DNA of 55,386 nt, from contig CAVCAF010000001.1 of the NCBI GenBank assembly GCA_963600185.1, positions 1 through 55,386 on the forward strand. Reading direction: 5' to 3'. Positions 1-55,386 of the stretch are shown here, piece by piece (positions within the stretch are counted from its first letter, which is position 1; each line of letters starts with the position of its first letter). Under the pieces are notes generated by a model. That model was not told the origin of the DNA. It saw only the letters and a program-made list of their open reading frames with translations, and did not search any database. The translations under genes were made by a program, and so were the position numbers. Origin of the DNA: Azospirillum sp. 51_20. Lineage in GTDB: Bacteria; Verrucomicrobiota; Kiritimatiellia; RFP12; UBA1067.

Positions 1-85
1 TTAAAAACTCTGCGTCTCTGCGACTCTGCGTGAGATTTAAGTAGATAAAGATCTAAAATCTTGTAAATCCTGTCTAAACCAGTAC

Positions 86-118
86 AAGGGGTTAACTTAC
101 CCCTTTACTTTGATCTTT
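86..118 (+). terminator. possible intrinsic terminator of an off-window upstream gene
   Basis: AAGGGG (86-91) pairs with CCCCTT (100-105), giving a 6-bp stem and 8-nt loop. It is followed by TACTTTGATCTTT, which is only a weak T tail. Confidence 0.3.
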
Positions 119-186
119 GACAATTGAATTTTACTTCGAGGCTAGCTGGCAATAAACTAGAAATGCTAGCGAGTGGGCGCGAGATT

Positions 187-195
187 TGGTATAAT
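187..195 (+). promoter_or_regulatory. extended -10 promoter TGGTATAAT
   Basis: TGGTATAAT lies at 187-195, with the ATG of the lipoprotein gene at 205, only 9 nt after the hexamer. The same motif recurs at six or more other unit starts in the window. Confidence 0.6.
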
Positions 196-204
196 AGAGG
201 GCAT

Positions 205-1599
205 ATGAAACTTATGCGAAGGTTGTTTCTAGGTCTAGTCGTCACGAGCTGTGTCGCGCTCAGTGGCTGTTTCTCGGTGGATTCCGCCGCGGCAGAAGCG
301 CGCAAGGCTCTTTTACAGGGCGATATGCCGCGCGTTTGTGCGTGGGCGGAGGAACTGGCGACAAACAGCTCCTACTCTGCCGCGCTTGGGTATGTGGAAG
401 CGGGGCGTGCACGCTTTCTCGCAGGCGACTTCGCCGCGAGTGAGAGTTGGTTTCGCCGCGCCATAGATTCAAGTGTGAAGCGCAGTGAGAGCGGTCCGCG
501 TATCAATCTGACGGATGTTGGGAATACGGCACTCGCGGCGACGGTGACGGATGACCGTACGCGGCAGTATACGCTCGGTGCTTATGAACTGAACTTAGCC
601 CTTCAGTATGGCATTCTCGCCGAGGTGCTGAATAACAAGTATGAAGAGGCCCTCGTTGATTCGCGTCTCGCCATTTATGTGCAAGATACGCTCGCGGAAA
701 AGTTAGGCGGCGACCTCGTCGCGCCTTCCTCCAGCACCAACCAATCGGAACTCGCCGCGCAAAATATCTGCGAAGGACAGGACGCGGCACTGGACGACCT
801 CATAGCGGGGACGCGTAATTCGTGGGAGAATCCTGTCCTTTGGTGGCTGACGGGCATTCTTTTTGAGACGAATGGCGAACTTGACTTCGCGCAACAATCT
901 TACCGCAAGGCGCACGCGATTCGTCCCGAGAACACCTTATTTGCCGCGGACGCCGCGCGGTTCGCCGTGGGCAAGCCCCAACAGCGGTTACCGAAGAAGG
1001 GCAAGGCACGGATAGTCGTCCTTTATGATGCGGGGCTTGTGCCGATGAGGGAGTCGCTCAAGGTGCCCGTCCCCATTTACACAGGCATGGCGATAGACAT
1101 CCCTGTTTATCGTGAAAAGCGCACGACTTACGGGACGCTTCAGGTGGATGGCAGCCAAGGTTCGCTGGGACTTGACGTGACGGCCCTCGCCGCACGCGAC
1201 TTAAAGGAGCAGTTGCCGGGTATTGTCACGCGCAATGTGACGCGCGCGGCAGTGCAGGCTGCCGCCCAAGCCGCCGTTAATAATGCGGGCAATGAGTACG
1301 CCCAAATTGGTGTCTTCGCGGCAAATGCCATTATCTCGGCTCTTCGCCGTGCCGATACGCGCTCGTGGTTGACGCTGCCTGCCCAGACACAAGTCGCCAC
1401 AGTTGAGGATATCACGCCAGGCGCATACGCGCTTAAACTTACGACGGTGCACGGCGTAACGACTTTTGAATGCACCTTAAAGGCGGACGAAACGCGGCTA
1501 ATTTATGTCGCGGATGTTGCGCGTGGTGCGCGGCTTGCTTCCTGTTCACTGGGAGCTACCGCTAATAACACTGTCTTTGAGAATCACGAAGGCTATTAA
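205..1599 (+). CDS. putative lipoprotein of unknown function
   Basis: I trimmed ORF 124..1599 to the ATG at 205. The N-terminus MKLMRRLFLGLVVTSCVALSGC is a signal peptide plus lipobox (LSG|C). It is co-oriented with, and adjacent to, the LpoB-like lipoprotein gene. Confidence 0.6.
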   Translation: MKLMRRLFLGLVVTSCVALSGCFSVDSAAAEARKALLQGDMPRVCAWAEELATNSSYSAALGYVEAGRARFLAGDFAASESWFRRAIDSSVKRSESGPRINLTDVGNTALAATVTDDRTRQYTLGAYELNLALQYGILAEVLNNKYEEALVDSRLAIYVQDTLAEKLGGDLVAPSSSTNQSELAAQNICEGQDAALDDLIAGTRNSWENPVLWWLTGILFETNGELDFAQQSYRKAHAIRPENTLFAADAARFAVGKPQQRLPKKGKARIVVLYDAGLVPMRESLKVPVPIYTGMAIDIPVYREKRTTYGTLQVDGSQGSLGLDVTALAARDLKEQLPGIVTRNVTRAAVQAAAQAAVNNAGNEYAQIGVFAANAIISALRRADTRSWLTLPAQTQVATVEDITPGAYALKLTTVHGVTTFECTLKADETRLIYVADVARGARLASCSLGATANNTVFENHEGY

Positions 1600-1616
1600 A
1601 AAGAAAGGTCCTAATT

Positions 1617-2204
1617 ATGAAACAACTACTCATTCTATTAGCAGTCGCCTCTTTGGCGTATGGGTGCGCGAGTACCAGTGCACGCGAAACGCAACTGGAT
1701 AAGCAGGCACGAAGTGCCGCGCTCGAGCCGCAAGATGTGCGGCGCACGGTTGAAAAGATGGTGGACTCCATGCTCGCTGACGGCGACTTTATTCGTGAAG
1801 TCGGCGGTTCGCGTCCAGTCCTCGATATTGCCAAGGTGCAAAACCGCTCGTCCATGCATCTCGATATGACTTCGCTGACGGACTCTATTCGTACGAAACT
1901 TCTGCGCTCACGCAAGTTCCGTTTTATGGATCACACAACTGCCGCGGACGATTTGCAGTTTATGAATGACCAGGCGCTCAATGGCTTAACGGACTCTAAG
2001 AAGGCTGTTCGTGCGGGTGCACAATCTGCCGCGCAGATGTATCTCTACGGTGCGCTTTCTGAAATGCGTCAGCAGGTGGACGGCGTCACAGACCGTTATT
2101 TCAAGTTCACACTGAACTTAAAGGACTTGCGCTCAGGCGAGATTATCTGGAGCGACGAGCAAGAAATCCGTAAAGAGCAAAAGCGCGGCGTAATCGGCTT
2201 CTAA
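1617..2204 (+). CDS. LpoB-like (COG3417-type) lipoprotein, putative penicillin-binding-protein activator family
   Basis: The N-terminus MKQLLILLAVASLAYGC is a lipoprotein signal. The C-terminal region (YLYGALSEM..YFKFTLNLKDLRSGEIIWSDEQEIRK) resembles the LpoB C-terminal domain pattern. This is a by-eye similarity only. Confidence 0.55.
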   Translation: MKQLLILLAVASLAYGCASTSARETQLDKQARSAALEPQDVRRTVEKMVDSMLADGDFIREVGGSRPVLDIAKVQNRSSMHLDMTSLTDSIRTKLLRSRKFRFMDHTTAADDLQFMNDQALNGLTDSKKAVRAGAQSAAQMYLYGALSEMRQQVDGVTDRYFKFTLNLKDLRSGEIIWSDEQEIRKEQKRGVIGF

Positions 2205-2207
2205 TTC

Positions 2208-3404
2208 ATGGCGAAGCGGCACTTAATTGGCATAGGCGGCGTAGGGATGAGTGCGCTCGCGACGGCACTCCAGAGCCTCGGCGATGAAGTGACGGGCGCG
2301 GATAGAACACTCGGTACGCCCAATATCCGTTCGCTTGAAGGGCGCGGCATTAAGTGCTATCCCGATGATGGTTCGGGGGTTGACGCGGCGACCGATGAGG
2401 TTATTGTCTCAACGGCTATTGAGTCCGACAACGCTGGACTCAAGCGTGCCGCGGCACTCGGCATACCTATTACACATCGCGCCGCGGCACTTGCACGGAC
2501 GCTTAGCGGTTTTAAACTCATTGCTGTCGCGGGCACCTGCGGCAAGTCTACCGTTACGGCCATGCTCGGGCACATCCTTACGGAATGTGGGTTAGACCCA
2601 TTTTGCGTGAATGGTGCGAATGTACCAGGCTGGCAAGGGGCGGTGCGTCCCGGGAAGGGTAAGTATGCTGTCGCTGAGGTGGACGAGAGCGACAAGTCCC
2701 TCGTCGCCTTTCATCCGTACGCGGCAATTATTACAAATGCTTCCGCCGACCATTATTCTAAGGAAGAAATGGACGCGGTCTTTGACGCCTTTATTGCGGG
2801 GGTGCCCGGTCCAATTGTGGATGGACGCGTAGATGTCGGCGAGGTAGCCGTGTCGCTACCCGGTAAACATAATCGCGCGAACGCCTACCTCGCTTTACGG
2901 ATGGCTCTTGCGCTTGGGTGCGAAGAAAGTGCCGCGCGCGGCGCTTTACTTACTTTTAAAGGTGTTGAGCGGCGCTTGCAGAAGTATGGGACGCGGGTTT
3001 ATGATGATTACGCGCACAATCCCGAGAAGCTGCACGCTATGTGGACGACGCTTACGGAAGAGTTTCCCGCGGGGATTTGCGTTATTTGGCGTCCCCATGG
3101 GTACGCGCCGTTGCGCAAAATGAAGTCCGCGCTCGCGGCAATGTTTAACGCGGTGGTGCGTCCCCAAGATAAGCTCCTCTTGTTGCCAGTCTATGATGTG
3201 GGTGGCACAACCGATCGCTCGCTTAATTCTCAAGACCTCGCGGCAGAACTGCGCGAAGGGGTGTGCGAGCTTGTGCCAAGCCTAGAGGCGGCGTATGCGT
3301 GGGCTTTAGCGCACGCTCAGGACTATGCCGCGTTCGCAACCTGCGGGGCGCGTGACCCTGATTTGCCCAGTCTCGCCGCCCGACTCGCCGAAAAATTGTC
3401 GTAA
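2208..3404 (+). CDS. Mur ligase family protein (MurC/Mpl-like, short at 398 aa)
   Basis: The N-terminus has GIGGVGMSALA, a MurC-type Rossmann motif. AGTCGKSTVTAM is the P-loop, EVDESDKS and NASADH are Mur ligase middle-domain motifs, and YDDYAHNP is the C-terminal domain motif. Confidence 0.75.
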   Translation: MAKRHLIGIGGVGMSALATALQSLGDEVTGADRTLGTPNIRSLEGRGIKCYPDDGSGVDAATDEVIVSTAIESDNAGLKRAAALGIPITHRAAALARTLSGFKLIAVAGTCGKSTVTAMLGHILTECGLDPFCVNGANVPGWQGAVRPGKGKYAVAEVDESDKSLVAFHPYAAIITNASADHYSKEEMDAVFDAFIAGVPGPIVDGRVDVGEVAVSLPGKHNRANAYLALRMALALGCEESAARGALLTFKGVERRLQKYGTRVYDDYAHNPEKLHAMWTTLTEEFPAGICVIWRPHGYAPLRKMKSALAAMFNAVVRPQDKLLLLPVYDVGGTTDRSLNSQDLAAELREGVCELVPSLEAAYAWALAHAQDYAAFATCGARDPDLPSLAARLAEKLS

Positions 3405-3431
3405 GTTTTACTGTACTTTCGCCGAAAGAAG

Positions 3432-3440
3432 TGGTATACT
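3432..3440 (+). promoter_or_regulatory. extended -10 promoter TGGTATACT
   Basis: TGGTATACT lies in the 74-nt gap between the Mur ligase stop and the FHA gene. Confidence 0.45.
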
Positions 3441-3478
3441 CTATATTAGTAAAAAGTTTGAAAGGATTTTGAAAGAGG

Positions 3479-4171
3479 ATGAAAATCAAACTCATAGTGA
3501 CATTGAATAAGGAGTTGATGAGCCTGAGCTTCATTAACCAACAGGAAATTACGGTTGGTCGTGATGTCTCTAATACCATTGCGCCCCTGACGGCGGATGG
3601 GCTCTCACGGCGCCATGCGCGCCTCTTCGTGGAGAATGGCAAGTGGTTCGTTGAGGACTGTGGCAGTACGAACGGCACTTACAAGATGGGCACGAAGCTC
3701 GAAGGACGCGAAGAGCTAAAAGTCCATGACCTCCTGCAGTTCGGCAAACTTGAGATTTCGGTTGAGAGTATCCTCTCGGGCGATGAACCCATTACGGAAC
3801 CTGCGCCCGCCCCTACGGCACGCACAGAAAAGACGCTTGAATTGCCGCGTCCTGTCCCGCCGATTAGCCCCATTGGCATTAAGAAGCCCGAGACACCTGC
3901 GCCAGCCGTTGCGGAACTCGAACCTGTTGCTGAGTTAACGCCTGTTGAGGAAGTTAAGGAGCTTCCCAAGGCGGCTCCTGCCGCGGCTCCCGCGCTAACG
4001 CCCGTGGCCAAACCAGGGCTTAAGCCAGGTCTTAAGTTGCCCCCTCACAAAACGCTTGGTTCAGGCATTAAACTCCCGCCCAAGAAGCCTATGTTGGGTG
4101 CGGGGTTAAAGTTGCCGCCGCGTCCGATTCTTAAGGTTCCGCCTAAAAAGCCTGCCGCGCCAGCCTCTTAA
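3479..4171 (+). CDS. FHA domain protein with proline-rich repetitive C-terminus
   Basis: ITVGRD...GLSRRHARL...DCGSTNGTY is the FHA signature. The C-terminus carries repeated (G)LKLPP/KKP units. An alternative start is the ATG at 3518, preceded by AAGGAG. The stop overlaps the ligA start (TAATG). Confidence 0.8.
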   Translation: MKIKLIVTLNKELMSLSFINQQEITVGRDVSNTIAPLTADGLSRRHARLFVENGKWFVEDCGSTNGTYKMGTKLEGREELKVHDLLQFGKLEISVESILSGDEPITEPAPAPTARTEKTLELPRPVPPISPIGIKKPETPAPAVAELEPVAELTPVEEVKELPKAAPAAAPALTPVAKPGLKPGLKLPPHKTLGSGIKLPPKKPMLGAGLKLPPRPILKVPPKKPAAPAS

Positions 4172-6147
4172 TGGCAGAGCTTGAGGCTAGCCGCGCACGG
4201 ATGCGCGAACTCTGCGCCCAGTTAAATGCCGCGTCCGCGGCATACTATAATGGGCAAGCGGAGTTGATGTCCGATCACGAATGGGACGCGCTCTTTGACG
4301 AACTCAAGAAGCTTGAGCAAGATACGGGAATTATCCTCCCCGAGTCGCCGGTCCAGCATGTTAGTGCCGATTCGCTCGTGGGACGCAAGGAGCGGCACGA
4401 ATTCGCCGCGCTTTCCCTCGCGAAGACGAAGAGCATTGCCGAAGTCGCGAAATGGGCTGAGGGACGCCCCATTTGGATTTCTTGGAAGCTCGATGGCTTA
4501 ACGCTCGTCGTCACCTATGATAATGGGCTATTAACGAAAGTCGTCACCCGCGGCGACGGCACAATCGGGACGAATATTACCCATCTCGCGCCTGGCATTG
4601 AGGGCATCCCTCAGAAGATAAATGCGAAAGGGCACCTCGTCATCCGTGGTGAGGCGGTTATCTCTTATGCCGACTTTGAGGCGTTTTTGGCGACTTCGCG
4701 CGAAGAGTTCGCCAATCCCCGCAATCTAGCCTCGGGTTCACTCGCGCTAAAGGATGTAGAAGAATTAAAAGCGCGGCACTTGCGCTGGATTCCCTTTACG
4801 CTCGTTTATGCCGAAGATGCGTTGCTTTCGTGGGGCGCGCGGCGCGATTATTTAAAGTCCGTTGGCTTAGGTGCTGTAGATTGTGAGCGCGTGGAAAGCC
4901 CGACAATCGCCAATCTCGAGGCGGTTATTGCGCGTTGGACATCGCGCGTTGTGAACCGTGAGAATCCTTATCCCGTGGATGGACTCGTTGTGGTGTATGA
5001 TGATACCGCCTACGCGCAAACGGGATCCGTGACGGGACATCATGCGACGCGGGCAGGGCTCGCCTTTAAGTGGCAGGATGAAGAGGCAACGACGACACTT
5101 AAATATATTGAGTGGAGTTGCGCCGTAAGCGCGATTTCGCCTGTTGCCGTATTTGAGCCTGTCGCGCTTGAGGGAACCAGCGTCCGCCGCGCGAATCTTT
5201 GTAATATTTCCGAATGCGAACGCCTTGGTGTTGGCGATAAAGGGACGGAACTTGTCGTTATTAAGGCGAATAAGATTATCCCGAAGGTCGTTCGGGTGAC
5301 GCGCAAGGTTGGTGATTTTGCGCCGCCGAGTACCTGCCCTGTGTGCGGTGCGAAGACGGCGGTTGTGGAGTCCGCGACAGGCACACGTAAGTTGATTTGT
5401 ACAAATGCGGAGTGCCCCGCGCGGACACTCGCTAAGTTTATTCGCTTTGTCTCTAAAGACGGACTCGACATTGACGGGCTCGGCGGCGAAACACTCGCGA
5501 AGTTTGTGAATGAGGGTTGGCTCAAAACGCCTGCGGATATCCTTAGGTTAGACAAGCACGCGGATGAAATTGCCGCGCTGGAAGGCTTTGGCGAAAAGAG
5601 TGCGCAGAATATTTGCGCGGCATTAGCGGCGGCGAAAAAGCGCGAGGCAGTAAACTTTCTTGTCGCGCTCTCGATTCCGCTGTGCGGGAGGGATGTTGCG
5701 AAGAAGCTTCTCGCAGATGTCGGGTCGGTAAAAGAACTTGTAGAAAAGGCACGCATGGCATCGCCCGATGCATTCGCTTCGATTGACGGGATTGGCCCTG
5801 CCAAGAGCGCGGCATTTGTGGGGTGGATGCAGTCCGCCCCAAATGCCGCGCTAGTCGATGATTTATTAGGTGAACTTGAGCTTACGATGCCGCCGAAGGT
5901 GACGGCGGGGGCTTGTGCGGGGCTTACATTCGTTATTACAGGCGACCTCGTGGGCTACGCTAATCGCGATATGTTGAAAGCCAAAATAGAGTCCCTTGGC
6001 GGCAAAGTCGCGGGGTCTGTCTCGGGCAAAACGGACTTTTTAATCAATAATGATGCCCAGTCAAGCTCCTCAAAGAACAAAAAAGCCCAAGCACTCGGCG
6101 TACCCATCCTAACAGAAAAAGATTTCGAAATGCGATTCGGTACTTGA
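4171..6147 (+). CDS. ligA: NAD-dependent DNA ligase
   Basis: KLDG is the adenylation lysine motif. A four-Cys zinc finger (CPVCG...C..AECP), HhH repeats and a C-terminal BRCT-like domain (FVITGDL...GGKV) are present, and the 658-aa length fits. Confidence 0.95.
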   Translation: MAELEASRARMRELCAQLNAASAAYYNGQAELMSDHEWDALFDELKKLEQDTGIILPESPVQHVSADSLVGRKERHEFAALSLAKTKSIAEVAKWAEGRPIWISWKLDGLTLVVTYDNGLLTKVVTRGDGTIGTNITHLAPGIEGIPQKINAKGHLVIRGEAVISYADFEAFLATSREEFANPRNLASGSLALKDVEELKARHLRWIPFTLVYAEDALLSWGARRDYLKSVGLGAVDCERVESPTIANLEAVIARWTSRVVNRENPYPVDGLVVVYDDTAYAQTGSVTGHHATRAGLAFKWQDEEATTTLKYIEWSCAVSAISPVAVFEPVALEGTSVRRANLCNISECERLGVGDKGTELVVIKANKIIPKVVRVTRKVGDFAPPSTCPVCGAKTAVVESATGTRKLICTNAECPARTLAKFIRFVSKDGLDIDGLGGETLAKFVNEGWLKTPADILRLDKHADEIAALEGFGEKSAQNICAALAAAKKREAVNFLVALSIPLCGRDVAKKLLADVGSVKELVEKARMASPDAFASIDGIGPAKSAAFVGWMQSAPNAALVDDLLGELELTMPPKVTAGACAGLTFVITGDLVGYANRDMLKAKIESLGGKVAGSVSGKTDFLINNDAQSSSSKNKKAQALGVPILTEKDFEMRFGT

Positions 6148-6174
6148 CTTTTCACCCCAAAAAATTGTACAATA
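6144..6174 (+). promoter_or_regulatory. candidate sigma70 promoter (TTGACT-N19-TACAAT)
   Basis: TTGACT lies at 6144-6149 and TACAAT at 6169-6174, preceded by TG. The spacer is long, so confidence is only moderate. AAAGGA lies upstream of the ATG at 6210. Confidence 0.35.
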
Positions 6175-6209
6175 TTAGGCAGATTTGTCCAGCAAAGGAA
6201 ACGAAAAAT

Positions 6210-6914
6210 ATGAAAAATACAGTAAAGTACGGTTTGGCGGCTCTCGCGCTCGCGTCAGTTTCGCCTATTTTCGCTCAGGAACAAGAGTCCGAAACGGTCG
6301 GCTGGACGCCTATCGCTTTCGGTATCGCCACGCCCGTTCAGCTCCCTTGGGGCATGAACATGTGGGATGTCTTTGGGTTAGACCTTAATCTAATCTATTC
6401 TGACGCGCCCTTGATGTATGGTCTTGATATTGGTGGTTTAGCCGCGTTGACGCGCGGAGATATGCGCGGCGTTCAGGTCTCGGGGCTCGGCAATATCGCG
6501 CTCGCGGATGTCTACGGTCTTCGTGCTACGATTGGCGTTAACTACGCGTGGGACGGCGAAGTCTATGGCGCTGATTTAGGTATGGTTGGTATTACGCGTA
6601 AGTTCGCGGGTCTCAATGTTGAGTTCATCGGTAGCTACCATGAAGAGTTCTGCGGTCTTGAAGTAGCGCTCATCGGCAACATCGTCCGCGGCGAAGCGAC
6701 AGGTGCACAGGTCGCGGGGCTTGCTAACTACGCGCAAAAGGCGAGTGGCGCTCAAGTCGCGATTGGCTTTAATATGACCGAAGTTCTTAATGGCGCACAA
6801 ATTTCGCTCGTTAACTATGCGCGTGAGTGTCCCGCGGGCTTCCAGATTGGTCTCATCAATATTATTATTGATAACAAGATCAAGGTCCTGCCTATCGTTA
6901 ACGGCTACTTCTGA
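6210..6914 (+). CDS. secreted repeat protein (Gly/Asn-rich approx 20-aa repeats, G.Q.(A/S)G..N type)
   Basis: I trimmed this to the ATG at 6210. The signal peptide is MKNTVKYGLAALALASVSPIFAQ. Internal repeats include GVQVSGLGNIA, GAQVAGLANYA, GAQVAIGFNM, GAQISLVNYA and GFQIGLINII. Confidence 0.6.
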   Translation: MKNTVKYGLAALALASVSPIFAQEQESETVGWTPIAFGIATPVQLPWGMNMWDVFGLDLNLIYSDAPLMYGLDIGGLAALTRGDMRGVQVSGLGNIALADVYGLRATIGVNYAWDGEVYGADLGMVGITRKFAGLNVEFIGSYHEEFCGLEVALIGNIVRGEATGAQVAGLANYAQKASGAQVAIGFNMTEVLNGAQISLVNYARECPAGFQIGLINIIIDNKIKVLPIVNGYF

Positions 6915-6927
6915 TATTGGTTGAAGC

Positions 6928-7920
6928 GTGAAGAACTCGCAATTTCTTAAGAAGCCGACGGCGGGGGCAACGAAAGCCCCCGTACGCGCAGAAAAAAGGC
7001 ATGGGCTAGGGCGCGGACTTGATTCGCTCATTGCGCCTAAGGCTAGTGCCGCGTCTCCCGTAGCGTCTGCCGCGCCAGCCTTGCGTGTGCCGTCAGTCGC
7101 GCGCAATGAGGTTTCCTTTGAACTCCCCATAAACGAGATCGCGCGTAGCCCTTATCAGCCGCGCCGCGACTTCAAAGAAGGGGAGTTAAAGGAACTCGCG
7201 GAGTCTCTTAAGAATAACGGGCTCGTCCAACCCCCAACCGTCCGCAAGAACGCGGCAGGTAAGTGGGAGTTAATCGCGGGTGAGCGTCGCCTTCGTGCGG
7301 CGCAACTCGCGGGTTGGCAGCGTATTCAGGTTGTCGTTAAGAATGTGGATGACCTGACCGCCGCCGCGATGACGACGACGGAAAATCTTCAGCGTGAAGA
7401 CCTGAACCCAATCGAAGAGGCGGCGAGCTATAAGACCTTGCAAGACCAATTTGGGCTAACCCAGCAAGAAGTCGCCGCGCGGGTCGGGAAGGGACGCGCC
7501 ACCGTCGCGAATGCCGTCCGTCTCTTAGAGTTGCCAGAGGAAGTTAAGGCGCTTATCCAAAGCGGACTTCTTTCGTCCGGGCACGCGAAAGTGCTTCTCT
7601 CGGTTGAGGATGAGAAGCATCGTATACTTCTCGCGCGTGATAGCGTTAATGAACAGTTGACCGTTAGAGCCTTGGAGAAGAGGATCGCGCGGCTTAGCGA
7701 GCCTATTAAGGAAAAGAAGAAGGGCGAAAATGATTTGCCCGATGGCTATGTTCGTGCGCTCTGTGATAAATTACGTAAGCACCTCGGGTGCGCCGTCCGG
7801 TTAACAAGCGGGGTTACCCACGCTAATGGCAAGCACTCCAAAGGCGTTCTTGAGATTGATTTCTTTGATAATGATGAGCTAGATCGTATTTTGCGCATGA
7901 TAGGCGTAGAGGTCGATTGA
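6928..7920 (+). CDS. parB: chromosome partitioning protein ParB/Spo0J
   Basis: GRGLDSLI, the ParB box LIAGERRLRAAQLAG and an HTH (QQEVAARVGKGRATVANAVRLL) are present. The start is GTG. Confidence 0.9.
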   Translation: MKNSQFLKKPTAGATKAPVRAEKRHGLGRGLDSLIAPKASAASPVASAAPALRVPSVARNEVSFELPINEIARSPYQPRRDFKEGELKELAESLKNNGLVQPPTVRKNAAGKWELIAGERRLRAAQLAGWQRIQVVVKNVDDLTAAAMTTTENLQREDLNPIEEAASYKTLQDQFGLTQQEVAARVGKGRATVANAVRLLELPEEVKALIQSGLLSSGHAKVLLSVEDEKHRILLARDSVNEQLTVRALEKRIARLSEPIKEKKKGENDLPDGYVRALCDKLRKHLGCAVRLTSGVTHANGKHSKGVLEIDFFDNDELDRILRMIGVEVD

Positions 7921-7923
7921 GGT

Positions 7924-8814
7924 ATGATTGGTAGTGTTTGTTTTCTAGCAGCTTCTCTTGTGTTTTCGCCAGCAGAGGCGAAAGTCGCGTATAATGTCGC
8001 GGCGGATTTAGTTGAGAATTGTACGCCGCGCGACGCGGGTACATTCGGGTCAAGCCGTGCCGCGTATCGTCTTTTGGACGCGATTAGTTCAACGGGTGCG
8101 GACGCTACCCTCGACCGCTTTAAGGTTATTACCCCGCGCGGCGAAAAGACCATGATTAATATTGAGTCCGCGTTCGTTGCCTCGGATGACGCGGAATGGA
8201 TTGTCTTTCTCTCTCACTACGATACAAAGATGGGAGTTGCCTGCCCAGGCGCAGATGATGGCGCGAGTACTTCGGGCTTATTAGTCGCGCTTGCCGATCT
8301 CCTCTACAAGGAGCGTCCCACTAATTGTAATATACTTCTCGCGTGGCTCGATGGCGAGGAGAGTATGGTTGCCTACGGCAAGGATGACGGACTTTGGGGG
8401 TCGCGGCATTTAGCCGAGAAACTTAAGGATCGCCGCGCTAAGGTGCGTGCCGTTTTTTGTCTTGATATGCTGGGCGGCAAAGACCTCGTTGTCGCCGTCC
8501 CTAAGAATGGAAATGCCGCCTTGCGGCGCGTCGTCCAAAAAGTAGCGCGGCATTTAGGTAAGGAAGATCGTGTTAAACTCGTCGGGGATAGCATTACCGA
8601 CGACCATGTCCCTTTTCATGAGGCGGGGTTTCGCGCTGTTGACTTAATCGGGATGTGCTCTGCGCGTCCGCTCCCTTATTGGCATACGCCCGAGGACACG
8701 ATGAAGAACATTTCGGAGGAGTCGCTACTTTTCGCGGGGGAACTCGCCGTTGCGCTACTGAATGGGCTTACACCCGAGGAAGAAAAAACGGCGGCATCCT
8801 CGCCAACAAAATGA
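7924..8814 (+). CDS. M28 family zinc peptidase (aminopeptidase/glutaminyl-cyclase-like), secreted
   Basis: There is a signal peptide. SHYDTK...[10 protein letters not shown]...WLDGEE...DMLG...DDHVPF are the M28 metal-ligand motifs. Confidence 0.8.
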
Positions 8815-8837
8815 CTTTATTTAAGGAGATTCAAAAC

Positions 8838-10454
<1,617 letters not shown>

Positions 10455-10478
10455 GTCTTAAGCACCACATCCCCTTTA

Positions 10479-10520
10479 GCCGCGGCAAGAATCTCCTTCT
10501 CATGCCGCGGCACTTTTTAT
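10479..10520 (+). terminator. intrinsic terminator of pgi
   Basis: GCCGCGGC (10479-10486) and GCCGCGGC (10504-10511) form an 8-bp GC stem with a 17-nt loop, followed by ACTTTTTAT. Confidence 0.7.
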
Positions 10521-10600
10521 ATACTTTGCGAGTAACGAGGGGGTAAGGCGGAAGTAGAATGCCGCGAAAGTCTCTCTTCTAGTGGGGGATGCGCATCTCG

Positions 10601-10738
10601 CCTTCAAGAGACCGCGGTCTCAGCACCTTGAGACCGCGGTCACTCGACCCTGAGACCGCGGTCTCTTGCCCGATAGACCGCGGTCTCCAAGCCAACAGAC
10701 CGCGGTCTCTAAGCCTATAGACCGCGGTCTCTTGAAGG
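10601..10738. repeat. 22-bp-periodic array (6 units) of the palindrome GAGACCGCGGTCTC with 8-nt variable spacers
   Basis: Units start at 10608, 10630, 10652, 10674, 10696 and 10718. The array is bracketed by CCTTCAAGAGACC and GGTCTCTTGAAGG. Positions 10606-10687 are identical to 40128-40209. Confidence 0.95.
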
Positions 10739-10832
10739 ATTCCCAGTAGGAGAGGGTAAACGCCGCGCTTGGACGGGGGTGGTGGGGTACTTTACCGCGG
10801 CACTTCGTGCGCCGAGACGGACGCGATTTGTA

Positions 10833-10861
10833 TGTACTTCTCACCCCAAATATGGTATAAT
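10833..10861 (+). promoter_or_regulatory. sigma70-type promoter (TGTACT-N17-TATAAT, extended TATGGTATAAT)
   Basis: TATGGTATAAT lies at 10851-10861. The same 11-mer precedes both tRNA genes. Confidence 0.65.
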
Positions 10862-10867
10862 TTAGGG

Positions 10868-11143
10868 TGTTCGGACGGCGGATAAAGCAGGAAAGCGTCC
10901 GAATTGATAGGCCAAGAGTATGCTTAAGTGGCAAAGTGCCGCGCTCCGCTCTTTAAGGTCGTGTAATGATTTAGCGTCAACGCTAACAAGTCGTTCTGCA
11001 GAAATACTGGTACTATTTCAACAGGTGAACGGCATGAGAGTGATGATGCGCCCTTTGGGCGTGTTATCTTATTGTGTATTCACCTATGCCTGTACCAGGG
11101 CTACTGCAGAGTGCATGAGAAGATGATGCGCTCTTTTCTTTTG
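10868..11143 (+). ncRNA. candidate structured ncRNA or long regulatory leader (approx 275 nt, unidentified class)
   Basis: A strong promoter lies upstream and a terminator at 11108-11143. Internal hairpins include TTCGGACG (10870-10877) with CGTCCGAA (10896-10903), and AGGTGAA with TTCACCT. The only ORF (68 aa) has atypical codons and no RBS. Confidence 0.35.
11108..11143 (+). terminator. intrinsic terminator
   Basis: AGAGTGC (11108-11114) pairs with GCGCTCT (11128-11134), giving a 7-bp stem with one G-U pair and a 13-nt loop. It is followed by TTTCTTTTG. Confidence 0.5.
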
Positions 11144-11196
11144 CATTGAATGGGTTCGGCGGCGAACTACTAGCGCAGAACCTGGAGAGAAAGAAG

Positions 11197-12018
11197 ATGG
11201 CAGAAGAAAGTAAGGCAGTGGAAGGTCGGCTCTTGCCTGTTTTGATGACGGCGAGCGTCGATACGCGCGGCATGAAATGTGCGCGTTTTGCCGCGGAGGA
11301 GCGGGAGAAGATGTATATTCGCGCCGTCCGTTATTACCTCGACACGATCTGCCGCGATCCGCGGCAAAAGGTTGTTTTTTGCGACAATTCGGGCTGGGAT
11401 CTCGCCTCCTTTCGTGCGAAGGTGGGGCGTGGGGCGGAGCGTATTGAGTGGCTGTCACTGGACCCAAACGACTTCGACATCTCGCGCGGCAAGGGCTATA
11501 ACGAGATGATTCTTATGCGGCAGGCACTTGAGCGCTCGCCGGCTATTCGTGCGGCAGGTGCATTCTTTAAAGTGACGGGGCGCTACCCGATCTACAATCT
11601 TGGCTACTTCGTGAAGAAGGCTTCAAAGGCAATTTATGCGCACGGCAAGAAGTGGTATTGCGATGTTAAGGATCATCCGATTTATGAATGGCTCCATCTT
11701 GGCTGGAACGGACACTCCCTTGAGTGTCGCCTCTTTGGGGTGACGAACGACTTCTTCTGTGAGAAGCTAGTTCCGTTGACGGAGGAGTGCAATGACGCGG
11801 AGGGTAAAGAGCTGGAAGGGGTCTTACTCCGCGGCTTAAAACGGATGAGCTTAGAGGGCATAGTGACGCGCTTCAAGCGTGAGCCGCACTTTGGGGGCGT
11901 GGCTGGACATTACATTCCTTCCATCGCGTGGAGTGAAGATCAGGACTGCTTCAAGGAAAAGTTTAAGCGTGCACTCGGCAACTTCATCCGCATCTTCATG
12001 CCTTGGCTGAAGTTCTAA
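11197..12018 (+). CDS. hypothetical protein (possibly a sugar-transferase-like alpha/beta protein)
   Basis: I trimmed ORF 11146..12018 to the ATG at 11197, which lies 7 nt after GGAGAG. I recognise no diagnostic motif. The VFCDNSGWDL segment is reminiscent of GT-A-like proteins, but that is unproven. Confidence 0.55.
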   Translation: MAEESKAVEGRLLPVLMTASVDTRGMKCARFAAEEREKMYIRAVRYYLDTICRDPRQKVVFCDNSGWDLASFRAKVGRGAERIEWLSLDPNDFDISRGKGYNEMILMRQALERSPAIRAAGAFFKVTGRYPIYNLGYFVKKASKAIYAHGKKWYCDVKDHPIYEWLHLGWNGHSLECRLFGVTNDFFCEKLVPLTEECNDAEGKELEGVLLRGLKRMSLEGIVTRFKREPHFGGVAGHYIPSIAWSEDQDCFKEKFKRALGNFIRIFMPWLKF

Positions 12019-12103
12019 GGTGCAGAATAGGCTCGTCTAGTAACCGAAGATAGGGGCGCTTTGGGGGTGTGCCGCAAGACCCCTACCAAATCTACGCCAG
12101 AAA

Positions 12104-12112
12104 TGATATAAT
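12104..12112 (+). promoter_or_regulatory. extended -10 promoter TGATATAAT
   Basis: TGATATAAT lies 10 nt upstream of the adk ATG (12123). Confidence 0.5.
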
Positions 12113-12122
12113 AGAAGGCGTT

Positions 12123-12758
12123 ATGAATATCGTAATTTTGTTAGGTGCCCCTGGTTCGGGCAAAGGTACAGTCGCGGGCAAGCTCGCGGCAGAAAATGCA
12201 CATCTCAAGCATGTCTCCTCAGGAGACCTCCTGCGCGGCGCTGTCGCGAAGGGAACTGACGCGGGCAAGAAGGCTAAGGATTATATGGAAGCTGGCAAGC
12301 TCGTCCCGGACGCCTTAATCGCGACGATGATTAAGGATGTCGTTGCCGAAACGACGGGCGATGTGACGATGCTCCTCGATGGCTTCCCACGCAACTTGGC
12401 GCAGGCGAAGATCCTCGAAGAGATGGGTGCACCCGTTAAGAGTGCGGTGCTGATTGATGTGCCGGACGCGCTAATTCAAGATCGTATCGCGGGGCGTCGC
12501 ACATGCCCGAAGTGCAAGGCGGGTTACCATGTTAAGAACTTGCCCCCGAAAGTGGAAGGCATCTGCGACAAGTGCGGCGCTGAACTCGTTATCCGTAAGG
12601 ACGACAACCCCGACACCGTCAAAGACCGCCTCGCGGTTTATCATAGCGAAACCGAGCCGCTCATTGCCTTTTATCGTGATAAGAACTTGCTCAGAAAGAT
12701 TGACGGCACAGTCGACATCGCCGATGTTGCCGCGGCGTTTCTGAAGGCAATGGCATGA
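12123..12758 (+). CDS. adk: adenylate kinase (zinc-lid type)
   Basis: MNIVILLGAPGSGKGT is the P-loop and the lid is CPKC...CDKCG. I trimmed the start from 12069. Confidence 0.95.
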   Translation: MNIVILLGAPGSGKGTVAGKLAAENAHLKHVSSGDLLRGAVAKGTDAGKKAKDYMEAGKLVPDALIATMIKDVVAETTGDVTMLLDGFPRNLAQAKILEEMGAPVKSAVLIDVPDALIQDRIAGRRTCPKCKAGYHVKNLPPKVEGICDKCGAELVIRKDDNPDTVKDRLAVYHSETEPLIAFYRDKNLLRKIDGTVDIADVAAAFLKAMA

Positions 12759-13525
12759 AAGTCGATATAAAGACTAAGGCGGAACTCGCGAAAATGCGTG
12801 AGGCGTGCCGTATGTCCGCCGAAATACGCGACATCTGCGCGAACGCCGTAAAGCCAGGCGTAACGACGGGGGAGATTGATGACCTCGTCGTCGCCTATTG
12901 TAAGAAGTATAAAGTAGAGGCGAGCTTCTATCGCTATGCGGGCTTCCCCGGACACTTGTGCGTTTCAATCAACGACGAAATCATCCATGGTATCCCGAGC
13001 TATGACCGCGTCATTATGCCAGGCGACCTCGTGAAGACGGATGTCGGTATTAAGACCCTTGGCTTCAACGGCGACACTTCGCGCACCGTTGCCTTGGGTG
13101 TCACCGACCCCGAAGTCATCCGTCTAGTAGAGACGACGAAGCGGTGTCTAAAAGCGGGAATTGCCGCGGCGGGACCAGGCGTACATCTCGGCGATGTCGG
13201 CTACGCGATTCAGTGTGTTGCTGAGGCGGAAGGCTTTGGCATTGTTCGTGACTGGATTGGGCACGGTGTTGGGCGCACGGTGCATGAGGATCCCGAAGTG
13301 CCAAATTATGGCGTACCAGGTACGAAACTTGTGCTGCGTCCAGGCATGACGATCGCGATTGAGCCTATGATTACGCTTACGAAGGCGGGTGAGAAGACGG
13401 AAGTTCTTGAGAACGACTGGACCGTCGTCACGCGTGACCGTTGCCTCTCAGCCCACTTTGAACACACCGTCGCCATAACGGACGATGGTGCAGAGATTTT
13501 GACTTTGCCGGCGGACTATCCCTGA
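12755..13525 (+). CDS. map: type I methionine aminopeptidase
   Basis: The ATGA overlaps the adk stop. The metal ligands D..D..H..E..E occur in the conserved context (KTDVG, GHGVG, IEPM, AHFEHT). Confidence 0.95.
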   Translation: MKVDIKTKAELAKMREACRMSAEIRDICANAVKPGVTTGEIDDLVVAYCKKYKVEASFYRYAGFPGHLCVSINDEIIHGIPSYDRVIMPGDLVKTDVGIKTLGFNGDTSRTVALGVTDPEVIRLVETTKRCLKAGIAAAGPGVHLGDVGYAIQCVAEAEGFGIVRDWIGHGVGRTVHEDPEVPNYGVPGTKLVLRPGMTIAIEPMITLTKAGEKTEVLENDWTVVTRDRCLSAHFEHTVAITDDGAEILTLPADYP

Positions 13526-13577
13526 AGTCTTGAGGCCCGAAGGCGCTTAGGTCGAATGGCGACTGATTGCTTCGAGA

Positions 13578-16046
13578 TTGGATTTCCGTCGGCAAGTCTT
13601 TGATTCCCCTATGGCGATGTTTCCCGTTGAAGAGAAGTTAAGCGACATTCGCCGCGCCCTCGCAGAAAATAAGGATGTCGTCCTAACTGCGCCCCCTGGG
13701 AGTGGTAAGACGACAATTGTGCCGCCCGCACTCCTAGAAGAGCCATGGCTTAAGGGACGCAAGATAGTCGTTCTTGAACCGCGGCGTTTAGCGGCGCGGA
13801 ACTGTGCACAGTATATTGCCGCGCGGCGGGGAGAGGAAGTCGGGGGCACCGTCGGTTATCGCGTCCGTCTTGAGAGCAAGGTTTCGGCGGCAACACGCCT
13901 TGAGATTATAACTGAGGGACTCCTCGCGCAGCGCATCCTGAACGACCCCGAACTTGCCGACACGGGGCTAATTGTCTTTGATGAGTTCCATGAACGCGCC
14001 CTTGCCTGCGACCTCGCCTTTGCACTTGCGCTGGAAGTGCGCCGCGCCTTGCGTCCAGATCTGCGGCTACTCGTAATGTCCGCGACACTTGACGCGGCGG
14101 AAGTCACGCGCCATCTCGGGGACGCGACCCCCATTTCAGCCGAGGGGCGCATGTATCCCGTGGAGACGCGCTATTTGGGCGACACCCCCATTCCCGCGGC
14201 AGTTTCGCGTGCATTAAAAGAGACGACGGGCGATATCCTTTGCTTCTTGCCGGGCGAAGGGGAAATCCGCCGCGCAAGTGCCGCGCTCGAAACGGTAAGG
14301 GAAGCGGAGATTTTGCCGCTTTATGGCGCACTCCCCAAGGCGGCGCAAGATCGTGTTTTCGCCTCTTCGCCGCGCCGTAAGGTTATACTCGCGACTTCCA
14401 TTGCTGAAACCTCAATTACGCTACCAGGGATAACCTGCGTAATTGATTCGGGGCTTATGCGTGTACCGCGCTTCTCGCCCACGACAGGCATGACGGGACT
14501 CGTCACCTTGCCGCTAACTTTAGATCGAGCCGAACAACGCCGCGGACGCGCTGGACGCGTCCAAGCCGGTGTCTGCTATCGGCTTTGGAATGCCGCGGAA
14601 AAGCGTCCCGCACGGATGAATCCCGAGATAATGGACGCTGATCTCGCGAGCCTCGTCCTCACAAGTACCGCGTGGGGGGCGATAAGGCGCACCGATTTAC
14701 CGTGGCTAACGCCGCCGCCTGCGAGCGCATGGGAGAAGTCCGTAAAACTTCTTAAACAACTTGGCGCACTTAAGGTAGACTGCACTCTTACGCCGCGGGG
14801 CGAGCGTATGGCGCATATGCCGCTACATCCGCGCCTAGCCAATATGCTACTGGACTTCAAGCCCCACGCGGCAGACCTCCAGAACGCGGCACTTCTCGCG
14901 GCAATTGTGGAAGAAGGGCGGCGCGGCACCGAGACCGATATCCGCCGCGTTATGGATGAGGTGCGTGAAACGCCCCATAACCCCGCCTCACAACGCATAC
15001 TCGCCTTAGCGCGGCGCTTTGGGGGTGGCGGCGAAAAGGGTGCGAATCCTGCGCCCCCCACCTGCTCGGAAGGCGCACTCCTCGCGCGTGCCTATCCCGA
15101 CCGCGTTGCCAAAAATCGGGGTAATGCGACCTTTCGCCTTGTGAGTGGGCGCGGGGCGTTCCTTGACCCCACGGATAGGCTCGCGAAAGAGCCGTGGCTT
15201 GTCGCCTGTACCCTCGATGACCGCGTCGGGGACGCTAAGATTTTTCTTGCCGCACCTATTAAGGAAAAGGAAGTCCGTGAATTATTCGCCGCGGACTTAA
15301 CGGAGGACGATATTTGCTCTTGGGATAAGCGCACCGAGCAAGTCATAGCCGCGCGGCGGACGCTTCTTGGCGCAATTACTTTATCGGAGAGACTCCTCTT
15401 GCCCGCGGCAGATGACGCGGCAATGCGTGCCAAGCGCACGACGGCACTACTGGAGGGCGTCCGTCAGAAGGGTGTCGCGAACTTGCCGTGCTGGACGAAG
15501 GAGTCCCTGCAATTCGCCGCGCGGCTGCGCTTCTTGCATAAGGTTCTCGTGTGGCCTGAGTTGACCGATACTTCCCTCATCGCATCGTTGGCGGGCTTCG
15601 TGGACGGCTTCACCAAGTGGCGCGACTTAGAGAAGGTCAAGATGAGCGAAGTGCTTACCTTTTGGCTTGCCTCTAATGGGCATACGCTGCGCGAACTCGA
15701 TACCCTCGCCCCTGCACGGATGGAAGTCCCGAGCGGCAGCCACCTCGTTATCCATTATGAGGGCGACGAACCTACTGTGGAAGCGAAGTTGCAAGAGTGT
15801 TTCGGGCTTATGACAACGCCGCGTGTCGCGGGAGGGCAAGTCCCTATCGTGATGACGCTACTCTCGCCCGCACAGCGTCCCATCCAAATCACCAAAGACC
15901 TCGCAGGCTTTTGGCGAGAAGGGTACCAACTCGTCCGTAAAGAGATGCGCGGACGCTATCCGCGGCACTATTGGCCCGAGGATCCTTTCGCCGCCACCCC
16001 CACGCGCCGCACCCTAAAATCGCGCCTAGGTGCAAAAACCACTTGA
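13578..16046 (+). CDS. hrpB: ATP-dependent RNA helicase HrpB
   Basis: APPGSGKTT, DEFHER, SAT and QRRGRAGR are the DEAH-box motifs. The C-terminus RGRYPRHYWPEDP is typical of HrpB_C. The ORF starts at TTG 13578, and ATG 13611 is an alternative start. Confidence 0.9.
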   Translation: MDFRRQVFDSPMAMFPVEEKLSDIRRALAENKDVVLTAPPGSGKTTIVPPALLEEPWLKGRKIVVLEPRRLAARNCAQYIAARRGEEVGGTVGYRVRLESKVSAATRLEIITEGLLAQRILNDPELADTGLIVFDEFHERALACDLAFALALEVRRALRPDLRLLVMSATLDAAEVTRHLGDATPISAEGRMYPVETRYLGDTPIPAAVSRALKETTGDILCFLPGEGEIRRASAALETVREAEILPLYGALPKAAQDRVFASSPRRKVILATSIAETSITLPGITCVIDSGLMRVPRFSPTTGMTGLVTLPLTLDRAEQRRGRAGRVQAGVCYRLWNAAEKRPARMNPEIMDADLASLVLTSTAWGAIRRTDLPWLTPPPASAWEKSVKLLKQLGALKVDCTLTPRGERMAHMPLHPRLANMLLDFKPHAADLQNAALLAAIVEEGRRGTETDIRRVMDEVRETPHNPASQRILALARRFGGGGEKGANPAPPTCSEGALLARAYPDRVAKNRGNATFRLVSGRGAFLDPTDRLAKEPWLVACTLDDRVGDAKIFLAAPIKEKEVRELFAADLTEDDICSWDKRTEQVIAARRTLLGAITLSERLLLPAADDAAMRAKRTTALLEGVRQKGVANLPCWTKESLQFAARLRFLHKVLVWPELTDTSLIASLAGFVDGFTKWRDLEKVKMSEVLTFWLASNGHTLRELDTLAPARMEVPSGSHLVIHYEGDEPTVEAKLQECFGLMTTPRVAGGQVPIVMTLLSPAQRPIQITKDLAGFWREGYQLVRKEMRGRYPRHYWPEDPFAATPTRRTLKSRLGAKTT

Positions 16047-16071
16047 GTTTAAGCGGCGAAATATGGTATAA
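16042..16071 (+). promoter_or_regulatory. tRNA-Thr promoter (TTGAGT-N18-TATAAT, TATGGTATAAT)
   Basis: The -10 lies at 16066-16071, 14 nt before the mature tRNA 5' end. Confidence 0.7.
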
Positions 16072-16085
16072 TATTGCGCAAATAC

Positions 16086-16160
16086 GCCAGGGTAGCACAA
16101 TGGCAGTGCATCTCATTTGTAATGAGAGGGTTGCGGGTTCGACTCCTGTTCCTGGCTCCA
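16086..16160 (+). tRNA. tRNA-Thr (anticodon UGU), CCA encoded
   Basis: The cloverleaf was folded by hand. The acceptor stem is GCCAGGG/TCCTGGC, the anticodon stem TCTCA/TGAGA with loop TTTGTAA, and the T-loop is TTCGACT. A 3' CCA is followed by a T-run. Confidence 0.9.
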
Positions 16161-16185
16161 TTCTTTTTTAAGGAGGGATTTAGGT

Positions 16186-16563
16186 ATGATAGAAACAATT
16201 TCTACAGCGTCCGCTCCAGCGGCGCTTGGTCCGTATAGCCAAGCCCTTAAGGCGGGTGGTTTTGTGTGGTGCTCAGGTCAAATACCCATTGACCCCGCGA
16301 CGAACACAATCACGGCTCAAACTATAGAAGAACAGACGCGCCAAGCGATTTCTAACTTGAAGAATGTCCTTGCGGCGGCGGGTACGAGTTTAGCAAATGT
16401 TGTTAAGACGACTGTCTTTATTAAGGATATGAACGACTTTGCCGCGCTTAATAAGGTTTACGCGGAAATGTTTGGGGCAACGAAGCCCGCGCGTTCTTGC
16501 GTGGAAGTCGCGCGCCTCCCGAAGGATGTGAAAGTCGAGATTGAGTGCGTTGCCGCGCTCTAA
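16186..16563 (+). CDS. ridA: RidA/YjgF family reactive-intermediate deaminase
   Basis: The product is 125 aa. APAALGPYSQA...SGQIP...ARSCVEVARLP is the family signature, and an AAGGAGGG RBS is present. Confidence 0.9.
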   Translation: MIETISTASAPAALGPYSQALKAGGFVWCSGQIPIDPATNTITAQTIEEQTRQAISNLKNVLAAAGTSLANVVKTTVFIKDMNDFAALNKVYAEMFGATKPARSCVEVARLPKDVKVEIECVAAL

Positions 16564-16591
16564 GGCGACTTTAGCGTAAGGACTGCATTTC

Positions 16592-18034
16592 GTGGAAAAA
16601 CAGCAGCACATTCCTCTGCCGCTTAAGTATCGTCCGATGACATTTGATGATGTCGTCGGGCAGGAACATGTCGTACGCACCCTAAGGCACGCCATTGCCG
16701 CGAATCGTGTGGCGAACGCCTACCTCTTTATAGGGCCACGCGGCATTGGCAAGACGACCCTTTCGCGTATTTTCGCTAAAGCCCTCAATTGTTCGTCGCC
16801 GAATGGCACTGAGCCTTGCGGCAAGTGCACGAACTGCGTGGAGATAGCCGAAGGACGCTCGCTTGATGTCATCGAGCTTGACGCTGCCTCCCATAATAAG
16901 GTAGAGGATGTAAAGCCGATAATTGACGCGGTGCAGTACAAGCCGAGCGCTTCGCGCTATAAGATATTCATCATTGACGAATGTCATATGCTGACGAACG
17001 CGGCATGGAATGCGCTTTTGAAGACTCTGGAAGAGCCGCCAGCCTATGTGCGTTTTATCTTCGCGACGACCGAAGGCGATAAGGTGCTCGCGACCATTGT
17101 TTCGCGTTGTCAACGCTTTGACCTGCGGCGCATCCAAACCCGCGACATAACCGCGCGGCTAAAGTATGTCTGCGAAAAAGAGAAGATTAAGGCAGAGGAC
17201 GACGCGCTACTCGCGATTGCTCGTGGCGCAGAAGGCGGTATGCGCGACGCGCTTTCTTCCCTCGACCAACTCATATCCTTTACGGACGGCAATATCACCG
17301 AGAAGGATGCCCTTGGTGTCTTTGGTCTCGTTGGGCGCGTGGAACTTGAGTCGCTCGCGGGTGCAATTCTTAAGGGCGACGCGGCGAGTATACTTTCCGC
17401 CGTCGAAGCTTTTGATTCCGCGGGCAAGAACTTGCGACGACTCGCGGGGGAACTTCTCGGACACTTCCGTAACCTCGTTGTTTTGCAGGCACTTGGCCCC
17501 GATACGAAGTGCCTTGAGGCGACTCCCGAGCAGATAGAAGTCCTTAAGAAACAAGCGGAAGGTGTGGACGCTGGACGCGTCTTTCGTATTTGCGATGAAC
17601 TTGCGGCAATGGAAGATAAGTTGCGGTATGTCTTAAGTGTTAGAACGCTTATTGAGATGACGCTCTTAAGGGCGAGCCGCATTGCTTCCACGGCAACAGT
17701 AGAGGAACTTATGCGGGCTGTGCGCACGCTAAAAGGGAGCGCGGCACCTGCTGTGGCGACGGCATCTGCGCCGTCCGTACCTGCGTCCGCTAAGTCTGCA
17801 CCCCAACCGCCGCCGCGCAAATATGTGATGCATCGCCTCCCCGACGCGGCAGAACTCGCGGCAGCGCCCGCCCCAGCCCCTAAGGTAGTGCCGCCGCCAC
17901 AACCAGCACCCGCTAAGCCCGCGGCGAAACCTGTCGCCCCGAGCCGTCGCCAAGAGATTCTGGACGACCCTAAGCTTAATGACCTCCTAAAAGAAGTTGG
18001 GGGCGCGGAAATAACGGATATACGGGAGAACTAA
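16592..18034 (+). CDS. dnaX: DNA polymerase III subunit gamma/tau
   Basis: GPRGIGKTT is the P-loop, a zinc module CGKCTNC is present, DECHML and GGMRDALS also match, and the tail is proline/alanine-rich. The start is GTG. Confidence 0.9.
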   Translation: MEKQQHIPLPLKYRPMTFDDVVGQEHVVRTLRHAIAANRVANAYLFIGPRGIGKTTLSRIFAKALNCSSPNGTEPCGKCTNCVEIAEGRSLDVIELDAASHNKVEDVKPIIDAVQYKPSASRYKIFIIDECHMLTNAAWNALLKTLEEPPAYVRFIFATTEGDKVLATIVSRCQRFDLRRIQTRDITARLKYVCEKEKIKAEDDALLAIARGAEGGMRDALSSLDQLISFTDGNITEKDALGVFGLVGRVELESLAGAILKGDAASILSAVEAFDSAGKNLRRLAGELLGHFRNLVVLQALGPDTKCLEATPEQIEVLKKQAEGVDAGRVFRICDELAAMEDKLRYVLSVRTLIEMTLLRASRIASTATVEELMRAVRTLKGSAAPAVATASAPSVPASAKSAPQPPPRKYVMHRLPDAAELAAAPAPAPKVVPPPQPAPAKPAAKPVAPSRRQEILDDPKLNDLLKEVGGAEITDIREN

Positions 18035-18038
18035 GACT

Positions 18039-18482
18039 ATGTTCAGTTGTGGATGGCTTTGGCTCTATGTTGGCGCGTTTTTAATGCTCGCGGAGTTGCT
18101 CGCGTCGGGCTTCATCGTTTTCTTCTTTGGGCTCGCGGCAGTTTCGGTTGGCGTTCTGCGCCTCATCTTAGGGGACGCGTTTACGCCAACATGGCAACTT
18201 GTCGCGATTTCGTTCTTCTCCATCTTCTACCTAGCGATTGTTAGGCGGTGGCTTAAGAAGATATTCGTTGGGAGCATGTCCTCCTCGCGTGTCGACTTCG
18301 ACAATGACTTCGTTGGACGCGTTGGGCGCGTTGTGGAAGCGATAAACCCGCCTTTGGAAGGGCGCGTCGAACTCGGGGACGCGGCGTGGAGTGCCGTAGC
18401 CGAAAGCCCAATTGCGAAGGACGCCAATGTTAAGGTAATTTCTCAAACAAATCTAACTCTAAAAGTGGAGGAAGTAAAATGA
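18039..18482 (+). CDS. NfeD family membrane protein
   Basis: It has N-terminal TM helices and a C-terminal OB-like segment (GRVELGDAAWSAV). It overlaps the downstream SPFH gene, which is the classic NfeD-SPFH operon arrangement. Confidence 0.75.
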   Translation: MFSCGWLWLYVGAFLMLAELLASGFIVFFFGLAAVSVGVLRLILGDAFTPTWQLVAISFFSIFYLAIVRRWLKKIFVGSMSSSRVDFDNDFVGRVGRVVEAINPPLEGRVELGDAAWSAVAESPIAKDANVKVISQTNLTLKVEEVK

Positions 18483-19408
18483 TACTCGCTGAAGTTAATG
18501 GTGCGCTTGTTTTCTTCGGGATTGTGGCGTTCATCGTCATAATCGCCATAATCAAGACGGCGGTAATAGTTCCGCAAAAGACAGCTTTTATCGTGGAGCG
18601 GCTCGGACGCTACCGTTGCACGCTTGACGCGGGGTTCCATATCCTTTTCCCTTTCATTGACCGTATCGCCTATCGTCATACCCTTAAGGAGCAGGCGATT
18701 GATGTGCCCCCGCAGGAGTGCATTACGAAAGATAACATCGCTGTTTCGGTGGACGGAATCCTTTATATGCAGGTCATGGATCCCGCCAAGGCGAGTTATG
18801 GCATTGGTAACTACCTTTTTGCAACGACTCAACTTGCCCAAACCACGATGCGCTCTGAAATGGGCAAACTTGATTTGGACCGCTCATTTGAGGAGCGTAC
18901 TTCCATTAACGCGGCGATTGTCGCGGCGGTGGATAAAGCGAGCGACCCGTGGGGCATTAAAGTGACGCGCTACGAGATTAAGAATATTACGCCGCCGCGC
19001 ACGATTCGGGACGCGATGGAAAAGCAGATGCGTGCTGAGCGCGAAAAACGCGCGATGATTGCGGAGTCCGAGGGTGAGCGCCAAGCGAAGATTAACCGTG
19101 CCGAGGGAGAACGCCAAGAAGCAATTGCACTTTCTGAAGGCGAGCGCACGCGGCGCATAAATGAGGCGGAAGGGCGCGCGAAAGAAATTACGCTTGTTGC
19201 TGAAGCGCAGGCGGCGGGTATCGCGAAAGTCGCCGAGGCGATTAACATGAAAGGCGGCGCGGAGTCCGTAAATATGCAACTCGCCCAGCAATATCTCGTG
19301 CAATTTGGTAATCTCGCGAAAACCAATAATACGATGATTATCCCCTCCAATTTGGCGGATGTCGCGGGCGTCTTAAAGGCGTGCGCGAATGTCGTAAAAC
19401 AAGCTTAA
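18479..19408 (+). CDS. SPFH/band-7 (stomatin/QmcA-like) protein
   Basis: There is an N-terminal TM helix. The SPFH core shows VPQKTAFIVERLGRY and TKDN..V.VDG, followed by a coiled-coil region with AEGER repeats. Confidence 0.85.
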   Translation: MILAEVNGALVFFGIVAFIVIIAIIKTAVIVPQKTAFIVERLGRYRCTLDAGFHILFPFIDRIAYRHTLKEQAIDVPPQECITKDNIAVSVDGILYMQVMDPAKASYGIGNYLFATTQLAQTTMRSEMGKLDLDRSFEERTSINAAIVAAVDKASDPWGIKVTRYEIKNITPPRTIRDAMEKQMRAEREKRAMIAESEGERQAKINRAEGERQEAIALSEGERTRRINEAEGRAKEITLVAEAQAAGIAKVAEAINMKGGAESVNMQLAQQYLVQFGNLAKTNNTMIIPSNLADVAGVLKACANVVKQA

Positions 19409-19444
19409 GACAACTAGACTTTTCAAGAAAGGATACATTTTTAA

Positions 19445-20449
19445 ATGTTAACGTGGATGGATAGCCTTCGGGGGCGTTCGCTGATGCGGATGGCTTCGTT
19501 TACGGATGAAGAAATGCTGAATCTCGTCGACCTCGCCGCACAACTTAAGGCGCGGCGTAAAGGTGGTGTGCGCGGCGATTTATTACACCGCAAGAATATT
19601 GCGCTAATCTTTGAGAAGAGCTCAACACGCACACGCAATTCTTCGATTATTGCCGCGCGGGATGAGGGCGGTGGGGCGGAATATTTGACGCGTCCCGATA
19701 TCCATTTTGGCAAGAAGGAGAGCGTGAAGGATACGGCGCGGGTTCTCGGGCGTATCTATGACGGCATCCTCTTCCGCGGCTTTTCGCAGAAAGATTGTGA
19801 AGATCTCGCGAAATATTCGGGTGTCCCTGTTTGGAATGGGCTCACCGATGAATATCATCCGACCCAGATTTTCGCCGACCTCTTGACGATAAAGGAAACC
19901 TTTGGCGACCTTAAGAACTGCACGGTAGCCTATGTCGGGGACGGACGCAACAATGTCGCGAACTCGCTTATGATGGGCTGCGCGAAGGCGGGCATTCGCT
20001 ATGTGTGCTGCACGCCTAAGGAACTTCACCCCGATGAAGCCGTGCTCGCCGAGGCGGATGTCGTCGCGAAGCGTAATGGCGTAGATATTCGCGTTGTGGA
20101 GAATCCCCATGAAGGCGTTAAGGGCGCGAATGTGATTTACACCGATGTCTGGGTGTCGATGGGCGAAGAGGCGAAAACTGCCGAGCGCATAAAGTTATTG
20201 CGTCCCTACCAAATTAACATGGAACTCTTAAAGTCCACGGGTAATTTGGACGGTAAACTCATGTTCCTACATTGCCTGCCTGCCTTCCACGACTTCAATA
20301 CCGAAGTCACGAAAGATACGGGTGCTTTGGAGGTGACGGACGAAGTATTTGAGTCGAAATATTCGCGTGTCTTTGACGAAGCCGAGAACCGTATGCACAC
20401 CATAAAGGCGCTCTTCGTTTCGTCACTCTGTGACCGCGCCAAAATCTAA
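19445..20449 (+). CDS. argF: ornithine carbamoyltransferase
   Basis: STRTR, HPTQ, DVWVSMG and HCLPA motifs are present. An alternative ATG lies at 19457. Confidence 0.85.
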   Translation: MLTWMDSLRGRSLMRMASFTDEEMLNLVDLAAQLKARRKGGVRGDLLHRKNIALIFEKSSTRTRNSSIIAARDEGGGAEYLTRPDIHFGKKESVKDTARVLGRIYDGILFRGFSQKDCEDLAKYSGVPVWNGLTDEYHPTQIFADLLTIKETFGDLKNCTVAYVGDGRNNVANSLMMGCAKAGIRYVCCTPKELHPDEAVLAEADVVAKRNGVDIRVVENPHEGVKGANVIYTDVWVSMGEEAKTAERIKLLRPYQINMELLKSTGNLDGKLMFLHCLPAFHDFNTEVTKDTGALEVTDEVFESKYSRVFDEAENRMHTIKALFVSSLCDRAKI

Positions 20450-20471
20450 CTTCTAGCGGAGAATATAACGG

Positions 20472-22337
20472 ATGCAGGGTGAGACTTTTCCTGATTGGAC
20501 TAAGGTATCCCCTAAAAACAGCGCGGCGGAATTGCCGCGCCTTTTAGCGGAAACCGAGAAGCGCGTGGTGGAACTCGAGAGCGAGAGCCCCGAGACATTT
20601 GAGGACTTCGCGTGGCGGCTAGATGACGCGACGCGCGAACTTTGGCGGGCGTGGGCGGATGTCGGGTTCATGACGAGCGTACGCAATTCGGCTGAATGGC
20701 GCGAAGTTGAGGAAAAGTTCCAGCCCGATATTGTCGCGTTCGCTTTGCGCATGGGGCAGTCGGAAAAGCTCCTGCAGCAGGCGAAAAGCGTCCTTCAGCG
20801 GCTCAAGTCGTGCGGCAACGCGAGTGAGAATGGGACGCGTATTCGCATTTTGCAGAAGTTTATTCAGGGTGCGGAACTCTCGGGTGTCACCCTGCCGAAA
20901 GATGAACGCGCACGGTATAATGAGATAGAAGCGCGGCTTGCGCAACTCTCAATGGACTTCTCAAACGCGGTTCTAGACGCGACGAAGGCGTTTACCTTCA
21001 CGAAGGATGGCAAGACTTACACGATTGATGACGCGAACTACCCCCAGACAATGAAGAATTGTGCCGATCGGGAAGTTCGTGAAGCCCTCTATCGTGGACG
21101 CTCCACGCGGGCACCTGAGAATACGCCACGGATAGCGGAAATCTTGAAGTTGCGCTTTGAGAAGGCGCAATTGCTGGGCTTTAAGACCCCCGCGGAACTC
21201 TCACTCGCGACAAAGTGTGCCCCCAGTGTCGCGGCAGTTGAGGATATGATAGCGGAACTAGATTCCGCGACAAAGAAGCCTGCTGAGACTGAAGAAAAGG
21301 CACTCGGCGACGGACTCCAGCCTTGGGATCGCGCCTACGCGGCGGAGAGACTGCGTGAAAAGACTTACAACTATTCTGAAGAAGAGCTTAAGCAGTATTT
21401 CCCCTTTGATAAGGTGCTCGCGGGACTCTTCAAAATCACTAAGTTCCTATTTGATGTTGAGGTAAAGGAAGTAACGGGCGCGGCGAAACCCTCGGTATGG
21501 CATCCAGATGTAAGGTTCTTTGAAGTCACGGAGAAGGGGGCGCCCATTGCCCATCTCTACATCGACCCCTATGTGCGCAATGGCGAGAAGCGCGGCGGAG
21601 CTTGGATGAGCGAGTTCCGTAATCGGTGCGACCGCCGCGGAGAGAAACCGCTCGCTTATCTCGCGCTTAATGCGCCTGCACCTGATGAGAAGGGCACAAG
21701 TTTGCTTCCGTTTAGGGAAGTTGAGACAATTTTCCACGAGTTTGGACACTCCCTGCAGTGCATGTTAACGCGCATTGGCGAGGAAGGCGCGGCAGGTATT
21801 TCGCTTATAGAGTGGGATGCCGTGGAAGTCGCGAGCCAGTTTATGGAAAATTGGTGTCTCGATGACCGCACAGGAATCCATGTGCCTTCTGAACTTAAGG
21901 CTAAAGTGCGTGCGGCGCGGAACTTTCGTGCCGCGACAGCCTGCCGTCGGCAGTTGGCGTTCGCCGAGACGGATATGCGCTTACATGAGAAGCCCGTGAA
22001 TGACCCTAATAGCGTCAAGAACGAGATTTTCGCACACTTTGGGCTTGAGGTTTTGCCAGACGATCTCTTCCTCAACGCTTTCTCGCACATCTTCGCGGGG
22101 GGCTATGCCGCGGGATATTATGGCTATAAGTGGAGCGAGGTCATGAGTGCCGATTGCTACGGAGCTTTTGAGGAAGCGGGTCTCACGGACGATGCCGCGG
22201 TAAAGGCGGTTGGTAAGTCGTATCGCGAGACGATTCTCGCCTTGGGAGGTAGCAAGAGTGCCTATGAGGTGTTCATCCTCTTTAGGGGACGCAAGCCTTC
22301 CAGCGCGGCACTTTTACGGCAACAGGGACTCGCCTAG
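20472..22337 (+). CDS. M3 family metallopeptidase (oligopeptidase A-like)
   Basis: FHEFGH is the zinc motif, and the length and overall pattern fit the PrlC/Dcp family. Confidence 0.85.
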   Translation: MQGETFPDWTKVSPKNSAAELPRLLAETEKRVVELESESPETFEDFAWRLDDATRELWRAWADVGFMTSVRNSAEWREVEEKFQPDIVAFALRMGQSEKLLQQAKSVLQRLKSCGNASENGTRIRILQKFIQGAELSGVTLPKDERARYNEIEARLAQLSMDFSNAVLDATKAFTFTKDGKTYTIDDANYPQTMKNCADREVREALYRGRSTRAPENTPRIAEILKLRFEKAQLLGFKTPAELSLATKCAPSVAAVEDMIAELDSATKKPAETEEKALGDGLQPWDRAYAAERLREKTYNYSEEELKQYFPFDKVLAGLFKITKFLFDVEVKEVTGAAKPSVWHPDVRFFEVTEKGAPIAHLYIDPYVRNGEKRGGAWMSEFRNRCDRRGEKPLAYLALNAPAPDEKGTSLLPFREVETIFHEFGHSLQCMLTRIGEEGAAGISLIEWDAVEVASQFMENWCLDDRTGIHVPSELKAKVRAARNFRAATACRRQLAFAETDMRLHEKPVNDPNSVKNEIFAHFGLEVLPDDLFLNAFSHIFAGGYAAGYYGYKWSEVMSADCYGAFEEAGLTDDAAVKAVGKSYRETILALGGSKSAYEVFILFRGRKPSSAALLRQQGLA

Positions 22338-23101
22338 TGCAAGGGCTCTTCGACACACACGCACATTTTCCCCTTGATAGGGAAGATACAGTTGATGCAC
22401 TAAAGCGTGCGAAGTTGGCGGGTGTGGAAGAAATCCTCGCAGTCGGCGGTGATAATGACCTAAACCGCGCGGCGAAAATTGCCGCGGAGGTCGTGGGTGG
22501 AGCAAGTGCCGATTTGCCCAAGGTTTATTTGGCGCAGGGCTACGATATGTCGTCCGTCGCGATGGAGCGTCCCAAAGTAGATTACACGCGTTTAACGGCA
22601 GTCGGGGAGCTGGGGCTCGATTATTCCCATGGCGAGACCAATCGCGCGGCACAATGCCAGCTTCTCGCGTCGCAATTAGAAGACGCGCGGCATTATGATT
22701 TGCCCGTAATAATCCACACCCGTGAAGCGGACGCGGATACCCTTGGCGTTTTGCGGGAAGTCCCCTCGCGAGGAGTTATCCATTGCTTTACGGGTACGCC
22801 CACTTTTTGCCGCGAATTACTCGATTTAGGTTTTTATATCTCAATTTCGGGGATTGTCACCTTTAAGAAGGCGGAAAATGTGCGTGAGAGTGCCCGCTAT
22901 GTGCCTGATGATCGGCTTTTAATTGAGACGGACTCCCCCTATCTCGCGCCCATCCCTTATCGCGGCAAGCAGAATGAACCCGCGTTCATCGTGGAAACGG
23001 CACGCTATCTCGCGAACCTACGCGGCACTTCATTTGACTCCCTCGCCACGCTCACCACCACCAACGCCCACAACTGCTTTGCGACAACGGGGGCGAGATG
23101 A
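22337..23101 (+). CDS. tatD: TatD family metal-dependent hydrolase
   Basis: FDTHAH, GE.GLDY, IHTREA, HCF and ETDSPYL motifs are present. The start is GTG. Confidence 0.9.
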   Translation: MQGLFDTHAHFPLDREDTVDALKRAKLAGVEEILAVGGDNDLNRAAKIAAEVVGGASADLPKVYLAQGYDMSSVAMERPKVDYTRLTAVGELGLDYSHGETNRAAQCQLLASQLEDARHYDLPVIIHTREADADTLGVLREVPSRGVIHCFTGTPTFCRELLDLGFYISISGIVTFKKAENVRESARYVPDDRLLIETDSPYLAPIPYRGKQNEPAFIVETARYLANLRGTSFDSLATLTTTNAHNCFATTGAR

Positions 23102-24108
23102 TATACGACGCTTTTACATTCTTTAATGAATTAGACTTACTGGAGATTCGGCTTAATACGCTCGCCTCCGTAGTTGATAAGTTCGTAATAGCCGAAGCGA
23201 CGCGCACCCACCGCGGCAAACCCAAGCAACTTTTGTTTGAAGCTAACAAATCGCGCTTTAGTGCGTTTCTTCCGAAGATTATCTACATTAAGGTAGACGA
23301 TCTACTCTCAGAAGAAGAGATAAATAAAGACCCCTATAATCTTGCTTGGGTGAATGAGAATCGTCAGCGGAATGCCCTTAAGCGTGGTTTAATAGAGGCG
23401 CGCGCGAATGATATAATTTTGCTGTCCGATTTGGATGAGATACCGCGCCCCGAAATAGTTGCGCAATTGGAGTCCGTCCTTGATGGAAGTACACGCGGCG
23501 TACGGTTTAGGATGTCCGCTTATTACTATTATCTAAACTATCTTAATTATACAAAACCCGTTTGGGAAATGGGCACATTTGCCGCGCGCTACAGGGTGTT
23601 TGGCGATAATGCCTATCTCAGCCGAACACTTATGGGGCGCTTCACACCTGAGTCTGAAAATCGCGGCGCTACTATGCAACGGCTCCGCTTTATGCCTGCG
23701 GATAGGGACTTGCCGCACGCGGGTTGGCATTTCTCGTACTTGGGAGGCATAGAGGCGATTGAGAATAAATTGCGGTCTTTCTCACATTCTGAGTTTAGTG
23801 CGATACCGCGTCCTGTTTTAGAGCAAAGTATCCGTAAGGGGCGCGATCCATTTGGACGCGGGGAGATGTTTTTTGGCGAGGTGATAGACGATAGCTTCCC
23901 ACGGTATGTGAGAGAAAATCAAGATAAACTTGCCGCCTTAATTTTTAAGGTGGACGCGGACTATCTCGCGCGGACAGCATTCCCGCGGCGGATAGCGAAG
24001 TTAAGGGGGCGCTTGCATACTTTTCTTGTGCGTATAATCCCACAAAAGTGGGTGCCGTCAATATTGCGTGTGCGCGAAGCCTTGCTTAAAAAGTTAGGTA
24101 GGCTATGA
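23098..24108 (+). CDS. glycosyltransferase family 17-like (GnT-III-like) protein
   Basis: The N-terminus MIYDAFTFFNELDLLEIRLNTL...VDKFVIAEATRTH..KPK and the SDLDEIP motif are typical of bacterial GT17 homologues. Confidence 0.75.
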   Translation: MIYDAFTFFNELDLLEIRLNTLASVVDKFVIAEATRTHRGKPKQLLFEANKSRFSAFLPKIIYIKVDDLLSEEEINKDPYNLAWVNENRQRNALKRGLIEARANDIILLSDLDEIPRPEIVAQLESVLDGSTRGVRFRMSAYYYYLNYLNYTKPVWEMGTFAARYRVFGDNAYLSRTLMGRFTPESENRGATMQRLRFMPADRDLPHAGWHFSYLGGIEAIENKLRSFSHSEFSAIPRPVLEQSIRKGRDPFGRGEMFFGEVIDDSFPRYVRENQDKLAALIFKVDADYLARTAFPRRIAKLRGRLHTFLVRIIPQKWVPSILRVREALLKKLGRL

Positions 24109-25394
24109 CCCCAAGTTGCCATAGACCTGTTAAGGAGCGGATGACGCGGCGGTGTCCGTCACATGATTATTCGGTGCGCGGCGTTTATATGATTACGACC
24201 CAGCTCGCGGTGCGGGAGCCGAAGTTGGGTACGCTTGAGCCGATTCCGTGCGGGGAATGGTGCGTGAGGCCGAGTGCGCTTGGCTGGAAGGTTCTTGCTT
24301 GCTGGGAGGCTATCCCTAAACACTGGCCGCAGGTTAAACTTATTGCCCACCAACTCATGCCTGACCACTTTCATGGGCTTTTATTTGTGAAGGAAGATTT
24401 ACCAATCGTCTCGGGACGGCAGAAGGTACTTGGGGATATCATGCGCGGCTTTAAGGCGGGGTGCCGCGAAGTTGGTTGGCAGGCGGGCTTTACGGACTCC
24501 CTCCTCAAGCGCGAAGGGCAACTCGCACAACTCAGGCGCTACATCGCCGATAATCCGCGGCGGTTAGCCGAGAAGCGGCGACATAAGGCGTATTTTAAGG
24601 TCGTAGAAGATTTGGCAATAGAGTTGGGCGGGGGCGTATGCGGTTTGTTTGCGGGGCTCGGGAATGCCGCGCTCGCGAATAAAGTGCCGCGGGTTTATGT
24701 GCAGTGTTCGCGCAAGGACTTCGCATATAAACATACGCGCCTTGAGAGTGGCAATTGGCGCATTGAGCGCAACGAGAAAGGCGCGGCACTTGTTGACTTT
24801 GAAACGCCTACTTTTAAAGAGAAAGCGGCGCAGTTTTTAGAAGCTGTAAAGAAGGGCGCGGTGCTGGTGAGCCCCTGTATCTCGCATGGCGAGAAAGAAA
24901 TCATACGCCGCGCATTTGAGGCGGGCGGTAGTGTAATTTGTCTGCGAAATAAGGGTTTTGGTAAACTAGAGAAACCCATGGGCAAGATGTTTGACCTCTG
25001 TGCCTCGGGGCGACTCTTATTGCTCGCGCCAAAGAATTGGCTCTATACAATGAGTAAAAAGCCAATAAGCCGCGAAGACGCGCTTGTATTAAATACGCTC
25101 ACCCAATTACTCGCGGACAGTGAGGTCGTGGTTAATTATAAGGGTCGGGTACCCAATGGGCTTGGGGCTTTGTGTGCCCAAGCGGTAGATAGCCCTATGT
25201 TAGAGGCGATAATAAATAGCGCCATTTCTGGCGCTAAACCTAACGCCCCCACACCGCCAAGTGACCTGCCCCGCGTATCGCCGCCGTTAACTCAAGCTCA
25301 AACGCGCGTAAACGAGGCTAAAGCCCCGCCCCACCCCCGTGTTGTGCCGTTAGGTTCTGCCGCGGAAACGCGGCAGTTAGGAGCCTTCGTATGA
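24105..25394 (+). CDS. RayT/IS200-like (COG1943, HUH Y1-transposase fold) domain protein with an approx 260-aa C-terminal extension
   Basis: LMPDHFHGLLFV is the HUH motif, alongside WQAGFTDSLL and RRYIADNPRRL. The C-terminal part (GAVLVSPCISHGEKEIIRRAFEAGGSVICLRNKGFG) looks DprA/SLOG-Rossmann-like by eye. The last approx 20 codons run through a REP-like hairpin. Confidence 0.65.
   Translation: MTPSCHRPVKERMTRRCPSHDYSVRGVYMITTQLAVREPKLGTLEPIPCGEWCVRPSALGWKVLACWEAIPKHWPQVKLIAHQLMPDHFHGLLFVKEDLPIVSGRQKVLGDIMRGFKAGCREVGWQAGFTDSLLKREGQLAQLRRYIADNPRRLAEKRRHKAYFKVVEDLAIELGGGVCGLFAGLGNAALANKVPRVYVQCSRKDFAYKHTRLESGNWRIERNEKGAALVDFETPTFKEKAAQFLEAVKKGAVLVSPCISHGEKEIIRRAFEAGGSVICLRNKGFGKLEKPMGKMFDLCASGRLLLLAPKNWLYTMSKKPISREDALVLNTLTQLLADSEVVVNYKGRVPNGLGALCAQAVDSPMLEAIINSAISGAKPNAPTPPSDLPRVSPPLTQAQTRVNEAKAPPHPRVVPLGSAAETRQLGAFV
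25313..25379. repeat. REP-like repeat copy A (CGAGGCTAAAG ... GTGCCGTTAGGTTCTGCCGCGGAAACGCGGCAGTTA)
   Basis: The hairpin CTGCCGCG-GAAA-CGCGGCAG lies at 25357-25376. It is near-identical to 28006-28041. Confidence 0.85.
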
Positions 25395-26155
25395 CCCAGC
25401 CCCTAATCATCTCGGTTGTACGCGACTTCGCGATGTATGAGCGCTCGTTAGGCTCAAACCCCAATTGCCGCGGTTGCCAGCTTATACCTTTAGATAACCG
25501 CGCCAAAAATGAGGGGCTACCCAAACGCTATAACGCGTTTCTCGCCTCGCGTCCGTCTTCAGAAGAGGCGTGGTATATTTTTTGCCATGAGGACTTCGAA
25601 CCGCGCGAGCCGCTTTTGCCGCGGTTAGCCAACCTTGACCCAAACGCCATTTGGGGCGTAATCGGGGCCGTCACACGCGTTAGATTTGGTCTCTATCATC
25701 AATGGCTTCTTCTTGGGCAAATCACCGAATGCAACAAAGATGGCTCAAACGAGCACCCCCTCGGCGAAAAAGTCGCGCTTGGTACACCTGTTGAGACCTT
25801 TGATTGCCAATGCCTAATCGTACACTCTTCACTCATTAGGCGACTCAACTTAAGCTTTGACGAGCACCTAACCTTTGACCTTTATGTGGAAGACTTTTGT
25901 ATGGCTGCTGCCGCGAAAGGGGTTGCCGCGCGTATCTTGCCGCTCGCGTGTCGTCACTGGAGCAATGGTAAGACGCAGCCGCGCTATTATGTCCAAGAAG
26001 CGTATCTCGCTAAGAAGTATCCGAATGTGTGTTTTACGGGCATTATATCGTGTATGCTTGGGGGTAAAGTGCTTTGGGGACGCCGCTTAACGATTTTTCT
26101 ACGGCGTTATGTGCGCGACTCAATCTTGAAGGTCGTCCACGCCTTGTTTAAGTAA
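25391..26155 (+). CDS. putative GT-A-fold glycosyltransferase-like protein
   Basis: LIISVVRD...YNAFL...WYIFCHEDFEP...FDCQCLIVH...FDLYVEDFC...CRHWSNG matches the pattern of small LOS/LPS-locus glycosyltransferases. This is a by-eye call. Confidence 0.5.
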   Translation: MTQPLIISVVRDFAMYERSLGSNPNCRGCQLIPLDNRAKNEGLPKRYNAFLASRPSSEEAWYIFCHEDFEPREPLLPRLANLDPNAIWGVIGAVTRVRFGLYHQWLLLGQITECNKDGSNEHPLGEKVALGTPVETFDCQCLIVHSSLIRRLNLSFDEHLTFDLYVEDFCMAAAAKGVAARILPLACRHWSNGKTQPRYYVQEAYLAKKYPNVCFTGIISCMLGGKVLWGRRLTIFLRRYVRDSILKVVHALFK

Positions 26156-26953
26156 ATAGGCGAAAGTCGTTTTGCCGTGCAACCCGAAGGGCTTGATGCT
26201 TGCCGCGGGGAGCGCGACATACCCCCCCAAATCATCAAACGCGAAATGAAATGCCGCGCTTTCGCTGGGGAAAGTAAACCTGCCCCACGCTTGGGGAACT
26301 AGCCTTAAATAGAAGGTGTAGTAGAAGTCTTCGCCACAATCTCGTGCGAGTCGCCGAAGCCCCTTAGCCCACATTTCTGCCGCGAACGCACAAAAACGCC
26401 GCGAACGGAGCGAGAAGCCTCCGTTATAAGTGCCTAGCCCAATCGCATAGAAGAACTTGCGCTTAAGTCCGTCACAAATTATGGGCGCACCCCAGAAGTC
26501 CGCCTTGCCCAAGAAGTCGCCGAGATTGTCGCTTAGGGGGAATCCGTCATCTTGGATGACTAGGCAATTGGGCGTTGAAAAGCGCGCATGAAGTCGCTGA
26601 ATGCAATCCGCGCTCATAGAAGGGATGTTGCCCGGCACAAGGCTCGGCTCGACTTGTATTTCAACGAACTTCTCGCCGCTTGCGAAGTCGGTCGCCTCTT
26701 TAAAAAGGCGCGGCACAATGAGTACCGTCTTAAGCCCCCCGAGTACATGCCACGATTGGCGAATCGCGAACTCTATCCATTGAAACGATTCCGCCTCGGT
26801 GCCTTCCTTAGGGAAAGAATAGATAATTAGCGTGACTTCGTCAAAGTATTTAGAGACGGCGGGCGTTTCGGCACGCAAAGTGGGTAGCCGCTTTAGTTGC
26901 CAGTCGCGTAAGAGCTTCGTCGCTTCCTTTATCTCGTCTTGAGTCAACTTCAT
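26120..26953 (-). CDS. DUF5672-like putative glycosyltransferase
   Basis: YNGGFSLRSRR and VIQDDGFP motifs are present. The gene converges on, and overlaps by 36 nt, the + strand gene. Confidence 0.5.
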   Translation of the reverse strand: MKLTQDEIKEATKLLRDWQLKRLPTLRAETPAVSKYFDEVTLIIYSFPKEGTEAESFQWIEFAIRQSWHVLGGLKTVLIVPRLFKEATDFASGEKFVEIQVEPSLVPGNIPSMSADCIQRLHARFSTPNCLVIQDDGFPLSDNLGDFLGKADFWGAPIICDGLKRKFFYAIGLGTYNGGFSLRSRRFCAFAAEMWAKGLRRLARDCGEDFYYTFYLRLVPQAWGRFTFPSESAAFHFAFDDLGGYVALPAASIKPFGLHGKTTFAYLLKQGVDDLQD

Positions 26954-27831
26954 TTTCTAAGAAAAACCTTGTCTACGAAGTGGGCAACGCCTTGCGCACC
27001 AAACACCTTGCGCGAGGTATTCATGATATGCCGTATTAAGCGCATAATAAACGCCATAGCGAAATACCCAAGTTTCGCGAGCGGGAGGGGATATTTACCC
27101 GCCGTAATCGAATAGCCCTGCGCTGTTATAGAATAGGAGAGCGCGGTCTCTAGAAGCCCCGCGAGCCCAAAGTCGACATGCGCAATCTTAGGCGTGACTT
27201 CTAGAAAGTCGTCCCATGTGAAGCGGGCGACAAACGGCTTAAGAAGTGCCGCGCGAACCATGAAGATTGTGCCCGCGACGGAAACTAGAGCCCGCGGCGT
27301 AAGCCCAAGCGACCGCAATAAATTACAGGCTGAAGTTTTACTTTCTAGGCAAAAGTCGCTACTCGCGTAGTTAATAAAGCAGCTGGAAGCGAGGAGCCCA
27401 AGTTTGGGGTGGCGCGTAAATGCCGCGAGGGATTCGCGCACTTTCTCGGGTGACGCACAAAACGCGAGGAGCTTTCGCCGCCATTCGTTGCCGTGAACTG
27501 GACGGAATCCGATAATGCCGTCCACATCGCGCTTCGTGTGCAACTTGACGATGTAGTCGTAATTCTCAAGAGGGCCTTTGTTCAGAACTTCGCAGACGAA
27601 CGCGCCGACATCGTATCCGCGATTAGGTGTCTCAATTATCTTGACAGCGGGATAGGGCAACAACTTCGGTAAAAGCGCGGCAAACTCAGGCTTTACGGTA
27701 GGATATGTCGCGATAATCGAAACACGCTCCGCGCCGCAAACTTCGATGAAGTTGCGGCAACACTCCGCAATCTCGGGGGCGATTTCCGGATAGAAGAAGT
27801 GAGCATGTATAAGTACGCGGCAATCTCTCAT
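26950..27831 (-). CDS. RgpF (rhamnan synthesis protein F)-like polysaccharide glycosyltransferase
   Basis: LIHAHFFYPEI...PNRGYDVGAF...KLHTKR motifs are present. Confidence 0.6.
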   Translation of the reverse strand: MRDCRVLIHAHFFYPEIAPEIAECCRNFIEVCGAERVSIIATYPTVKPEFAALLPKLLPYPAVKIIETPNRGYDVGAFVCEVLNKGPLENYDYIVKLHTKRDVDGIIGFRPVHGNEWRRKLLAFCASPEKVRESLAAFTRHPKLGLLASSCFINYASSDFCLESKTSACNLLRSLGLTPRALVSVAGTIFMVRAALLKPFVARFTWDDFLEVTPKIAHVDFGLAGLLETALSYSITAQGYSITAGKYPLPLAKLGYFAMAFIMRLIRHIMNTSRKVFGAQGVAHFVDKVFLRK

Positions 27832-27838
27832 TGCGGAT

Positions 27839-27847
27839 ATTATACCA
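27839..27847 (-). promoter_or_regulatory. extended -10 promoter TGGTATAAT (minus strand), leaderless configuration
   Basis: The reverse complement of 27839-27847 is TGGTATAAT. Only 7 nt (ATCCGCA) separate the hexamer from the ATG at 27831. Confidence 0.6.
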
Positions 27848-27926
27848 AAACTCGCCCCACGATACCATACGCGATTTTATTCGCCACGCTTTGGGCGACG
27901 TTAACTTTAACCCCAATGCGAGTTGC

Positions 27927-28041
27927 CGAGGCTAAAGTAGTGCCCTTACCTAGTGTAGTGCCGTTAGGTTCTGCTGCGTTTGAAGTTGCGACCTTACCCA
28001 GTGTCGCACCGTTAGGTTCTGCCGCGGAAACGCGGCAGTTA
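27927..28041. repeat. REP-like repeat copy B (two sub-units, the second carrying the hairpin)
   Basis: CGAGGCTAAAG lies at 27927. CCTTACC(T/C)AGTGT.G..CCGTTAGGTTCTGC occurs twice, about 46 nt apart. The hairpin CTGCCGCGGAAACGCGGCAG lies at 28019-28038. Confidence 0.85.
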
Positions 28042-28069
28042 AGGGCCTGCTTAAGGCGCGTGAGAGTAA

Positions 28070-28143
28070 GTAGAAGGGGGTGGCGCTCTTACTGGGAGAG
28101 GCACCCCCTCTTGCGTAGGAGGGGGTGGCAGTTCTACTGGGAC
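28070..28143. repeat. 45-nt tandem duplication (GTAG(A/G)AGGGGGTGGC..T.CT.ACTGGGA)
   Basis: The units start at 28070 and 28115. Confidence 0.8.
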
Positions 28144-28331
28144 GGGTACCCGCTCGCGCCGTCTTTCGCGTCATCTTGGGCTACTTTCCAAAACCTTGTC
28201 AAGTTTTTTTTAAAACTTTTTTCACCTGTGATGGGTAGAAAATGGCACTTAGCCATCTTCGCGTTTTTCGCACCCAAACTCACTGCGGAATTCGCGTCCA
28301 AACCGCGGCACTTACCGCGGCAGATTGGCAA

Positions 28332-28400
28332 GGGGCGGGGAAGGGTGGCAAAAGTGGGGGTTTTGGGGTGGCTAAAAACCCGATTTTGGGTGTTTTGGGG
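28332..28400 (+). other. G-run cluster with T4G4-like units (potential G-quadruplex)
   Basis: GGGG-C-GGGG-AA-GGG ... GGGGGTTTTGGGG ... GATTTTGGG-TGTTTTGGGGG. Confidence 0.6.
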
Positions 28401-28699
28401 GTGCGGAGAGGTGTCCGTCGGCGAGATCAAGATTTAAAATGCCATAATCGGTGACTAGGAGGCTCGTATTGCGCTTGGAAGGGTTCGGATGTGGGAGGAT
28501 ACACCCCAAAGCGAGGAGCCCCTAAAATCGAAAATTTTCGGGGTGTCTGGCGATTAGGCATTTTGGACGGATTTCGTCCGCGGCAAAATCGCGGCATTTC
28601 CGCGGCGTTTTGGAGGCTAAAAACCGTGCTTTTGGCAGTCAGGTTTCGGGCAAGTAAGCTAATAGCCCCAACTGTCCAACTGTAAAAATAACTAAAAAA

Positions 28700-28938
28700 A
28701 TGCTGTGTGCGTGTGTTTTGTGTGGGGCTGTTAGGCTGTTAACTGTTAAAAAACAACAAAAAATGGCTGTGTGTGTTGTTTTTGTGGATGCTTGGGTGTT
28801 TGTCGTAGGTGAAAGGAAGGTTAGTTTCTCGTTTTCGTTTTCGCTCGGCTAGGGGGTGAGGGGGGTCACAACAACACACACACAACATAAGTGTCGTTTT
28901 GGACAACAACAGTTGGACAAAACACACGCACACAACAT
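28700..28938. repeat. long imperfect inverted repeat, GT-rich arm and CA-rich arm
   Basis: TGTGTGCGTGTGTTTTGT (28705-28722) is exactly complementary to ACAAAACACACGCACACA (28917-28934). CTGTGTGTGTTGTTTTTGTGG (28767-28787) roughly matches CACAACAACACACACACAAC (28867-28886). Confidence 0.85.
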
Positions 28939-29050
28939 TTCTTTCTATTTCTTTTTTATTTTCTTCTTCTTGCTTTCTCTTTAAAGGGGTCTGGGGGAAC
29001 CTTTCTCTTTCATTCGTCTTCTTTGTTTTTTTCTTTTTCTTTCTTGCCCT
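28939..29050 (+). repeat. approx 110-nt polypyrimidine (CT-rich) low-complexity tract
   Basis: TTTCTTTCTATTTCTTTTTTATTTTCTTCTTCTTGCTTTCTCTTT ... CTTTCTCTTTCATTCGTCTTCTTTGTTTTTTTCTTTTTCTTTCTTGCCCTC. Confidence 0.85.
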
Positions 29051-29295
29051 CAAAAAGCGTCTTCTCTAGCCCCTCCAGAGTGCTCGCCTCGGGGTCGCTT
29101 GGGGTGGCTTTGGGGATTCAGAAGGGTGGCTTAGGGTGCCTTCGGGCGGGCGCGGCGATTTCCGCGGCGAACCTTTTGGGTAGCGTTAAGGGGTGAAAAA
29201 GGGTGCTCCAAAAAAAGTTTTAGGGGCTTCAAAAATTGGCGTTTGGAAACTTAAAATGAAAAATGCAGTTGCCGAAAATTAGTTGAAAAATCCTA

Positions 29296-29325
29296 TTGAC
29301 CCGGCACACCGAAATATGGTATAAT
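29296..29325 (+). promoter_or_regulatory. tRNA-Val promoter (TTGACC-N18-TATAAT, TATGGTATAAT) with upstream A-tract region
   Basis: The -35 lies at 29296-29301 and the -10 at 29320-29325. Multiple A5-7 tracts lie between 29196 and 29290. Confidence 0.75.
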
Positions 29326-29341
29326 ATTCGCCAATTAGCAA

Positions 29342-29418
29342 GGGCTATTAGCTCAGTTGGTTAGAGCGCTTCCTTGACATGGAAGAGGTCAGTAGTTCGA
29401 ATCTACTATAGCCCACCA
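29342..29418 (+). tRNA. tRNA-Val (anticodon GAC), CCA encoded
   Basis: The cloverleaf was folded by hand. The acceptor stem is GGGCTAT/ATAGCCC, the D-arm is GCTC-AGTTGGTTA-GAGC, the anticodon stem is CTTCC/GGAAG with loop TTGACAT, and the T-arm is AGTAG-TTCGAAT-CTACT. Confidence 0.92.
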
Positions 29419-29445
29419 TTCCCCACCCGAAACTCCAACCCTAAC

Positions 29446-29512
29446 CTTGTTGTTGCCTTAGTGCCATGCTCGTTGTTGCCCTCGTGCCATTGCCTTGTTG
29501 TTGCCCTGTCCC
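29446..29512. repeat. three tandem 23-24-nt units (C.TGTTGTTGCC.T.GTGCCAT)
   Basis: The units start at about 29446, 29469 and 29493, immediately 3' of tRNA-Val. Confidence 0.75.
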
Positions 29513-29612
29513 AACTATAACCTAGTACAACGCTAAGCGCGGGGGTGGTCACGCGAGGGGAGTGAAAATCTTTGATTTTAGTGAGATTCTTCTCCGAAAG
29601 AGGCTCTATTTT

Positions 29613-29621
29613 TGATATAAT
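29613..29621 (+). promoter_or_regulatory. extended -10 promoter TGATATAAT
   Basis: The hexamer lies at 29616-29621. An ATG follows 7 nt downstream (29629) and opens a 9-codon mini-ORF that ends in an ATGA overlap with the next gene. Confidence 0.5.
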
Positions 29622-29654
29622 ATAAGGGATGAAAAGTACGAGAGAGAAAGAAGG

Positions 29655-30656
29655 ATGAAAAAGGCGACAAGATTCCGTGCGGTCGTCCTCGCGGGCGGCA
29701 GTGGCGAGCGGTTTTGGCCGCTTTCGACGAAAGAGAAGCCCAAGCAATTTTTGAATGTGTTTGGGGGCGTGAGTCTTTTGCGTCAGAGTGTGACGCGGCT
29801 AGAGAAGTTGGCGACGCCTGAGGGACTCTATGTCATCACGGCGAAGGATCTCGTAGGGTTAACGCGCAAGGAGCTCCCCGAAGTGCCACCGCGGCAGATT
29901 GTGGGCGAGCCGTTCCGTCGTGATACGGGAGCTGCGATTGCACTGGGGACGGGACTTGCGGGCGCGGCAAATGATGATGTCATCGGCTTTTTCGCGAGCG
30001 ACCATCTTATCCGTAATGAGCATGCCTTTCTCGCGACAGTCAAAAAGGCGATTCGCCTCGCCGCGGCAAAAGAGAAGATTGTCGTTATTGGGATACCCCC
30101 AACATGGGGATCGCCTGCGTTTGGGTATGTGGACCCAAAGACGGGTGCATTCGTTGAGAAGCCCGACGCGAAGAAGGCGAAGCAATATTTAAAGAAGGGC
30201 TACTTGTGGAATGCGGGGCTTTTCATTGCGCGTGCAAGCGTCTTTCGTGCCGCGATCGCGGCGTATGCGCCCGCGTTGAAGCCTTTAACGGAAAGTGCCG
30301 CGTTTTCTGCTGCACGCCTCGCGCGACTGTATGAGCCGTTGCCGCGGATTTCGTTTGATTATGCGGTGATGGAGAAGTCCGTTAATGTCGCGGTTATTCG
30401 TGGGGACTTCGGCTGGGACGATGTGGGCGGCTTTCAGGCGTTCGATCGCTACTTCCCGCACGACAAGAAGGGCAACGTGCGCGAGGGGCCTTGCCGCGTC
30501 GTTTCCTCGGCGGGGAATATTTGCGTCGTGAGAGGGGCGCCCATTTCGCTTTTGGGAGTCTCCAATCTCGTCGTCATAACAACGCCCCAAGGCGTGCTCG
30601 TCGCGAATAAGCGTCACCTCTCGGATATGAAGAAACTCTTTCAGACGACCTCGTAA
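29655..30656 (+). CDS. mannose-1-phosphate guanylyltransferase (nucleotidyltransferase domain only)
   Basis: AVVLAGGSGERFWPLS is the N-terminal signature, and FASDH and WNAGLF motifs are present. At 333 aa it has no PMI/cupin domain. Confidence 0.8.
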   Translation: MKKATRFRAVVLAGGSGERFWPLSTKEKPKQFLNVFGGVSLLRQSVTRLEKLATPEGLYVITAKDLVGLTRKELPEVPPRQIVGEPFRRDTGAAIALGTGLAGAANDDVIGFFASDHLIRNEHAFLATVKKAIRLAAAKEKIVVIGIPPTWGSPAFGYVDPKTGAFVEKPDAKKAKQYLKKGYLWNAGLFIARASVFRAAIAAYAPALKPLTESAAFSAARLARLYEPLPRISFDYAVMEKSVNVAVIRGDFGWDDVGGFQAFDRYFPHDKKGNVREGPCRVVSSAGNICVVRGAPISLLGVSNLVVITTPQGVLVANKRHLSDMKKLFQTTS

Positions 30657-30670
30657 GATAAGAAGAAACA

Positions 30671-31426
30671 GTGAAGCGCAAGTATAAAGTCCGTATAGCC
30701 TATGATGGCACAGCCTACGCGGGGTGGCAGGCGCAGGAGAACGCGCTCGGCATCCAGCAGGTCGTGGAGGAGGCGCTCGCCTATTTGGAGGGGAGTCCCG
30801 TGCGTCTTTATGGGAGTTCGCGTACGGATGCAGGCGTTCACGCCAAGGGCTTCGTTGCCCACTTCTATCTCACGAAGCCGATTCCGCCCACGAATCTCGT
30901 GCGGGCACTCAATGCACGCCTCCCAGAAGCGATTCGCATTCTTCGCGCGGCATATGCGAAAGAGTCCTTCGACGCACGGCTCTCGGCGAAAGGTAAGGAA
31001 TATCGCTATCAACTTTATCAAGGCGAGATTGAGCCGCCTGACCTCGTGCCGTATTGGACATACTGTCATCGGGTGCTTGATTTGGAAGCAATGCGCCGCG
31101 CCGCCAGTTATTTCGTGGGGGCGCACGACTTCGTTTCGTTCGCCGCCAATCCCGACCGCGTCCTAGAGACGACGGTACGGACGATATTCTCGTTTGACAT
31201 CAAGAAGGTGGGCCCGCGCTACACCTTCATTGTAAGAGGCGACGGCTTCCTTTATAAGCAGGTGCGTTCCATGGTCGGCTTCTTGTTGAGTGTCGGACGC
31301 GGGAAAGAGAAGCCCGAGGCTGTGAAGGAACTTCTCGCAGCACATGCGCCGCGGACGGCGCGTGTTGAGACGGCTCCCGCGCGGGGGTTGTTTCTTTGGA
31401 AAGTATTTTATAAGAAAGTAATTTAA
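30671..31426 (+). CDS. truA: tRNA pseudouridine(38-40) synthase
   Basis: YDGTAYAGWQ and SSRTDAGVHA (catalytic Asp) are present. The start is GTG. Confidence 0.92.
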   Translation: MKRKYKVRIAYDGTAYAGWQAQENALGIQQVVEEALAYLEGSPVRLYGSSRTDAGVHAKGFVAHFYLTKPIPPTNLVRALNARLPEAIRILRAAYAKESFDARLSAKGKEYRYQLYQGEIEPPDLVPYWTYCHRVLDLEAMRRAASYFVGAHDFVSFAANPDRVLETTVRTIFSFDIKKVGPRYTFIVRGDGFLYKQVRSMVGFLLSVGRGKEKPEAVKELLAAHAPRTARVETAPARGLFLWKVFYKKVI

Positions 31427-31430
31427 GATT

Positions 31431-32510
31431 ATGCTCTATCATCTCTCATTCTACCTACAACAATTTTGGGGACCCTTTCGGCTTCTCCAATCCCACGCAC
31501 TTTTGCTCGTCGGGGGTGCTTTTTGTGCCGCGCTCCTCGTCGTCTTTCTTTTGCCGCGGCTCTGGGATCTACTGCCGCGCGATAGGGGCAAGGTCATCCT
31601 GTGCGACATGGGCGGCATGACTTCGAAAGGTAAGCCGACAGGCGCGGGGATTATCGTCACCTTGCTCGCAATGCCCATAATCATACTCTTTGTTCCGCTT
31701 GATTGGTGGGACGCGCTCACGGTCGTTTTCATCTATATCGCCATGCTTTTCGGCTACCTCGACGATCGTGCCGCGGTGCCGTGGGGAGAACTTAAGAAGG
31801 GACTTTTGGATGGTGTCGTCTCGCTCGGCATCGCCTACTGTATCGCGAAGGGACACTCCACGCTCGTGTGGCTACCGTTCGTGAAAGGCATGTGGACGAT
31901 CCCGATGGCGGTTTATGTGCCCTGCGCGGCGTTTATGCTCTGGTTTACGATGAACGCCACGAACTGTTCGGACGGCGTAGATGGGCTCGCGGGGTCGCTG
32001 ACGGTTATTGCGCTCGTCATGCTCGCGGTCATGCTTTATGTGGTCATCGGCTACAAACCAATCGCGCACTACTTCCTTTTACCGTGCAACCCCGATGCCG
32101 CGCGGTGGGCAATTCTCGTCATGATAATTGCGGGCGCGTTCGGGGGCTACTTATGGTATAACGCTGAGCCTTCCAAAATCCTCATGGGCGACGGGGGAAG
32201 TCGCTTCTTAGGTATCCTCGTGGGCGCGGCAGTTCTCGTCACAGGCAATCCCTTTCTCGTACTCGTCTTCTCGCCTATCGTCCTCGTAAATGGCGGGGGG
32301 GGGCTCGCGAAGCTTGTCCTTTTAAGAGTCGCGCGTAAAATGGGACGCGAGTTTGACGAGAACTCGCCCATTCGGCGCTTGCGCTTCCCCTTGCATGACC
32401 ACTGCAAGAAGAACCTTAAATGGTCCAATGCTCAAGTTCTCATGCGGTTCATACTCCTGCAACTTATCGTTATGCCGCTCCTCTTTATCCTGCTCGTGAA
32501 GATTCGCTAA
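31431..32510 (+). CDS. MraY-like polyprenyl-phosphate sugar-phosphate transferase (GT4 family), divergent
   Basis: It is a multi-TM protein. NATNCSDGVDGLAG, MGDGGSRFLG and KGKPTGAG (compare K.GTPTMGG) are present, and FPLHDH sits where MraY has PxHHH. It is not in a dcw cluster. Confidence 0.65.
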   Translation: MLYHLSFYLQQFWGPFRLLQSHALLLVGGAFCAALLVVFLLPRLWDLLPRDRGKVILCDMGGMTSKGKPTGAGIIVTLLAMPIIILFVPLDWWDALTVVFIYIAMLFGYLDDRAAVPWGELKKGLLDGVVSLGIAYCIAKGHSTLVWLPFVKGMWTIPMAVYVPCAAFMLWFTMNATNCSDGVDGLAGSLTVIALVMLAVMLYVVIGYKPIAHYFLLPCNPDAARWAILVMIIAGAFGGYLWYNAEPSKILMGDGGSRFLGILVGAAVLVTGNPFLVLVFSPIVLVNGGGGLAKLVLLRVARKMGREFDENSPIRRLRFPLHDHCKKNLKWSNAQVLMRFILLQLIVMPLLFILLVKIR

Positions 32511-33443
32511 ATGTTCGTTGCCGCGCTTATATTCGCCGCGACCTTGACGCGTGCAGAAATTATTGAGCGAATGCGGGCACCTGTGCTCACGAAGGTGCAG
32601 GGGCTTGTGCAGGTCATTGCCGAGTGCCCGAGCGATATGCGCCGCGAATATCAAGCGTCCGTAGCGGGTTTCGCCGCGACGATTTGCAATGAACTTTATC
32701 GCGGCTACCGTGAGCAACCGCGGCGCTTTACGGCAAGCCCCCTCACGATTGTAATCGGCGAGGAGCGCACAAATAATGCCGCGGTCGTGACGCACATCGA
32801 GAAAGTGAAAGATGAAGTGCCGCGCACGCGCCTTTATTTGCCCGCGCCTGGCTTTACGAACCTTGAGAAGCTCCAAGCCGAAGTCATCAAGGCGTTTATG
32901 CGATCCGTTAAAGGTAAGGAGCTAACGGACGCGGAAGCGGTGGAGTTTTATACGAACCTCGACCCGGCGCGGCGTGCGGCGAATGAGGAGAGGGAACTTG
33001 AGAAGTGGAAGCGCGGCGAAAAGACAAGCCTTAGTGACGAGGAGGCACTGACCCTTATGCGCAAGGTGCTTTTACCAGGCATGGCGAGCGTGAATGATGT
33101 GCTTACTTTCGCAAGCCGCCTTAGGCTCTATGCCCTAACCTTTGATACGCCGTACTTAGGTAAATACGCCTACGTCACTTACGCGGAAGCAATAGACATC
33201 GCCGACATTGACCCCCGCGTACGCTTCGCCGCGTTTAATCGTGCCCCTTTGCTCGTCGCCTATTCGGGTGGACGCAGTGAGGAGCTCGCCGCCGCAGGGA
33301 AGGCATATAGCGACTTTCTCTTCGCGCTTGCACGCTTTACGGACACCAAAGAAGCGCTCCATAAACAACTCGAAGAAGCCGATTTAAAACTCAATATAGC
33401 ACTTGAAAAAGCGCGTAAAGCGCAGAAAGGTAATGAGCCATGA
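32511..33443 (+). CDS. hypothetical protein (possible short signal peptide)
   Basis: The long ORF is tightly coupled to its neighbours (TAAATG upstream, ATGA downstream). I recognise no motif. Confidence 0.55.
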   Translation: MFVAALIFAATLTRAEIIERMRAPVLTKVQGLVQVIAECPSDMRREYQASVAGFAATICNELYRGYREQPRRFTASPLTIVIGEERTNNAAVVTHIEKVKDEVPRTRLYLPAPGFTNLEKLQAEVIKAFMRSVKGKELTDAEAVEFYTNLDPARRAANEERELEKWKRGEKTSLSDEEALTLMRKVLLPGMASVNDVLTFASRLRLYALTFDTPYLGKYAYVTYAEAIDIADIDPRVRFAAFNRAPLLVAYSGGRSEELAAAGKAYSDFLFALARFTDTKEALHKQLEEADLKLNIALEKARKAQKGNEP

Positions 33444-34837
33444 ATCCACATGCCATACGGACAACGAAGAAAACGATAACGGATAACACAATCGACCCCG
33501 ACATCCTCGCTTATACGGTTGGGGACGATCCGCAACTCGACTTGCGCCTCGCGGTTTGGGACTGCATGGGGACGGCGGCGCATGTGACGATGCTCTCTGA
33601 AATGCCGCTCCAAAAGCCCATTATTACGCGGCTAGAAGCGACAAAAATCCGTCGGGAACTCGGGCGTATCGCGGAGTCTGCTGAGAAGGGCGAGTTTGAG
33701 ATAAAAGTCGAAGACCAAGATGTCCATATGGCGGTTGAGCGCATTTTAACGGAGCGGCTCGGGGACTTAGGCAAGAAAGTCCATACGGGGCGCTCGCGTA
33801 ATGACCAAGTCGCGGTTGATGTACGGCTTCACATGCGTAGCGAGCTTCTCGAAATTATGGATTCTACGCGCGAACTTGGTTCCGCACTCGATAATCTCGG
33901 TAGGAAGTATTGCCTTGGGCGCGTCAATAAAGCCGTGCCTCTCGTGGGGCGCACCCACATGCAACCCGCCATGCCCTCGAGCGTGGAAGTTTGGGCGACG
34001 GGGCATGAAGAGATGATTCTCGACCAAAATGAAAACTTAGAGGCGGCATTTCGCCTCATTAACCGCAATCCGCTCGGGAGCGCGGCGGGGTATGGGGTGC
34101 CGCTACCGCTCAACCGTAAACGGACGACGGAGCTCCTCGGGTTCGAGTCCACGATTCACAATGTCTTTGGGGCATCTATGGCACGCGGCGAATGTGAGGC
34201 GGCACTTCTTTCGGCATTGGCGCAACTTATGACGGTTCTCTCACGCCTTGCCCAAGACATGATCCTCTTTTCCATGCCTGAGTTTGGCTACTTTAAACTG
34301 CCGCGGGAGTTCTGCACAGGCTCCTCGATTATGCCCCAGAAGTTTAATCCCGATGTTCTGGAGCTCGTCCGTTCTAAGACGGCGCAGGTACTCGGACTCC
34401 AAACCGCGTCACTTTCGCTCCTCCACGCTATGCCAGGCGGATATAATCGCGATTTGCAAGATTGCAAGGGGCTTTACATGAAGGGACTCGATATTACCAA
34501 ATCCACCCTTCGTATTCTGACGCGGGTCGTTGAGGGACTCGAGATTGACGAGAAGAGTTGCCGCGCGGCATTTACGCCAGGCGTTTTCGCGACGGATGCC
34601 GCGCTCAGGTTAGTGGCTAAGGGCAAGCCGTGGCGCGACGCCTACCATGAAGTGCGTGACCACCTCGAGCGGCTTGTGGATGAAGATCCAGATGAGGCAA
34701 TTAAGGCGAAGACCCATGAAGGTGCTACGGCAGGTATTGACCATGTCTACTATAGTAAGCGCCTCGCGAAGATGTTCTCCGCCCATATGGATCGCTTTAA
34801 TATCGTTAGAAAGTGCCAAAGGGCTCTCTTTAGATGA
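33440..34837 (+). CDS. argH: argininosuccinate lyase
   Basis: HTGRSRNDQV and GSSIMPQKFNPD are the fumarate-lyase signatures. Confidence 0.9.
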   Translation: MNPHAIRTTKKTITDNTIDPDILAYTVGDDPQLDLRLAVWDCMGTAAHVTMLSEMPLQKPIITRLEATKIRRELGRIAESAEKGEFEIKVEDQDVHMAVERILTERLGDLGKKVHTGRSRNDQVAVDVRLHMRSELLEIMDSTRELGSALDNLGRKYCLGRVNKAVPLVGRTHMQPAMPSSVEVWATGHEEMILDQNENLEAAFRLINRNPLGSAAGYGVPLPLNRKRTTELLGFESTIHNVFGASMARGECEAALLSALAQLMTVLSRLAQDMILFSMPEFGYFKLPREFCTGSSIMPQKFNPDVLELVRSKTAQVLGLQTASLSLLHAMPGGYNRDLQDCKGLYMKGLDITKSTLRILTRVVEGLEIDEKSCRAAFTPGVFATDAALRLVAKGKPWRDAYHEVRDHLERLVDEDPDEAIKAKTHEGATAGIDHVYYSKRLAKMFSAHMDRFNIVRKCQRALFR

Positions 34838-35562
34838 GTTTAGCGCTGCTAGAAGCGAATAATTTACGCGTCAGCTACGGTAAGTTCGAAGCCGTGAAGG
34901 GGGTATCGTTTACTCTCAAGCGCGGCGAAATTGTGGGGATTGTCGGCGAATCGGGTTCGGGTAAGTCGACAATCGCCCGCGCAATTATGGGGCTGAATCC
35001 GCCCTCGGGTGGGGAACTTATTAATCGCGCGGCGGGTGTGCAGATGGTTTTTCAGGACGCGGTAGGCTCGCTTAACCCCCGCATGACAACGCGGCAAACG
35101 CTAAGGGAAATCCTAAAAGTAAAGCGCAATCCCGCCTCTCCCGAGGGACTTTTAAGCCGCGTCGGGCTTTCCACCGCCGTACTGGAGCAGTATCCGCGCG
35201 AAATGTCGGGGGGACAGTGCCAGCGCGTTTCTATTGCCCGCGCCTTGGCGTGCCGTCCAGAGGTGCTTGTCGCCGATGAACCCGTTTCCGCCTTGGATGT
35301 CTCGGTTCAGGCACGGGTACTGAATCTCCTAAGAGACTTACGCAATGAATCGGGGCTCGCGATTCTACTTATTGCCCACGACTTAGCCGTCGTAAAGAAT
35401 GTCTGCGACACGATTTATGTTATGCATAAGGGGGTGTTCGTGGACTCTGGCGCGGCAGAAGAAGTCTTCGCCCACCCTAAAAGCGACTATACGCGGCACT
35501 TATTAGAAGTTGTCCCTGATGTTGAACGCGCCCTCGCCGAACGCGAAAAAGGCTTATCGTGA
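34834..35562 (+). CDS. ABC transporter ATP-binding protein (DppF/OppF-like), orphan
   Basis: Walker A is GESGSGKST, the signature is MSGGQCQR, and Walker B is LVADEP. No permease or binding-protein genes lie nearby. Confidence 0.85.
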   Translation: MSLALLEANNLRVSYGKFEAVKGVSFTLKRGEIVGIVGESGSGKSTIARAIMGLNPPSGGELINRAAGVQMVFQDAVGSLNPRMTTRQTLREILKVKRNPASPEGLLSRVGLSTAVLEQYPREMSGGQCQRVSIARALACRPEVLVADEPVSALDVSVQARVLNLLRDLRNESGLAILLIAHDLAVVKNVCDTIYVMHKGVFVDSGAAEEVFAHPKSDYTRHLLEVVPDVERALAEREKGLS

Positions 35563-36287
35563 ACCGCATACTCTTTGAGAAGGACGAAATTAAGGGCGGC
35601 GTTGCCACTATTGGCGGCGTGCGGGCGGAGCATATCCTAAATGTCCTTCATGGCGAGGTCGGGCAGATTCTCAAGACAGGTGAAGTGGACGGCTTTCTTG
35701 GAACGGGAGAGATAACGGCAATTGCCGCGGGGGAAGTGACGGTAAAGTTGACCCACACGACCCCAAGCCCCCAACCGTGGATAGATCTTATACTCGCCCC
35801 ACCGCGTCCGCGTGCCCTAAAGCGGCTTTTGCCCCAACTCGCGTCCCTTGGGGTTGGGCGCATTGTCCTCGTGGGGGCAAAAAAAGTAGAGAAGGACTTC
35901 TGGGGCGCGACCTTATTAAAGGAAGAGAATTACCGTCCGTTATTTGTGGAAGGGCTGATGCAGGCGGGGACGACGATTTTGCCGCGGCTGGAGGTTAGGC
36001 GCAATTACCGTAAGTTCCTAAAAGAGGAACTAAACGCGGCGTTTCCGTCCAGTTTAAGGATTGTGGCGCATCCGGGTGCGGCGGAGGGCGATAGACTTTG
36101 TCCCTTGCCCAAGGATAAGCGACCTCTTTTGGCAGTGGGTCCCGAGGGCGGGTGGACGGATAGCGAAGTCGCGGAACTTGAGGTGGCAGGGTTCGCACGC
36201 TATTCGCTTGGGACGCGCATTTTGCGCACGGATACAGCCCTCATCGCGCTTTTGGCGCAATTACAGCTTTTAACTGGGAATCTTTGA
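35559..36287 (+). CDS. rsmE: 16S rRNA (uracil1498-N3)-methyltransferase
   Basis: An RsmE-like PUA N-terminus is present, with GPEGGWTDSEV and LGTRILRTDTA. The start is GTG. Confidence 0.85.
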   Translation: MNRILFEKDEIKGGVATIGGVRAEHILNVLHGEVGQILKTGEVDGFLGTGEITAIAAGEVTVKLTHTTPSPQPWIDLILAPPRPRALKRLLPQLASLGVGRIVLVGAKKVEKDFWGATLLKEENYRPLFVEGLMQAGTTILPRLEVRRNYRKFLKEELNAAFPSSLRIVAHPGAAEGDRLCPLPKDKRPLLAVGPEGGWTDSEVAELEVAGFARYSLGTRILRTDTALIALLAQLQLLTGNL

Positions 36288-38314
36288 TTATGACCGACTT
36301 TTCTAAACTCTTAAATCCAGAACAATTCGCCGCGGCGACGGCGGGGGATGGTCCCTTATTGGTACTTGCCGCGGCGGGGACGGGCAAAACCCGCACCCTC
36401 GTCCATCGCGTCGCCTATCTCGTTGAGCAGGGTGTGCCCGCGGATCGCATTCTTCTCTTGACCTTCACGAACCGTGCCGCGCGGGAAATGCTCGATCGGG
36501 CAATGAAAGTCGTTGGGGATGAGGCGGGGGCAATCTGGAGCGGCACTTTCCACTCGATTTGCGCACGCTTTTTGCGCCGTTATTGTACATTTCTTGGCTA
36601 CCAGCCGCAATTTACCATTATAGATGAGGAAGACCAGAAGAAACTCCTCAATGAAATCATTAAAAAGACAGTGAAAGACCCGAAGTCGTTCGTGAAGAAG
36701 GAGATTGTCGCGAAGATGATATCCGAAGCCGCGAATGAATCGAAGGATCTTGCGCTCATTGCCCAGCGTTGGCAATCAAAGGAAGCGGGGATTGATGTTG
36801 AGGATATCCTTAAGGTCGCCGCGACTTATGAAACGCGCAAAAAAGAGCTGAATGCGATGGATTTTGACGATTTACTCGTCAACGGACTTAAGCTCCTTAA
36901 GACCCAAGACCGGGTGCGGGAGATGTTCCAAGAGCACTTCCTCTATATTCTCGTCGATGAATACCAAGATACGAACGGACTCCAAGCGGAGTTCACGGAT
37001 ATCCTCGCGGCAAAGCACCGCAACATAATGGCGGTCGGGGACGATTTTCAGTGCATTTATACTTGGCGCGGCGCACAAATTGAGAACATCCTTAACTTCC
37101 CCGAGCGCTGGGAAGGGTGCAAAATCGTGAAGTTGGAGCGCAATTATAGATCCGTCCCCAGTATCCTCAAGGTGGCAAATTGCGTGATGAAGGATGCCGC
37201 GGAAAGCTTCGAAAAGCAACTTAAGCCGATCCGTGAGGAGTTTGGGATGCGCCCCGCCCTCTACACCGTCTTTGATGGACGTACCCAAGCGGCGGAAATC
37301 CTCAAGCGCGTCCAAATTATGCGAGAGAACGGCTACCGCTATTCGGATATGGCGATACTATACCGCAGCCATTACCAGTCCATTGAGCTCCAGATGACCC
37401 TGACACGCCAAGGTGTACCTTTTCGGATAACTTCGGGGGTGGGAGTCTTCGAGCAGGTGCATATTAAAGATGTGCTCGCCTATTTACGGCTCTTACTTTC
37501 GGCGACGGATGAGCTCTCATTTATGCGCTTTATCTCGCTTTTGCCGAGCGTCGGGGAGAAAACTGCCGTGGGCATTTGGCAGAAAATGGGGCGGCGGTTT
37601 GATTGCCATAGTCCCGAGGACTTGGAGAAACTGGGCGGCTTCTTGGGTGCACGCTCGAAACCCGTTTGGCCTGCGCTCGCCCACTGCTTCATGAAGTCCG
37701 CGGCGAACTTGAAACATAACGAAATTGGACGCCTTCTTGGCGATTTCCTCGACTTTTTCTATTCGGACTACCTTAAGAAGAACTTTGACGAGGCGAATGC
37801 CAATGACCGTGAGCAAGATGTGAGGGAACTTGCGAACCAAATTGCCGCGGCGGAAGGGGGGCTCGGGGGGTTCCTCGCGGATGTCGCGCTTTACACCAAT
37901 CTTGATGCCCGAAAGAACAATCTTCATACCGATAGCCTCACGCTTTCCACCGTCCACCAAGCGAAGGGCATGGAGTGGCCCGTCGTCTACATACCCTGGT
38001 GCACCGAGGGGAAGTTCCCTTCGTCTATGGCACGCAAGGAAGGGCGGATGTCTGAGGAGCGTCGCCTCTTTTATGTGGCAGTCACGCGGGCGAAGGATAA
38101 CCTCTTTCTTTACGCACCCGAGACGCAGATGTCGTCCGAGGGGAATGTTATGCCCGCGGAGCGTTCCATCTTTATAAAGGAGATACCGAGGGAACTTATG
38201 GAAGAGCGCCGCTCGTCGGTGTATGTTCCGTTCCTGCAACGGATAGGGAATCCTTTCCGTAGCCAACGCCCGACGCGGCAACAACCCACCTTTAAAACGT
38301 ACTGGAGGCGGTAA
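36284..38314 (+). CDS. UvrD/PcrA/Rep family ATP-dependent DNA helicase
   Basis: AAAGTGKTRTL, VDEYQDTN, TVHQAKGMEW and YVAVTRA are SF1 motifs. Confidence 0.9.
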   Translation: MIMTDFSKLLNPEQFAAATAGDGPLLVLAAAGTGKTRTLVHRVAYLVEQGVPADRILLLTFTNRAAREMLDRAMKVVGDEAGAIWSGTFHSICARFLRRYCTFLGYQPQFTIIDEEDQKKLLNEIIKKTVKDPKSFVKKEIVAKMISEAANESKDLALIAQRWQSKEAGIDVEDILKVAATYETRKKELNAMDFDDLLVNGLKLLKTQDRVREMFQEHFLYILVDEYQDTNGLQAEFTDILAAKHRNIMAVGDDFQCIYTWRGAQIENILNFPERWEGCKIVKLERNYRSVPSILKVANCVMKDAAESFEKQLKPIREEFGMRPALYTVFDGRTQAAEILKRVQIMRENGYRYSDMAILYRSHYQSIELQMTLTRQGVPFRITSGVGVFEQVHIKDVLAYLRLLLSATDELSFMRFISLLPSVGEKTAVGIWQKMGRRFDCHSPEDLEKLGGFLGARSKPVWPALAHCFMKSAANLKHNEIGRLLGDFLDFFYSDYLKKNFDEANANDREQDVRELANQIAAAEGGLGGFLADVALYTNLDARKNNLHTDSLTLSTVHQAKGMEWPVVYIPWCTEGKFPSSMARKEGRMSEERRLFYVAVTRAKDNLFLYAPETQMSSEGNVMPAERSIFIKEIPRELMEERRSSVYVPFLQRIGNPFRSQRPTRQQPTFKTYWRR

Positions 38315-38317
38315 AAG

Positions 38318-39496
38318 GTGACTATTTGGATAGAGAATCCGTTTGATAATCTGCCGCGGGAAGGTGCGCGGGCGATGCGTTATTGGCTCATGGCTAGGGC
38401 ATTTGCCGCGGCGGGGCATCGGGTTCTTTATTTGACGAGTTCCTTTAGCCACACGGGTAAAGTGCCGCGGTCTTTGCCCGAAATCTTTACCGAGGAGGGT
38501 ATAGAAGTTAGGCTTATCCCGACCGTGCCCTATAAGAAGAATATAAGTCTTGGGCGAATCCTTAGCCACCGCGCTTATGCGAAAAAGTGGCAAGAGCTGG
38601 CACTGGGGGCAAAAGTGCCGCGTCCGGACGCAATTATTGTCTCGACTCCGCCCCTCGCGACAGGCAAAGTCGCGCGGCACTTAGCGCGGCACTTCGGTGC
38701 GAAACTCGTCGTGGATATCCAAGACGCCTGGCCCGAGACTTTCTATCGCCTTTTACATCCTATTATAAGAGGAGTGGCGCCACTCCTTTTTGCGCCGATG
38801 TTAAGGGAAGTTAAACGGCTTTTGGGCGCGGCAGATTTGGTGACGGGGGTCTCGGCACGGTACATTGAGCGGGCGCGGAACTTTGGCATTTCGGGAGGCA
38901 GGTTATTTTACCATGGTATTACCCTCGCGAATTGGGGTACTAGGTCAATTCCAGCCCCCGAAAACGCCCCCCTACTCGTTTATATTGGGGGACTAGGCGA
39001 AAGTTATGACCTAGGCACTGTTTTACGGGCAGTTAAGGACTTACCGCGCGTGAAACTCGCCCTCGCGGGGGCGGGAAAGGGTGAGGCGGCACTAAAAGCC
39101 TATGTGAAGGCGCACAATTTAGAAGAAAGGGTATCCTTCCGCGGCTATTTGGGTGCGGATGAACTCAGTAGACTCCTCGAAAGTGCCGCGGTCGGGATTA
39201 TCCCTCTCGCGGAAAGTAGTTGGGTGGGAGTCCCCTATAAGCTCGCGGACTATGCCGCGGCAGGTCTCGCCGTGTTAAGTTCACTAAAAGGCGAAACGTA
39301 CGCACTTTTGGCGAAATATGCCGCGGGCGAGACTTATGAAGTCGGGTCAGCGGAGTCCTTCACCGCGGCACTTAAGCGCCTTTTGCCGCACTTAGAAGCC
39401 GCACAAAAGGGTGCGCGGCACTTGGCGGAAGCCGAGTTCGATGCCGCACTGATATACCCGCGGTATGTCGCGGCAGTTGAGGAGGTTGTAAAATGA
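38318..39496 (+). CDS. GT-B fold glycosyltransferase (family 4-like)
   Basis: The C-terminal half shows G.G...L....... and PY-type motifs. The start is GTG. This is a by-eye call. Confidence 0.65.
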   Translation: MTIWIENPFDNLPREGARAMRYWLMARAFAAAGHRVLYLTSSFSHTGKVPRSLPEIFTEEGIEVRLIPTVPYKKNISLGRILSHRAYAKKWQELALGAKVPRPDAIIVSTPPLATGKVARHLARHFGAKLVVDIQDAWPETFYRLLHPIIRGVAPLLFAPMLREVKRLLGAADLVTGVSARYIERARNFGISGGRLFYHGITLANWGTRSIPAPENAPLLVYIGGLGESYDLGTVLRAVKDLPRVKLALAGAGKGEAALKAYVKAHNLEERVSFRGYLGADELSRLLESAAVGIIPLAESSWVGVPYKLADYAAAGLAVLSSLKGETYALLAKYAAGETYEVGSAESFTAALKRLLPHLEAAQKGARHLAEAEFDAALIYPRYVAAVEEVVK

Positions 39497-40005
39497 GCCT
39501 TGAGGAGTTCGACGAATACTTTATGGCCATGGCGCTCAGGGAAGCAGAAAAGGCGGCGACGGACGGCGAGGTGCCGACGGGGTGCGTCATCGTGGAGCTA
39601 CCCGAGGGGGCAATAGACCCGACAGGAAAGAAGCCGTTTGATTTGATGTGTGCCGAGGCGCGTATCTTGGGGCGTGCCCATAACCAAACTGAGCAACTCA
39701 ATGACGCGACAGCCCACGCGGAAATGCTCGCCCTAAGCGCGGCATTTCAGGCGAAAGGCAACTGGCGACTCACCAATACGCGGCTTTATGTGACGAAAGA
39801 GCCCTGTCCAATGTGCGCGGGGGCAATAGTGCTCGCACGCGTTTCGGCAGTCATCTGGGGCGTGTCGGACCCTAAGCGGGGAGGGGGGACGGTCTTTAAA
39901 ATCTTTGACCATCCCGGCATCAATCATCATCCGCAAATCAAGACGGGGGTACTTGAGGAACCCTCGCGGCAAATACTCCAAACCTTCTTCAAGTCCCGCC
40001 GCTAG
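39493..40005 (+). CDS. tadA: tRNA adenosine(34) deaminase
   Basis: HAEMLAL and PCPMCAGA are the CDA zinc motifs. Confidence 0.9.
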   Translation: MSLEEFDEYFMAMALREAEKAATDGEVPTGCVIVELPEGAIDPTGKKPFDLMCAEARILGRAHNQTEQLNDATAHAEMLALSAAFQAKGNWRLTNTRLYVTKEPCPMCAGAIVLARVSAVIWGVSDPKRGGGTVFKIFDHPGINHHPQIKTGVLEEPSRQILQTFFKSRR

Positions 40006-40116
40006 TCTCTCGGGGTAGCTGAGACACTGTCTCGGGGTGATGTTTCTACTGTCTCGGGGTGGCGCTCGCAGTGTCTCGGGGTGCCCCTCCCAGTGTCTCG
40101 TCCTAGGTGAGATACT
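40003..40116. repeat. 22-bp-periodic array of A(C/G)TGTCTCGGGGTG units with 8-nt variable spacers
   Basis: Units start at 40003, 40025, 40047, 40069 and 40091, with a degenerate unit at 40113. The first unit overlaps the tadA stop codon. Confidence 0.9.
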
Positions 40117-40129
40117 GCGCGGAGGCTAA

Positions 40130-40256
40130 GAGACCGCGGTCTCAGCACCTTGAGACCGCGGTCACTCGACCCTGAGACCGCGGTCTCTTGCCCGATAGAC
40201 CGCGGTCTCTCACCCTTGAGACCGCGGTCTCTGAGCCTATAGACCGCGGTCTCTTA
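40130..40256. repeat. 22-bp-periodic array (6 units) of the palindrome GAGACCGCGGTCTC
   Basis: Units start at 40130, 40152, 40174, 40196, 40218 and 40240. The first four units plus their spacers are identical to the 10.6-kb locus. Confidence 0.95.
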
Positions 40257-40308
40257 AAGGGCTACTAAGGAGACCCCCCACAATCTTCCAAGTAGATGTA
40301 GGTTTCTC

Positions 40309-40337
40309 TTGTACTTGGACGCAAAATATGGTATCAT
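40309..40337 (+). promoter_or_regulatory. sigma70 promoter (TTGTAC-N17-TATCAT, TATGGTATCAT)
   Basis: The motif lies at 40327-40337, about 75 nt after the palindrome array and 32 nt before the fprA-like ATG. Confidence 0.6.
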
Positions 40338-40368
40338 ATAGGGGTATTCTACAAGGAGCTTGAAAGAA

Positions 40369-41529
40369 ATGTCCGACTTACTAGATGATATAGCGTCCGT
40401 TGGCGTTAACGACACGGGAATCACCCTCTTCGAGGGGCAATTTGCCGTCTCGAAAGGGATGTCCTATAACTCCTATATAATAAAGGACGAGAAGATTACG
40501 GTAATGGATACCGTGGACGCGCACTTTGGTGAGGCGTGGCTGGGGAACATCCGCCGCGAAATCGGTGCGCAGGAAGTCGCCTACCTCGTCGTCCAGCATA
40601 TGGAACCCGACCACTCGGCGAACATTGCCGCGTTCGCGGCGGCGTATCCGTCGGCGACGATTGTCGCTTCCGCCGCGGCATTCGTGATGATGAAGAACTA
40701 CTTTGGCACAGACTTCGCCGATCGTCGCCTTATAATAAAGGAGGGGGACACCCTCAACACGGGGCACCACCTCCTCAAGTTCGTCGCCGCGCCCATGGTG
40801 CATTGGCCCGAGGTCATGGTCACTTTTGATGAGGCGACAGGCGTTCTCTTTTCCGCGGACGCTTTCGGCAAGTTCGGTGCGACAAATATTCCTGATGATG
40901 AGGGTTGGGATTGCGAAGCGCGGCGTTACTACTTCGGTATTGTCGGCAAGTTCGGGGTGCAGGTGCAAGCGCTCCTCGCAAAAGCCGCGAAGTTGCCCAT
41001 TTCGCGCATCTATCCCCTGCATGGACCTATCTTCACGACGGCGGAGGAGATTCAGCACGCCCTTGAGCTTTACACGACTTGGTCGCGGTATGAGGTGGAG
41101 ACTAAAGGGGTGTTCATCGCCTATACCTCCGTTTATGGCCATACCCAGCGCGTCGCCGAAGAGCTTGCGTCCCTTTTAACGGCGAAGGGCATTAAGGTCG
41201 CGAAGGCGGATCTCACGCGGGAGGATATGCACGAGGCGATTGAGGACGCGTTTCGGTATGGCACGCTTATTTTGGCGACGACCTCCTATAATAATGGGGT
41301 GTTCCCGAAAATGCGTGAGTTTATAGAGCACCTCTTGGAGCGCAACTACCAAAAGCGGTGCGTTGGGTTTATTGAGAATGGTTCGTGGGCACCCTGCGCG
41401 GCGAAGAAGATGCAGGAGATGTTTGCCGCGGCGAAAGAAATCACGCTTTTACCAACCACCGTCACGGTAAAAGGTGCCGCGTATAACCAAGCCGACCTCG
41501 AAAAGCTCGCGGAGGAGATCTCGGCGTGA
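40369..41529 (+). CDS. flavodiiron protein (FprA family, MBL fold plus flavodoxin)
   Basis: VVQHMEPDHS is the diiron motif, and a C-terminal flavodoxin-like domain is present. The ATG at 40369 lies 10 nt after AAGGAG. Confidence 0.85.
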   Translation: MSDLLDDIASVGVNDTGITLFEGQFAVSKGMSYNSYIIKDEKITVMDTVDAHFGEAWLGNIRREIGAQEVAYLVVQHMEPDHSANIAAFAAAYPSATIVASAAAFVMMKNYFGTDFADRRLIIKEGDTLNTGHHLLKFVAAPMVHWPEVMVTFDEATGVLFSADAFGKFGATNIPDDEGWDCEARRYYFGIVGKFGVQVQALLAKAAKLPISRIYPLHGPIFTTAEEIQHALELYTTWSRYEVETKGVFIAYTSVYGHTQRVAEELASLLTAKGIKVAKADLTREDMHEAIEDAFRYGTLILATTSYNNGVFPKMREFIEHLLERNYQKRCVGFIENGSWAPCAAKKMQEMFAAAKEITLLPTTVTVKGAAYNQADLEKLAEEISA

Positions 41530-42863
41530 AGTTCGCGATTCATACTTACGGTTGCCAAATGAATGTGCGCGAGTCGGAAGCCGTCGAGGCTCTCCTCATC
41601 GCCGCGGGGCACACCAAAGCCGCGTCCGAAGAAGAAGCTGAACTTGTCATCGTCAATAGTTGCACCGTCCGTCAGAAGGCGGAAGAAAAAGCGATTGGCA
41701 AAGCGGGCAACCTCATTGCCGCGAAGAAAATCACGGGGCTTATGGGGTGTGCGGTGAAGCGACTCGATAAGGAACTCTTTAAGAAACTCCCTAAACTAGA
41801 CTTCGCCGTGGGGCCGCGTGCCTTTGGTCTCATCCCGAAGATTGTTGCCGAGGGCAAGTTCCCTGTGCTAGAACTAGGCGATGACCTTATCCCTGGGGGG
41901 CTCGATGCGCATACTGAGGCGAACGGATTTCAGGCGTTCGTCACGATTCTCGTTGGATGCGACAACCGCTGTAGTTATTGTATTGTCCCTGATGTGAGGG
42001 GACACGAATATTCGCGTCCCGCCCGCGAAGTCGTCGCCGAAATAAAGGCACTTGCCGCGCGCGGCATAAAAGAAGTGTGCCTCCTTGGGCAAAGCGTCCT
42101 GCGGTATGGGGTGCGCAATCCCGCGTGGGACGCGAGTGACGCACCAAGTCTGGGCGGCTATACGGAGGCGTTTCCGCGGCTTTTGGAAGCGGTCGCGTCC
42201 ATTCCCGGTATTGAGCGCGTCAGGTTCACTTCGGCACATCCCAAAGGGTGCACCGATGAACTCGTGAGGGTCTATAAGGAGTTTCCCCAAGTCTGCCGCC
42301 ACTTGCATTTACCCGTGCAGTCGGGGTCCGACCGCGTCCTCACCGAAATGGGGCGGCACTATACACGCGCAGAGTATCTCGCCGCCGTAAAGAAGTTAAG
42401 GGACTTCGACCCCGAGTTCGCCGTGACGACGGATGTTATTGTGGGGTATCCGGGCGAAACCGCGGCAGATTTCGAGGCGACGCGTACGCTCATGGATGAG
42501 GCGGGATTCGATAATTCGTTCATCTTTAAGTATTCGCCGCGCCCAGGGACGCGCTCCGCTAACCTCCCCGATGATGTCCCAACGGAGGAAAAAGAGCGCC
42601 GCGATCAGGTGCTTCTCGCTGACCAAGAACGCCGCGGACAAGCCCGCAACGAGGTCCTCGTAGGCTCGGTAAGGGAAGTTCTCGCCGAGGGACCCTCCAA
42701 AAGAAATGCCGCGCGCTGGAGTGGACGCGATAGTGGCAACCGCATTGTCGTCTGGGATATCACCCCCGAAAGGGCAGTCCCTAAGGCGGGTGAGAAGGTA
42801 AAAATACGCATAACTGCCGCGCACCCCCAAACCTTAATCGGTGAGGTTTCTGATAAAAGTTAA
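41526..42863 (+). CDS. miaB: tRNA-i6A37 methylthiotransferase
   Basis: TYGCQMN is the N-terminal cluster, CDNRCSYCIVP is the radical-SAM motif, and a C-terminal TRAM domain is present. The start is GTG. Confidence 0.9.
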   Translation: MKFAIHTYGCQMNVRESEAVEALLIAAGHTKAASEEEAELVIVNSCTVRQKAEEKAIGKAGNLIAAKKITGLMGCAVKRLDKELFKKLPKLDFAVGPRAFGLIPKIVAEGKFPVLELGDDLIPGGLDAHTEANGFQAFVTILVGCDNRCSYCIVPDVRGHEYSRPAREVVAEIKALAARGIKEVCLLGQSVLRYGVRNPAWDASDAPSLGGYTEAFPRLLEAVASIPGIERVRFTSAHPKGCTDELVRVYKEFPQVCRHLHLPVQSGSDRVLTEMGRHYTRAEYLAAVKKLRDFDPEFAVTTDVIVGYPGETAADFEATRTLMDEAGFDNSFIFKYSPRPGTRSANLPDDVPTEEKERRDQVLLADQERRGQARNEVLVGSVREVLAEGPSKRNAARWSGRDSGNRIVVWDITPERAVPKAGEKVKIRITAAHPQTLIGEVSDKS

Positions 42864-42892
42864 CTTTTTGGAGTGCGTATTCGGCTAAAATA

Positions 42893-42901
42893 TGATATAC
42901 T
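42893..42901 (+). promoter_or_regulatory. extended -10 promoter TGATATACT, leaderless configuration
   Basis: The hexamer lies at 42896-42901, and the ATG at 42909 is 7 nt downstream. Confidence 0.5.
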
Positions 42902-42908
42902 AGAGCAA

Positions 42909-43466
42909 ATGACGGTATTCTGGGGCTTTGTTTTAGGACTGCCACTACTGGTGTTTGGGGCAGTCGCGAGCTTGAAACCTGATTTCGCGAAACGCGAAGT
43001 CGGGCGCTTCTTTGTGTCGCGTCCCGCCGCAATTGCCCTCACAATATTCGCGAGTTTCTGGACGGGGTATGAGTGCGACACCATGGGAATAGATGTCTTT
43101 GACGCGATCTTAAAGCGCTTCCCGGGTGAGGTTTGGCTTCTCGCGGCGGTTCTCGCGTGGCTCGTTATAATATGGATGCCGAAGAACTTGCCCATGCGCG
43201 CCTTAACGGGTATCCTTATGCTGATTCCCGCCGAACTTTTCAAAGTGATGCGGTTTTATTTGCCTGCGGGGGGCATCGCCCTCGTCCATGTCTTTATCGT
43301 CACCGCTTATCTGGGCGCTATTATTGGTATGTACGGCATGTTCTACCCGTGGCGCCTCGAAAAGGGACTTATGATTTTACTAAAAACCACGCGTCGCGCA
43401 CGCCTCGTCGGGGGGGTATTTGCCCTCTGGGGGGCGGCACTTTGTGTGGTTGGGTGCGTACTTTAA
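42909..43466 (+). CDS. hypothetical multi-pass membrane protein
   Basis: There are five or six hydrophobic segments. I trimmed the start from GTG 42873 to ATG 42909 because of the promoter position. Confidence 0.6.
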   Translation: MTVFWGFVLGLPLLVFGAVASLKPDFAKREVGRFFVSRPAAIALTIFASFWTGYECDTMGIDVFDAILKRFPGEVWLLAAVLAWLVIIWMPKNLPMRALTGILMLIPAELFKVMRFYLPAGGIALVHVFIVTAYLGAIIGMYGMFYPWRLEKGLMILLKTTRRARLVGGVFALWGAALCVVGCVL

Positions 43467-43487
43467 AGGAAAGTTGATTATCCCCAA

Positions 43488-45182
43488 ATGAAAGATGTCC
43501 TATTGATTCTACTAACAGTTGGCGGAGGGCTAGGTATCTTTCTCCTCGGGATGAAGCACCTCTCCGAGGGACTGCAAGCGACGGCGGGCGGGGGACTGCG
43601 TAAGTTTATGTCCCACGCCACCAGCCACCGCCTCGTGGGTGTCGGTACGGGCATTATCTCAACCATAATCGTTCAGTCCTCCTCTATTATTACGGTTATG
43701 CTCGTTGGGTTCGTCTCCACGGCGCTCCTAACCTTGCCGCAGGCGATAAATGTCATAATTGGCGCGAATATTGGTACTACGGCGACAGTATGGATTATTG
43801 CCTACGCGCCCGATCCGCAATTACTAGGCTTCGTTGGACTCGCCCTCGGGGGTATCCTTTACTTCTTCTTTCATGGCGAGAAGGTTCATAATATTGGGCT
43901 TACGATTATTGGGCTTGGGCTCGTCTTTCTCGGACTTTACTTTATGTCCAAGGGCGTCGCCCCCATTCGTGAGAACCCCGATATTAGCGCGGTCTTCGCG
44001 AAGATGGACGCTTCCAACCTCCTCGGCGCGGCATTTGTTGCCCTCGTCGCCTTGCTCCTAACGGCGGTTATCCAATCTTCCGCCGCGACAATTATGATCG
44101 CGATGGCGCTCGCCCAGCAACAACTCATTACTTATGAAGTCGCGATCGCCGTCCTTTTTGGTGCGAATATCGGCACAACCGCCACAGCCTGGATTGCCGC
44201 GATTGGGGGTACGGCGGACGGCAAACGGACGGCTCTTGCGCATACCCTCTCAAATGTCATCGGGTCAATTGTGTTTTTGCCGCTTTTCCCATTCTTCGTT
44301 AAGGCGGGGCAGGCGCTCTTCCCGAATTGGAATGAGGTCGGGACGATGGTTGTCTCGGGACATGAGGCGACAGTCCTCCCCCACATTATGGCACCTATCG
44401 CCGTAACGGACACCATTTTCGCTGTTTGCCGCGGTGTCTTACTCTTCCCCTTTGTAAAGCCTTTTGCGCGACTCGTGGAGCGCTTCATCCGCCAACCCGA
44501 GAACGAAAAACCGCACCTCTCGGTTTTGAAGGTCGGGGCAAAGTTGTCGCCCGTTATCGCCTGCGACCAAGCTTTGCAAGAAGTGCAATTTATGCGCGAT
44601 AGCAATTTGAGCCTACTTGATTGTGCGCGTAAGGTTATCGCGGGGGAATCTGATGAGGATGAAGAAAACCACATTCTCCACCGCGAAAGTATCCTCGATA
44701 ATGTCCAGAGGGAAGTGACGGAGTTTCTCGGCAGCATTATGACTAAACGTCTCGCGGCGGATGTCGCCGAAAGGGCGCGGCGACTTTTGCGCCTTACGGA
44801 TGAACTTGAGAGCGTCTCGGATGAGACCGCCGTTATTTTACGGGTCGTTAAGCGCCTTCGTAAGAATAAGCAGGTAATTTCCCCTGTCTCCCGCGGCGTT
44901 TTACTCGAAGTTGCCCAAAAAGTGGAAGCTTTTGCGCAAGAAGTGACGCCCTGGATTCGCTCGCCGCGTCCCACAATTGATATTGAGGCGACCCAGCAGC
45001 GTTCCCGCGAGATTCATGAGTTTCTGAGAGATTGCCGCCGCTCCCAACTTGGGCGCGTTGGTCCCGATGACCCCGCTTCGCCACTTAGGGTCTTGGGTGA
45101 ACTCGATATTATTAATGCCTATGAGCGGGTGAGGTCCTACTACCTCAATATTGCTGAAACACTCGCGGGCGGTAAACGATAA
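43488..45182 (+). CDS. Na/Pi cotransporter family protein with PhoU-like C-terminal domain
   Basis: The motif GANIGTTAT.WI is duplicated (two Na_Pi_cotrans repeats), and the C-terminus is helical. Confidence 0.85.
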   Translation: MKDVLLILLTVGGGLGIFLLGMKHLSEGLQATAGGGLRKFMSHATSHRLVGVGTGIISTIIVQSSSIITVMLVGFVSTALLTLPQAINVIIGANIGTTATVWIIAYAPDPQLLGFVGLALGGILYFFFHGEKVHNIGLTIIGLGLVFLGLYFMSKGVAPIRENPDISAVFAKMDASNLLGAAFVALVALLLTAVIQSSAATIMIAMALAQQQLITYEVAIAVLFGANIGTTATAWIAAIGGTADGKRTALAHTLSNVIGSIVFLPLFPFFVKAGQALFPNWNEVGTMVVSGHEATVLPHIMAPIAVTDTIFAVCRGVLLFPFVKPFARLVERFIRQPENEKPHLSVLKVGAKLSPVIACDQALQEVQFMRDSNLSLLDCARKVIAGESDEDEENHILHRESILDNVQREVTEFLGSIMTKRLAADVAERARRLLRLTDELESVSDETAVILRVVKRLRKNKQVISPVSRGVLLEVAQKVEAFAQEVTPWIRSPRPTIDIEATQQRSREIHEFLRDCRRSQLGRVGPDDPASPLRVLGELDIINAYERVRSYYLNIAETLAGGKR

Positions 45183-45214
45183 GATTCTAATTCAATGGAA
45201 AGGTAACAAAAGTA

Positions 45215-46717
45215 ATGGCACATAACGGACATCATTTCCCTCGGGCGCGCTGGTCAGGGCAGCTCGCTTTCGTTCTCGCGGCAGCCGCCTCGGCAATTGG
45301 GCTCGGTAACCTCTGGCGTTTCCCCTATCTCGCGGCACAATATGGCGGCGGCACCTTCATCGTTATTTACCTTATCCTTACGATGACCCTCGGCTTTACC
45401 CTCATGGTAACCGAAATCTCGATTGGACGCATGACCGCCCAAAGTCCCTTAACCGCCTATGGGCGCATTCATCATCGCTGGGGCTTCCTCGGGTATTTAG
45501 CTGTCATTATCCCCGCTTTGATTTGTCCGTATTACTGCGTTATTACGGGGTGGGTCGTTAAATACTTCATTACCTATGTCAAAATGGCGATTACGGGCGT
45601 TAATGTCATGGGTGAGCAGGCGATTAACTCAGGGACATTCTTTACCACCTTCATTAGCTCTACGGATCCTCTTTGGTATGGCGCTTTCGTGATTATTGCT
45701 TGCTCGGGGGTCATCCTCCTCGGCGTTAAGAACGGAATCGAGAAGTCCAACCTCGTTATGATGCCGCTCCTCTTTATTTCGGCTATCGCGATTTGCATTT
45801 ATGTCGCGTGCTTGCCGGGTTCGGGCGCGGGTCTCGCCTACTATTTCGTCCCGAATATGGACTGCCTTACGGACTCCGCGGGCAACTTCTCCTTCGCGCT
45901 TCTCGGCAAAACTATTCTTGGTGCGATGGGGCAGATGTTTTATTCGTTGTCGCTCGCCATGGGCATTATGATTACCTACGGCTCTTACATGAAGAAGCAG
46001 GATAATATCGAGCGCTCGGTTCGCAACATTGAAGTCGCGGATACCTTCGTCGCCATTATCGCGGGCTTCATGATTATTCCTGTCGTTTATATGTTCGCGG
46101 TAAAAACGGGTGTCACGCCAGAACTCGTTGCCCAGCATGGGGGCAATGTAGAACTCGCGACAAAAGCCGCGGTTAAGTCGGCTATGAATCAGGGTCCTGG
46201 TCTTATGTTCGTCACCCTCCCGAAGGTTTTCGCCTCAATTGGTGCGAGTGGGGCATGGCTCGGCGCGACATTCTTCCTCCTCGTGATTTTTGCCGCGGCG
46301 ACTTCCGCCATTTCGCTCTTGGAAGCGTGCACCTCCTCTTTCTGCGACCTCTTCCACTTGCACCGCACCCAATCGGGGTTGCTCGTTATGGTGGGGACGC
46401 TCGTTTTGAGTGTGTTTTCCGCGCTAAGCTACGGAGTCTTCGAGAATGTGAAGATTATGGACTATCCCTTCCTCGACTTCTTTGACTTTATTACGAACTC
46501 CGTCCTTATGCCGATTGTCGCGGTTTTGACCTGCCTCTTCATTGGCTGGGCTATGTCGCCGCGTCTCGTTATTGACCAATGTGAACGCACGGGACATGCC
46601 TTCGGGGCTAAGAAGTTTTATGCGCTTATGGTGCGCTACTTCGCGCCACTTTTGCTTATCGCGATCCTTATTTCTGAGGTTTGCCGCGCCCTCCACTTGA
46701 AGGGCTGGACCATTTAA
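45215..46717 (+). CDS. sodium-dependent transporter (NSS/SNF family)
   Basis: GLGNLWRFPYLAAQYGGG is the signature, and there are about 11-12 TM segments. Confidence 0.9.
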   Translation: MAHNGHHFPRARWSGQLAFVLAAAASAIGLGNLWRFPYLAAQYGGGTFIVIYLILTMTLGFTLMVTEISIGRMTAQSPLTAYGRIHHRWGFLGYLAVIIPALICPYYCVITGWVVKYFITYVKMAITGVNVMGEQAINSGTFFTTFISSTDPLWYGAFVIIACSGVILLGVKNGIEKSNLVMMPLLFISAIAICIYVACLPGSGAGLAYYFVPNMDCLTDSAGNFSFALLGKTILGAMGQMFYSLSLAMGIMITYGSYMKKQDNIERSVRNIEVADTFVAIIAGFMIIPVVYMFAVKTGVTPELVAQHGGNVELATKAAVKSAMNQGPGLMFVTLPKVFASIGASGAWLGATFFLLVIFAAATSAISLLEACTSSFCDLFHLHRTQSGLLVMVGTLVLSVFSALSYGVFENVKIMDYPFLDFFDFITNSVLMPIVAVLTCLFIGWAMSPRLVIDQCERTGHAFGAKKFYALMVRYFAPLLLIAILISEVCRALHLKGWTI

Positions 46718-46760
46718 TATTCAATGATTTACTTCCTTATTAAAGTAGAAAGGTAGAAAA

Positions 46761-48056
46761 ATGAAACAAATTGGAGTTGGTATTCTCGGTTTCGGTACGG
46801 TTGGTGCCGGCGTTGCCGATGGACTTCTCAAGCACCGCGCCGTTATGGCTGAGCGGCTCGATGTGGATATCGTCCTTAAGAAAATTGCCGACCTCGATAT
46901 TACAACCGACCGCGGCATTTCCGTCCCGAAGGAAGTCCTAACGACGGACGCTTTCGCGGTGACCGCCGATCCCGAGGTGCAAATCGTTGTCGAGACGATT
47001 GGCGGTACGGGGATTGCTAAGACCCTCGTCCTAAAGGCACTCGAGAATAAGAAGTGCGTCGTAACGGCGAACAAGAAACTCCTCGCGGAATACGGACGCG
47101 AAATCTTCGATACAGCCGCCGCGAATGGGGTGGATATCTACTTTGGTGCCTCGGTTGGTGGCGGTATTCCCATTATCCGCGTCCTTCGTGAGGGTCTCGC
47201 GGGCAACGACATTGAGTCCATTGATGGTATCTTGAATGGAACTTGCAACTACATTCTTACACGGATGGAAAACGAGGGCTTGCCATTTGATGTCGTCCTT
47301 AAAGACGCGCAAAAGCTTGGCTATGCCGAGGCGAATCCATCCCTTGATATTGACGGATTTGATACGGCACATAAAGCCTGCATTCTCGCGGCACTCGCGT
47401 ATGGCTTCCAACCCCGCCTTGACGAGGTTTCGGTTGAGGGCATCCGTACTCTCCAAGGTGAGGATGTTGCGTATGCCGCGGCGTTTGGCTATCGCATTAA
47501 GCTTTTGGCGCGTGTGGCGAAGTCGGGCAATGAAATTGAGGTGGGTGTCGCGCCAACCCTCGTCCCGATGACGCATATGCTCGCGTCGGTTAATGATGCC
47601 TTTAATGCCGCGTGGGTTAAGGGCGACATGAGCGATTACACGATGTATTACGGACGCGGCGCGGGGCGTGCTCCGACGGCTTCCACCGTTGTCGGTGACA
47701 TTGGCGACATAGCCCGCAACCTCGCCCATGGCGAAACGCGCTATTCGCGTGCGGTAAAGACTTATGGCGAAGGGACGCTCAAGTTGCGCCCCGCGGGCGA
47801 GATTTCGTCGCGCTTCTACTTGCGCTTTGCCGTCGTAGATAAGGCGGGTGCATTTGGTGAAATTGCGACGATTCTTGGGCGGCACGGTGTCTCGATATCT
47901 GCCGCGTCCCAGAAGGATGAGAAGGGCATGCATGGTTTTGTGCCTGTCGTCGTCCTCACCCATGAGGCGAAAGCTGCCGAACTCGATGCGGCACTTGAAG
48001 AAATCAAGGCTTCGCGCGTCGTCGGCGACGACCCCGTCAAGCTTCGCATGATTTGA
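46761..48056 (+). CDS. hom: homoserine dehydrogenase
   Basis: GFGTVG is the NAD motif. A NAD_binding_3/Homoserine_dh core (GILNGTCNYIL) and a C-terminal ACT domain are present. Confidence 0.9.
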   Translation: MKQIGVGILGFGTVGAGVADGLLKHRAVMAERLDVDIVLKKIADLDITTDRGISVPKEVLTTDAFAVTADPEVQIVVETIGGTGIAKTLVLKALENKKCVVTANKKLLAEYGREIFDTAAANGVDIYFGASVGGGIPIIRVLREGLAGNDIESIDGILNGTCNYILTRMENEGLPFDVVLKDAQKLGYAEANPSLDIDGFDTAHKACILAALAYGFQPRLDEVSVEGIRTLQGEDVAYAAAFGYRIKLLARVAKSGNEIEVGVAPTLVPMTHMLASVNDAFNAAWVKGDMSDYTMYYGRGAGRAPTASTVVGDIGDIARNLAHGETRYSRAVKTYGEGTLKLRPAGEISSRFYLRFAVVDKAGAFGEIATILGRHGVSISAASQKDEKGMHGFVPVVVLTHEAKAAELDAALEEIKASRVVGDDPVKLRMI

Positions 48057-48075
48057 TTAAAGGTAAGGTAAAACA

Positions 48076-49437
48076 ATGAAAGTCTGCAAATTCGGCGGCA
48101 GTTCCCTCGCGAACGCGTCGCAGTTGAATAAAGTCATTGATATAGTACTTGCCGATCCCTCGCGGCGTATTGTCGTCGTCTCGGCTCCCGGTAAGCGTCA
48201 TACGGGCGATACGAAGGTGACGGATCTTCTCATCACCCTCGCCAACACCGCGCTCGCGGGTGAGAATACCGACCGCCAATATGGGGCGGTGATTGAGCGC
48301 TATGCCGAAATGGCGCAGCAATTGCACCTCGGCGAGGAAATTATTACGACGATAGAAACCGACCTTCGTAAGCGTCTCGACCAAGTTAAGACCCTCAAGC
48401 CTGAAGAGTTTATGGATCTTCTCAAGGCCTCGGGCGAGGATAACAACGCGAAACTCATCGCTGTCGCTTTTAAGGCACGCGGCGCAAATGCGCGTTATGC
48501 TTCGCCGCGCGAGACAGGCATGGTGCTTACGGGCAACTTCGGCGATGCGACGCTTGACCCCGCGAGTTATGATACGCTTTCGCGGGCATTCTCCAACTTC
48601 GAGGGTATCGTTATTTATCCAGGCTTCTTTGGTTATACTAGAGACGGCAAAGTCGCGACTTTCCCGCGTGGGGGTAGCGATATTACGGGTTCTATCCTCG
48701 CCGCGGCAGTTTGCGCCGATGTCTACGAGAACTTTACGGATGTTGATTCCGTTTACCCCGTTGACCCGCGCATTGTCCCTGAAGTGACGGAAGGTATCCC
48801 TACGATGACTTATCGCGAAATGCGAGAACTTGCTTATGCGGGTTTCGGTGTCTTCGCGGATGAGGCGGTTATCCCTGCTGTTCGGGCGCGTATCCCAATT
48901 AATATCCGTAATACCAACCACCCCAATGAACCTGGCACCATGATTCAGCAATCGCGCCGCGTTACGCCCGGTACGATTGTCGGCATTGCTTCCCAGGACG
49001 ATTTCTGCAATATCACGGTTGAAAAGTACTTGATGAACCGTGAAGTTGGCTTTGGGCGTCGCCTCTTGCAAGTCCTTGAAGACGAAGGTATCTCTTACGA
49101 ACATATGCCCTCGGGCGTTGACTCGCAGTGTGTTGTCGTAAAGGGTAAGAACTTCCCGAAAGAAAAAGAGCATAAAGTCGTCCGCGCTATTCGCGAAGCA
49201 CTCAATCCCGACTTCGTAGCCGTTGAGCGCGGCATAACGATTGTCATGATTGTGGGCGAGGGCATGTGCTATACGCCAGGCATGTTCGCGAAGGCGTGTC
49301 TTGCGCTGGCTTCCGAGGGCATTTCGCTTTCGATGGTCAACCAAGGCGCGAGTGAAGTGAGCTTCATGATTGCTATTCGCGGACAAGATCGCGATAAAGC
49401 GGTGCGTGCTCTCTATCGTGCGTTCTTTGGTGCCTAA
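48076..49437 (+). CDS. lysC: aspartate kinase
   Basis: KFGGSSL is present with an amino-acid kinase fold, and C-terminal ACT domains are present. Confidence 0.9.
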   Translation: MKVCKFGGSSLANASQLNKVIDIVLADPSRRIVVVSAPGKRHTGDTKVTDLLITLANTALAGENTDRQYGAVIERYAEMAQQLHLGEEIITTIETDLRKRLDQVKTLKPEEFMDLLKASGEDNNAKLIAVAFKARGANARYASPRETGMVLTGNFGDATLDPASYDTLSRAFSNFEGIVIYPGFFGYTRDGKVATFPRGGSDITGSILAAAVCADVYENFTDVDSVYPVDPRIVPEVTEGIPTMTYREMRELAYAGFGVFADEAVIPAVRARIPINIRNTNHPNEPGTMIQQSRRVTPGTIVGIASQDDFCNITVEKYLMNREVGFGRRLLQVLEDEGISYEHMPSGVDSQCVVVKGKNFPKEKEHKVVRAIREALNPDFVAVERGITIVMIVGEGMCYTPGMFAKACLALASEGISLSMVNQGASEVSFMIAIRGQDRDKAVRALYRAFFGA

Positions 49438-49442
49438 GTGAA

Positions 49443-50546
49443 ATGCGGCTTCTGCAACTAGTCCCAGCCCTTGAACAAGGTGGCGTTGAACGCGGCGTTG
49501 TTGAGTTGAACCGTGCCTTCGTGGCGCGGGGCTGGGAAAATCATGTTGTTTCGGCGGGCGGACGCCTCACGGAACAAATTGCTGCGGATGGTGGCGTTGT
49601 TCATACGCTTAATATTAAGAGTAAGAATCCGCTGACCTATTTCTGGCGGACGCAGAAGTTGCGTGCACTTCTTAAGGCAGTAAAACCCGATGTCGTCTGC
49701 GCCCATTCGCGCGTCCCCGCGTGGCTCTTCGTCGCCGCTAATCGCGAATTGAATATCCCATGGATAAGTTTTGCCCATGGGGCGAACTCCATTTCGCGCT
49801 ATTCCCGCGTCATGACAATGGGCGACCTTGTGGTCACCCCGAGCCAATATGTCGCGGACTACCTTCAAAGTGCCTACGGTACGCCCAAGGAGAAAATCCG
49901 CGTCATTCCGCGCGCTATTGAGGCTTCTCGCTTTGACCCTTTGAAACTAGATGAGGCATTTGTTGAGGAAAAGCGCCGCGAATGGGATACGGACTCTTAC
50001 TATGTCGTTATGGCGCTTGGACGCATAACGCAACTTAAGGGCTATGACGTCCTTATTCGCGCCATGTCCCTCTTGCCAGATGACATGAAACTCATTATCG
50101 TCGGTGAAGCAGAAACTAGACGCCGCGGTGTAGAGGCGGAACTTAAGAAACTCGCGGCAGAACTTGAAGTTGATGCCCGCGTCATTTTCGCGGGCAACCA
50201 ATCTAAAGTCGCCGAATGTCTCAGCCTCGCGGATGTGGTGGTCTCTTCTAATGTAAAGAAGCCCGAGGCATTTGGACGCTCTATGGCGGAAGCACTCGCA
50301 ATGGATCGCCCCGTTGTTGCGCGTGCCTTCGGTGGGGCGCTCGATGTCGTTCGTAATGAGATGGACGGCATCTTGATTGAGGGCGATGACGCGACAAATT
50401 GGCCCTTCGCCTTCGCGAACGCCATAAAGCAAACACGGATTATGGACTTTGATGATCTTCGAACGGACGCGCTGGAGCGCTTCTCTTTTGAACGCATGGT
50501 CGCGAAGTCCATCGCCGTCTATGAAGAACTTGTGAAAGGAAAGTAA
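49443..50546 (+). CDS. GT-B fold glycosyltransferase (family 4)
   Basis: The N-terminus reads LVPALEQGGVER, and the C-terminal E(x7)E-like region reads PEAFGRSMAEALA. Confidence 0.75.
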   Translation: MRLLQLVPALEQGGVERGVVELNRAFVARGWENHVVSAGGRLTEQIAADGGVVHTLNIKSKNPLTYFWRTQKLRALLKAVKPDVVCAHSRVPAWLFVAANRELNIPWISFAHGANSISRYSRVMTMGDLVVTPSQYVADYLQSAYGTPKEKIRVIPRAIEASRFDPLKLDEAFVEEKRREWDTDSYYVVMALGRITQLKGYDVLIRAMSLLPDDMKLIIVGEAETRRRGVEAELKKLAAELEVDARVIFAGNQSKVAECLSLADVVVSSNVKKPEAFGRSMAEALAMDRPVVARAFGGALDVVRNEMDGILIEGDDATNWPFAFANAIKQTRIMDFDDLRTDALERFSFERMVAKSIAVYEELVKGK

Positions 50547-50547
50547 C

Positions 50548-51303
50548 ATGATTACAGTTGGTATTATCGGTTGCGGATTCGTTGGTAGCGCCCTCAAGGT
50601 TTGGCTTGAGGAAAATAATAAGGATGTCGCGATTCGCGTCAGCGATCCGCCTAAGGGCTACAATGACGATATGACGGGCATCGACATCGCCTTCGTCCAA
50701 ATTCATATGCCAACCGAGGATGACGGCACGCAGGATCTTACGCTCATGAAAGATATAATTCGTAAGCTCCCGAATGTGCCTGTTTTCGTGCGCACAACGA
50801 TTCTGCCTGGCACAAGCGATCTTCTATCGCGTGAGACAGGGCATCAAGTCTGCTATATGCCCGAGTTCTTGACTCAGCGCACCTATATTGATGACTTCAA
50901 ACATCAGACCATGGTCTTCACGGGTGCACTTGATTTGCTTACGAAGATCTTCAAGGGCAAGAAGTTTACAGTTATGTCGCCCCTTGAGGCTGAGATAACT
51001 AAGTACGCCCACAATGTTTTCGGTGCGTATAAGGTCACCTACTTCAACGCGGTTAAAGAGTATTGCGAGAAGATGGGCGCGGATTGGACGAATGTCCATA
51101 CGGGAGTTCTCCTCTCGGGCTACATCAATGAGACCCACACGAATGTACCAGGCCCTGACGGTAAATGTGGCTATGGCGGCAAGTGCTTCCCGAAAGATGT
51201 TAATGCCTTCGCGAAGTTGACGGAAGGCTTGCCGCTTGGTAAGCTACTCGCGCCACTCCACGAACTTAATGTCCATTTCAGGGGCTTTGAGGAACATATC
51301 TAA
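50548..51303 (+). CDS. short UDP-glucose/GDP-mannose dehydrogenase family protein (N-terminal and central domains only)
   Basis: GCGFVGSA is the NAD motif, PEFL is present, and GGKCFPKD carries the catalytic Cys. At 251 aa it lacks the C-terminal UDP-binding domain. Confidence 0.65.
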   Translation: MITVGIIGCGFVGSALKVWLEENNKDVAIRVSDPPKGYNDDMTGIDIAFVQIHMPTEDDGTQDLTLMKDIIRKLPNVPVFVRTTILPGTSDLLSRETGHQVCYMPEFLTQRTYIDDFKHQTMVFTGALDLLTKIFKGKKFTVMSPLEAEITKYAHNVFGAYKVTYFNAVKEYCEKMGADWTNVHTGVLLSGYINETHTNVPGPDGKCGYGGKCFPKDVNAFAKLTEGLPLGKLLAPLHELNVHFRGFEEHI

Positions 51304-51305
51304 CG

Positions 51306-52268
51306 ATGACGCGGCGCACAAAACAAGTTCTACGCGTTCTACGCCGTCCCTTTGAGTGGTTCGGTATAGGGCTTGGACTTGTTTTTCTGCCGATTCTGCC
51401 GCGGCGCGCTATGCTCGCGCTTTGCGACTTCGCCTCATCTATAATGTACGCGTTTGACGGGCGCGGCAAGCGCCTTGCGCTTGAGAATCTCCGCATTATC
51501 CGCGGCACTCCCGACCCGCAAGCCCCCATGACGCAGGCTGAGGAGCGCATTCTTCGCCGCAGTTATCGCAATATGTCCCGCTCGGTTGGCTACGCTTTTT
51601 GGACATGTGTTAAAGCGAAACGCCGCGCCGCGTCTTCTGGCGAGATGTCCTTAGAAGGCAAGCAATTCCTCGCGGCGAATAAACCCGCCGTCACGGTCTC
51701 GGGGCACCTCGGTTGCTGGGAGATTCTCTCCCAACTCGCGTTCCTCGAAGGGCACCCAATGATGTCCGTCGCTAAAGACATTGGTTCTCGCGGTATGACC
51801 CGACTCCTGATGAAAGCGCGTGAATCTATTGGGCAAACAATAGTCCGTGCCGAGGGCGCGTTTCGTCCGCTAATGGCTGGACTCCGCGCGGGTAAGTCCC
51901 TCGGGCTTCTTGTAGACCAAGTCGTAGACCCTAAAGACGGCGGCGTATGGGTGCGTTTCTTTGGTAAGCCGTTCCCTGCGAGTGCCGCGCCCGCATTTTT
52001 CGCCGCGAAGGGACATGCCCCCGTGGCTGTCGCCTGGTCGCGTCCCTTAAAAGATGGACGCTGGCGGTGCGATGTTATTAAGATTTATAAGCCTGAGGAT
52101 GCCCGCGACATTTGGGGTTTTACTCAGAATTGCCTCGCTGATCTTGAGCGTGTCATTCGTCGGCATCCTTCCTGCTGGGTATTGAATTATCGTTATTTTC
52201 GTAAGACTCCTACACCCGCGGAGCTTGCGCAACTTGAGACGCGCGAATTAAAACGCGCCGCGAAATAA
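51306..52268 (+). CDS. LpxL/HtrB-family lipid A (Kdo2-lipid IVA) acyltransferase-like protein
   Basis: There is an N-terminal TM helix. The GHLGCWE (H.....E) motif and VDQ are present. Confidence 0.7.
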   Translation: MTRRTKQVLRVLRRPFEWFGIGLGLVFLPILPRRAMLALCDFASSIMYAFDGRGKRLALENLRIIRGTPDPQAPMTQAEERILRRSYRNMSRSVGYAFWTCVKAKRRAASSGEMSLEGKQFLAANKPAVTVSGHLGCWEILSQLAFLEGHPMMSVAKDIGSRGMTRLLMKARESIGQTIVRAEGAFRPLMAGLRAGKSLGLLVDQVVDPKDGGVWVRFFGKPFPASAAPAFFAAKGHAPVAVAWSRPLKDGRWRCDVIKIYKPEDARDIWGFTQNCLADLERVIRRHPSCWVLNYRYFRKTPTPAELAQLETRELKRAAK

Positions 52269-52284
52269 GAAGAAAGTCGTTAGT

Positions 52285-54024
52285 ATGCCTACAACTTTTA
52301 AACTAAGTGATCCATTCGGCACAGCGCCGCTCTATCCGCCTTTTACCCAGAGCGTCTCGCGCGGTATGCCTTGGCACAACTTGCCCATTACGCGCGAATA
52401 TACAATCGGGCAACTCCTCGACCAGTCCATTGCCCGTTGTGGAGAGAATGATGCGCTTGTGTACCCCGACCGCAACTTTCGCTTAACTTGGTATGAGTTC
52501 GGAGAGGAAGTCGATCGCCTCGCGCGCGGACTTATGACGCTCGGGGTTAAGCGCGGCGAAAAGATTGCGCTCTGGGCGACAAATGTTCCGCATTGGGTAA
52601 TTCTTATGATGGCGGCGGCGAAAATCGGCGCGATTCTCCTGCCGCTTAACACGAATTATAAGAGCCACGAACTTGACTTCGCGCTGAAGCAGTCCGATAC
52701 CGAGAACCTCTTCATTATTGAAGGCTATCGCGATTGCAGTTATATAGATGTTGTTTACGGACTTCTCCCCGAGCTGAAGACTTGCCCCCGCGGCAGACTT
52801 CATGCTGAGAAGTATCCTCACCTAAAGCGCGTCATGTTCCTTGGCGGACGCAAGAATCGCGGCATGTATTCGCTGGACGAGATTAAAGACCTCGCCGAAG
52901 AAACGCCTTTTGAGGACTATCTCGCGCGGCAAGCGGAAGTAGATGTTAACGACATTGTTAATATGCAATACACGAGCGGCACGACGGGCTTCCCGAAAGG
53001 CGTACAGCTTACCCACCGCAATATCGCCAATGACGGATTCTGGATCGGCGCGTGCCAAAACTTTTCCGCACGCGACAAGGCGTGTATTCCTGTGCCGCTT
53101 TTCCATTGTTTTGGATGCGTGCTGGGCGTAATGAGTTGCATTAACCACGGTGTGACGATGGTCTTCACCGAGAAGTTTGACCCTGTGCAAGTTATGGAGT
53201 CCGTCGAGAAAGAGAAATGCACGGCGGTCTACGGCGTGCCGACAATGTACATAGCGATTCTGGATCATCCGCAATTTAGCAAGTACGACTTTTCCTCGCT
53301 TCGTACAGGCATTATGAGTGGCTCGGCGTGCCCTGTCCATCGTATGCAGCAGGTCTTTGACCGTATGTATATGAAGGAAGTGACGAACCCCTATGGGCTT
53401 ACCGAGTCGGGCCCCGTTATGACGATGACGCGGTATTTTGAGCCTTCAATTGAGCGTAAATGCGCGACGATTGGGCAGGCACTACCCGGCATTGAAGTCG
53501 CGATTATTGACCCTGAGACGAAAGAACTCGCGCCCGTTGGGACGGATGGCGAGATTTGTTGCCGCGGCTTTAATAACATGAAGGGCTACTACAATATGCC
53601 CGAGCAAACTGCCGCGTGCATTGACGCGAATGGATGGCTTCACTCGGGCGATATCGGACGCATGGATTCTGAAGGCTACTATTATATCACCGGTCGCCTA
53701 AAAGATATCATCATCCGCGGCGGCGAGAATATTAGCCCGAAGGAAGTTGAGGACTTTATCGCGACAATGCCTGGCATTAAGGATATCGCCGTCGTGGGGT
53801 GTCCCTCGAAAAAATATGGCGAACAACCCGCGGCATTCGTCATCCGTTCCGAAGGCTCAACGATTACGGCGGAGGATATCGCGGCGTTTTGCAAGGATAA
53901 GATCGCCTGGTTTAAAATCCCGAAATACTTCCACTTCTTGAACGAGTTCCCGATGACGGCTTCGCAGAAGATTCAGAAGTTTAAACTGCGCGACATGGCG
54001 CACGACCTCTGGCCCTATGCCTAA
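52285..54024 (+). CDS. AMP-dependent synthetase/ligase (acyl-CoA synthetase-like)
   Basis: YTSGTTGFPKGV is the AMP-binding motif, with GYGLTE-like YGLTES and GWLHSGD. Confidence 0.85.
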   Translation: MPTTFKLSDPFGTAPLYPPFTQSVSRGMPWHNLPITREYTIGQLLDQSIARCGENDALVYPDRNFRLTWYEFGEEVDRLARGLMTLGVKRGEKIALWATNVPHWVILMMAAAKIGAILLPLNTNYKSHELDFALKQSDTENLFIIEGYRDCSYIDVVYGLLPELKTCPRGRLHAEKYPHLKRVMFLGGRKNRGMYSLDEIKDLAEETPFEDYLARQAEVDVNDIVNMQYTSGTTGFPKGVQLTHRNIANDGFWIGACQNFSARDKACIPVPLFHCFGCVLGVMSCINHGVTMVFTEKFDPVQVMESVEKEKCTAVYGVPTMYIAILDHPQFSKYDFSSLRTGIMSGSACPVHRMQQVFDRMYMKEVTNPYGLTESGPVMTMTRYFEPSIERKCATIGQALPGIEVAIIDPETKELAPVGTDGEICCRGFNNMKGYYNMPEQTAACIDANGWLHSGDIGRMDSEGYYYITGRLKDIIIRGGENISPKEVEDFIATMPGIKDIAVVGCPSKKYGEQPAAFVIRSEGSTITAEDIAAFCKDKIAWFKIPKYFHFLNEFPMTASQKIQKFKLRDMAHDLWPYA

Positions 54025-54959
54025 TGGAGCGACCCCTTATGCGTAAAGCCAAGGGCTATGTCCTAATGAGTGGCGGACTCGATAGCCAACTCGCCGTGCG
54101 CGTACTTGAAAACGCGGGTGCGGAAGTTGAGGTGCTCACTTTTGAAACGCCATTCTTTTCTCCAGACGCTGCACGGCGCGCCGCCGCGGCACTTAATGTC
54201 AAGTTGACCGTCGTTGACTTTACAGAGGACGAGATTGCGCTTATTGAGAATCCGCCCCACGGCTTTGGCGGCGCGATGAACCCCTGCATTGATTGCCACG
54301 CGCGGATGATTCGCCGCGCGGGGGAACTTATGCGCCAAGCGGACTATGACTTTGTGGCGACGGGCGAGGTAATGGGGCAACGCCCGATGAGCCAAAACAA
54401 GCAGTCCCTCGGCATTGTCGCGCGTGATTCGGGCTTAGAAGGGCGACTCGTGCGCCCCTTAAGCGCGAAACTTCTAGAACCTTCTATCCCTGAGACGCAA
54501 GGACTCCTTGACCGCGACAAACTCCTCGACATTTCGGGGCGCTCGCGCGAACGCCAAATTGCACTCGCCGCGGCATTTGGCATTGTGAATTATCCCTCGC
54601 CCGCCGGTGGCTGTAAATTGACTGAGGAAGGCTTTTGCCGTAAACTCAAAGATCTCATGGAGCACGAGGGACTGCATACGCGGCGCTTATTAGAACTCCT
54701 GCGCGTAGGACGACATTATCGCTTGCCCGATGGCTCATCGCTTATCGTCGGACGTGATGCGCGTGAGAATGCGCTTTTAGAAGCGGAATCCGCCCGCGGC
54801 ACTTTGCTTGATTGTGGCGATTTGAAAGGCCCTACATCGCTTTTGCTAGAAGGGGGCAAGTCGGCGAATGATCGCGCACTCGCTCAACTTATCACGCTTT
54901 CGTATGCGAAGGGCAACGAAGCGGAACGCGTTAAATATAAAGGTTATCACATATGCTAG
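54024..54959 (+). CDS. PP-loop ATPase, ThiI-like tRNA sulfurtransferase domain protein (no THUMP)
   Basis: SGGLDS is the PP-loop, with CIDCHARM, VATGEVMGQRPMSQ and RPL. Confidence 0.65.
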   Translation: MERPLMRKAKGYVLMSGGLDSQLAVRVLENAGAEVEVLTFETPFFSPDAARRAAAALNVKLTVVDFTEDEIALIENPPHGFGGAMNPCIDCHARMIRRAGELMRQADYDFVATGEVMGQRPMSQNKQSLGIVARDSGLEGRLVRPLSAKLLEPSIPETQGLLDRDKLLDISGRSRERQIALAAAFGIVNYPSPAGGCKLTEEGFCRKLKDLMEHEGLHTRRLLELLRVGRHYRLPDGSSLIVGRDARENALLEAESARGTLLDCGDLKGPTSLLLEGGKSANDRALAQLITLSYAKGNEAERVKYKGYHIC

Positions 54960-55386
54960 AAACAATTGCTGCTCATTTGGACTCCATTGCCGCGCTCGCA
55001 CCAGTTTGGGGGCTCGTCTTTATTTTCGTTTTCATGACGATTGAATCAAGTTTTATCCCTTTCCCGAGCGAAGTCGTCATGATACCCGCGGGCTTTCTCG
55101 CCGCACGCGGTGAAATGGGGCTCTCAGCGTATCCTGCGCTCACAGCGTCCATTATTGTCGGTACGCTCGGTTCTATTGCGGGCGCGTATGTTAACTATGT
55201 GCTCGCTCTTTATATCGGCAAACCCTTTCTTGAGAAATACGGACGCTGGTTCTTCATTAAACCCGAAGCCCTCAATCGTGCCTGCGAAGTTTTTAACCAC
55301 TATGGCGCGGCGACGACTTTTGTTTGCCGCCTTGTGCCCGTTATTCGTCAATTGATTTCGCTTCCCGCGGGGCTCGCACGGATGCC
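54953..55386 (+). CDS. DedA/SNARE-associated family membrane protein (3' end off window)
   Basis: I translated the open frame from ATG 54953 by hand: MLETIAAHLD...ESSFIPFPSEVVMIPAGFLA...CRLVPVIRQLISLPAG. It is not in the ORF track because there is no stop within the window. Confidence 0.75.
   Translation, partial: MLETIAAHLDSIAALAPVWGLVFIFVFMTIESSFIPFPSEVVMIPAGFLAARGEMGLSAYPALTASIIVGTLGSIAGAYVNYVLALYIGKPFLEKYGRWFFIKPEALNRACEVFNHYGAATTFVCRLVPVIRQLISLPAGLARM

What the first reader, a model, noticed from the sequence alone, without database searches (positions are those of the whole stretch)
24105..25394. RayT/IS200-like HUH protein fused to an extra approx 260-aa domain, adjacent to its putative REP hairpins
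The first approx 165 aa carry the COG1943/RayT hallmarks: an HUH-type LMPDHFHGLLFV, WQAGFTDSLL, and RRYIADNPRRL with the candidate catalytic Tyr. Canonical RayT/TnpA-IS200 proteins are about 130-190 aa. This ORF is 429 aa.

The extra region contains GAVLVSPCISHGEKEIIRRAFEAGGSVICLRNKGFG...GRLLLLAP. By eye this resembles the DprA/SLOG Rossmann pattern (..VSG.A.GID..AH..AL..GG.TIAVL..G). It is followed by a low-complexity P/A-rich tail that reads through the REP hairpin.

A single-strand-DNA HUH enzyme joined to a DprA-like ssDNA-handling fold, sitting beside hairpin repeats, would be an unusual REPtron-like arrangement. The gene is translationally coupled to the GT17 gene upstream and to the GT-A-like gene downstream, so it behaves as part of the operon rather than as an autonomous IS.
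Basis: partly seen in the sequence, partly recalled or inferred. Interest (0 to 1): 0.6.

Follow-up and report, generated by a model that had tools for sequence, protein, structure and literature searches.

The report
RAYT-DprA fusion enzyme with its REPINs
This gene encodes a hairpin-cutting, transposase-type single-strand-DNA enzyme fused to a DprA-like DNA-binding domain, and its tail is a translated copy of a small hairpin repeat that occurs about 60 times in this genome; the fusion family is very large, has no family or domain model of its own in the libraries I searched, and I found no paper describing it.

Summary
ORF 24105-25394 (429 aa) has three parts.

- **N-domain.** Its best structural match is E. 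coli RayT bound to a REP hairpin. The HuH, W and Y---NP motifs are invariant across relatives.
- **C-domain (about 200 aa).** Its only convincing structural matches are DprA and ShosA. Sequence profiles do not confirm this.
- **Tail.** It is disordered and is a translated REPIN.

The tail REPIN belongs to a species-specific repeat family: GTTAGGTT plus a GC stem with a GAAA loop. There are 59-63 copies here and none in 40 relatives. All 16 intact pairs are head-to-head, as in REPINs.

The fusion is obligate and widespread. The C-domain profile finds 1,295 clusters at 50% identity, in Kiritimatiellae, Lentisphaerae, Verrucomicrobia and Bacteroidales. Relatives carry lineage-specific hairpins in-frame at five surface sites and in their flanks. 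In most other genomes tested those hairpins stay at the gene.

Best reading: a new RAYT (TnpA_Y1 class 2) variant with a DprA-like ssDNA module, acting on its cognate hairpins. Activity is inferred, not shown.

This scan has noted the same family on other DNA (at least 19 notes in 18 genomes). This window adds the dispersed REPIN population and a glycan-island context.

The parts
24105..25394 (+). ORF X, 429 aa (P0001): RAYT-like HUH domain, DprA-like domain and REPIN-encoded tail
   Evidence: AF2 model with pLDDT 85 and pTM 0.79
24141..24143 (+). Alternative and probably real start codon (M13), preceded by AAGGAG at 24132-24137
   Evidence: Family conservation begins at M13 (MTRRC / MGRRC). 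The 64%-identical ortholog P0004 starts here.
24141..24599 (+). N-terminal Y1 HUH (RAYT-like) domain, residues about 13-165
   Evidence: Foldseek 4er8 E 1.1e-4, then ISDra2, IS608 and IS200 TnpA. NCBIfam NF047646 27 bits, below its cut-off of 80. hhalign to E. coli RayT is in register.
24366..24374 (+). HuH motif H88-F89-H90 (within MPDHFHG)
   Evidence: H88 and H90 are invariant in 75 relatives. The motif aligns to RayT PEHMH.
24477..24482 (+). W motif (W125-Q126)
   Evidence: W125 is nearly invariant. It aligns to RayT IWQ and matches the class 2 'WQ' motif in Table 1 of PMC6006769.
24540..24557 (+). Catalytic-Tyr motif Y146-I-A-D-N150-P151 (the class 2 'Y---NP' signature)
   Evidence: Y146, N150 and P151 are invariant. 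The motif aligns to RayT YIYINP. The class 2 signature is given in PMC6006769.
24600..25199 (+). C-terminal DprA-like Rossmann domain, residues about 166-365 (motifs QCSR 200-203, SPCISHGE 256-263, KP 290-291, LAP 307-309)
   Evidence: Model m590ef37f7361 has pLDDT 89. Its top nine PDB hits are all DprA or ShosA. Sequence profiles give no support.
25200..25391 (+). Disordered P/A-rich tail (residues about 366-429), which is a translated REPIN
   Evidence: pLDDT is below 50 from residue 382. The tail is conserved only in P0002 and P0004. Its DNA aligns to intergenic REPINs elsewhere in the genome.
25218..25246 (-). Left REP unit of the tail REPIN: hairpin AGCGCCA-TTTC-TGGCGCT followed by AACCTAAC (inverse orientation)
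   Evidence: (I2); ssDNA fold -9.4 kcal/mol, z = -5.0
25349..25376 (+). Right REP unit of the tail REPIN: GTTAGGTT followed by hairpin CTGCCGCG-GAAA-CGCGGCAG
   Evidence: ssDNA fold -12.2 kcal/mol, z = -4.6
27963..28038 (+). Two further REP units 2.6 kb downstream: a degenerate one (GTTAGGTT at 27963) and an exact copy (GTTAGGTT at 28011, hairpin at 28019-28038)
   Evidence: (D1-D3)
23098..24108 (+). Upstream neighbour, a GT17 glycosyltransferase whose stop overlaps ATG 24105
   Evidence: Pfam PF04724 E 4.6e-29. The same neighbour is present in L036 and L101.
25391..26155 (+). Downstream neighbour, a 254-aa gene with no Pfam match, whose start overlaps X's stop
   Evidence: It is absent next to the ortholog in L037. 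It is present without X in G052 and paired with X in G017.

Best explanation
X is a REP-associated tyrosine-transposase-type enzyme (TnpA_Y1 class 2, RAYT-like). It is permanently fused to a DprA-like Rossmann domain.

**Shown.**
- The fold and an intact HuH / W / Y---NP active-site set.
- The DprA/ShosA-like fold of the C-domain.
- The tail is a REPIN of a repeat family that is dispersed in this genome and specific to this species.
- Family members in several phyla carry their own lineage-specific hairpins in and beside the gene.

**Inferred.**
- The HUH domain binds these ssDNA hairpins, recognising the stem-loop plus the 5' GTTAGGTT tag.
- It cleaves and rejoins ssDNA through a 5'-phosphotyrosine at Y146, with a metal held by H88, H90 and N150.
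- The DprA-like domain supplies extra ssDNA binding, and possibly RecA or replication-fork coupling.
- Because the enzyme acts mainly near where it is made, hairpins accumulate at its own locus. Only in-frame insertions in surface loops and termini survive.
- In this species the repeat also spread across the genome as REPINs.
For: **Fold and active site**
- Full-length model: pLDDT 85.
- Top PDB hit: 4er8, RayT with a REP hairpin, E 1.1e-4; then ISDra2, IS608 and IS200 TnpA.
- H88, H90, Y146, N150 and P151 are invariant in 75 relatives.
- The three motifs align in register with E. coli RayT and match the class 2 signatures in Table 1 of PMC6006769.

**C-domain**
- Modelled alone it has pLDDT 89.
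- The top nine PDB hits are all DprA or ShosA.
- ShosA's Rossmann domain binds ssDNA in vitro (PMC11961720).
- The profile finds 1,295 clusters. All 27 full-length hits I inspected carry HuH and Y..NP.

**Repeats in this genome**
- The core occurs 74 times against 4.6 expected.
- There are 63 tagged units. All 16 pairs are head-to-head with 44-46 nt spacers, and 48 units lie at contig ends.
- The 10 intact internal pairs checked overlap no ORF of 120 aa or more. A canonical REPIN folds at -43.9 kcal/mol, z = -7.7.
- The X tail aligns to them.
- The pattern occurs 59 times here and 0 times in 40 relatives.
- On the 55-kb contig C1, the only tagged units are the two at X.
- The only other HUH-intact Y1 gene found in the assembly is a distant paralog on C135. 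The 172-aa C173 ORF has lost HuH.

**Family-wide pattern**
- In the 80 representative loci, perfect 7-bp hairpins run at 2.83/kb inside X against 0.69/kb outside.
- In those loci, GAAA/TTTC hairpins number 28 in or within 300 nt of X against 2 in 605 kb.
- Adding seven loci fetched earlier, 61 of 87 loci hold 149 in-gene hairpins at five surface hot spots that spare the catalytic helix and the Rossmann core.
- Paralogs in one genome are 23-51% identical with intact motifs, which is RAYT-like rather than IS-like.
Against: - No biochemical evidence exists for any family member.
- Curated sequence models are not passed: NF047646 27 bits against a cut-off of 80, and PF01797 12.8 bits against 23.
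- The DprA link is structural only. TM-scores are about 0.5 or lower, and hhalign against real DprA gives P = 0.12 with the reversed control at 0.19.
- The X-adjacent hairpin stems (CTGCCGCG, AGCGCCA) differ from the dominant dispersed stems (CGGAGCG, CGAAGCG, CGGGGCG). Only the tag, the loop and the inner stem are shared.
- No REP unit lies upstream of X.
- The assembly is 89.6% complete in 203 contigs, so an unassembled canonical RAYT cannot be excluded.
- In the other genomes tested, the gene's hairpins are confined to the X locus in five. In three more they occur at only 2-4 contigs that I did not inspect. One Prevotella genome has 14 sites, on 13 contigs. Genome-wide spread is therefore the exception.
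Confidence: 0.6

Rival explanations
1. **Defence or restriction accessory.** The fusion is an ssDNA nuclease that works with restriction-modification or other defence systems, for example against ssDNA phages, conjugative entry or transforming DNA. On this view the hairpins are incidental.
For: - Homologs are embedded in type I R-M operons: hsdM-X-hsdS-hsdR in L001 and L009, and hsdM-HEPN-hsdS-X-hsdR in L010.
- Others sit in defence islands: SIR2 and a Schlafen-like helicase in L006; ART-PolyVal and Mrr in L004.
- The own-genome paralog on C135 has flanking translations that read like an HsdM C-terminus and an HsdS N-terminus. I judged this by eye and ran no search on those flanks.
- 6 of 80 representative loci have hsd genes within 5 kb.
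- One of the best structural matches for the C-domain is ShosA, a defence-system component.
Against: - 74 of 80 loci have no R-M genes nearby.
- The 12 of 20 sampled neighbours that matched Pfam are housekeeping or carbohydrate genes: GH43, MFS, ClpB, Leu/Phe transferase, LacI and SusF.
- PADLOC finds nothing.
- This copy sits in a glycan island and is syntenic down to 64% identity.
- The rival does not explain the matching lineage-specific hairpins in and around the genes, or the REPIN population here.
Confidence: 0.15
2. **Autonomous IS-like element.** The gene and its flanking hairpins (acting as left and right ends) transpose together as a unit into operon junctions.
For: - The distribution is patchy across phyla and genomic contexts are highly varied.
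- The gene often sits tightly between unrelated genes with ATGA overlaps.
- In some loci the same hairpin module lies in direct orientation on both sides of the gene (L105, L090, L091).
- Both junctions in the window read TATGACCC.
Against: - No near-identical copies occur within a genome: five paralogs in G019 are 23-51% identical.
- The gene is single-copy here.
- Orthologs keep the same neighbours down to 64% identity.
- The Tyr motif is Y---N (class 2), not the Y---Q of IS200 transposases.
- No clean empty site was found. G052 lacks X but also has a different upstream gene.
- The other loci examined show no repeat at their junctions.
Confidence: 0.12
3. **Passive hairpins.** GC-rich hairpin repeats accumulate in this gene simply because its loops tolerate insertions. 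The enzyme acts on some unrelated ssDNA substrate, for example in repair or at the replication fork.
For: - REP insertions into unrelated genes exist. In Prevotella G078, at least 9 of the 11 other hairpin copies inspected lie inside stop-free frames of 428-862 codons that have no similarity to X.
- Hairpins also occur in X's neighbours in L038.
- In most genomes tested the hairpins have not spread.
Against: - Hairpins are 4-fold (any loop) to about 60-fold (GAAA loop) denser in or beside X than in its flanks.
- The same hairpin type recurs in the gene and in its immediate flanks, and changes with lineage.
- In five genomes the hairpin type exists only at the X locus. That is hard to explain without a local source.
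Confidence: 0.08
4. **Non-catalytic hairpin-binding protein.** The protein is a regulator or structural factor, and its HUH fold only binds DNA.
For: - Low scores to the curated RAYT and Y1_Tnp models.
- A dead relative exists in the same genome: the C173 ORF has lost its HuH histidines.
Against: All metal-ligand and nucleophile positions (H88, H90, Y146, N150) are invariant in 75 relatives. The HuH and Y..NP motifs are also retained in all 27 full-length distant representatives I inspected.
Confidence: 0.05

Closest known systems
RAYT / TnpA_REP (REP-associated tyrosine transposase; E. coli RayT/YafM, PDB 4er8), class 2 of the TnpA_Y1 family (Quentin et al. 2018, PMC6006769)
   Same: - Y1 HUH fold and the HuH, W[QE] and Y---NP motifs.
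- Low copy number with diverged paralogs.
- REP hairpins at the gene.
- A dispersed REPIN population with head-to-head doublets in this genome.
   Different: - About 200 extra conserved residues form a DprA-like Rossmann domain. PMC6006769 describes none of that kind: its extra domains are HTH-like or subclass-specific, and its longest subclass has a median of 325 aa.
- The protein scores below the curated NF047646 and PF01797 cut-offs.
- The tag is GTTAGGTT rather than GT[AG]G directly at the hairpin foot.
- REPs lie inside and downstream of the gene, and none lies upstream.
TnpA_Y1 subclass 2.4 (Cyanobacteria, Bacteroidetes and others): REPs inserted in-frame within the tnpA_REP gene
   Same: [quoted passage not shown]
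   Different: - Subclass 2.4 proteins have a median of 194 aa, no distal domain, and motifs NH[IFV]H / YIxNNP.
- Here the motifs are DHFH / YIxDNP.
- There are four additional insertion hot spots: the N-terminus, the beta2-beta3 turn, the interdomain turn and the C-terminal tail.
- A DprA-like domain is present.
DprA (Pfam PF02481) and ShosA of the ShosTA defence system (PDB 8zva)
   Same: The Rossmann-type fold is the only convincing structural match for the C-domain. Both DprA and ShosA bind ssDNA.
   Different: - There is no significant sequence-profile similarity.
- The protein lacks a SAM domain and DprA's C-terminal domain.
- The genome has its own canonical DprA on contig C38.
- There is no ShosT-like partner gene.
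IS200/IS605 TnpA (IS608, ISDra2)
   Same: Same catalytic fold, with ssDNA hairpin recognition as the expected mode of action.
   Different: - The Tyr motif is Y---N, not Y---Q.
- There is no tnpB partner.
- Copies within a genome are not near-identical.
- The gene is syntenic among relatives.

Membership tests
RAYT / TnpA_Y1 class 2 | HuH metal-binding motif | tested here: met
   H88-F-H90 is invariant in 75 relatives and aligns to E. coli RayT H-M-H.
RAYT / TnpA_Y1 class 2 | Catalytic Tyr within the Y---NP signature, plus the W[QE] motif | tested here: met
   Y146, N150 and P151 are invariant and W125 is at least 90% conserved. The signatures are listed in PMC6006769 Table 1.
RAYT / TnpA_Y1 class 2 | Y1 transposase fold | tested here: met
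   Foldseek gives 4er8 at E 1.1e-4 with TM(target) 0.56, followed by 2xma, 2xm3, 2a6m, 2f4f and 2ec2.
RAYT / TnpA_Y1 class 2 | Score above the curated profile cut-offs (NCBIfam NF047646 at 80 bits; Pfam PF01797 at 23 bits) | tested here: not met
   27.2 bits for NF047646 and 12.8 bits for PF01797. 11 of 75 relatives match PF01797 only weakly.
RAYT / TnpA_Y1 class 2 | REPtron arrangement, with the gene flanked by its REPs | tested here: inconclusive
   A REPIN lies in the 3' tail and two REP units lie 2.6 kb downstream, but none lies upstream. Relatives do show hairpins on both flanks.
RAYT / TnpA_Y1 class 2 | A dispersed cognate REP/REPIN population in the host genome | tested here: met
   59-63 tagged units and 16 head-to-head doublets, with 0 in 40 relatives. 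That these repeats are cognate to X is inferred from the shared tag, loop and geometry.
RAYT / TnpA_Y1 class 2 | Low copy number with diverged paralogs rather than identical IS copies | tested here: met
   The gene is single-copy here, with one distant paralog. The G019 paralogs are 23-51% identical.
RAYT / TnpA_Y1 class 2 | Sequence-specific cleavage and rejoining of REP ssDNA | not testable with these tools
   This needs biochemistry.
DprA / Smf (PF02481) | Match to the DNA_processg_A profile | tested here: not met
   No Pfam hit. hhalign of the C-domain against 24 genuine DprA domains gives P = 0.12, with the reversed control at 0.19.
DprA / Smf (PF02481) | DprA-type Rossmann fold | tested here: met
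   The nine top PDB hits for the C-domain are all DprA or ShosA, with probability 0.82-1.00 and TM 0.43-0.51. This is a moderate match.
DprA / Smf (PF02481) | SAM domain N-terminal to the Rossmann domain, and RecA loading in transformation | tested here: not met
   The region N-terminal to the Rossmann domain is the HUH domain. The genome keeps a separate canonical DprA on C38. RecA interaction cannot be tested here.
IS200/IS605 insertion sequence | Y---Q motif, near-identical multiple copies, and often a tnpB partner | tested here: not met
   The motif is Y---N. The gene is single-copy. The neighbours are glycosyltransferase-type genes.
Known anti-phage defence systems (PADLOC-DB) | Match to a defence-protein model | tested here: not met
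   No hit for P0001 or for three homologs at E up to 1.

The most novel reading that the evidence does not exclude
The HUH-DprA fusion is a self-contained ssDNA cut-and-rejoin machine coupled to RecA or the replication fork. Its cognate hairpins are written into its own reading frame and act as the resident master copies. From these, REPIN populations are occasionally seeded genome-wide, as in this species. The enzyme also remodels the surface loops of its own protein and of other proteins by in-frame hairpin insertion. The DprA-like domain would be the missing host-coupling factor that explains how RAYT-type enzymes act in vivo.
Probability: 0.2. Interest if true: 0.85.

Novelty: new variant of a known kind. 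Interest (0 to 1): 0.62.

Why it matters
How RAYTs act on REPINs in the cell is, to my knowledge, still poorly understood; I did not check this in the literature. Characterised RAYTs are small single-domain proteins.

This family has thousands of members in gut and rumen Bacteroidales and PVC bacteria, including cultured *Prevotella lacticifex* and *Hallella absiana*. It permanently couples the RAYT catalytic domain to a DprA-like ssDNA module, and it keeps its presumed substrates inside its own gene.

That gives three things:
- a testable hypothesis for host coupling, through ssDNA or RecA;
- natural enzyme-substrate pairs that can be read directly from the sequence of each locus;
- in this species, a matched enzyme and a roughly 60-copy REPIN population for studying how local hairpins become genome-wide repeats.

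There are also practical consequences. These repeats fragment metagenome assemblies: 48 of 63 units lie at contig ends. They also generate in-frame low-complexity inserts that confuse gene annotation.

Tried and rejected
- **The exact hairpin as a dispersed REP: rejected.** The 20-mer occurs only twice in the genome. Relaxing to the tag plus the core revealed the real family.
- **Target-site duplication at the gene ends: rejected.** Both junctions in the window read TATGACCC, but the other loci examined show no such repeat.
- **Empty-site proof of mobility: not obtained.** The GT17 3' DNA has no match in 60 genomes of the same genus. G052 has the downstream gene without X, but a different upstream gene.
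- **Family-wide R-M embedding: rejected as a general rule.** My first sample, taken from long contigs, was biased. The representative sample gives 6 of 80.
- **C173 172-aa RayT-like ORF as the real REP enzyme: rejected.** Its HuH histidines are lost (IMPTSLL).
- **Sequence-level link of the C-domain to DprA: no support.** phmmer and hmmsearch against PDB, Pfam and hhalign all gave nothing significant.
- **A Zn or Fe-S site formed by C66, C201, C258 and C299: not pursued.** Wider relatives replace C258 (SPSIS, SPAIS, SPRIS) and some replace C201.
- **A known RNA family at the hairpins: none.** Rfam finds only the tRNA at 29342-29415.
- **Genome-wide spread of cognate hairpins as a general property: not supported.** Five of the tested genomes keep the hairpins at the X locus only.
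Full report
**1. What is in the window**

ORF 24105-25394 (+) encodes 429 aa. ATGA overlaps join the ORF to the GT17 gene upstream (Pfam PF04724) and to a 254-aa gene downstream.

Family conservation starts at M13 (ATG 24141, preceded by AAGGAG) and ends near residue 365. The P/A-rich tail is shared only with the two closest relatives, P0002 (91% identical) and P0004 (64%).

**2. N-terminal domain**

- Pfam finds nothing for this protein. NCBIfam's REP_Tyr_transpos model gives 27 bits against a cut-off of 80.
- A profile of 75 relatives touches ISDra2 TnpA at the HuH motif only weakly. 11 of the 75 relatives weakly match Y1_Tnp.
- Structure is clearer. The AlphaFold model (pLDDT 85, pTM 0.79) has as its best PDB match 4er8, E. 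coli RayT bound to a REP hairpin (E 1.1e-4). Next come ISDra2, IS608, IS200 and Sulfolobus TnpA.
- An hhalign comparison with E. coli RayT, fetched from NC_000913, is statistically weak (P = 0.0096). It places PDHFH on PEHMH, GWQ on IWQ and YIADNP on YIYINP.
- These are the class 2 signatures of the TnpA_Y1 classification (PMC6006769, Table 1).
- H88, H90, Y146, N150 and P151 are invariant in 75 relatives.

**3. C-terminal domain**

- In the full-length fold search, ShosA (8zva) and DprA (4ljk, 5mll, 3maj) appear right after the transposases.
- Modelled alone from 42 sequences (pLDDT 89, pTM 0.86), the domain has nine top PDB hits, all DprA or ShosA. Their probabilities are 0.82-1.00, TM-scores 0.43-0.51 and E-values 8.5e-3 to 7e-2. 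The next hits have probability 0.14 or less.
- Sequence methods do not confirm this. Neither Pfam nor a PDB profile search gave a significant match. hhalign against 24 genuine DprA domains from this genome and its relatives gives P = 0.12, with the reversed control at 0.19.
- I therefore call the domain DprA-like by fold, not a DprA family member.
- The genome has its own canonical DprA on contig C38.
- ShosA's Rossmann domain binds ssDNA in vitro (PMC11961720).

**4. The fusion is obligate and widespread**

- The word-indexed search returned 973 or more hits of about 360-540 aa. The few that carry a name are called 'hypothetical protein'.
They lie in Kiritimatiellae, Lentisphaerae/Victivallales, Verrucomicrobia, Planctomycetaceae and many Bacteroidales. 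These include cultured *Prevotella lacticifex* JCM 34664 and *Hallella absiana* YH-C38.
- The exhaustive search with the C-domain profile found 1,295 clusters at 50% identity, 870 of them at E ≤ 1e-10. All 27 full-length proteins I inspected have HuH and Y..NP in front of the C-domain, and the three short hits I inspected are fragments.
- The Bacteroidales branch alone has at least 4,228 clusters at 90% identity. IMG names two of them 'REP element-mobilizing transposase RayT', which I take to be a COG1943-type call covering the N-domain only.
- I found no paper describing an HUH-DprA-like fusion. The extra domains described in PMC6006769 are HTH-like or subclass-specific, and its longest subclass has a median of 325 aa.

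**5. The hairpins belong to a genome-wide REPIN family**

- The exact 20-mer occurs only twice in the genome.
- Among perfect hairpins with 7-bp stems and 4-nt loops, GAAA and TTTC loops dominate: 63 of about 250.
- The core GCGGAAACGC occurs 74 times against 4.6 expected.
- 63 units fit GTTAGGTT-N4-7-GCGGAAACGC with up to one substitution in each block. 48 of them lie within 400 nt of a contig end, so they break the assembly and the true number is higher.
- All 16 intact pairs are head-to-head with 44-46 nt spacers.
- The 10 intact internal pairs checked overlap no ORF of 120 aa or more. A canonical copy folds as ssDNA at -43.9 kcal/mol, z = -7.7.
- The X tail contains the same arrangement: an inverted unit at 25218-25246 and a forward unit at 25349-25376. 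It aligns column for column with the intergenic REPINs.
- The P0002 ortholog has the canonical spacing. The window copy has 60 extra nt in the spacer.
- Two more units lie 2.6 kb downstream (27963-28038). These and the tail's forward unit are the only pattern-matching members on the 55-kb contig.
- The tagged pattern occurs 59 times here and not once in 40 relatives, 24 of them in the same genus. The X ortholog is equally lineage-specific: the best match among those relatives is 50% identical.

**6. Other candidate enzymes in this genome**

- A 172-aa ORF on C173 scores 35 bits to the RAYT model, but it has lost the HuH histidines.
- A 341-aa paralog on C135 keeps HuH, Y..NP and a diverged C-domain. 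It has its own GC hairpins between HuH and Tyr.
- Its flanking translations read like the C-terminus of HsdM and the start of HsdS. I judged this by eye and ran no search on those flanks.
- The assembly is 89.6% complete, so an unassembled RAYT cannot be excluded.

**7. The hairpin association holds across the family**

- In nine loci fetched through exact-protein look-ups, 17 of 20 GAAA/TTTC hairpins lie inside X.
- In P0055 the odd peptide inserts (VSGQAQNRP, CASPETAK) are arrays of such hairpins with a 27-nt period, in both orientations.
- In 80 representative loci, GAAA/TTTC hairpins number 19 inside X, 9 within 300 nt and 2 in the remaining 605 kb. They occur in only 6 loci, all from the subclade nearest P0001.
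- With any loop of 3-6 nt, perfect 7-bp hairpins run at 2.83/kb in X against 0.69/kb outside. The hairpin sequence is lineage-specific and recurs both in the gene and in its flanks.
- Mapped onto the model, 149 hairpins in 61 of 87 loci fall at five sites: the N-terminal extension, residues 40-59, 110-129 and 170-179, and the C-terminal tail. They spare the catalytic helix and the Rossmann core.

**8. Dispersal elsewhere is limited**

- In one Prevotella genome (G078) the hairpin occurs at 14 sites on 13 contigs, with 0 in the control. No X homolog was detected by tblastn near any of the 11 other sites fetched. At least 9 of those copies lie inside stop-free frames of 428-862 codons, as elements of about 39 nt.
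- In five other genomes the hairpin type exists only at the X locus. In three more it occurs on 2-4 contigs, which I did not inspect.
- Hairpins are therefore mainly a local feature of the gene, and this species is one of the cases where they spread.

**9. Genomic context and mobility**

- X orthologs stay in the same glycan island: L036 has TatD-GT17-X, and L037 has X followed by convergent DUF5672 and RgpF genes.
- G017 also pairs X with a homolog of the 254-aa gene. G052 has that gene without X.
- Elsewhere, contexts vary. Type I R-M operons and defence islands appear in several long contigs, but in only 6 of 80 representative loci. Of 20 neighbours sampled, the 12 that matched Pfam are housekeeping or carbohydrate genes.
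- Five paralogs in G019 are 23-51% identical, all with intact motifs.
- This is the RAYT pattern of old, diverged, mostly vertically kept copies, not that of an active IS.

**10. Conclusion**

The gene is best filed as a new variant of the RAYT kind.
- **Shown:** the fold, the intact motif set, the DprA-like fold of the fused domain, the REPIN nature of the tail, the dispersed species-specific repeat family, and the family-wide in-gene hairpins.
- **Inferred:** that X cleaves and joins these hairpins, that it seeded the REPIN population, and that the DprA-like domain supplies ssDNA or RecA coupling.

Earlier AI notes from this scan describe the same family on other DNA. I treat them as leads, not as evidence.

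Noticed in passing
L040 (G000:C135:1-2750); the paralog ORF is at C135:348-1373 on the minus strand: A second, distant HUH-DprA-like paralog (341 aa, HuH and Y..NP intact). Its flanking translations read like the C-terminus of HsdM and the start of HsdS, judged by eye only. It has GC-rich hairpins inside its own HuH-to-Tyr segment.
   Followed up: partly
L042 (G000:C173:804-2783): A 172-aa RayT-like ORF (35 bits to NF047646) whose HuH histidines are replaced (IMPTSLLMLL). It is probably an inactivated relic.
   Followed up: partly
L125-L135 (Prevotella genome G078): A roughly 39-nt palindromic element (CCGTYT-GTTGCTGT-NNN-ACAGCAAC-AGACGG) sits in-frame inside stop-free frames of 428-862 codons that have no similarity to X. 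These look like intragenic REP insertions.
   Followed up: partly
window 25250-25345 compared with L036 3230-3300: The REPIN spacer in the window's X tail is 60 nt (20 codons) longer than in the 91%-identical ortholog, which has the canonical spacing. This is an in-frame indel inside a repeat element.
   Followed up: partly
window 25391-26155; L037; L027 (G052); L028 (G017): The 254-aa gene downstream of X comes and goes. It is absent next to the 64% ortholog of X, present without X in G052, and paired with X in G017. The glycan island is being reshuffled at the REP positions.
   Followed up: partly
window 24102-24109 and 25388-25395: Both gene junctions read TATGACCC. No similar repeat was seen at the junctions of six other loci, so this is probably chance combined with two Met-Thr starts.
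   Followed up: yes
window 28070-28155: A separate tandem pair of about 41 nt (GTAGAAGGGGGTGGC...CACCCCCTC) has similar copies on contigs C119, C3, C54, C91 and C21. This is another dispersed repeat family.
   Followed up: no
L100 (genome G077, contig C17:7786-9282): About a dozen copies of a single hairpin (TCGCGCA-TGGA-TGCGCGA) are packed into 1.5 kb in and around one X gene, with only one copy elsewhere in that genome.
   Followed up: partly
L012 7160-10030: One homolog lies between two Flavodoxin_2 genes (220 and 171 aa) and overlaps the second by 4 nt. I did not check whether these are halves of one interrupted gene.
   Followed up: no

What the first reader, a model, noticed from the sequence alone, without database searches (positions are those of the whole stretch)
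25313..28041. REP-like hairpin repeats in direct orientation bracket a 2.6-kb three-gene glycosyl-modification module
The block CGAGGCTAAAG-N20-GTGCCGTTAGGTTCTGCCGCGGAAACGCGGCAGTTA (25313-25379) recurs at 27927-28041. There the CCTTACC.AGTGT.G..CCGTTAGGTTCTGC sub-unit is duplicated. The core is a perfect 8-bp stem with a GAAA tetraloop (25357-25376 and 28019-28038, 2662 bp apart).

Between the copies lie exactly three genes: a GT-A-like gene on the + strand, then a DUF5672-like gene and an RgpF-like gene. The last two are the only minus-strand genes in the whole 55-kb window. Copy A is embedded in the 3' end of the RayT-like ORF and overlaps the next start codon.

Direct repeats around an oppositely oriented cassette suggest either insertion of a cassette or a substrate for excision or deletion (on/off switching of a surface glycan).
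Basis: partly seen in the sequence, partly recalled or inferred. Interest (0 to 1): 0.62.

Follow-up and report, generated by a model that had tools for sequence, protein, structure and literature searches.

The report
REP hairpins flanking glycan genes
The two identical hairpin repeats belong to a species-specific family of about 66 small palindromic (REP/REPIN) elements that sits next to its likely transposase-like gene. The pair most likely marks an old local duplication in a fast-rearranging sugar-gene island, not the ends of an inserted three-gene cassette.

Summary
A perfect 33-bp core (25347-25379 = 28009-28041) holds an 8-bp stem with a GAAA loop. It lies in about 110-160 nt of weaker homology, and copy B carries a 48-nt tandem duplication.

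The exact core occurs only twice in the 1.99-Mb draft genome. It is nevertheless one member of a dispersed family: TTAGGTT foot + 8-bp GC stem + GAAA loop. The family has 57-66 copies, mostly outside open frames and at contig ends, often paired as inverted doublets (REPINs). It is absent from 116 other species of the genus.

The adjacent 429-aa gene folds like E. coli REP-associated tyrosine transposase (4er8), fused to a DprA-like domain. Its disordered tail is read through a complete REPIN whose 3' arm is copy A.

Relatives refute cassette insertion. The common arrangement TatD-GT4-GTA/RgpF has no repeats, and gene content varies gene by gene. One strain (L047) has RgpF - single REP - GT-A - the same non-coding region. 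Copy B keeps a remnant of the GT-A leader, so it looks like the scar of a duplicated REP-GT-A block.

No empty site or deletion variant was found, and excision could not be tested with reads.

The parts
24105..25394 (+). RayT-like gene (P0001, 429 aa). It has an N-terminal HUH/Y1 domain (HFH at residues 88-90, Tyr146) and a DprA-like C-terminal domain. The disordered tail (residues ~372-429) is translated through the REPIN.
   Evidence: AF2 model: pLDDT 82, residues 378-429 below 50. Foldseek top hit 4er8_A, TnpA_REP bound to a REP hairpin, E = 1.7e-5; then IS200/IS605 TnpAs; DprA 4ljk at probability 0.97. NF047646 scores only 27 bits against a cut-off of 80. Invariant H88, H90 and Y146. More distant homologues are conserved only to residue ~362.
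25217..25247 (-). 5' REP of the RayT-adjacent REPIN, in inverted orientation. On the + strand it reads AGCGCCA-TTTC-TGGCGCT followed by the foot AACCTAAC.
   Evidence: R1 covariance model, 43.9 bits. Folds at -9.4 kcal/mol, z = -4.4. The 16-mer AACCTAACGCCCCCAC occurs 12 times in the genome.
25248..25345 (+). REPIN spacer. It is about 60 nt longer than in strains L028 and X1, and the extra part is homologous to the sequence upstream of copy B.
   Evidence: Alignment A1. L028 sequence. The X1 contig skips 25261-25327.
25346..25376 (+). Copy A: the 3' REP of the REPIN. Foot TTAGGTT at 25350-25356; hairpin at 25357-25376; perfect 33-bp core at 25347-25379.
   Evidence: R1 score 48 bits. Identical in L028, L045, L047 and X1.
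25377..25390 (+). Leader of the next gene, carrying a Shine-Dalgarno-like AGGAG (TTAGGAGCCTTCGT). It follows the REP in every strain that has the REP followed by the GT-A-like gene.
25391..26155 (+). It matches no Pfam or NCBIfam family. It has 415 homologues in Kiritimatiellae-type contigs. Its last 36 nt overlap the 3' end of the DUF5672 gene on the opposite strand.
26120..26953 (-). DUF5672-family gene.
   Evidence: PF18922, E = 2e-12. Absent from G052, L047 and L049-L052.
26950..27831 (-). RgpF-like (rhamnan synthesis protein F family) gene.
   Evidence: PF05045, E = 6.5e-15. Orthologues in all the compared loci that extend across that position.
27832..27880 (.). Sequence upstream of RgpF, including its promoter. 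It is shared with L046, L045 and L047 and is not derived from the REPIN.
   Evidence: Alignment A1.
27896..28007 (+). The part of copy B that is homologous to the REPIN spacer. It contains a 48-nt tandem duplication (27924-27971 and 27972-28019). The first unit carries the foot but only a broken hairpin.
   Evidence: families D1, D2. R1 weak match at 27960-28001, 14.7 bits. Unit number is 2 in G000 and L045 and 1 in L046.
28008..28038 (+). Copy B: a single REP with no inverted partner. Foot at 28012-28018; hairpin at 28019-28038; perfect core at 28009-28041.
   Evidence: R1 score 44.1 bits. No 5' partner was found in the window.
28039..28049 (+). TTAAGGGCCTG, a probable remnant of the GT-A leader (compare TTAGGAGCCTT at copy A and TTAGGGGGCTT in L047). 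From 28050 (CTTAAGGCGCG) the sequence is collinear with what follows the GT-A gene in L047.
   Evidence: family D3, 57 nt at 86%.. The match is short, so this is suggestive only.
28070..28155 (+). Two GTAG-tagged GGGGGTGGC...GCCACCCCC palindromes. They belong to a second dispersed repeat family and open the 1.3-kb gene-free stretch before tRNA-Val (29342-29418).
   Evidence: (family D4).

Best explanation
**What the two repeats are.** They are copies of a REP element. The unit is a 7-nt foot (TTAGGTT), an 8-bp GC-rich stem and a GAAA loop. The family has about 66 copies in this Kiritimatiellae genome, often arranged as inverted doublets (REPINs).

**Where each copy sits.** Copy A is the 3' arm of a complete REPIN at the 3' end of the genome's only clear RayT-like (HUH/Y1) gene. 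The gene is read through that REPIN. Copy B is a lone REP 2.6 kb downstream.

**How the pair arose (inferred).** It did not arise by insertion of the three genes. Copy B also carries about 110 nt of REPIN spacer upstream and about 11 nt of the GT-A leader downstream. It is therefore the leftover first part of a duplicated segment (REP-leader-GT-A...) whose remainder was deleted. A sister strain still has GT-A behind the REP at that site.

**What keeps the core identical (inferred).** The foot and hairpin are probably the binding and cleavage site of the RayT-like protein on single-stranded DNA. That would explain why the 33-bp core is identical in every copy seen across five strains. Gene conversion between A and B is also evident.

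**Consequence (inferred).** The REPs act as break or join points in a glycan-gene island that is reshuffled gene by gene between strains.
For: **Family membership (shown)**
- A script found 57 units of TTAGGTT + stem + GAAA + stem; 43 lie within 400 nt of a contig end.
- Of the 50 perfect 8-bp hairpins with a GAAA loop in the genome, 42 are preceded by exactly TTAGGTT.
- Seven of the 8 stem pairs show compensatory changes, while the foot and loop are invariant.
- Covariance model R1 finds 66 matches in G000. It finds none above noise in 116 other species of the genus or in 16 genomes of the same order.
- Fourteen further inverted doublets have about 45-nt spacers.
- 51 of 56 units lie outside any open frame of 120 aa or more, although such frames cover 95% of the genome.

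**RayT link**
- The fold search gives 4er8_A as top hit, and H88, H90 and Y146 are invariant.
- P0001 is the only gene of its kind in G000 flanked by these REPs.
- Orthologous contigs L028, L029 and L032 all have the doublet at the gene's 3' end, with a different 3' stem in L029 (CGCGCCA-GAAA-TGGCGCG) and different spacer lengths; L031 keeps only a single hairpin (CGCGCCA-GAAA-TGGCGCG). The encoded peptide is not conserved.

**Not a cassette insertion**
- The arrangement TatD-GT4-GTA (plus strand), converging with RgpF (minus strand), has no REP in G052 and L049-L052.
- L029 has RayT-REPIN converging with DUF5672-RgpF, followed directly by tRNA-Val, with no copy B and no GT-A.

**Duplication scar**
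- L047 reads TatD-GT4, RgpF (minus strand), one REP with the identical core, leader, GT-A at 89% identity. It then runs directly into the same non-coding region that follows copy B in the window.
- The A/B homology overruns the REP on both sides.

**Conservation and conversion**
- The core is 33/33 identical at every position read, in G000 A and B, L028 A, L046 B, L045 (both contig ends, truncated within the core), L047 and X1. Flanking sequence differs by about 5-20%.
- Copy A of G000 has an extra ~60 nt, including GAGGCTAAAG. It shares this with its own copy B but not with copy A of L028 or X1.
Against: - The exact stem of copies A and B (CTGCCGCG) occurs nowhere else in the genome. The RayT-flanking REPs are therefore not the family's abundant 'master' sequence.
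- The foot is not the GTAG or CGTC tag of described REP superfamilies.
- The protein scores far below the curated RAYT model (27 bits against 80). It has paralogues at 40-50% identity in several copies per genome in other species that lack this REP family.
- The 'leader scar' is only about 11 nt long.
- The order of events (duplication then deletion, or some other rearrangement) cannot be fixed from five to six short metagenomic contigs.
- L047's left half comes from a different lineage (RgpF 72% identical against GT-A 89%). Recombination between strains therefore confuses the history.
- No biochemical evidence links this protein to these hairpins.
Confidence: 0.65

Rival explanations
1. The three genes form a discrete cassette that was inserted between, or can be excised through, the two direct repeats. 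The route would be recombination or RayT action, and the result would be on/off switching of a surface glycan.
For: - The perfect 33-bp direct repeats are conserved at both sites in at least three strains.
- An HUH/Y1 enzyme is encoded next door. IS200/IS605 ends are hairpins in direct orientation on one strand (established knowledge).
- Gene order in L047 is a circular permutation of the REP-bounded block, as a circular intermediate would give.
- The L045 contig ends inside the core at both ends.
Against: - GT-A and RgpF are resident at this locus in many relatives without repeats.
- Content differs gene by gene: no GT-A in L029-L032, no DUF5672 in G052 or L047. It never differs as a three-gene unit.
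- No contig has RayT-REP joined directly to the region downstream of copy B.
- The homology overruns the REP, which is unlike a precise transposon end.
- The L045 contig ends are what a k=31 assembler produces at a 33-bp repeat.
- Read-level data were unavailable.
Confidence: 0.15
2. The hairpin acts mainly at the RNA level. It would be a stabilising or insulating stem-loop in the 5' leader of the GT-A-like mRNA, or a terminator or processing site after the RayT-like gene. It would be conserved for that reason, and copy B would be a non-functional relic.
For: - In every strain that has the gene behind it, the REP sits 14-15 nt upstream of the GT-A start, just before the Shine-Dalgarno sequence.
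- In L047 a TGGTATAAT-type promoter lies about 75 nt upstream, which would put the hairpin in the 5' UTR.
- Described REPs stabilise mRNA and attenuate transcription (PMC3733652 abstract, seen).
Against: - Copy B has no gene behind it, yet it keeps a perfect core in three strains.
- No U-tract follows the hairpin on either strand.
- The same foot + hairpin + loop recurs about 60 times elsewhere with different stems, which points to a shared DNA-level recognition.
- This reading is compatible with the best explanation. It is not an alternative origin for the repeats.
Confidence: 0.15
3. The repeat is protein-coding. It would encode a repeated C-terminal peptide (VVPLGSAAETRQL), and copy B would belong to a real gene (ORF 27799-28437).
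For: Both copies are in open frames, and the peptides are similar.
Against: - The tail from residue 378 on is predicted to be disordered.
- Orthologues keep the hairpin but not the peptide: AAETRQ, AAPEMAR, and a different frame in L030.
- ORF 27799-28437 matches no family and runs through dispersed palindromic repeats.
- More distant homologues end near residue 362-375.
Confidence: 0.03

Closest known systems
REP / REPIN elements with their RAYT (TnpA_REP) genes: 'REPtron' of E. coli, REPINs of Pseudomonas fluorescens SBW25 (PMC3116915, PMC3337134, PMC5581495, PMC3479197)
   Same: - Short GC-rich hairpins with a conserved oligonucleotide at the 5' foot.
- Tens of copies, mostly extragenic.
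- Arranged as inverted doublets that can fold into one long hairpin.
- Species-specific.
- A doublet sits directly beside a single HUH/Y1 gene whose predicted fold is closest to E. coli TnpA_REP bound to its REP.
   Different: - The foot is TTAGGTT, not GTAG or CGTC.
- Stems vary freely between sub-families while the foot and GAAA loop are fixed.
- The copies flanking the gene carry a stem found nowhere else.
- The REPIN lies inside the gene's open frame as a disordered tail.
- The protein is 429 aa with a DprA-like second domain, and it fails the curated RAYT model.
- The host is a Kiritimatiellae (PVC group) metagenome-assembled genome.
REP-mediated chromosomal duplications and rearrangements (Shyamala, Schneider & Ames 1990, EMBO J 9:939, as cited in PMC11708052)
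   Same: REP copies sit at the join-points of a local duplication or rearrangement. The result is a direct REP repeat around a few kilobases.
   Different: Here the event is inferred from strain comparison, not observed. The duplicate has been largely deleted again. Whether RecA-type recombination or the RayT-like enzyme made the joint is unknown.
IS200/IS605-family transposons and their transposase-less derivatives (for example IS608 and ISDra2; structures 2vju and 2xm3)
   Same: A related HUH/Y1 fold. Sub-terminal hairpins in the same orientation on one strand bracket a segment.
   Different: - The Y1 gene lies outside the bracketed segment.
- The segment is single-copy.
- Its genes are ancestral residents of the locus.
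- No empty or filled site pairs exist.
- The homology extends beyond the hairpins.

Membership tests
REP/REPIN elements | Short GC-rich palindrome that forms a stable hairpin | tested here: met
   8-bp stem with GAAA loop; -12.2 kcal/mol, z = -4.2. Seven of 8 pairs covary across 21 distinct units.
REP/REPIN elements | Many dispersed copies in the genome, mostly extragenic | tested here: met
   57 units by script and 66 by covariance model. 51 of 56 lie outside open frames of 120 aa or more, which cover 95% of the genome. The exact 30-mer of the finding has only 2 copies.
REP/REPIN elements | Conserved oligonucleotide at the 5' foot of the hairpin (GTAG or CGTC in the described superfamilies) | tested here: inconclusive
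   An invariant foot exists (TTAGGTT; 42 of 50 GAAA hairpins), but it is neither GTAG nor CGTC (PMC3733652, PMC3479197).
REP/REPIN elements | Inverted doublets (REPINs) able to form a long hairpin | tested here: met
   14 doublets plus the one in the window. The L029 doublet folds as a perfect 31-bp hairpin at -52 kcal/mol. Copy B itself is a singlet.
REP/REPIN elements | A REP or REPIN directly flanks a RAYT gene, and the flanking 16-mers are abundant genome-wide | tested here: met
   The REPIN at 25217-25376 overlaps the 3' end of P0001. The best flanking 16-mer, AACCTAACGCCCCCAC, occurs 12 times. The 16-mers of the hairpin stems occur only 2-3 times.
REP/REPIN elements | Mobilised (cleaved and joined) by the RAYT | not testable with these tools
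   Only co-occurrence is available. The REP family and the orthologous gene are found together in this lineage and in none of 116 other species of the genus.
RAYT / TnpA_REP (HUH Y1 nuclease) | HUH motif and catalytic tyrosine in a Y1-transposase fold | tested here: met
   H88-F-H90 and Y146 are invariant in 30 homologues. Foldseek top hit is 4er8_A, E = 1.7e-5, probability 1.0.
RAYT / TnpA_REP (HUH Y1 nuclease) | Reaches the curated family model score (NF047646 at 80 bits or more; Pfam Y1_Tnp) | tested here: not met
   NF047646 scores 27.2 bits, E = 2.9e-6. No Pfam hit at E of 0.01 or better.
RAYT / TnpA_REP (HUH Y1 nuclease) | Single copy per genome, vertically inherited | tested here: inconclusive
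   G000 has one copy, plus one weak unrelated Y1-like ORF on contig C135. Paralogues at 40-50% identity occur in up to 10 copies in other species of the genus.
RAYT / TnpA_REP (HUH Y1 nuclease) | Single-domain protein of about 150-200 aa | tested here: not met
   429 aa. Residues ~165-375 form a DprA-like domain (4ljk at probability 0.97; ShosA 8zva).
Mobile cassette bounded by direct repeats (transposon, or excisable element with att sites) | Empty-site and filled-site variants, with the same genes absent as a unit | tested here: not met
   Seven related locus types were compared. Genes vary singly, and no RayT-REP-downstream junction was seen. The sample is small.
Mobile cassette bounded by direct repeats (transposon, or excisable element with att sites) | Repeats end exactly at the element boundary (target-site duplication or core site) | tested here: not met
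   Homology runs about 65-110 nt upstream and about 11-15 nt downstream of the REP. It also includes a variable 48-nt unit.
Mobile cassette bounded by direct repeats (transposon, or excisable element with att sites) | Excision or deletion junctions detectable in reads | not testable with these tools
   No run of the source sample is served. The one related run (X1) has a depth of 2-6.

The most novel reading that the evidence does not exclude
The RayT-DprA fusion protein actively uses same-orientation REPs as left-end and right-end-like sites. It would cut out or copy the DNA between them as single-stranded circles. This would produce the circularly permuted and gene-by-gene variable orders seen between strains (G000 against L047). 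That would amount to a domesticated HUH transposase shuffling surface-glycan genes, with the DprA-like domain loading or protecting the single-stranded intermediate.
Probability: 0.1. Interest if true: 0.8.

Novelty: new member of a known kind. Interest (0 to 1): 0.45.

Why it matters
- **Taxonomic reach.** REP/REPIN-RAYT systems have been studied mostly in Proteobacteria. This is a clean, species-specific case in a Kiritimatiellae (PVC group) gut-type genome.
- **What is recognised.** The family has an unusual signature: a fixed foot and loop with freely covarying stems. That points to the foot, the loop and the hairpin shape as what the enzyme reads.
- **An unusual partner protein.** The associated protein carries an extra DprA-like domain, which binds single-stranded DNA in its known relatives.
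- **REPs at rearrangement joints.** REP copies sit exactly at the joints of rearrangements in a variable glycan-gene island. This is a concrete example of such elements shaping surface-structure loci.
- **Practical point.** These repeats account for many of the contig breaks in this assembly.

Tried and rejected
- **Reads-level test for deletion or circle junctions.** Four run searches found only one low-depth relative (X1). It carries the short L028-type tail and has no informative joints.
- **Census of the exact hairpin in public collections.** Genome contigs gave 12 unrelated single hits, which is chance level. JGI metagenomes gave 0 hits for the 28-mer.
- **Search of the L028 assembly as a whole genome.** That assembly is not held.
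- **Sequence search of PDB with the family profile.** The only hit was a marginal match to the retron Ec86 effector (E = 0.48). The fold search was needed instead.
- **An earlier idea that copy B's homology starts right after the RgpF promoter (27855).** I rejected it because 27855-27880 is shared with L047, where no spacer homology follows.
- **Assembly mis-join as an explanation for L047.** I rejected this because its GT-A-to-non-coding junction and its REP-upstream sequence are unique and not repeat-bounded.
- **REP-like hairpins beside paralogues of P0001 in other species (L004, L006, L048).** Nothing convincing was found.

Full report

Yes. The 30-mer CCGTTAGGTTCTGCCGCGGAAACGCGGCAG occurs exactly twice in the window, at 25347-25376 and 28009-28038. 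It matched in none of 100 shuffles. Perfect identity runs over 33 bp. Weaker homology (73-86%) extends over 25282-25394 and 27896-28053. Copy B contains a 48-nt tandem duplication. The core is an 8-bp stem with a GAAA loop that folds at -12.2 kcal/mol as single-stranded DNA, z = -4.2.

The genes between the copies are as described. The other two are a DUF5672 gene and an RgpF gene on the minus strand. Other long minus-strand ORFs in the window are shadows of real plus-strand genes.

**2. Is it a dispersed repeat?**

The exact core is not. It has two copies in the 1.99-Mb, 203-contig genome. It gave 12 unrelated single hits among 185,579 species genomes and none in JGI metagenomes.

Weak partial hits at contig ends led to a looser search, and that search found a true family. 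The unit is TTAGGTT + 8-bp GC-rich stem + GAAA + complementary stem.

- A script finds 57 units, 43 of them within 400 nt of a contig end, so they break the assembly and are under-counted.
- Of all 50 perfect 8-bp hairpins with a GAAA loop in the genome, 42 are preceded by exactly TTAGGTT and 4 more by a one-mismatch version.
- The stems fall into sub-families: GCGAAGCG 22, GCGGAGCG 16, TCGGGGCG 10, and rarer ones.
- The rarer stems include CTGCCGCG, found only in the finding's two copies, and TAGCGCCA, found once at 25217-25243 on the minus strand.
- Seven of 8 stem pairs show compensatory changes, while the foot and loop never vary. The units were selected for pairing, so the percentage paired is by construction; the variety of stems is not.
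- Units are often paired as [stem-TTTC-stem]AACCTAAC - ~45 nt - GTTAGGTT[stem-GAAA-stem]. There are 14 such doublets besides the one in the window.
- 51 of 56 units lie outside any open frame of 120 aa or more, although such frames cover 95% of the genome.
- A covariance model of the unit finds 66 matches in this genome. It finds nothing above noise in 116 other species of the genus or in 16 genomes of the same order.

**3. The neighbouring gene.**

ORF 24105-25394 (P0001) has invariant H88-x-H90 and Y146. It gives a confident AlphaFold model (pLDDT 82). The closest solved structure is E. coli TnpA_REP bound to a REP hairpin (4er8_A, E = 1.7e-5), followed by IS200/IS605 transposases. Residues ~165-375 resemble DprA.

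The protein does not reach the curated RAYT model (27 bits against 80). Residues 378-429 are predicted to be disordered, and more distant homologues end near residue 362-375.

The disorder begins where a complete REP doublet begins. The doublet has a 5' REP at 25217-25247 (inverted), a spacer, and a 3' REP at 25346-25376, which is copy A. The open frame simply runs through the element to a stop that overlaps the next ATG.

G000 has no other gene of this kind next to such REPs.

**4. Orthologous loci.**

Contigs carrying close orthologues of the gene all have the structure at the same place, but not the same peptide.

- L028 (91% identity) has an identical core and a spacer 60 nt shorter.
- L032 has a 13-nt spacer.
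- L029 has a perfect 31-bp long hairpin whose 3' arm is CGCGCCA-GAAA-TGGCGCG.
- L031 keeps a single hairpin with the interior missing.
- In L030 a deletion joins codon ~295 of the gene to the REP.

Selection is therefore on the DNA or RNA structure, not on the encoded tail.

**5. Is the three-gene block a cassette?**

No. The widespread arrangement in related species is OTCase-M3 peptidase-TatD-GT4-GTA (plus strand), converging with RgpF (minus strand). It has no RayT-like gene, no DUF5672 and no repeats (G052; L049-L052).

L029-L032 have the RayT-like gene converging with DUF5672-RgpF and no GT-A. In L029, RgpF is followed directly by tRNA-Val with no copy B. Gene content thus changes one gene at a time.

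Three strains have both copies with the same perfect core: G000; L028 plus L046, which come from one assembly; and L045. L045's contig ends inside the core at both ends, as a k=31 assembler would produce.

**6. Where copy B came from.**

Contig L047, read in window orientation, runs TatD-GT4, RgpF (minus strand), a promoter-like stretch, one REP with the identical 33-bp core, and the same leader. GT-A follows at 89% identity, then directly the non-coding sequence that follows copy B in the window (CTTAAGGCGCG..GTAGAAGGGGGTGGC..), and finally tRNA-Val.

In the window, copy B is followed by TTAAGGGCCTG, which resembles the GT-A leader (TTAGGAGCCTT at copy A, TTAGGGGGCTT in L047). From 28050 it is followed by that same non-coding sequence. 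Upstream, copy B shares about 65-110 nt with the REPIN spacer.

The duplicated block therefore overruns the REP on both sides. That is what remains when a segment starting in the spacer (spacer-REP-leader-GT-A...) is duplicated downstream of RgpF and most of the second copy is then lost.

The leader REP-TTAGG-SD-ATG cannot come from the GT4-GTA arrangement, where the two genes overlap. The site next to the RayT-like gene is therefore the source.

The exact order of events is inference. L047's left half comes from another lineage (RgpF 72% against GT-A 89%), and the 'scar' is short.

Copy A of G000 carries about 60 nt, including GAGGCTAAAG. It shares this with its own copy B but not with copy A of L028 or X1. 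This indicates gene conversion between the two copies. The 48-nt unit number also varies: 2 in G000 and L045, 1 in L046.

**7. How it most likely works.**

- *Shown:* family membership, the doublet architecture, the adjacency to a TnpA_REP-like fold, lineage specificity, and strain-to-strain rearrangement with the REP at the joint.
- *Inferred:* the RayT-like protein binds the foot and hairpin on single-stranded DNA, by analogy with the GTAG foot that E. coli TnpA_REP needs for binding and cleavage (PMC3479197).
- *Also inferred:* this binding keeps the 33-bp core identical in every copy seen across five strains, while flanks differ by 5-20%. The REPs then serve as break or join points for duplication and deletion, as REPs do at duplication join-points in Salmonella (Shyamala et al. 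1990, cited in PMC11708052).
- *Not excluded but unsupported:* ongoing excision or deletion of the 2.6-kb block, and an RNA-level role of the hairpin in the GT-A leader.

**8. Comparison with what is known, and novelty.**

This works like a REP/REPIN-RAYT system (PMC3116915, PMC5581495). It meets the structural and distributional criteria. It departs in five ways:

- the foot sequence;
- the unique stems of the gene-flanking copies;
- the REPIN lying inside the open frame;
- the two-domain protein that fails the curated model;
- paralogues that are multi-copy in other species.

I file the repeats as a new member of a known kind. The bracketed-cassette reading is largely refuted. The RayT-DprA fusion and REP-linked shuffling of glycan genes are the parts worth following up.

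**9. Dead ends.**

Read-level tests, whole-assembly search of L028's genome, the sequence-only PDB search, and a look for REPs beside paralogues in other species gave nothing usable.

Noticed in passing
window 28070-28155: Two GTAG-tagged palindromes (GTAGAAGGGGGTGGC...GGCACCCCC) belong to a second dispersed repeat family. Copies lie on at least 10 contigs (C3, C21, C43, C91 and others), sometimes next to TTAGGTT REPs (C43, C91).
   Followed up: partly
window 110-128: The 19-mer TTGATCTTTGACAATTGAA occurs 55 times on 52 contigs, typically within a few hundred bases of a contig end. It is a third abundant repeat and contains a TTGACA -35-like hexamer.
   Followed up: no
window 10607-10666 and 40129-40232: Arrays of GAGACCGCGGTCTC palindromes spaced about 44 nt apart. 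The 16-mer AGAGACCGCGGTCTCA occurs 50 times on 24 contigs.
   Followed up: no
window 24105-25394 (P0001): The HUH/Y1 domain is fused to a DprA-like domain. The family has 973 database homologues and no Pfam domain. It occurs in up to 10 copies per genome in other species of the genus, at 40-50% identity, without this REP family.
   Followed up: partly
L030 2280-2330 and 3149-4041: In this strain the RayT-like gene is truncated by a deletion that joins codon ~295 to AGGTGCTGCCGCGGAAACGCGGCAG. The RgpF gene is called only as fragments, so it is probably a pseudogene.
   Followed up: no
L031 3680-3705: This orthologous locus has a single hairpin (CGCGCCA-GAAA-TGGCGCG) where L029 has a full inverted doublet. 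It looks as if the interior was lost by recombination between the two self-complementary arms.
   Followed up: no
window 26120-26155: The GT-A-like gene and the DUF5672 gene converge and overlap by 36 nt. The last ~10 residues of the GT-A-like protein differ in each genomic context (G000, L047, G052), so the rearrangement breakpoints lie at its very 3' end.
   Followed up: partly
window 25391-26155: The 'GT-A-like' protein has 415 homologues at E of 1e-20 or better but matches no Pfam or NCBIfam family. In relatives it is a constant partner of RgpF, in the arrangement TatD-GT4-[this gene] converging with RgpF.
   Followed up: partly
G000 contig C135, ~700-1700 (minus strand): A second, weak Y1_Tnp-like open frame of 341 aa (PF01797, 18 bits, below the cut-off). 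No TTAGGTT REPs lie on its contig.
   Followed up: no
L047 (reverse strand) 2180-2110: A TGGTATAAT extended -10 element lies about 75 nt upstream of the GT-A start. This would place the REP hairpin in the 5' UTR in that strain.
   Followed up: no

What the first reader, a model, noticed from the sequence alone, without database searches (positions are those of the whole stretch)
27832..29341. 1.5-kb gene-free, repeat-dense, structure-prone region between the glycosyl island and tRNA-Val
In a window where intergenic gaps are typically 0-40 nt, this 1.5-kb stretch has no credible ORF. The ORFs in the track here are repeat-derived or low-complexity. The region is a mosaic of the following:
- REP-like units (27927-28041)
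- a 45-nt tandem duplication (28070-28143)
- recurring CCGCGGC-containing motifs (28301-28330, 28577-28612, 29150-29178)
- two copies of GGCTAAAAACC (around 28369 and 28617)
- a T4G4-like G-run block
- a roughly 240-nt GT/CA inverted repeat
- about 110 nt of polypyrimidine
- GGGTGGCTT repeats (around 29100-29135)
- an A-tract-rich segment leading into the tRNA-Val promoter

This composition is very unusual for bacterial DNA. It could be a large structured ncRNA locus, a recombination, phase-variation or integration hot spot, or a decayed mobile or plasmid-derived replication or partition region.
Basis: partly seen in the sequence, partly recalled or inferred. Interest (0 to 1): 0.72.

Follow-up and report, generated by a model that had tools for sequence, protein, structure and literature searches.

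The report
Repeat-built non-coding spacer before tRNA-Val
The 1.5-kb gene-free stretch is real, non-coding DNA found only in one lineage of gut Kiritimatiellae; it is pieced together from gene-end leftovers, hairpin repeats and local duplications at a rearrangement-prone junction between a sugar-coat gene island and a tRNA gene, and the function of its well-conserved middle part is unknown.

Summary
27832-29341 is by far the largest gene-free gap in the contig (1510 nt; median gap 3.5 nt), and nearly every listed repeat is present. Only CCGCGGC is not special, because it is over-represented genome-wide.

It is not a misassembly. A second metagenome (L085) carries the same 1.3 kb at 92-93% identity, and a third assembly (L089) carries its start.

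It is non-coding. Indels of 1, 2 and 11 nt break every ORF, substitutions show no codon periodicity, and there are no family or Rfam hits.

Same-genus relatives (L084, L086) have the RgpF-like gene and tRNA-Val only about 100 nt apart, so the stretch is a lineage-specific expansion of a divergent-promoter spacer. Synteny breaks on both sides.

- **Left 240 nt:** relics of two gene 3' ends, one carrying a hairpin copied from a RAYT-like HUH gene 2.5 kb upstream. The repeat units vary in copy number between strains.
- **Next:** two GTAG-headed REP-like hairpins, iteron-plus-hairpin modules, a 260-nt fold-back and a pyrimidine tract.
- **Right end:** an A-tract element feeding the tRNA-Val promoter.

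Best reading: recombination and duplication scar DNA. A roughly 0.5-kb core is conserved beyond synonymous sites, so a cis-DNA or RNA role is not excluded. Interest is modest.

The parts
27832..27870 (-). Promoter of the RgpF-like gene (26950-27831). It has an extended -10 box, TGGTATAAT, at 27839-27847 on the minus strand. The TATAAT ends 7 nt before the ATG, a leaderless-type spacing.
   Evidence: The same arrangement is conserved in L084, L085 and L086.
27885..28048 (+). Diverged duplicate of the 3' end of the HUH/RAYT-like gene (source 25270-25390). It contains an internal 48-nt tandem duplication (27924-27971 and 27972-28019) and the hairpin CTGCCGCG-GAAA-CGCGGCAG (28017-28036).
   Evidence: 73-88% identity overall, with 33 nt identical at 28009-28041 = 25347-25379. 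The 48-nt unit is single in L089 and double in the window, L082 and L090. Short-read contigs L082 and L090 end exactly at the two repeat copies.
28050..28069 (+). Relic of the last 20-25 nt, including the stop region, of a 251-aa glycosyltransferase gene. That gene is intact at this position in L085.
   Evidence: Alignment A2 and the L085 gene table. In L085 the gene at 1307-2062(-) is 86.5% identical in amino acids to window 25391-26155 and ends where the shared non-coding sequence starts.
28070..28155 (+). Two tandem 45-nt units in direct orientation, each a GTAG-headed imperfect palindrome (GTAG-AGGGGGTGGC...GCCACCCCCT). This is REP-like architecture.
   Evidence: D2, I10. Local folding z-scores are -2.2 to -3.9. 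The units are conserved in L085 and L089. The GT(A/G)G head plus palindrome layout matches the published REPs in Table 1 of PMC2817692.
28296..28403 (+). Module A1: CCGCGGC twice, then G-runs with GGGTGGC twice, then the A/T-stem hairpin GGGGTTTT-GGGGTGGCT-AAAACCC and TTTTGGG repeats.
   Evidence: (D8, D9). 28343-28403 has no substitution against L085.
28443..28451 (+). Only internal promoter-like element: TGCCATAAT, two mismatches from the lineage's TGGTATAAT. A possible weak start for a roughly 170-nt transcript. This is speculative.
   Evidence: Read from the sequence. It is conserved in L085 but is not found at <=1 mismatch.
28568..28645 (+). Module A2: CCGCGGC-N5-CGCGGC-N4-CCGCGGC iterons followed by TTTTGGAGGCTAAAAACC and TTTTGG. 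In L085 an 11-nt unit (GTTTCGGGCAA) just after it is duplicated.
   Evidence: There are 3 substitutions in 28550-28649.
28651..28668 (-). Inverted 16/18-nt copy of the first 18 nt of tRNA-Val (GGGCTATTAGCTtAcTTG). Probably a relic of an old inverted duplication.
   Evidence: I5. In one search, 2 of 300 composition-preserving shuffles reach the score. The match falls to 15/18 in L085.
28683..28952 (.). Long imperfect fold-back (inverted duplication). The GT-rich left arm contains a 64-nt-spaced direct repeat (28683-28722 and 28747-28786). The CA-rich right arm is 28868-28952.
   Evidence: D3, D7, I1. Folding z-scores are -3.3 and -6.2. One double change keeps a pair: 28788/28866 is A-T in the window and C-G in L085.
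28938..29065 (+). Pyrimidine-rich tract (purine-rich on the minus strand), with no substitution against L085.
   Evidence: 79% pyrimidine, the window maximum; 0 substitutions in 28950-29049.
29098..29185 (+). GGGTGGCTT twice, a G-quadruplex-type motif (29124-29150), and a degenerate third iteron module (CGCGGC-N6-CCGCGGC, TTTTGGG). This is the least conserved block, about 83-85% identical.
29190..29295 (+). Array of seven A4-A7 tracts upstream of the tRNA-Val promoter. It resembles an UP-element or curved DNA.
   Evidence: About 97% identical to L085. It is absent in L084 and L086, where the RgpF promoter sits there instead.
29296..29418 (+). tRNA-Val(GAC) promoter (TTGACC-18-TGGTATAAT, 29296-29325) and gene (29342-29418).
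   Evidence: The promoter is conserved in L084, L085 and L086.
24105..25394 (+). Associated gene outside the finding: a 429-aa protein with an N-terminal HUH/Y1 (RAYT / IS200-like) domain and a DprA/ShosA-like C-terminal half. Its last roughly 105 nt, including the hairpin, are the source of the duplicate at 27885-28048.
   Evidence: NCBIfam REP_Tyr_transpos, E 2.9e-6, 27 bits, below the cut-off of 80. (invariant H88, H90, Y146). (best fold match 4ER8, RAYT bound to a REP hairpin, E 2e-5, TM 0.56 normalised to the target).

Best explanation
The stretch is a lineage-specific, single-copy, non-coding expansion of the spacer between two divergent promoters: the RgpF-like glycosyltransferase gene reading leftwards and tRNA-Val reading rightwards. 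It lies at the edge of a fast-changing surface-glycan gene island in a gut Kiritimatiellae species.

It is mostly by-product DNA built up by local rearrangement.

**(a) Gene-end relics.** Reshuffling of glycan-gene cassettes takes place at a repeated hairpin-bearing segment, the 3' end of a RAYT-like HUH gene. This left two gene-end relics at the left end. It also left direct repeats that now bracket the three-gene block 25391-27831.

**(b) Duplications.** Slippage and fold-back replication errors added tandem units of 48, 45, 64 and 11 nt and a 260-nt inverted duplication. Some of these still differ in copy number between strains.

**(c) tRNA-Val upstream element.** The right-hand 150 nt are an A-tract upstream element plus the strong tRNA-Val promoter.

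**How it works (inferred).** The repeats act as substrates for homologous recombination, or for HUH-mediated single-strand cleavage at hairpins. Either process swaps, deletes or duplicates neighbouring glycan genes. The rest acts as tolerated spacer DNA.

**What is shown and what is inferred.** Shown: the relics, the repeats, the copy-number differences, absence in sister lineages and the synteny breaks. Inferred: the recombination mechanism and any role of the HUH protein.

**What remains unexplained.** A central core (about 28550-29065, plus 28343-28403) is conserved beyond the neutral expectation. It probably has some cis-DNA or RNA role that this explanation does not identify.
For: **The region is an expansion of a short spacer.**
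- Relatives of the same genus (Band7 and OTCase proteins 95-98% identical) have the RgpF gene and tRNA-Val about 100 nt apart, with the same two promoters (L084, L086).
- The window and L085 have 1.3-1.4 kb more.

**Synteny breaks on both sides.**
- Downstream of tRNA-Val the window has the NTP-transferase operon. L084 and L086 have L21/L27 there, and those genes are not in the window.
- Relatives that share the NTP-transferase operon have other genes upstream of it.
- In a third species the DNA beyond the RgpF promoter differs even between strains.

**Relics and repeats.**
- 27885-28048 copies 25270-25390.
- 28050-28069 is the end of a gene that is intact in L085.
- An inverted tRNA-Val 5' fragment lies at 28651-28668.
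- The hairpin segment lies at cassette boundaries in five different gene orders: the window, L083+L089, L084, L085 and L086.
- Copy-number polymorphism: the 48-nt unit is x1 or x2, the 11-nt unit is x1 or x2, and homopolymer lengths differ.

**The source gene is an HUH enzyme.** Its best fold match is E. coli RAYT bound to a REP hairpin. The 45-nt units have the GT(A/G)G-head-plus-palindrome layout of REPs.

**It is non-coding.** Frameshifting indels, no codon periodicity and no family hits.

**Repeat-filled spacers are a habit of this clade.**
- Other intergenic spacers carry arrays of short palindromes: window 10606-10738 and 40128-40260.
- L003 has an unrelated 880-nt repeat-filled spacer at 1090-1970.
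- L095 has an iteron array at 7800-7900.
Against: **Conservation is too high for pure by-product DNA.**
- Against L085 the region is 93.2% identical (84 mismatches in 1243 aligned sites).
- Four-fold degenerate sites of the neighbouring glycosyltransferase gene are 80% identical (73/91; Fisher p = 8e-5).
- Those of the RgpF 5' half are 75% identical.
- Conservation is uneven. 28550-29065 is about 98% identical with a 130-nt run of zero changes, while 28050-28550 is about 89% and 29065-29185 about 83%.
- This points to selection on the core, or else to a recent recombination tract. Two sequences cannot separate the two.

**One compensatory pair in the fold-back** hints that pairing matters. Arm-to-arm gene conversion would give the same pattern.

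**No recombination event has been caught in the act.** Only different end states in different genomes were seen.

**The HUH link is circumstantial.**
- L086 has the hairpin without the HUH gene.
- A 47%-identical HUH homologue sits in a type I restriction-modification operon, not a glycan island.
Confidence: 0.5

Rival explanations
1. The conserved core (about 28550-29065, possibly from about 28455) encodes one or more novel non-coding RNAs. Examples would be a roughly 170-nt sRNA starting after the TGCCATAAT element at 28443-28451, or a long hairpin RNA made from the GT/CA fold-back.
For: - The core is about 98% identical between genomes whose synonymous sites are about 80% identical.
- The long fold-back folds better than shuffled sequence, with z = -3.3 and -6.2.
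- One compensatory change occurs at 28788/28866.
- A conserved weak promoter-like TGCCATAAT is present.
- Local structure is significant at about 28425-28575, with z = -2.2 and -4.1.
Against: - No Rfam family matches, even at E<=10.
- None of the clade's stereotyped TGGTATAAT promoters lies inside the region.
- The scan found only one terminator-like site in 27500-29800, at 27881-27898 at the far left edge of the stretch and outside the proposed RNA.
- 84 of 85 predicted pairs are simply invariant, or vary on one side only.
- The two base changes at 28936/28937 weaken the outer stem without compensation.
- 28950-29340 has no structure signal.
- The element is absent from same-genus relatives.
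- A near-perfect 260-nt palindrome and a 130-nt pyrimidine tract are atypical for known bacterial ncRNAs (my own knowledge).
Confidence: 0.15
2. The region is a cis-acting DNA structural element. It would be a block of non-B-DNA-forming sequence (cruciform, purine/pyrimidine triplex, G-runs, alternating GT, A-tract bends) upstream of a very strong tRNA promoter. It would absorb or buffer negative supercoils, or bind nucleoid proteins. That would insulate the tRNA promoter from the neighbouring glycan-gene promoter.
For: - Most classes of non-B motif are concentrated here and nowhere else in 55 kb. These are the only G4 motif, the only pyrimidine tract of 18 nt or more, two of the eight alternating purine-pyrimidine runs of 12 nt or more, and a long inverted repeat.
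- It always lies immediately upstream of the tRNA-Val promoter, in both gene orders known: the window and L085.
- The low-complexity parts are the best conserved.
- A DNA-level element needs no internal promoter.
Against: - L084 and L086 run the same two promoters back to back within about 100 nt, with no such element.
- In L085 the region is not between divergent promoters. It lies downstream of a co-directional gene.
- No experimental or comparative test of DNA structure is possible here.
- The idea rests on motif content only.
Confidence: 0.12
3. The region is the decayed non-coding part of a mobile or replicating element. One option is a rolling-circle-type origin (iterons next to an A/T-stem hairpin, served by an HUH protein). 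The other is a non-autonomous IS200/IS605-like element with subterminal hairpins that inserted next to tRNA-Val.
For: - Iteron-like CCGCGGC repeats sit next to the TTTTGG-GGCT-AAAAACC hairpins, twice clearly and a third time in degenerate form.
- An HUH/Y1 gene lies 2.5 kb away.
- GTAG-headed hairpins lie at the left end.
- A tRNA fragment lies inside the region.
- The region is present or absent among congeners.
Against: - No similarity to any phage or plasmid record, or to viral contigs.
- No integrase, Rep, partition or transposase gene beside it among the genes scanned from 16.6 to 34.8 kb.
- The HUH protein is transposase/RAYT-like rather than Rep-like, and it is separated from the region by three glycan genes.
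- The region appears single-copy. The k-mer-based Logan contig L085 crosses it without a break.
- nhmmer finds no second copy in about 1.2 Mb of related loci.
- No target-site duplication or terminal repeats could be defined.
- CCGCGGC is simply a common heptamer in this genome.
Confidence: 0.08
4. Assembly artefact or chimera of low-complexity reads.
For: - Short-read unitigs from the same strain break at 25350, 28038 and 29364.
- The region contains low-complexity sequence.
Against: - An independent sample (SRR19415656, L085) assembles the whole 1.3 kb collinearly in the same genomic context at 92% identity.
- L089, L090 and L082 independently confirm the left part.
- The unitig breaks coincide with a true 33-nt repeat and with the tRNA gene.
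Confidence: 0.02

Closest known systems
REP / BIME clusters with their RAYT (REP-associated tyrosine transposase), as in Enterobacteriaceae, Pseudomonas and Stenotrophomonas (PMC2817692, PMC3479197, PMC3116915)
   Same: - Extragenic imperfect palindromes with a GT(A/G)G head and a G-rich/C-rich stem (28070-28155).
- Clustering of several palindromic units in one intergenic mosaic.
- A nearby HUH/Y1 gene whose best structural match is the E. coli RAYT-REP complex.
- A hairpin placed right at the 3' end of that gene.
   Different: - The two units are in direct orientation, not alternating.
- Only one locus is known, and no evidence exists for hundreds of dispersed copies.
- The HUH gene is not flanked by inverted REPs. 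It scores far below the RAYT family cut-off and carries an extra DprA-like half.
- The clade is PVC, not Proteobacteria.
- Most of the 1.5 kb (fold-back, pyrimidine tract, G-runs) has no counterpart in BIMEs.
Variable junctions of surface-polysaccharide gene islands next to tRNA genes, where rearrangements leave gene remnants (general knowledge of genomic-island biology)
   Same: - A hypervariable glycosyltransferase cassette set.
- Much higher divergence of the glycan genes (RgpF 61-72% amino-acid identity) than of the flanking housekeeping genes (95-98%).
- Gene-end relics and direct repeats at cassette borders.
- A tRNA at the edge, and synteny breaks on both sides.
   Different: - No integrase and no att-type direct repeat of the tRNA 3' end.
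- The non-coding block is unusually long and low in complexity, and it is better conserved than synonymous sites.
Double-strand origins of rolling-circle plasmids and CRESS-DNA viruses (iterons beside a nick-site hairpin recognised by an HUH Rep)
   Same: Direct short repeats sit immediately beside a small A/T-stem hairpin. This occurs two to three times, and there is an HUH-fold protein in the neighbourhood.
   Different: - No Rep-type protein.
- No sequence similarity to any plasmid or phage record.
- The locus is chromosomal, single-copy and unlinked to the HUH gene.
- The 'iteron' heptamer is a genome-wide common word.
Large structured bacterial ncRNAs (OLE, GOLLD, ROOL, HEARO/omega RNA)
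   Same: The size class is similar (0.5-1 kb non-coding, conserved, with long-range pairing).
   Different: - No covariance-model match.
- No promoter or terminator.
- Phylogenetic spread limited to very close strains.
- Low-complexity composition.

Membership tests
REP / BIME | Short (about 20-45 nt) extragenic imperfect palindrome with a conserved GT(A/G)G head | tested here: met
   The units at 28070-28114 and 28115-28155 start with GTAG and form 13-14-bp G/C-rich stems. The layout matches Table 1 and Fig. 1 of PMC2817692. The second GTAG is not kept in L085.
REP / BIME | High copy number, dispersed through the genome (usually >100 copies) | not testable with these tools
   Only 55 kb of this genome is available. 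Within it the unit occurs only here; the sole related match is a 12-nt stretch at 40056-40067. The rest of the genome could not be searched.
REP / BIME | BIME layout: regularly spaced REPs in alternating orientation | tested here: not met
   The two units are head-to-tail direct repeats, 45 nt from start to start (D2).
RAYT (for gene 24105-25394) | HUH motif and catalytic tyrosine on an IS200/RAYT-type fold | tested here: met
   - The motif is MPDHFHGLLF.
- H88, H90 and Y146 are invariant in 24 homologues.
- The best Foldseek hit is 4ER8 (RAYT-REP complex), E 2.2e-5, followed by IS200/IS605 TnpA structures.
RAYT (for gene 24105-25394) | Score above the curated family threshold (NCBIfam REP_Tyr_transpos, 80 bits) | tested here: not met
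   - NCBIfam score is 27.2 bits, E 2.9e-6.
- Pfam Y1_Tnp matches only 2 of 24 homologues, at E 0.007.
- No PDB sequence hit.
RAYT (for gene 24105-25394) | Gene flanked on both sides by REPs in inverted orientation | tested here: not met
   Only one hairpin is present, at the 3' end (25358-25377). The 5' end overlaps the preceding glycosyltransferase gene.
Known structured ncRNA family (Rfam 15) | Covariance-model match at or near the gathering score | tested here: not met
   Only the tRNA matches. The other hits are E>1 and far below their gathering scores.
Structured ncRNA (any) | Base pairs supported by compensatory changes across homologues | tested here: inconclusive
   Only two sequences are available. 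One pair of 85 changed on both sides, and the rest are invariant or changed on one side.
tRNA-targeting integrative element | Integrase gene plus a direct repeat of the tRNA 3' end at the far border | tested here: not met
   No integrase among the genes from 16.6 to 34.8 kb. The only tRNA-like fragment is an inverted copy of the 5' end.
Invertible (phase-variable) promoter switch | Inverted repeats flanking a promoter, an invertase nearby, and both orientations seen | tested here: not met
   - The pair 28651-28668 / 29342-29359 does flank the tRNA promoter, but it is 16/18 and decaying (15/18 in L085).
- No invertase gene is present.
- The window and L085 show the same orientation.
Plasmid/phage replication or partition region | Sequence similarity to known replicons, or an adjacent Rep/Par gene | tested here: not met
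   No blastn match in the phage or plasmid collections or in viral contigs. No Rep or Par gene nearby.
Chromosomal replication origin or terminus | GC-skew sign change and a switch of gene orientation | tested here: not met
   Cumulative GC skew rises monotonically across the contig, and genes stay on the + strand on both sides.

The most novel reading that the evidence does not exclude
The central roughly 0.5 kb (28550-29065) is iterons plus an A/T-stem hairpin, a 260-nt GT/CA fold-back whose arms co-vary, and a 130-nt invariant pyrimidine tract. It could be a previously undescribed functional element of gut Kiritimatiellae. One form would be a long hairpin-type non-coding RNA. The other would be a DNA-level element that works together with the neighbouring hairpin repeats and the HUH-DprA-like protein to drive cassette exchange in the surface-glycan island. 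That would be an integron-like diversification system based on single-strand hairpin recombination.
Probability: 0.12. Interest if true: 0.7.

Novelty: new variant of a known kind. Interest (0 to 1): 0.35.

Why it matters
As it stands, the region is a clear worked example of how a compact bacterial genome can build a kilobase of non-coding DNA at a glycan-island/tRNA junction. The ingredients are gene-end relics, hairpin repeats and duplications. It also explains why short-read assemblies of these gut Kiritimatiellae break here.

It would matter more if the conserved core proved functional. It would matter more again if the hairpin repeats together with the widespread HUH-DprA-like protein family (more than 970 members, no Pfam family) proved to be a cassette-shuffling machinery. 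That would be a new route to surface-glycan variation in an abundant but uncultured gut lineage.

Tried and rejected
**Searches that found nothing**
- Rfam at gathering and at E<=10 thresholds: only the tRNA.
- blastn of the region against 81 relatives' loci, and later against 102 loci: hits only in L085, L089, L090 and L082, plus the shared promoter.
- nhmmer with a two-sequence profile: no distant copies.
- Six-frame translation against all loci: no protein-level relic beyond the two gene ends.
- Phage and plasmid collections and two viral-contig scans: nothing.

**Searches that missed the target**
- The one metagenome scan used the tRNA-Val promoter 22-mer. It returned only two unrelated promoters with the same clade consensus. 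In hindsight, a region-internal pattern would not have done better in that collection.
- Exact-protein look-ups for the window's own genes returned only short unitigs.

**Ideas tested and rejected**
- The CCGCGGC 'iterons' were tested as a specific motif and rejected, because the heptamer is 4.5-fold over-represented genome-wide.
- DnaA-box and sigma-54-like matches seen by eye are not conserved in L085, so I dropped them.
- ORFs 28739-29053(-) and 28891-29196(+) were checked as possible small proteins. The first is frameshifted in L085. The second has 5 of 22 substitutions at third codon positions.
- Origin or terminus of replication was rejected on GC skew.
- PADLOC and PDB sequence searches for the HUH protein gave nothing.
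- The literature search for Kiritimatiellae intergenic repeats found nothing relevant.

Full report
**What the window is.** The window is a complete 55,386-nt NCBI contig; the identical RgpF-like protein is recorded on a contig of exactly that length. It comes from a gut member of the Kiritimatiellae. The best relatives of the NTP-transferase gene at 29655-30656 are Kiritimatiellae or 'Verrucomicrobia' MAGs from human and ruminant guts. The genome is compact. The median gap between genes is 3.5 nt, nearly all genes lie on the + strand, and GC skew is positive throughout.

**Checking the observation.**
- The stretch 27832-29341 is the largest gene-free gap in the window, at 1510 nt. The next gaps are 691, 354 and 236 nt.
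- It is bounded by the start of an RgpF-like glycosyltransferase gene on the minus strand (26950-27831; Pfam RgpF) and by tRNA-Val(GAC) at 29342-29418.
  - the 48-nt and 45-nt tandem pairs, and the two GG(T/A)GGCTAAAAACC copies;
  - the 64-nt-spaced GT-rich repeat, and the GT/CA inverted repeat, with folding z-scores of -3.3 and -6.2;
  - the pyrimidine tract, which is the window-wide maximum at 5.8 SD;
  - the GGGTGGC boxes, with 6 of 12 window hits inside the region, all on one strand;
  - the A-tracts in front of a near-consensus promoter.
- Two corrections apply:
  - CCGCGGC is a genome-wide favoured heptamer (119 hits against 26 expected), so its recurrence here carries no weight by itself.
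  - Significant local folding is confined to the left third, two short stretches and the long fold-back. The right 400 nt are unstructured.

**It is real and non-coding.**
- A Logan contig from another sample (L085, SRR19415656) contains the orthologous 1.3 kb next to tRNA-Val. Window 28050-29367 aligns at 92.3% over 1333 columns.
- An NCBI MAG of the same species (L089, GCA_963635515.1; coding DNA 94-97% identical) and two further Logan contigs (L082, L090) contain its left part.
- The differences between the window and L085 include indels of 1, 1, 11, 1, 1, 2 and 1 nt, which break every ORF.
- Substitutions show no third-position excess.
- None of the ORFs has a family hit.
- Six-frame translation finds no protein-level similarity in about 1.2 Mb of related loci, beyond the two relics described below.

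**It is a lineage-specific expansion of a short spacer.**
- Two relatives of the same genus (L084, L086) keep the upstream gene order: DnaX, NfeD, Band7, OTCase, M3 peptidase, TatD, then DUF5672 and RgpF on the minus strand. Band7 and OTCase proteins are 95-98% identical to the window's.
- In both, the RgpF start and tRNA-Val are only about 100 nt apart, with the same two promoters back to back.
- The window and L085 therefore carry about 1.3-1.4 kb extra.
- Synteny also breaks on the other side. L084 and L086 continue with L21/L27, which are absent from the window. The window continues with an NTP-transferase/TruA operon, and in other relatives that operon has quite different upstream neighbours.
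- In a third, widespread species the DNA beyond the RgpF promoter differs even between strains.
- Only the 60-nt promoter of the NTP-transferase gene is alignable with the nearest relatives that share that operon.

**Anatomy, left to right.**
1. **27832-27870:** the RgpF promoter, with TGGTATAAT on the minus strand.
2. **27885-28048:** a diverged copy of the last roughly 105 nt of gene 24105-25394. It includes the hairpin CTGCCGCG-GAAA-CGCGGCAG and an internal 48-nt duplication.
   - The two copies share 33 identical bases, and they bracket the three-gene block 25391-27831 as direct repeats.
   - The same-strain unitig L082 and the close-strain contig L090 each end at these two repeats.
   - The 48-nt unit is single in L089 and double in the window.
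3. **28050-28069:** the tail of a 251-aa glycosyltransferase gene that is intact at this position in L085. The window therefore derives from an L085-like order by loss or relocation of that gene.
4. **28070-28155:** two 45-nt GTAG-headed imperfect palindromes in tandem. Their layout is that of REP elements.
5. **28296-28403 and 28568-28645:** two copies of a module. Each has CCGCGGC-type direct repeats followed by TTTTGG-N-GGCTAAAAACC, which can form an A/T-stem hairpin. A degenerate third copy lies at 29138-29185.
6. **28651-28668:** an inverted 16/18 copy of the first 18 nt of tRNA-Val (2 of 300 shuffles reach the score).
7. **28683-28952:** a long imperfect fold-back, built from GT-rich direct repeats and their CA-rich complement.
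8. **28938-29065:** a pyrimidine tract.
9. **29098-29185:** GGGTGGCTT twice and the window's only G-quadruplex-type motif.
10. **29190-29325:** phased A-tracts and the tRNA-Val promoter.

**The neighbouring HUH gene.**
- Gene 24105-25394 has no Pfam family. It carries an HUH motif and an invariant tyrosine, and it gives a weak RAYT hit in NCBIfam (27 bits against a cut-off of 80).
- Its AlphaFold model has pLDDT 78.5. The best PDB match is the E. coli REP-associated tyrosine transposase bound to a REP hairpin, followed by IS200/IS605 transposases. The C-terminal half weakly resembles ShosA and DprA.
- The family is large, with more than 970 hits, and it is mostly found on short contigs.
- The hairpin-bearing segment sits at cassette borders in five different gene orders. 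This fits a role as a recombination site.
- The link to the enzyme remains circumstantial. L086 has the hairpin without the gene, and a 47%-identical homologue lies inside a type I restriction-modification operon.

**Conservation.**
- Against L085 the non-coding region is 93.2% identical (84 mismatches in 1243 sites).
- Four-fold degenerate sites in the well-aligned parts of the two neighbouring genes are 80% (73/91) and 75% (50/67) identical. Fisher p is 8e-5 for the first comparison.
- Conservation is patchy. 28550-29065 has 10 substitutions in 515 nt, with none in 28950-29049. 28343-28403 has none. 28050-28550 is about 89% identical and 29065-29185 about 83%.
- One double substitution keeps a pair in the fold-back: 28788/28866 is A-T in the window and C-G in L085.
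- Taken at face value this means purifying selection on a roughly 0.5-kb core.
- Three caveats apply:
  - The island is a recombination mosaic. The 3' halves of both neighbouring genes are different alleles.
  - The neutral benchmark comes from fast-evolving glycan genes.
  - Two sequences cannot separate selection from a recent recombination tract, or from arm-to-arm gene conversion.

**Interpretation.**
- The most economical account is that this is accreted DNA at a rearrangement-prone junction. It holds relics of two genes and a tRNA fragment, REP-like hairpins, and tandem and inverted duplications that still vary between strains. A genuine A-tract/promoter element for tRNA-Val sits at the right end.
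- Repeat-filled spacers are a habit of this clade:
  - The window has two 133-nt arrays of the perfect palindrome GAGACCGCGGTCTC (10606-10738 and 40128-40260, 94% identical).
  - L003 has an unrelated 880-nt spacer full of GCTCTAGAGAC repeats at the equivalent position.
  - L095 has a 22-nt iteron array upstream of its RgpF gene.
- I put this explanation at about 0.5, because it does not account for the conserved core.
- The rivals are as follows:
  - A novel ncRNA, at 0.15. No Rfam hit, no clade-type promoter and almost no covariation, but it is not excluded.
  - A DNA-structural or insulator element, at 0.12. The motif concentration is striking, but congeners do without it.
  - A decayed mobile or plasmid element, at 0.08. 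No similarity to any replicon, single copy, and no mobility genes.
  - An artefact, at 0.02. This is refuted by independent assemblies.

**Comparison with known systems.**
- The left part works like, and looks like, a small REP/BIME cluster with a RAYT-like gene nearby. It fails membership on orientation and on the flanking rule. Copy number cannot be tested with 55 kb, and the protein is far below the RAYT family threshold.
- The iteron-plus-hairpin modules resemble rolling-circle origins in layout only.
- The whole resembles the scarred borders of polysaccharide islands next to tRNA genes, but it lacks an integrase and att repeats.

**Verdict.** It is a new variant of a known kind of intergenic mosaic, and interest is modest (0.35). 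There is a 10-15% chance that the conserved core, or the hairpin/HUH cassette system, is something new.

Noticed in passing
window 24105-25394: A 429-aa protein with no Pfam family. The N-terminal domain has an HUH/Y1 fold closest to E. coli RAYT (4ER8), and the C-terminal half is weakly like ShosA and DprA. The family has more than 970 members, mostly Kiritimatiellae and mostly on short contigs. One 47%-identical homologue lies between hsdM and hsdS of a type I restriction-modification operon (L103-L107).
   Followed up: partly
window 10606-10738 and 40128-40260: Two 133-nt arrays, 94% identical to each other, of the perfect 14-nt palindrome GAGACCGCGGTCTC. It is repeated 6-7 times at a 22-23-nt period. 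Each array lies about 100 nt upstream of a TGGTAT(A/C)AT promoter. This is a dispersed BIME-like element of this genome.
   Followed up: partly
window 40010-40100: Four tandem copies of TGTCTCGGGGTG at a spacing of about 22 nt, immediately before the palindrome array. One copy shares GGGGTGGCGCTC with the hairpin at 28077-28088.
   Followed up: no
window 10870-11145: About 280 nt lie between a strong promoter (TGGTATAAT at 10853) and the next ORF (11146), with no Rfam match. This may be a long leader or an unannotated small RNA.
   Followed up: no
window 29446-29507: Three tandem 23-25-nt repeats (CTTGTTGTTGCCnTnGTGCCAT) lie between tRNA-Val and the NTP-transferase promoter, at the other synteny breakpoint.
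   Followed up: no
window 27829-27847 (minus strand); also L084 3088-3110 and L086 2420-2443: The RgpF-like gene starts 7 nt after its TATAAT box. This suggests a leaderless mRNA, and the spacing is conserved in relatives.
   Followed up: no
window-wide; L091, L092: Promoters in this clade share an unusually long consensus, (C)CGAAATATGGTATAATATTCG. The exact 22-mer recurs at unrelated genes in other metagenome contigs. TGGTATAAT at <=1 mismatch occurs 19 times in the window against 6 expected.
   Followed up: partly
window-wide: The heptamer CCGCGGC is 4.5-fold over-represented (119 against 26 expected), in coding and non-coding DNA alike. The cause is unknown; codon-pair bias or an uptake- or Chi-like signal are possibilities.
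   Followed up: no
L003 1090-1970; L095 7800-7900: Relatives carry their own, non-homologous repeat-filled spacers at equivalent junctions. L003 has GCTCTAGAGAC five to six times, plus ATCGTCGGTGGCG twice followed by GGGGTTTTTAGGGTAAAAAC. L095 has GTTGCGCCGGAACGGC five times at a 22-nt period.
   Followed up: partly
window 26120-27831 compared with L084, L085, L086, L093: The glycan genes are far more diverged between congeners than the flanking housekeeping genes (RgpF 57-72% and DUF5672 73% amino-acid identity, against Band7 and OTCase at 94-98%). The 3' halves of RgpF and of the 254-aa glycosyltransferase are different alleles in L085. This is a mosaic, fast-exchanging island.
   Followed up: partly

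What the first reader, a model, noticed from the sequence alone, without database searches (positions are those of the whole stretch)
28700..29050. GT-rich/CA-rich long inverted repeat immediately followed by a 110-nt polypyrimidine tract
The left arm (28700-28787: ATGCTGTGTGCGTGTGTTTTGT ... CTGTGTGTGTTGTTTTTGTGG) and the right arm (28867-28938: CACAACAACACACACACAAC ... ACAAAACACACGCACACAACAT) are reverse complements in hairpin-compatible order. They share an 18-nt perfect core (28705-28722 with 28917-28934) and are separated by a spacer of about 80 nt. This could form a cruciform in DNA or a long imperfect stem in RNA.

Directly 3' lies an almost pure C/T strand (28939-29050) capable of triplex or H-DNA formation. 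(TG)n/(CA)n-like tracts are also prone to Z-DNA formation and slippage. Such eukaryote-like microsatellite composition is rare in bacteria and suggests a contingency or recombination element, or a very unusual RNA.
Basis: seen in the sequence. Interest (0 to 1): 0.6.

Follow-up and report, generated by a model that had tools for sequence, protein, structure and literature searches.

The report
Orphan phage-type origin cassette with triplex-forming mirror repeat
The hairpin and the "polypyrimidine tract" are real, but the tract is a long mirror-symmetric, triple-helix-prone DNA element that also lies beside initiator-binding repeats in the replication-start regions of several phages and mobile islands; here it sits, with no replication gene, inside a 1.1-kb non-coding repeat of the chromosome.

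Summary
Observation confirmed with corrections. The nested GT/CA inverted repeat is real. Outer arms are 28694-28721 / 28917-28944 and inner arms are 28768-28780 / 28870-28882. It folds far better than shuffles (z -4.6 to -7.4).

The "110-nt polypyrimidine tract" is two roughly 45-50-nt pyrimidine arms that mirror each other around AAAGGGG-TCT-GGGGGAA (0 of 2000 shuffles reach the score). This is the classical H-DNA (intramolecular triplex) motif.

The same layout recurs: hairpin, then mirror tract with a G-run/TCT/G-run core, then short repeats at helical spacing. I found it in:
- a second copy in this genome;
- four other genomes of the order (5 of 319 searched; none of about 355 elsewhere in the phylum);
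- five phage contigs.

In the phages it lies inside or beside the replication-initiator gene, next to DnaB/DnaC-type genes. Arm sequences differ between copies but stay mirror-symmetric. The core is read in two different frames, so the constraint acts on the DNA.

Best reading (about 0.55): this is an origin-of-replication-type cassette in which the mirror tract plays the part of lambda's AT-rich unwinding region. It is embedded without an initiator gene in a 1.1-kb non-coding element present three times in this genome. Activity is unproven.

Notes from this scan report similar polypyrimidine-plus-iteron origin candidates on other DNA.

The parts
28167..29274 (+). About 1.1-kb non-coding repeat element that hosts the finding. 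It has a conserved 5' block (28167-28234), middle block (28403-28624) and 3' block (29198-29274).
   Evidence: nhmmer profiles of the three blocks find exactly three copies in the genome: this one, C21:15932-16942 (+) and C91:3015-2286 (-). tblastx between the copies shows no preferred frame, so the conservation is at the nucleotide level. The blocks were not found in public genome, metagenome or viral collections.
28683..28956 (.). Nested GT-rich/CA-rich inverted repeat (long hairpin or cruciform) built from four roughly 40-nt units: L1 28683-28724, L2 28747-28788, R1 28865-28900 (inverted), R2 28915-28956 (inverted).
   Evidence: repeats and unit alignment. (folding z-scores from -4.6 to -7.4).
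28939..28982 (+). Left pyrimidine arm of the mirror repeat. Its first 18 nt also form the outer end of the hairpin stem.
   Evidence: 3 purines in 44 nt. Mirror alignment to the right arm.
28983..28999 (+). Conserved mirror core AAAGGGG-TCT-GGGGGAA, with the axis at TCT 28990-28992.
   Evidence: The same core, with G runs of 4-7, occurs in the C91 copy, in G034 (three full sites), G016, G284 and G104, and in phage contigs L081, L085, L086, L087 and L090.
29000..29050 (+). Right pyrimidine arm of the mirror repeat.
   Evidence: 4 purines in 51 nt. 45 of 51 mirror identities with the left half; 0 of 2000 shuffles reach the score.
29092..29146 (+). Four iteron-like 10-13-nt repeats, GGGTGGCTTNGGG, with start-to-start spacing of 10, 22 and 10 nt.
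   Evidence: Repeat arrays lie beside the motif in the relatives too, on the same side in L081, L087, L090 and G284 and on the hairpin side in G104.
29228..29257 (+). Weak promoter-like site (TTCAAA-18-TAAAAT) inside the conserved 3' block. It faces tRNA-Val and manC.
   Evidence: The TAAAAT hexamer is kept in all three copies (alignment). Its function was not tested.

Best explanation
**What it is.** The finding is the variable central cassette of a 1.1-kb non-coding repeat element (28167-29274; three copies in this genome). The cassette is built like the cis-acting part of an iteron-type replication origin of phages and mobile islands. It has three parts:
1. a long nested hairpin;
2. directly 3' of it, a roughly 112-nt homopyrimidine/homopurine mirror repeat around a G-run/TCT/G-run core;
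3. about 40 nt further on, four short repeats at helical spacing.

**Proposed mechanism (inferred, not shown).**
- An initiator protein binds the short repeats.
- The resulting negative superhelical stress is taken up by the mirror tract.
- The tract flips into an intramolecular triplex, or otherwise melts, exposing single-stranded DNA for helicase loading and priming.
- In this scheme the mirror tract does the job of the AT-rich region next to the iterons of phage lambda's origin. The hairpin may stabilise the opened state or serve on single-stranded DNA.

**Status in this window.** No initiator gene is attached. The copy is therefore either an orphan origin that would need an initiator supplied in trans, or a fairly recent relic.

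**Shown:** the anatomy, the mirror symmetry and its conservation, and the association of the motif with replication modules elsewhere.

**Inferred:** triplex formation, origin activity and the role in this chromosome.
For: **Mirror symmetry**
- It is highly significant in the window.
- It persists beyond the part fixed by my search pattern in the window, the C91 copy, three G034 copies and phage L081: 0-1 of 2000 shuffles reach the score, and the direct-order control scores lower.
- Identity between the two arms of one copy is 0.72-0.93. Identity between unrelated copies is 0.54-0.78. The two paralogous G034 C61 copies, at 0.88, are the exception.
- By my own reading of the arms printed, the two G034 C61 copies differ by CTTTCTTCC versus CTTCTTCC, and each copy shows its own variant in both arms.

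**Specificity of the motif**
- The pattern hits 5 of 319 genomes of the order.
- It hits none of about 355 genomes elsewhere in the phylum.

**Phage context**
- L087: the motif and 11-nt-phased iterons lie inside an ORF matching phrog_345, "replication initiation O-like" (1.7e-12).
- L081: they lie inside a DUF6291 ORF directly upstream of a DnaC-like loader (4.3e-26), with RecT nearby.
- L086: the motif lies inside the ORF directly upstream of DnaB (1.7e-107).
- L085: the motif lies about 1.2 kb from a helicase-primase block.
- L090: the surrounding ORF has a sub-threshold DnaA_N hit.

**Bacterial context**
- G104: integrase, excisionase-like gene, 232-aa ORF, four iterons at 21-22 nt, the motif, a YoeB toxin gene, then type I restriction-modification genes.
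- G034 C113: the motif lies downstream of an ORF with weak hits to replication-initiation and primosomal PHROGs.

**The constraint is on the DNA**
- In five ORFs the core is read in two different frames, giving PPDP or SPQTP.

**Known precedent**
Against: - No initiator-type gene lies next to the window copy or anywhere in this 89.6%-complete genome.
- The flanking genes are ordinary chromosomal genes: the C21 copy follows the ribosomal-protein operon.
- The window's "iterons" are only four short G-rich repeats, and GGGTGGC also occurs in another repeat family of this genome.
- The window's mirror arms are less perfect (45/51) than those of G034 and L081 (39/41 to 45/48), which would fit decay.
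- The third copy of the host element (C21) carries CCAACTGT arrays and shows no mirror tract in the sequence read. It also gave no hit to the core pattern.
- The link to replication rests on gene neighbourhood in five phage contigs and two or three islands. No origin of this type has been tested.
- Triplex formation is inferred from sequence alone.
Confidence: 0.55

Rival explanations
1. Dead relic. The cassette descends from the replication region of a phage or island, but it is now functionless DNA drifting in a repeat-rich intergenic region. The 1.1-kb element spread by duplication or recombination.
For: There is no initiator gene, and frames are broken on both strands. The mirror is less perfect than in G034 or L081. 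The surrounding 1.5 kb is full of other repeat families. The motif is patchy, in 5 of 319 genomes.
Against: The mirror arms still match at 45 of 51 positions over about 50 nt. Neutral drift would erode this at the same rate as the rest, yet the copies of the host element have diverged beyond alignment outside three blocks. Two independent copies in this genome, in the window and on C91, both keep mirror symmetry with different arm sequences.
Confidence: 0.2
2. Non-autonomous mobile element. The 1.1-kb unit is a MITE-like element. The hairpin and tracts are parts of its transposition or recombination machinery, perhaps linked to the nearby RayT-like gene, and not a replication signal.
For: There are three dispersed copies with conserved ends. 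The ends show weak inverted similarity, for example TAAAACTTTTTT at 28211-28222 against AAAAAAGTTTTA at 29211-29222. A RayT/IS200-like ORF lies 3 kb upstream at 24105-25394, with REP hairpins around it (note e1-3407671).
Against: I saw no target-site duplication at the three junctions (my reading). There are only three copies. The cassette sits at different places and in different orientations inside the element. The cassette is shared with phages and islands that lack the element's conserved blocks. REP elements are 20-40-nt hairpins, unlike this one.
Confidence: 0.1
3. Structured non-coding RNA: a long imperfect stem followed by a U/C-rich tail.
For: The predicted fold is strong. The conserved blocks are non-coding. 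All three copies point the same way as the downstream gene.
Against: There is no Rfam match even at E<=1. No promoter lies upstream and no terminator was found. The minus strand folds as significantly as the plus strand. The cassette is inverted in the C91 copy. In phages the motif lies inside protein-coding genes on the opposite strand. Mirror symmetry gives no Watson-Crick pairing.
Confidence: 0.07
4. Contingency or hypermutable locus: tract-length slippage or structure-induced recombination that switches neighbouring surface-glycan genes.
For: Low-complexity GT/CA and C/T runs are present. The locus lies next to a glycan-gene island (note e1-3407673). Public short-read assemblies of the same species break at both edges of the region.
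Against: The tracts are not simple tandem repeats. Irregular arm sequences are mirrored, which slippage cannot produce. The region does not sit between a promoter and a start codon of the glycan genes. Length variation could not be examined.
Confidence: 0.05

Closest known systems
[quoted passage not shown]
   Same: In phage relatives L087, L081 and L086 the motif lies inside the initiator-type ORF just upstream of the helicase or loader gene. In L087 and L081 phased repeats lie beside it. In the ORFs where both were mapped, the repeats come first in the direction of the gene, as in lambda. The window has the same order on its minus strand: repeats, tract, hairpin.
   Different: The "unwinding" part is a conserved homopurine/homopyrimidine mirror repeat with a G-run/TCT/G-run core, not a plain AT-rich stretch. 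The window copy has no initiator gene around it and lies in a non-coding chromosomal repeat.
H-DNA: intramolecular triplex at homopurine-homopyrimidine mirror repeats (reviewed in PMC11667243)
   Same: All the sequence requirements are met: 92-93% pyrimidine purity, mirror symmetry over about 50 nt per arm, and a short central spacer. By my own reasoning, the purine blocks next to the axis (AAAGGGG / GGGGGAA) are mirrored too, so an alternate-strand triplex could run almost to the TCT.
   Different: Such motifs are known mostly from eukaryotic promoters, introns and rDNA, and are treated as sources of instability. Here the motif is bacterial and phage, tied to replication modules, and its symmetry is maintained across diverged copies.
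Intrastrand triplex motifs of prokaryotic genomes (ITxF database; TM_ECO; Holder et al. 2015, PMC4666352)
   Same: Triplex-prone repeats that are abundant and conserved in bacteria.
   Different: Those motifs have three consecutive blocks with stems of 6-15 nt and loops of 1-6 nt. This one is a two-arm duplex mirror repeat with arms of 40-50 nt.
Iteron plasmid origins with a DNA unwinding element (RK2, F, pPS10; PMC4081077)
   Same: Short repeats in helical phase beside a region that must melt. Initiator specificity lies in variable repeats, while the melting region is generic.
   Different: No Rep gene lies beside the window copy, there are no DnaA boxes, and the melting region is a purine/pyrimidine mirror.
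REP/REPIN elements with RayT
   Same: They occur in the same 1.5-kb region and the same genome (note e1-3407671).
   Different: The GT/CA repeat has no other copy in the genome. It is ten times longer than a REP and is not a member of that family.

Membership tests
Iteron-type (lambdoid/plasmid) replication origin | Array of short direct repeats (iterons) in helical phase | tested here: inconclusive
   The window has four GGGTGGCTTNGGG repeats at 29092-29146, spaced 10/22/10 nt. They are short and G-rich, and related words occur elsewhere in the genome. The arrays are much clearer in relatives: L087 has 7 copies at 11/22 nt, G284 has 8 or more at 12 nt, and G104 has 4 at 21-22 nt.
Iteron-type (lambdoid/plasmid) replication origin | Easily unwound region directly beside the iterons | tested here: inconclusive
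   A T-rich purine/pyrimidine mirror tract lies 40 nt from the repeats. Its ability to unwind is inferred only.
Iteron-type (lambdoid/plasmid) replication origin | Cognate initiator gene containing or adjoining the origin | tested here: not met
   There is no such gene beside the window copy and none in the assembled genome (89.6% complete). The feature is met in phage relatives L087, L081 and L086.
Iteron-type (lambdoid/plasmid) replication origin | Supports initiator-dependent replication | not testable with these tools
   This needs a replication assay or marker-frequency data.
H-DNA-forming motif | Homopurine-homopyrimidine strand asymmetry | tested here: met
   3 of 44 and 4 of 51 bases are purines in the two arms.
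H-DNA-forming motif | Mirror symmetry of the tract | tested here: met
   45 of 51 identities; score 67 against 20 +/- 3.7; 0 of 2000 shuffles reach it. Still significant without the core.
H-DNA-forming motif | Triplex actually forms under superhelical stress | not testable with these tools
   This needs chemical or nuclease probing of supercoiled DNA.
REP/REPIN family of this genome | Short palindrome present in many copies and similar to the family consensus | tested here: not met
   BLAST of 27832-29341 against the genome finds no other copy of the GT/CA arms or of the tract. Only neighbouring REP-like hairpins recur.
MITE-like non-autonomous transposon (the 1.1-kb host element) | Terminal inverted repeats, target-site duplication, many copies | tested here: inconclusive
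   Three copies exist. The ends show weak inverted similarity (pair I13). I saw no target duplication at the three junctions.
Any described RNA family (Rfam 15) | Covariance-model match | tested here: not met
   Only tRNA-Val matches, at the gathering threshold and at E<=1.

The most novel reading that the evidence does not exclude
Gene-less copies of a phage-type origin are kept in the chromosome because they act in trans when a matching phage or island supplies its initiator. They could act as decoys that soak up the initiator. A laboratory analogue exists: plasmids carrying the oop gene and ori-lambda iterons block lambda replication (PMC3349717). Alternatively they could fire locally and amplify the neighbouring surface-glycan genes (window) or restriction-modification genes (C91 copy) during infection. 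In either case, the mirrored arm changes would be the first evolutionary evidence that triplex DNA is a selected, working part of prokaryotic replication origins.
Probability: 0.1. Interest if true: 0.85.

Novelty: new variant of a known kind. Interest (0 to 1): 0.6.

Why it matters
Whether H-DNA has any selected function in cells is an old open question. In bacteria, triplex motifs have been discussed mainly as sources of instability.

Here a long mirror repeat with a conserved core recurs beside iterons in the replication modules of unrelated phages and islands, and its two arms change together. That gives a concrete and testable case: probe the structure, break one arm, then restore the symmetry.

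If the reading holds, it would add a recognisable sequence signature for finding origins in uncultured phages and mobile elements. It would also raise the question of what origin cassettes without an initiator gene are doing in a host chromosome.

Tried and rejected
**Searches that found nothing useful**
- Rfam, at gathering threshold and at E<=1: only tRNA-Val.
- DNA search of 40 relatives with the whole element: no homologue. Low-complexity hits led to G034. One 26-nt hit in G010 lies in a coding region and I judged it chance.
- The 5'-block pattern in genome, metagenome and viral collections: chance hits only. None carries the middle or 3' block.
- Exact-protein look-ups of both flanking genes: one public assembly (SRR13434617), whose contigs stop at the edges of the region, so no second version of the locus is available.
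- Literature: no paper uses GGGGTCTGGGG in this sense. No paper combines origin, iterons, polypurine and bacteriophage.

**Readings tested and rejected**
- Coding potential. There is no frame preference between the three copies. The 104-aa minus-strand ORF over the tract is low-complexity and is not conserved.
- Selection on a protein linker. Rejected because the core is read in two frames and also occurs in non-coding copies.
- DnaA boxes or oriC. None in the window element, and the cumulative GC skew does not turn.
- An initiator gene in the same genome. The one weak phrog_345 hit is a 366-aa protein that reads like a Fic-type enzyme with a helix-turn-helix domain (my reading of the sequence; no family search was run). 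DUF6291 was not found.
- Decoy idea. The CCAACTGT iteron word of the C21 copy does not form arrays in IMG/VR contigs.

**Other dead ends**
- Synteny. manC-truA-mraY-like is conserved in the genus, but the upstream side is different in every species and lacks tRNA-Val, so no empty site could be reconstructed.
- Some pattern hits are G-run/C-run hairpins and not the mirror motif: L079, L080, L088, L089 and G193.
- An ungapped genome-wide mirror scan was dominated by Gly-codon repeats and N runs and was uninformative.

Full report
**1. The observation**

The region lies in a 1.5-kb stretch without credible genes. It sits between a minus-strand RgpF-type gene that ends at 27831 and tRNA-Val(GAC) at 29342-29418. 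The next gene is manC at 29655.

The inverted repeat is real and nested:
- Outer arms are 28694-28721 and 28917-28944 (28 nt, 93% complementary).
- Inner arms are 28768-28780 and 28870-28882 (13 nt, perfect).
- The arms are four copies of one unit, an A-rich leader plus ATG(C/T)TGTGTG(C/T)GTGTGTTTTGTG. Two copies are direct on the left and two are inverted on the right.

Both strands fold far better than dinucleotide shuffles:
- With RNA parameters, z is -5.7 and -7.4.
- With DNA parameters, z is -4.65 and -4.60.

**2. The tract is a mirror repeat**

The "110-nt polypyrimidine tract" is two pyrimidine arms: 28939-28982 with 3 purines in 44 nt, and 29000-29050 with 4 in 51. A purine core, AAAGGGG-TCT-GGGGGAA (28983-28999), separates them.

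Read outward from the central TCT, the two halves are the same sequence:
- 45 of 51 aligned positions are identical.
- The mirror score is 67, against 20 +/- 3.7 for shuffles of the same letters. None of 2000 shuffles reaches it.
- The signal remains when the core and 12 nt on each side are excluded. It also exceeds the score of the same arms compared in direct order.

A homopurine-homopyrimidine mirror repeat is the textbook requirement for H-DNA (PMC11667243). As far as I know, no replication or repair process generates mirror copies; template switching gives reverse complements. Symmetry of this length therefore points to selection for a fold-back triplex.

**3. The host element**

BLAST and nhmmer against the whole genome (1.99 Mb, 203 contigs, 89.6% complete) show that 28167-29274 is one of three copies of a non-coding element. 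The element has a conserved 5' block, middle block and 3' block.

| Copy | Position | Neighbourhood | Order of parts | Cassette |
|---|---|---|---|---|
| Window | 28167-29274 (+) | between a glycan-gene island and tRNA-Val | 5' block, middle block, cassette, 3' block | hairpin plus mirror tract |
| C21 | 15932-16942 (+) | follows the ribosomal-protein operon | 5' block, cassette, middle block, 3' block | dozens of CCAACTGT/ACAGTTGG octamers in palindromic blocks |
| C91 | 3015-2286 (-) | precedes a type I methylase gene | 5' block, cassette, middle block, 3' block | small hairpin plus a second mirror tract with a different arm sequence, inverted relative to the element's ends |

Further points:
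- Conservation between the copies has no reading-frame signature.
- The conserved blocks were not found in any public collection searched.

**4. Relatives of the cassette**

A low-complexity hit in G034, a genome from another family of the same order, revealed the same arrangement. A GT/CA hairpin is followed by a pyrimidine mirror tract around AAAAGGGGGTCTGGGGGGAA. It is present twice as the arms of a roughly 300-nt inverted repeat on contig C61, once on C113, and at a contig end on C7.

Distribution of a pattern for the core with short pyrimidine flanks:
- 5 of 319 genomes of the order: this genome, G034, G016, G284 and G104.
- None of about 355 genomes from the rest of the phylum. The pattern is therefore specific and the distribution patchy.
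- In IMG/VR, bona fide copies occur in five phage contigs of very different G+C content: L081, L085, L086, L087 and L090. Several other hits are unrelated G/C hairpins.

Evidence that the symmetry itself is maintained:
- Arm sequences differ between copies. Identity within a copy is 0.72-0.93, against 0.54-0.78 between unrelated copies.
- Where two paralogous copies differ (G034 C61 left and right), each copy carries its own variant in both arms (my reading of the arms printed).

**5. What the relatives say about function**

Phage contigs:
- L087: the motif and seven 11-nt-phased repeats lie inside an ORF that matches "replication initiation O-like" (phrog_345, 1.7e-12).
- L081: the motif and 33-nt-phased repeats lie inside a DUF6291 ORF, immediately upstream of a DnaC-like helicase loader. 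RecT is nearby.
- L086: the motif lies inside the ORF immediately upstream of DnaB.
- L085: it lies in the gap between a helicase-primase block and the terminase gene.
- L090: the enclosing ORF has only a sub-threshold DnaA_N hit.

Bacterial copies:
- G104 sits in an integrated island: integrase, an excisionase-like gene, a 232-aa ORF, four repeats at 21-22 nt, the motif, a YoeB toxin gene, then type I restriction-modification genes.
- G284 carries eight or more TGTGACGCT repeats next to the motif.

In the five ORFs that contain it, the core is translated in two different frames, PPDP or SPQTP. The conserved object is therefore the DNA and not a peptide.

[quoted passage not shown] On the window's minus strand the order is the same: four GGGTGGCTT-type repeats (29146-29092), the purine mirror tract, then the hairpin.

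**6. Proposed mechanism and its limits**

I propose that the mirror tract is the unwinding element of this class of origins. Initiator binding at the repeats, together with negative supercoiling, would drive it into a triplex or open state that exposes single strands for helicase loading.

From my own knowledge, and untested here:
- The core on the pyrimidine strand contains 5'-CTG-3' and 5'-GGGTC-3', the recognition words of E. coli DnaG and of T7 primase. It is flanked by G runs that would hold a C-rich primer tightly.
- The mirrored purine blocks next to the axis would allow an alternate-strand triplex to run almost to the TCT loop.

None of this is shown. Points against an active origin in the window:
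- There is no initiator gene nearby or in the assembled genome.
- There are no DnaA boxes.
- The neighbours are ordinary chromosomal genes.
- The window's arms are somewhat less perfect than those of G034 or L081.

My verdict is "origin-type cassette, activity unknown". A dead relic is the main rival, followed by a MITE-like element, an RNA, and a contingency locus.

**7. Comparison with what is known, and novelty**

- Iteron origins and H-DNA motifs are both well known.
- Triplex motifs described in bacteria are short three-block intrastrand motifs with stems of 6-15 nt (PMC4666352).
- I found no description of a conserved G-run/TCT/G-run mirror element in origins.
- Notes from this scan report polypyrimidine-plus-iteron origin candidates inside replisome-organiser or initiator genes (e1-3636738, e1-3437965) and a mirror-symmetric purine/pyrimidine origin-like module in a large phage (e1-1983068), all on other DNA. 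They agree with this reading but are unchecked and are not independent evidence.
- I class the finding as a new variant of a known kind.

A more novel possibility is that gene-less origin copies act in trans, as decoys or local amplifiers. It has a laboratory precedent in lambda (PMC3349717). It has no support here: the C21 iteron word does not form arrays in viral contigs.

**8. What could not be done**

The only other public assembly of this species breaks at both edges of the region.

Noticed in passing
G000:C21:16117-16500 (L008 about 1680-2060): The second copy of the 1.1-kb element carries dozens of CCAACTGT / ACAGTTGG octamers arranged in large palindromic blocks around an ACACACACACAC centre. 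The window has two CCAACTGT at 28669-28684 and one ACAGTTGG at 28910-28917.
   Followed up: partly
G000:C91:1693-2004; also C142:3786-3999, C147:1031-1224, C2:34984-35271, C29:1337-1674, C60:76-209, C62:4316-4440, C127:4746-4875: A separate family of nested inverted repeats. Their arms are short periodic words such as CGCAGAG(N)CGCAGAG and GATTTACAAGATT. They look like another dispersed palindromic element of this genome.
   Followed up: no
window 29228-29257, and the same block in C21 and C91: The conserved 3' block of the element contains a weak promoter-like site (TTCAAA-18-TAAAAT). In all three copies it points at the downstream gene: tRNA-Val/manC, an unnamed ORF, or hsdM.
   Followed up: partly
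G000:C21:15845 and 16944: TTATCCACG, one mismatch from the DnaA-box consensus and embedded in CACGGATT repeats, lies within about 90 nt of the start and at the very end of the C21 copy of the element. A similar inverted pair lies at C23:4757-5164.
   Followed up: no
G000:C3:12658-12700, C116:1-46, C177:1-63, C164:1989-2029; L008 2757-2770: Long C or G homopolymers of 13 to about 35 nt, several at contig ends. One (C13) lies inside the start of the ORF downstream of the C21 element. They could be phase-variable tracts or assembly artefacts.
   Followed up: no
G034:C61:38600-39500 (L010 1380-2280): Two copies of the hairpin-plus-mirror cassette form the arms of a roughly 300-nt inverted repeat around a 400-nt centre. 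The repeat lies in a divergent intergenic region and is flanked by three different arrays of 11-16-nt periodic repeats. It might be an invertible segment.
   Followed up: partly
G193:C84 (L055 about 730-930, minus strand): A long GT-rich/CA-rich inverted repeat, (GGTNGTTGGT)n ... (ACCAACNAAC)n, lies directly upstream of a gene. It is similar in style to the finding but has no mirror tract.
   Followed up: no
L081:2012-2782, L087:1394-2683, L086:675-1385, L090:8039-9286, L065:949-1866: The origin-like repeats and the mirror tract are translated as low-complexity linkers of the putative initiators, for example NSELNNADSELKEELNKTNSEL and KEKEKKQEKESFPPDPLYKEKEIKKEKE. This is the same situation as ori-lambda inside gene O.
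   Followed up: partly
window 24105-25394: A 429-aa ORF carries IS200/RayT-type motifs (PDHFHGLLF, RRYIADNPRRL) but has no Pfam match at E<=0.01. Its 3' end overlaps a REP-like repeat that recurs at 27997-28048.
   Followed up: partly
window 28070-28155: Two tandem 41-nt hairpin repeats, GTAGAAGGGGGTGGC...GGCACCCCCTC, belong to a second dispersed family. Copies occur on C119, C91, C3, C54, C134, C184 and C43.
   Followed up: partly
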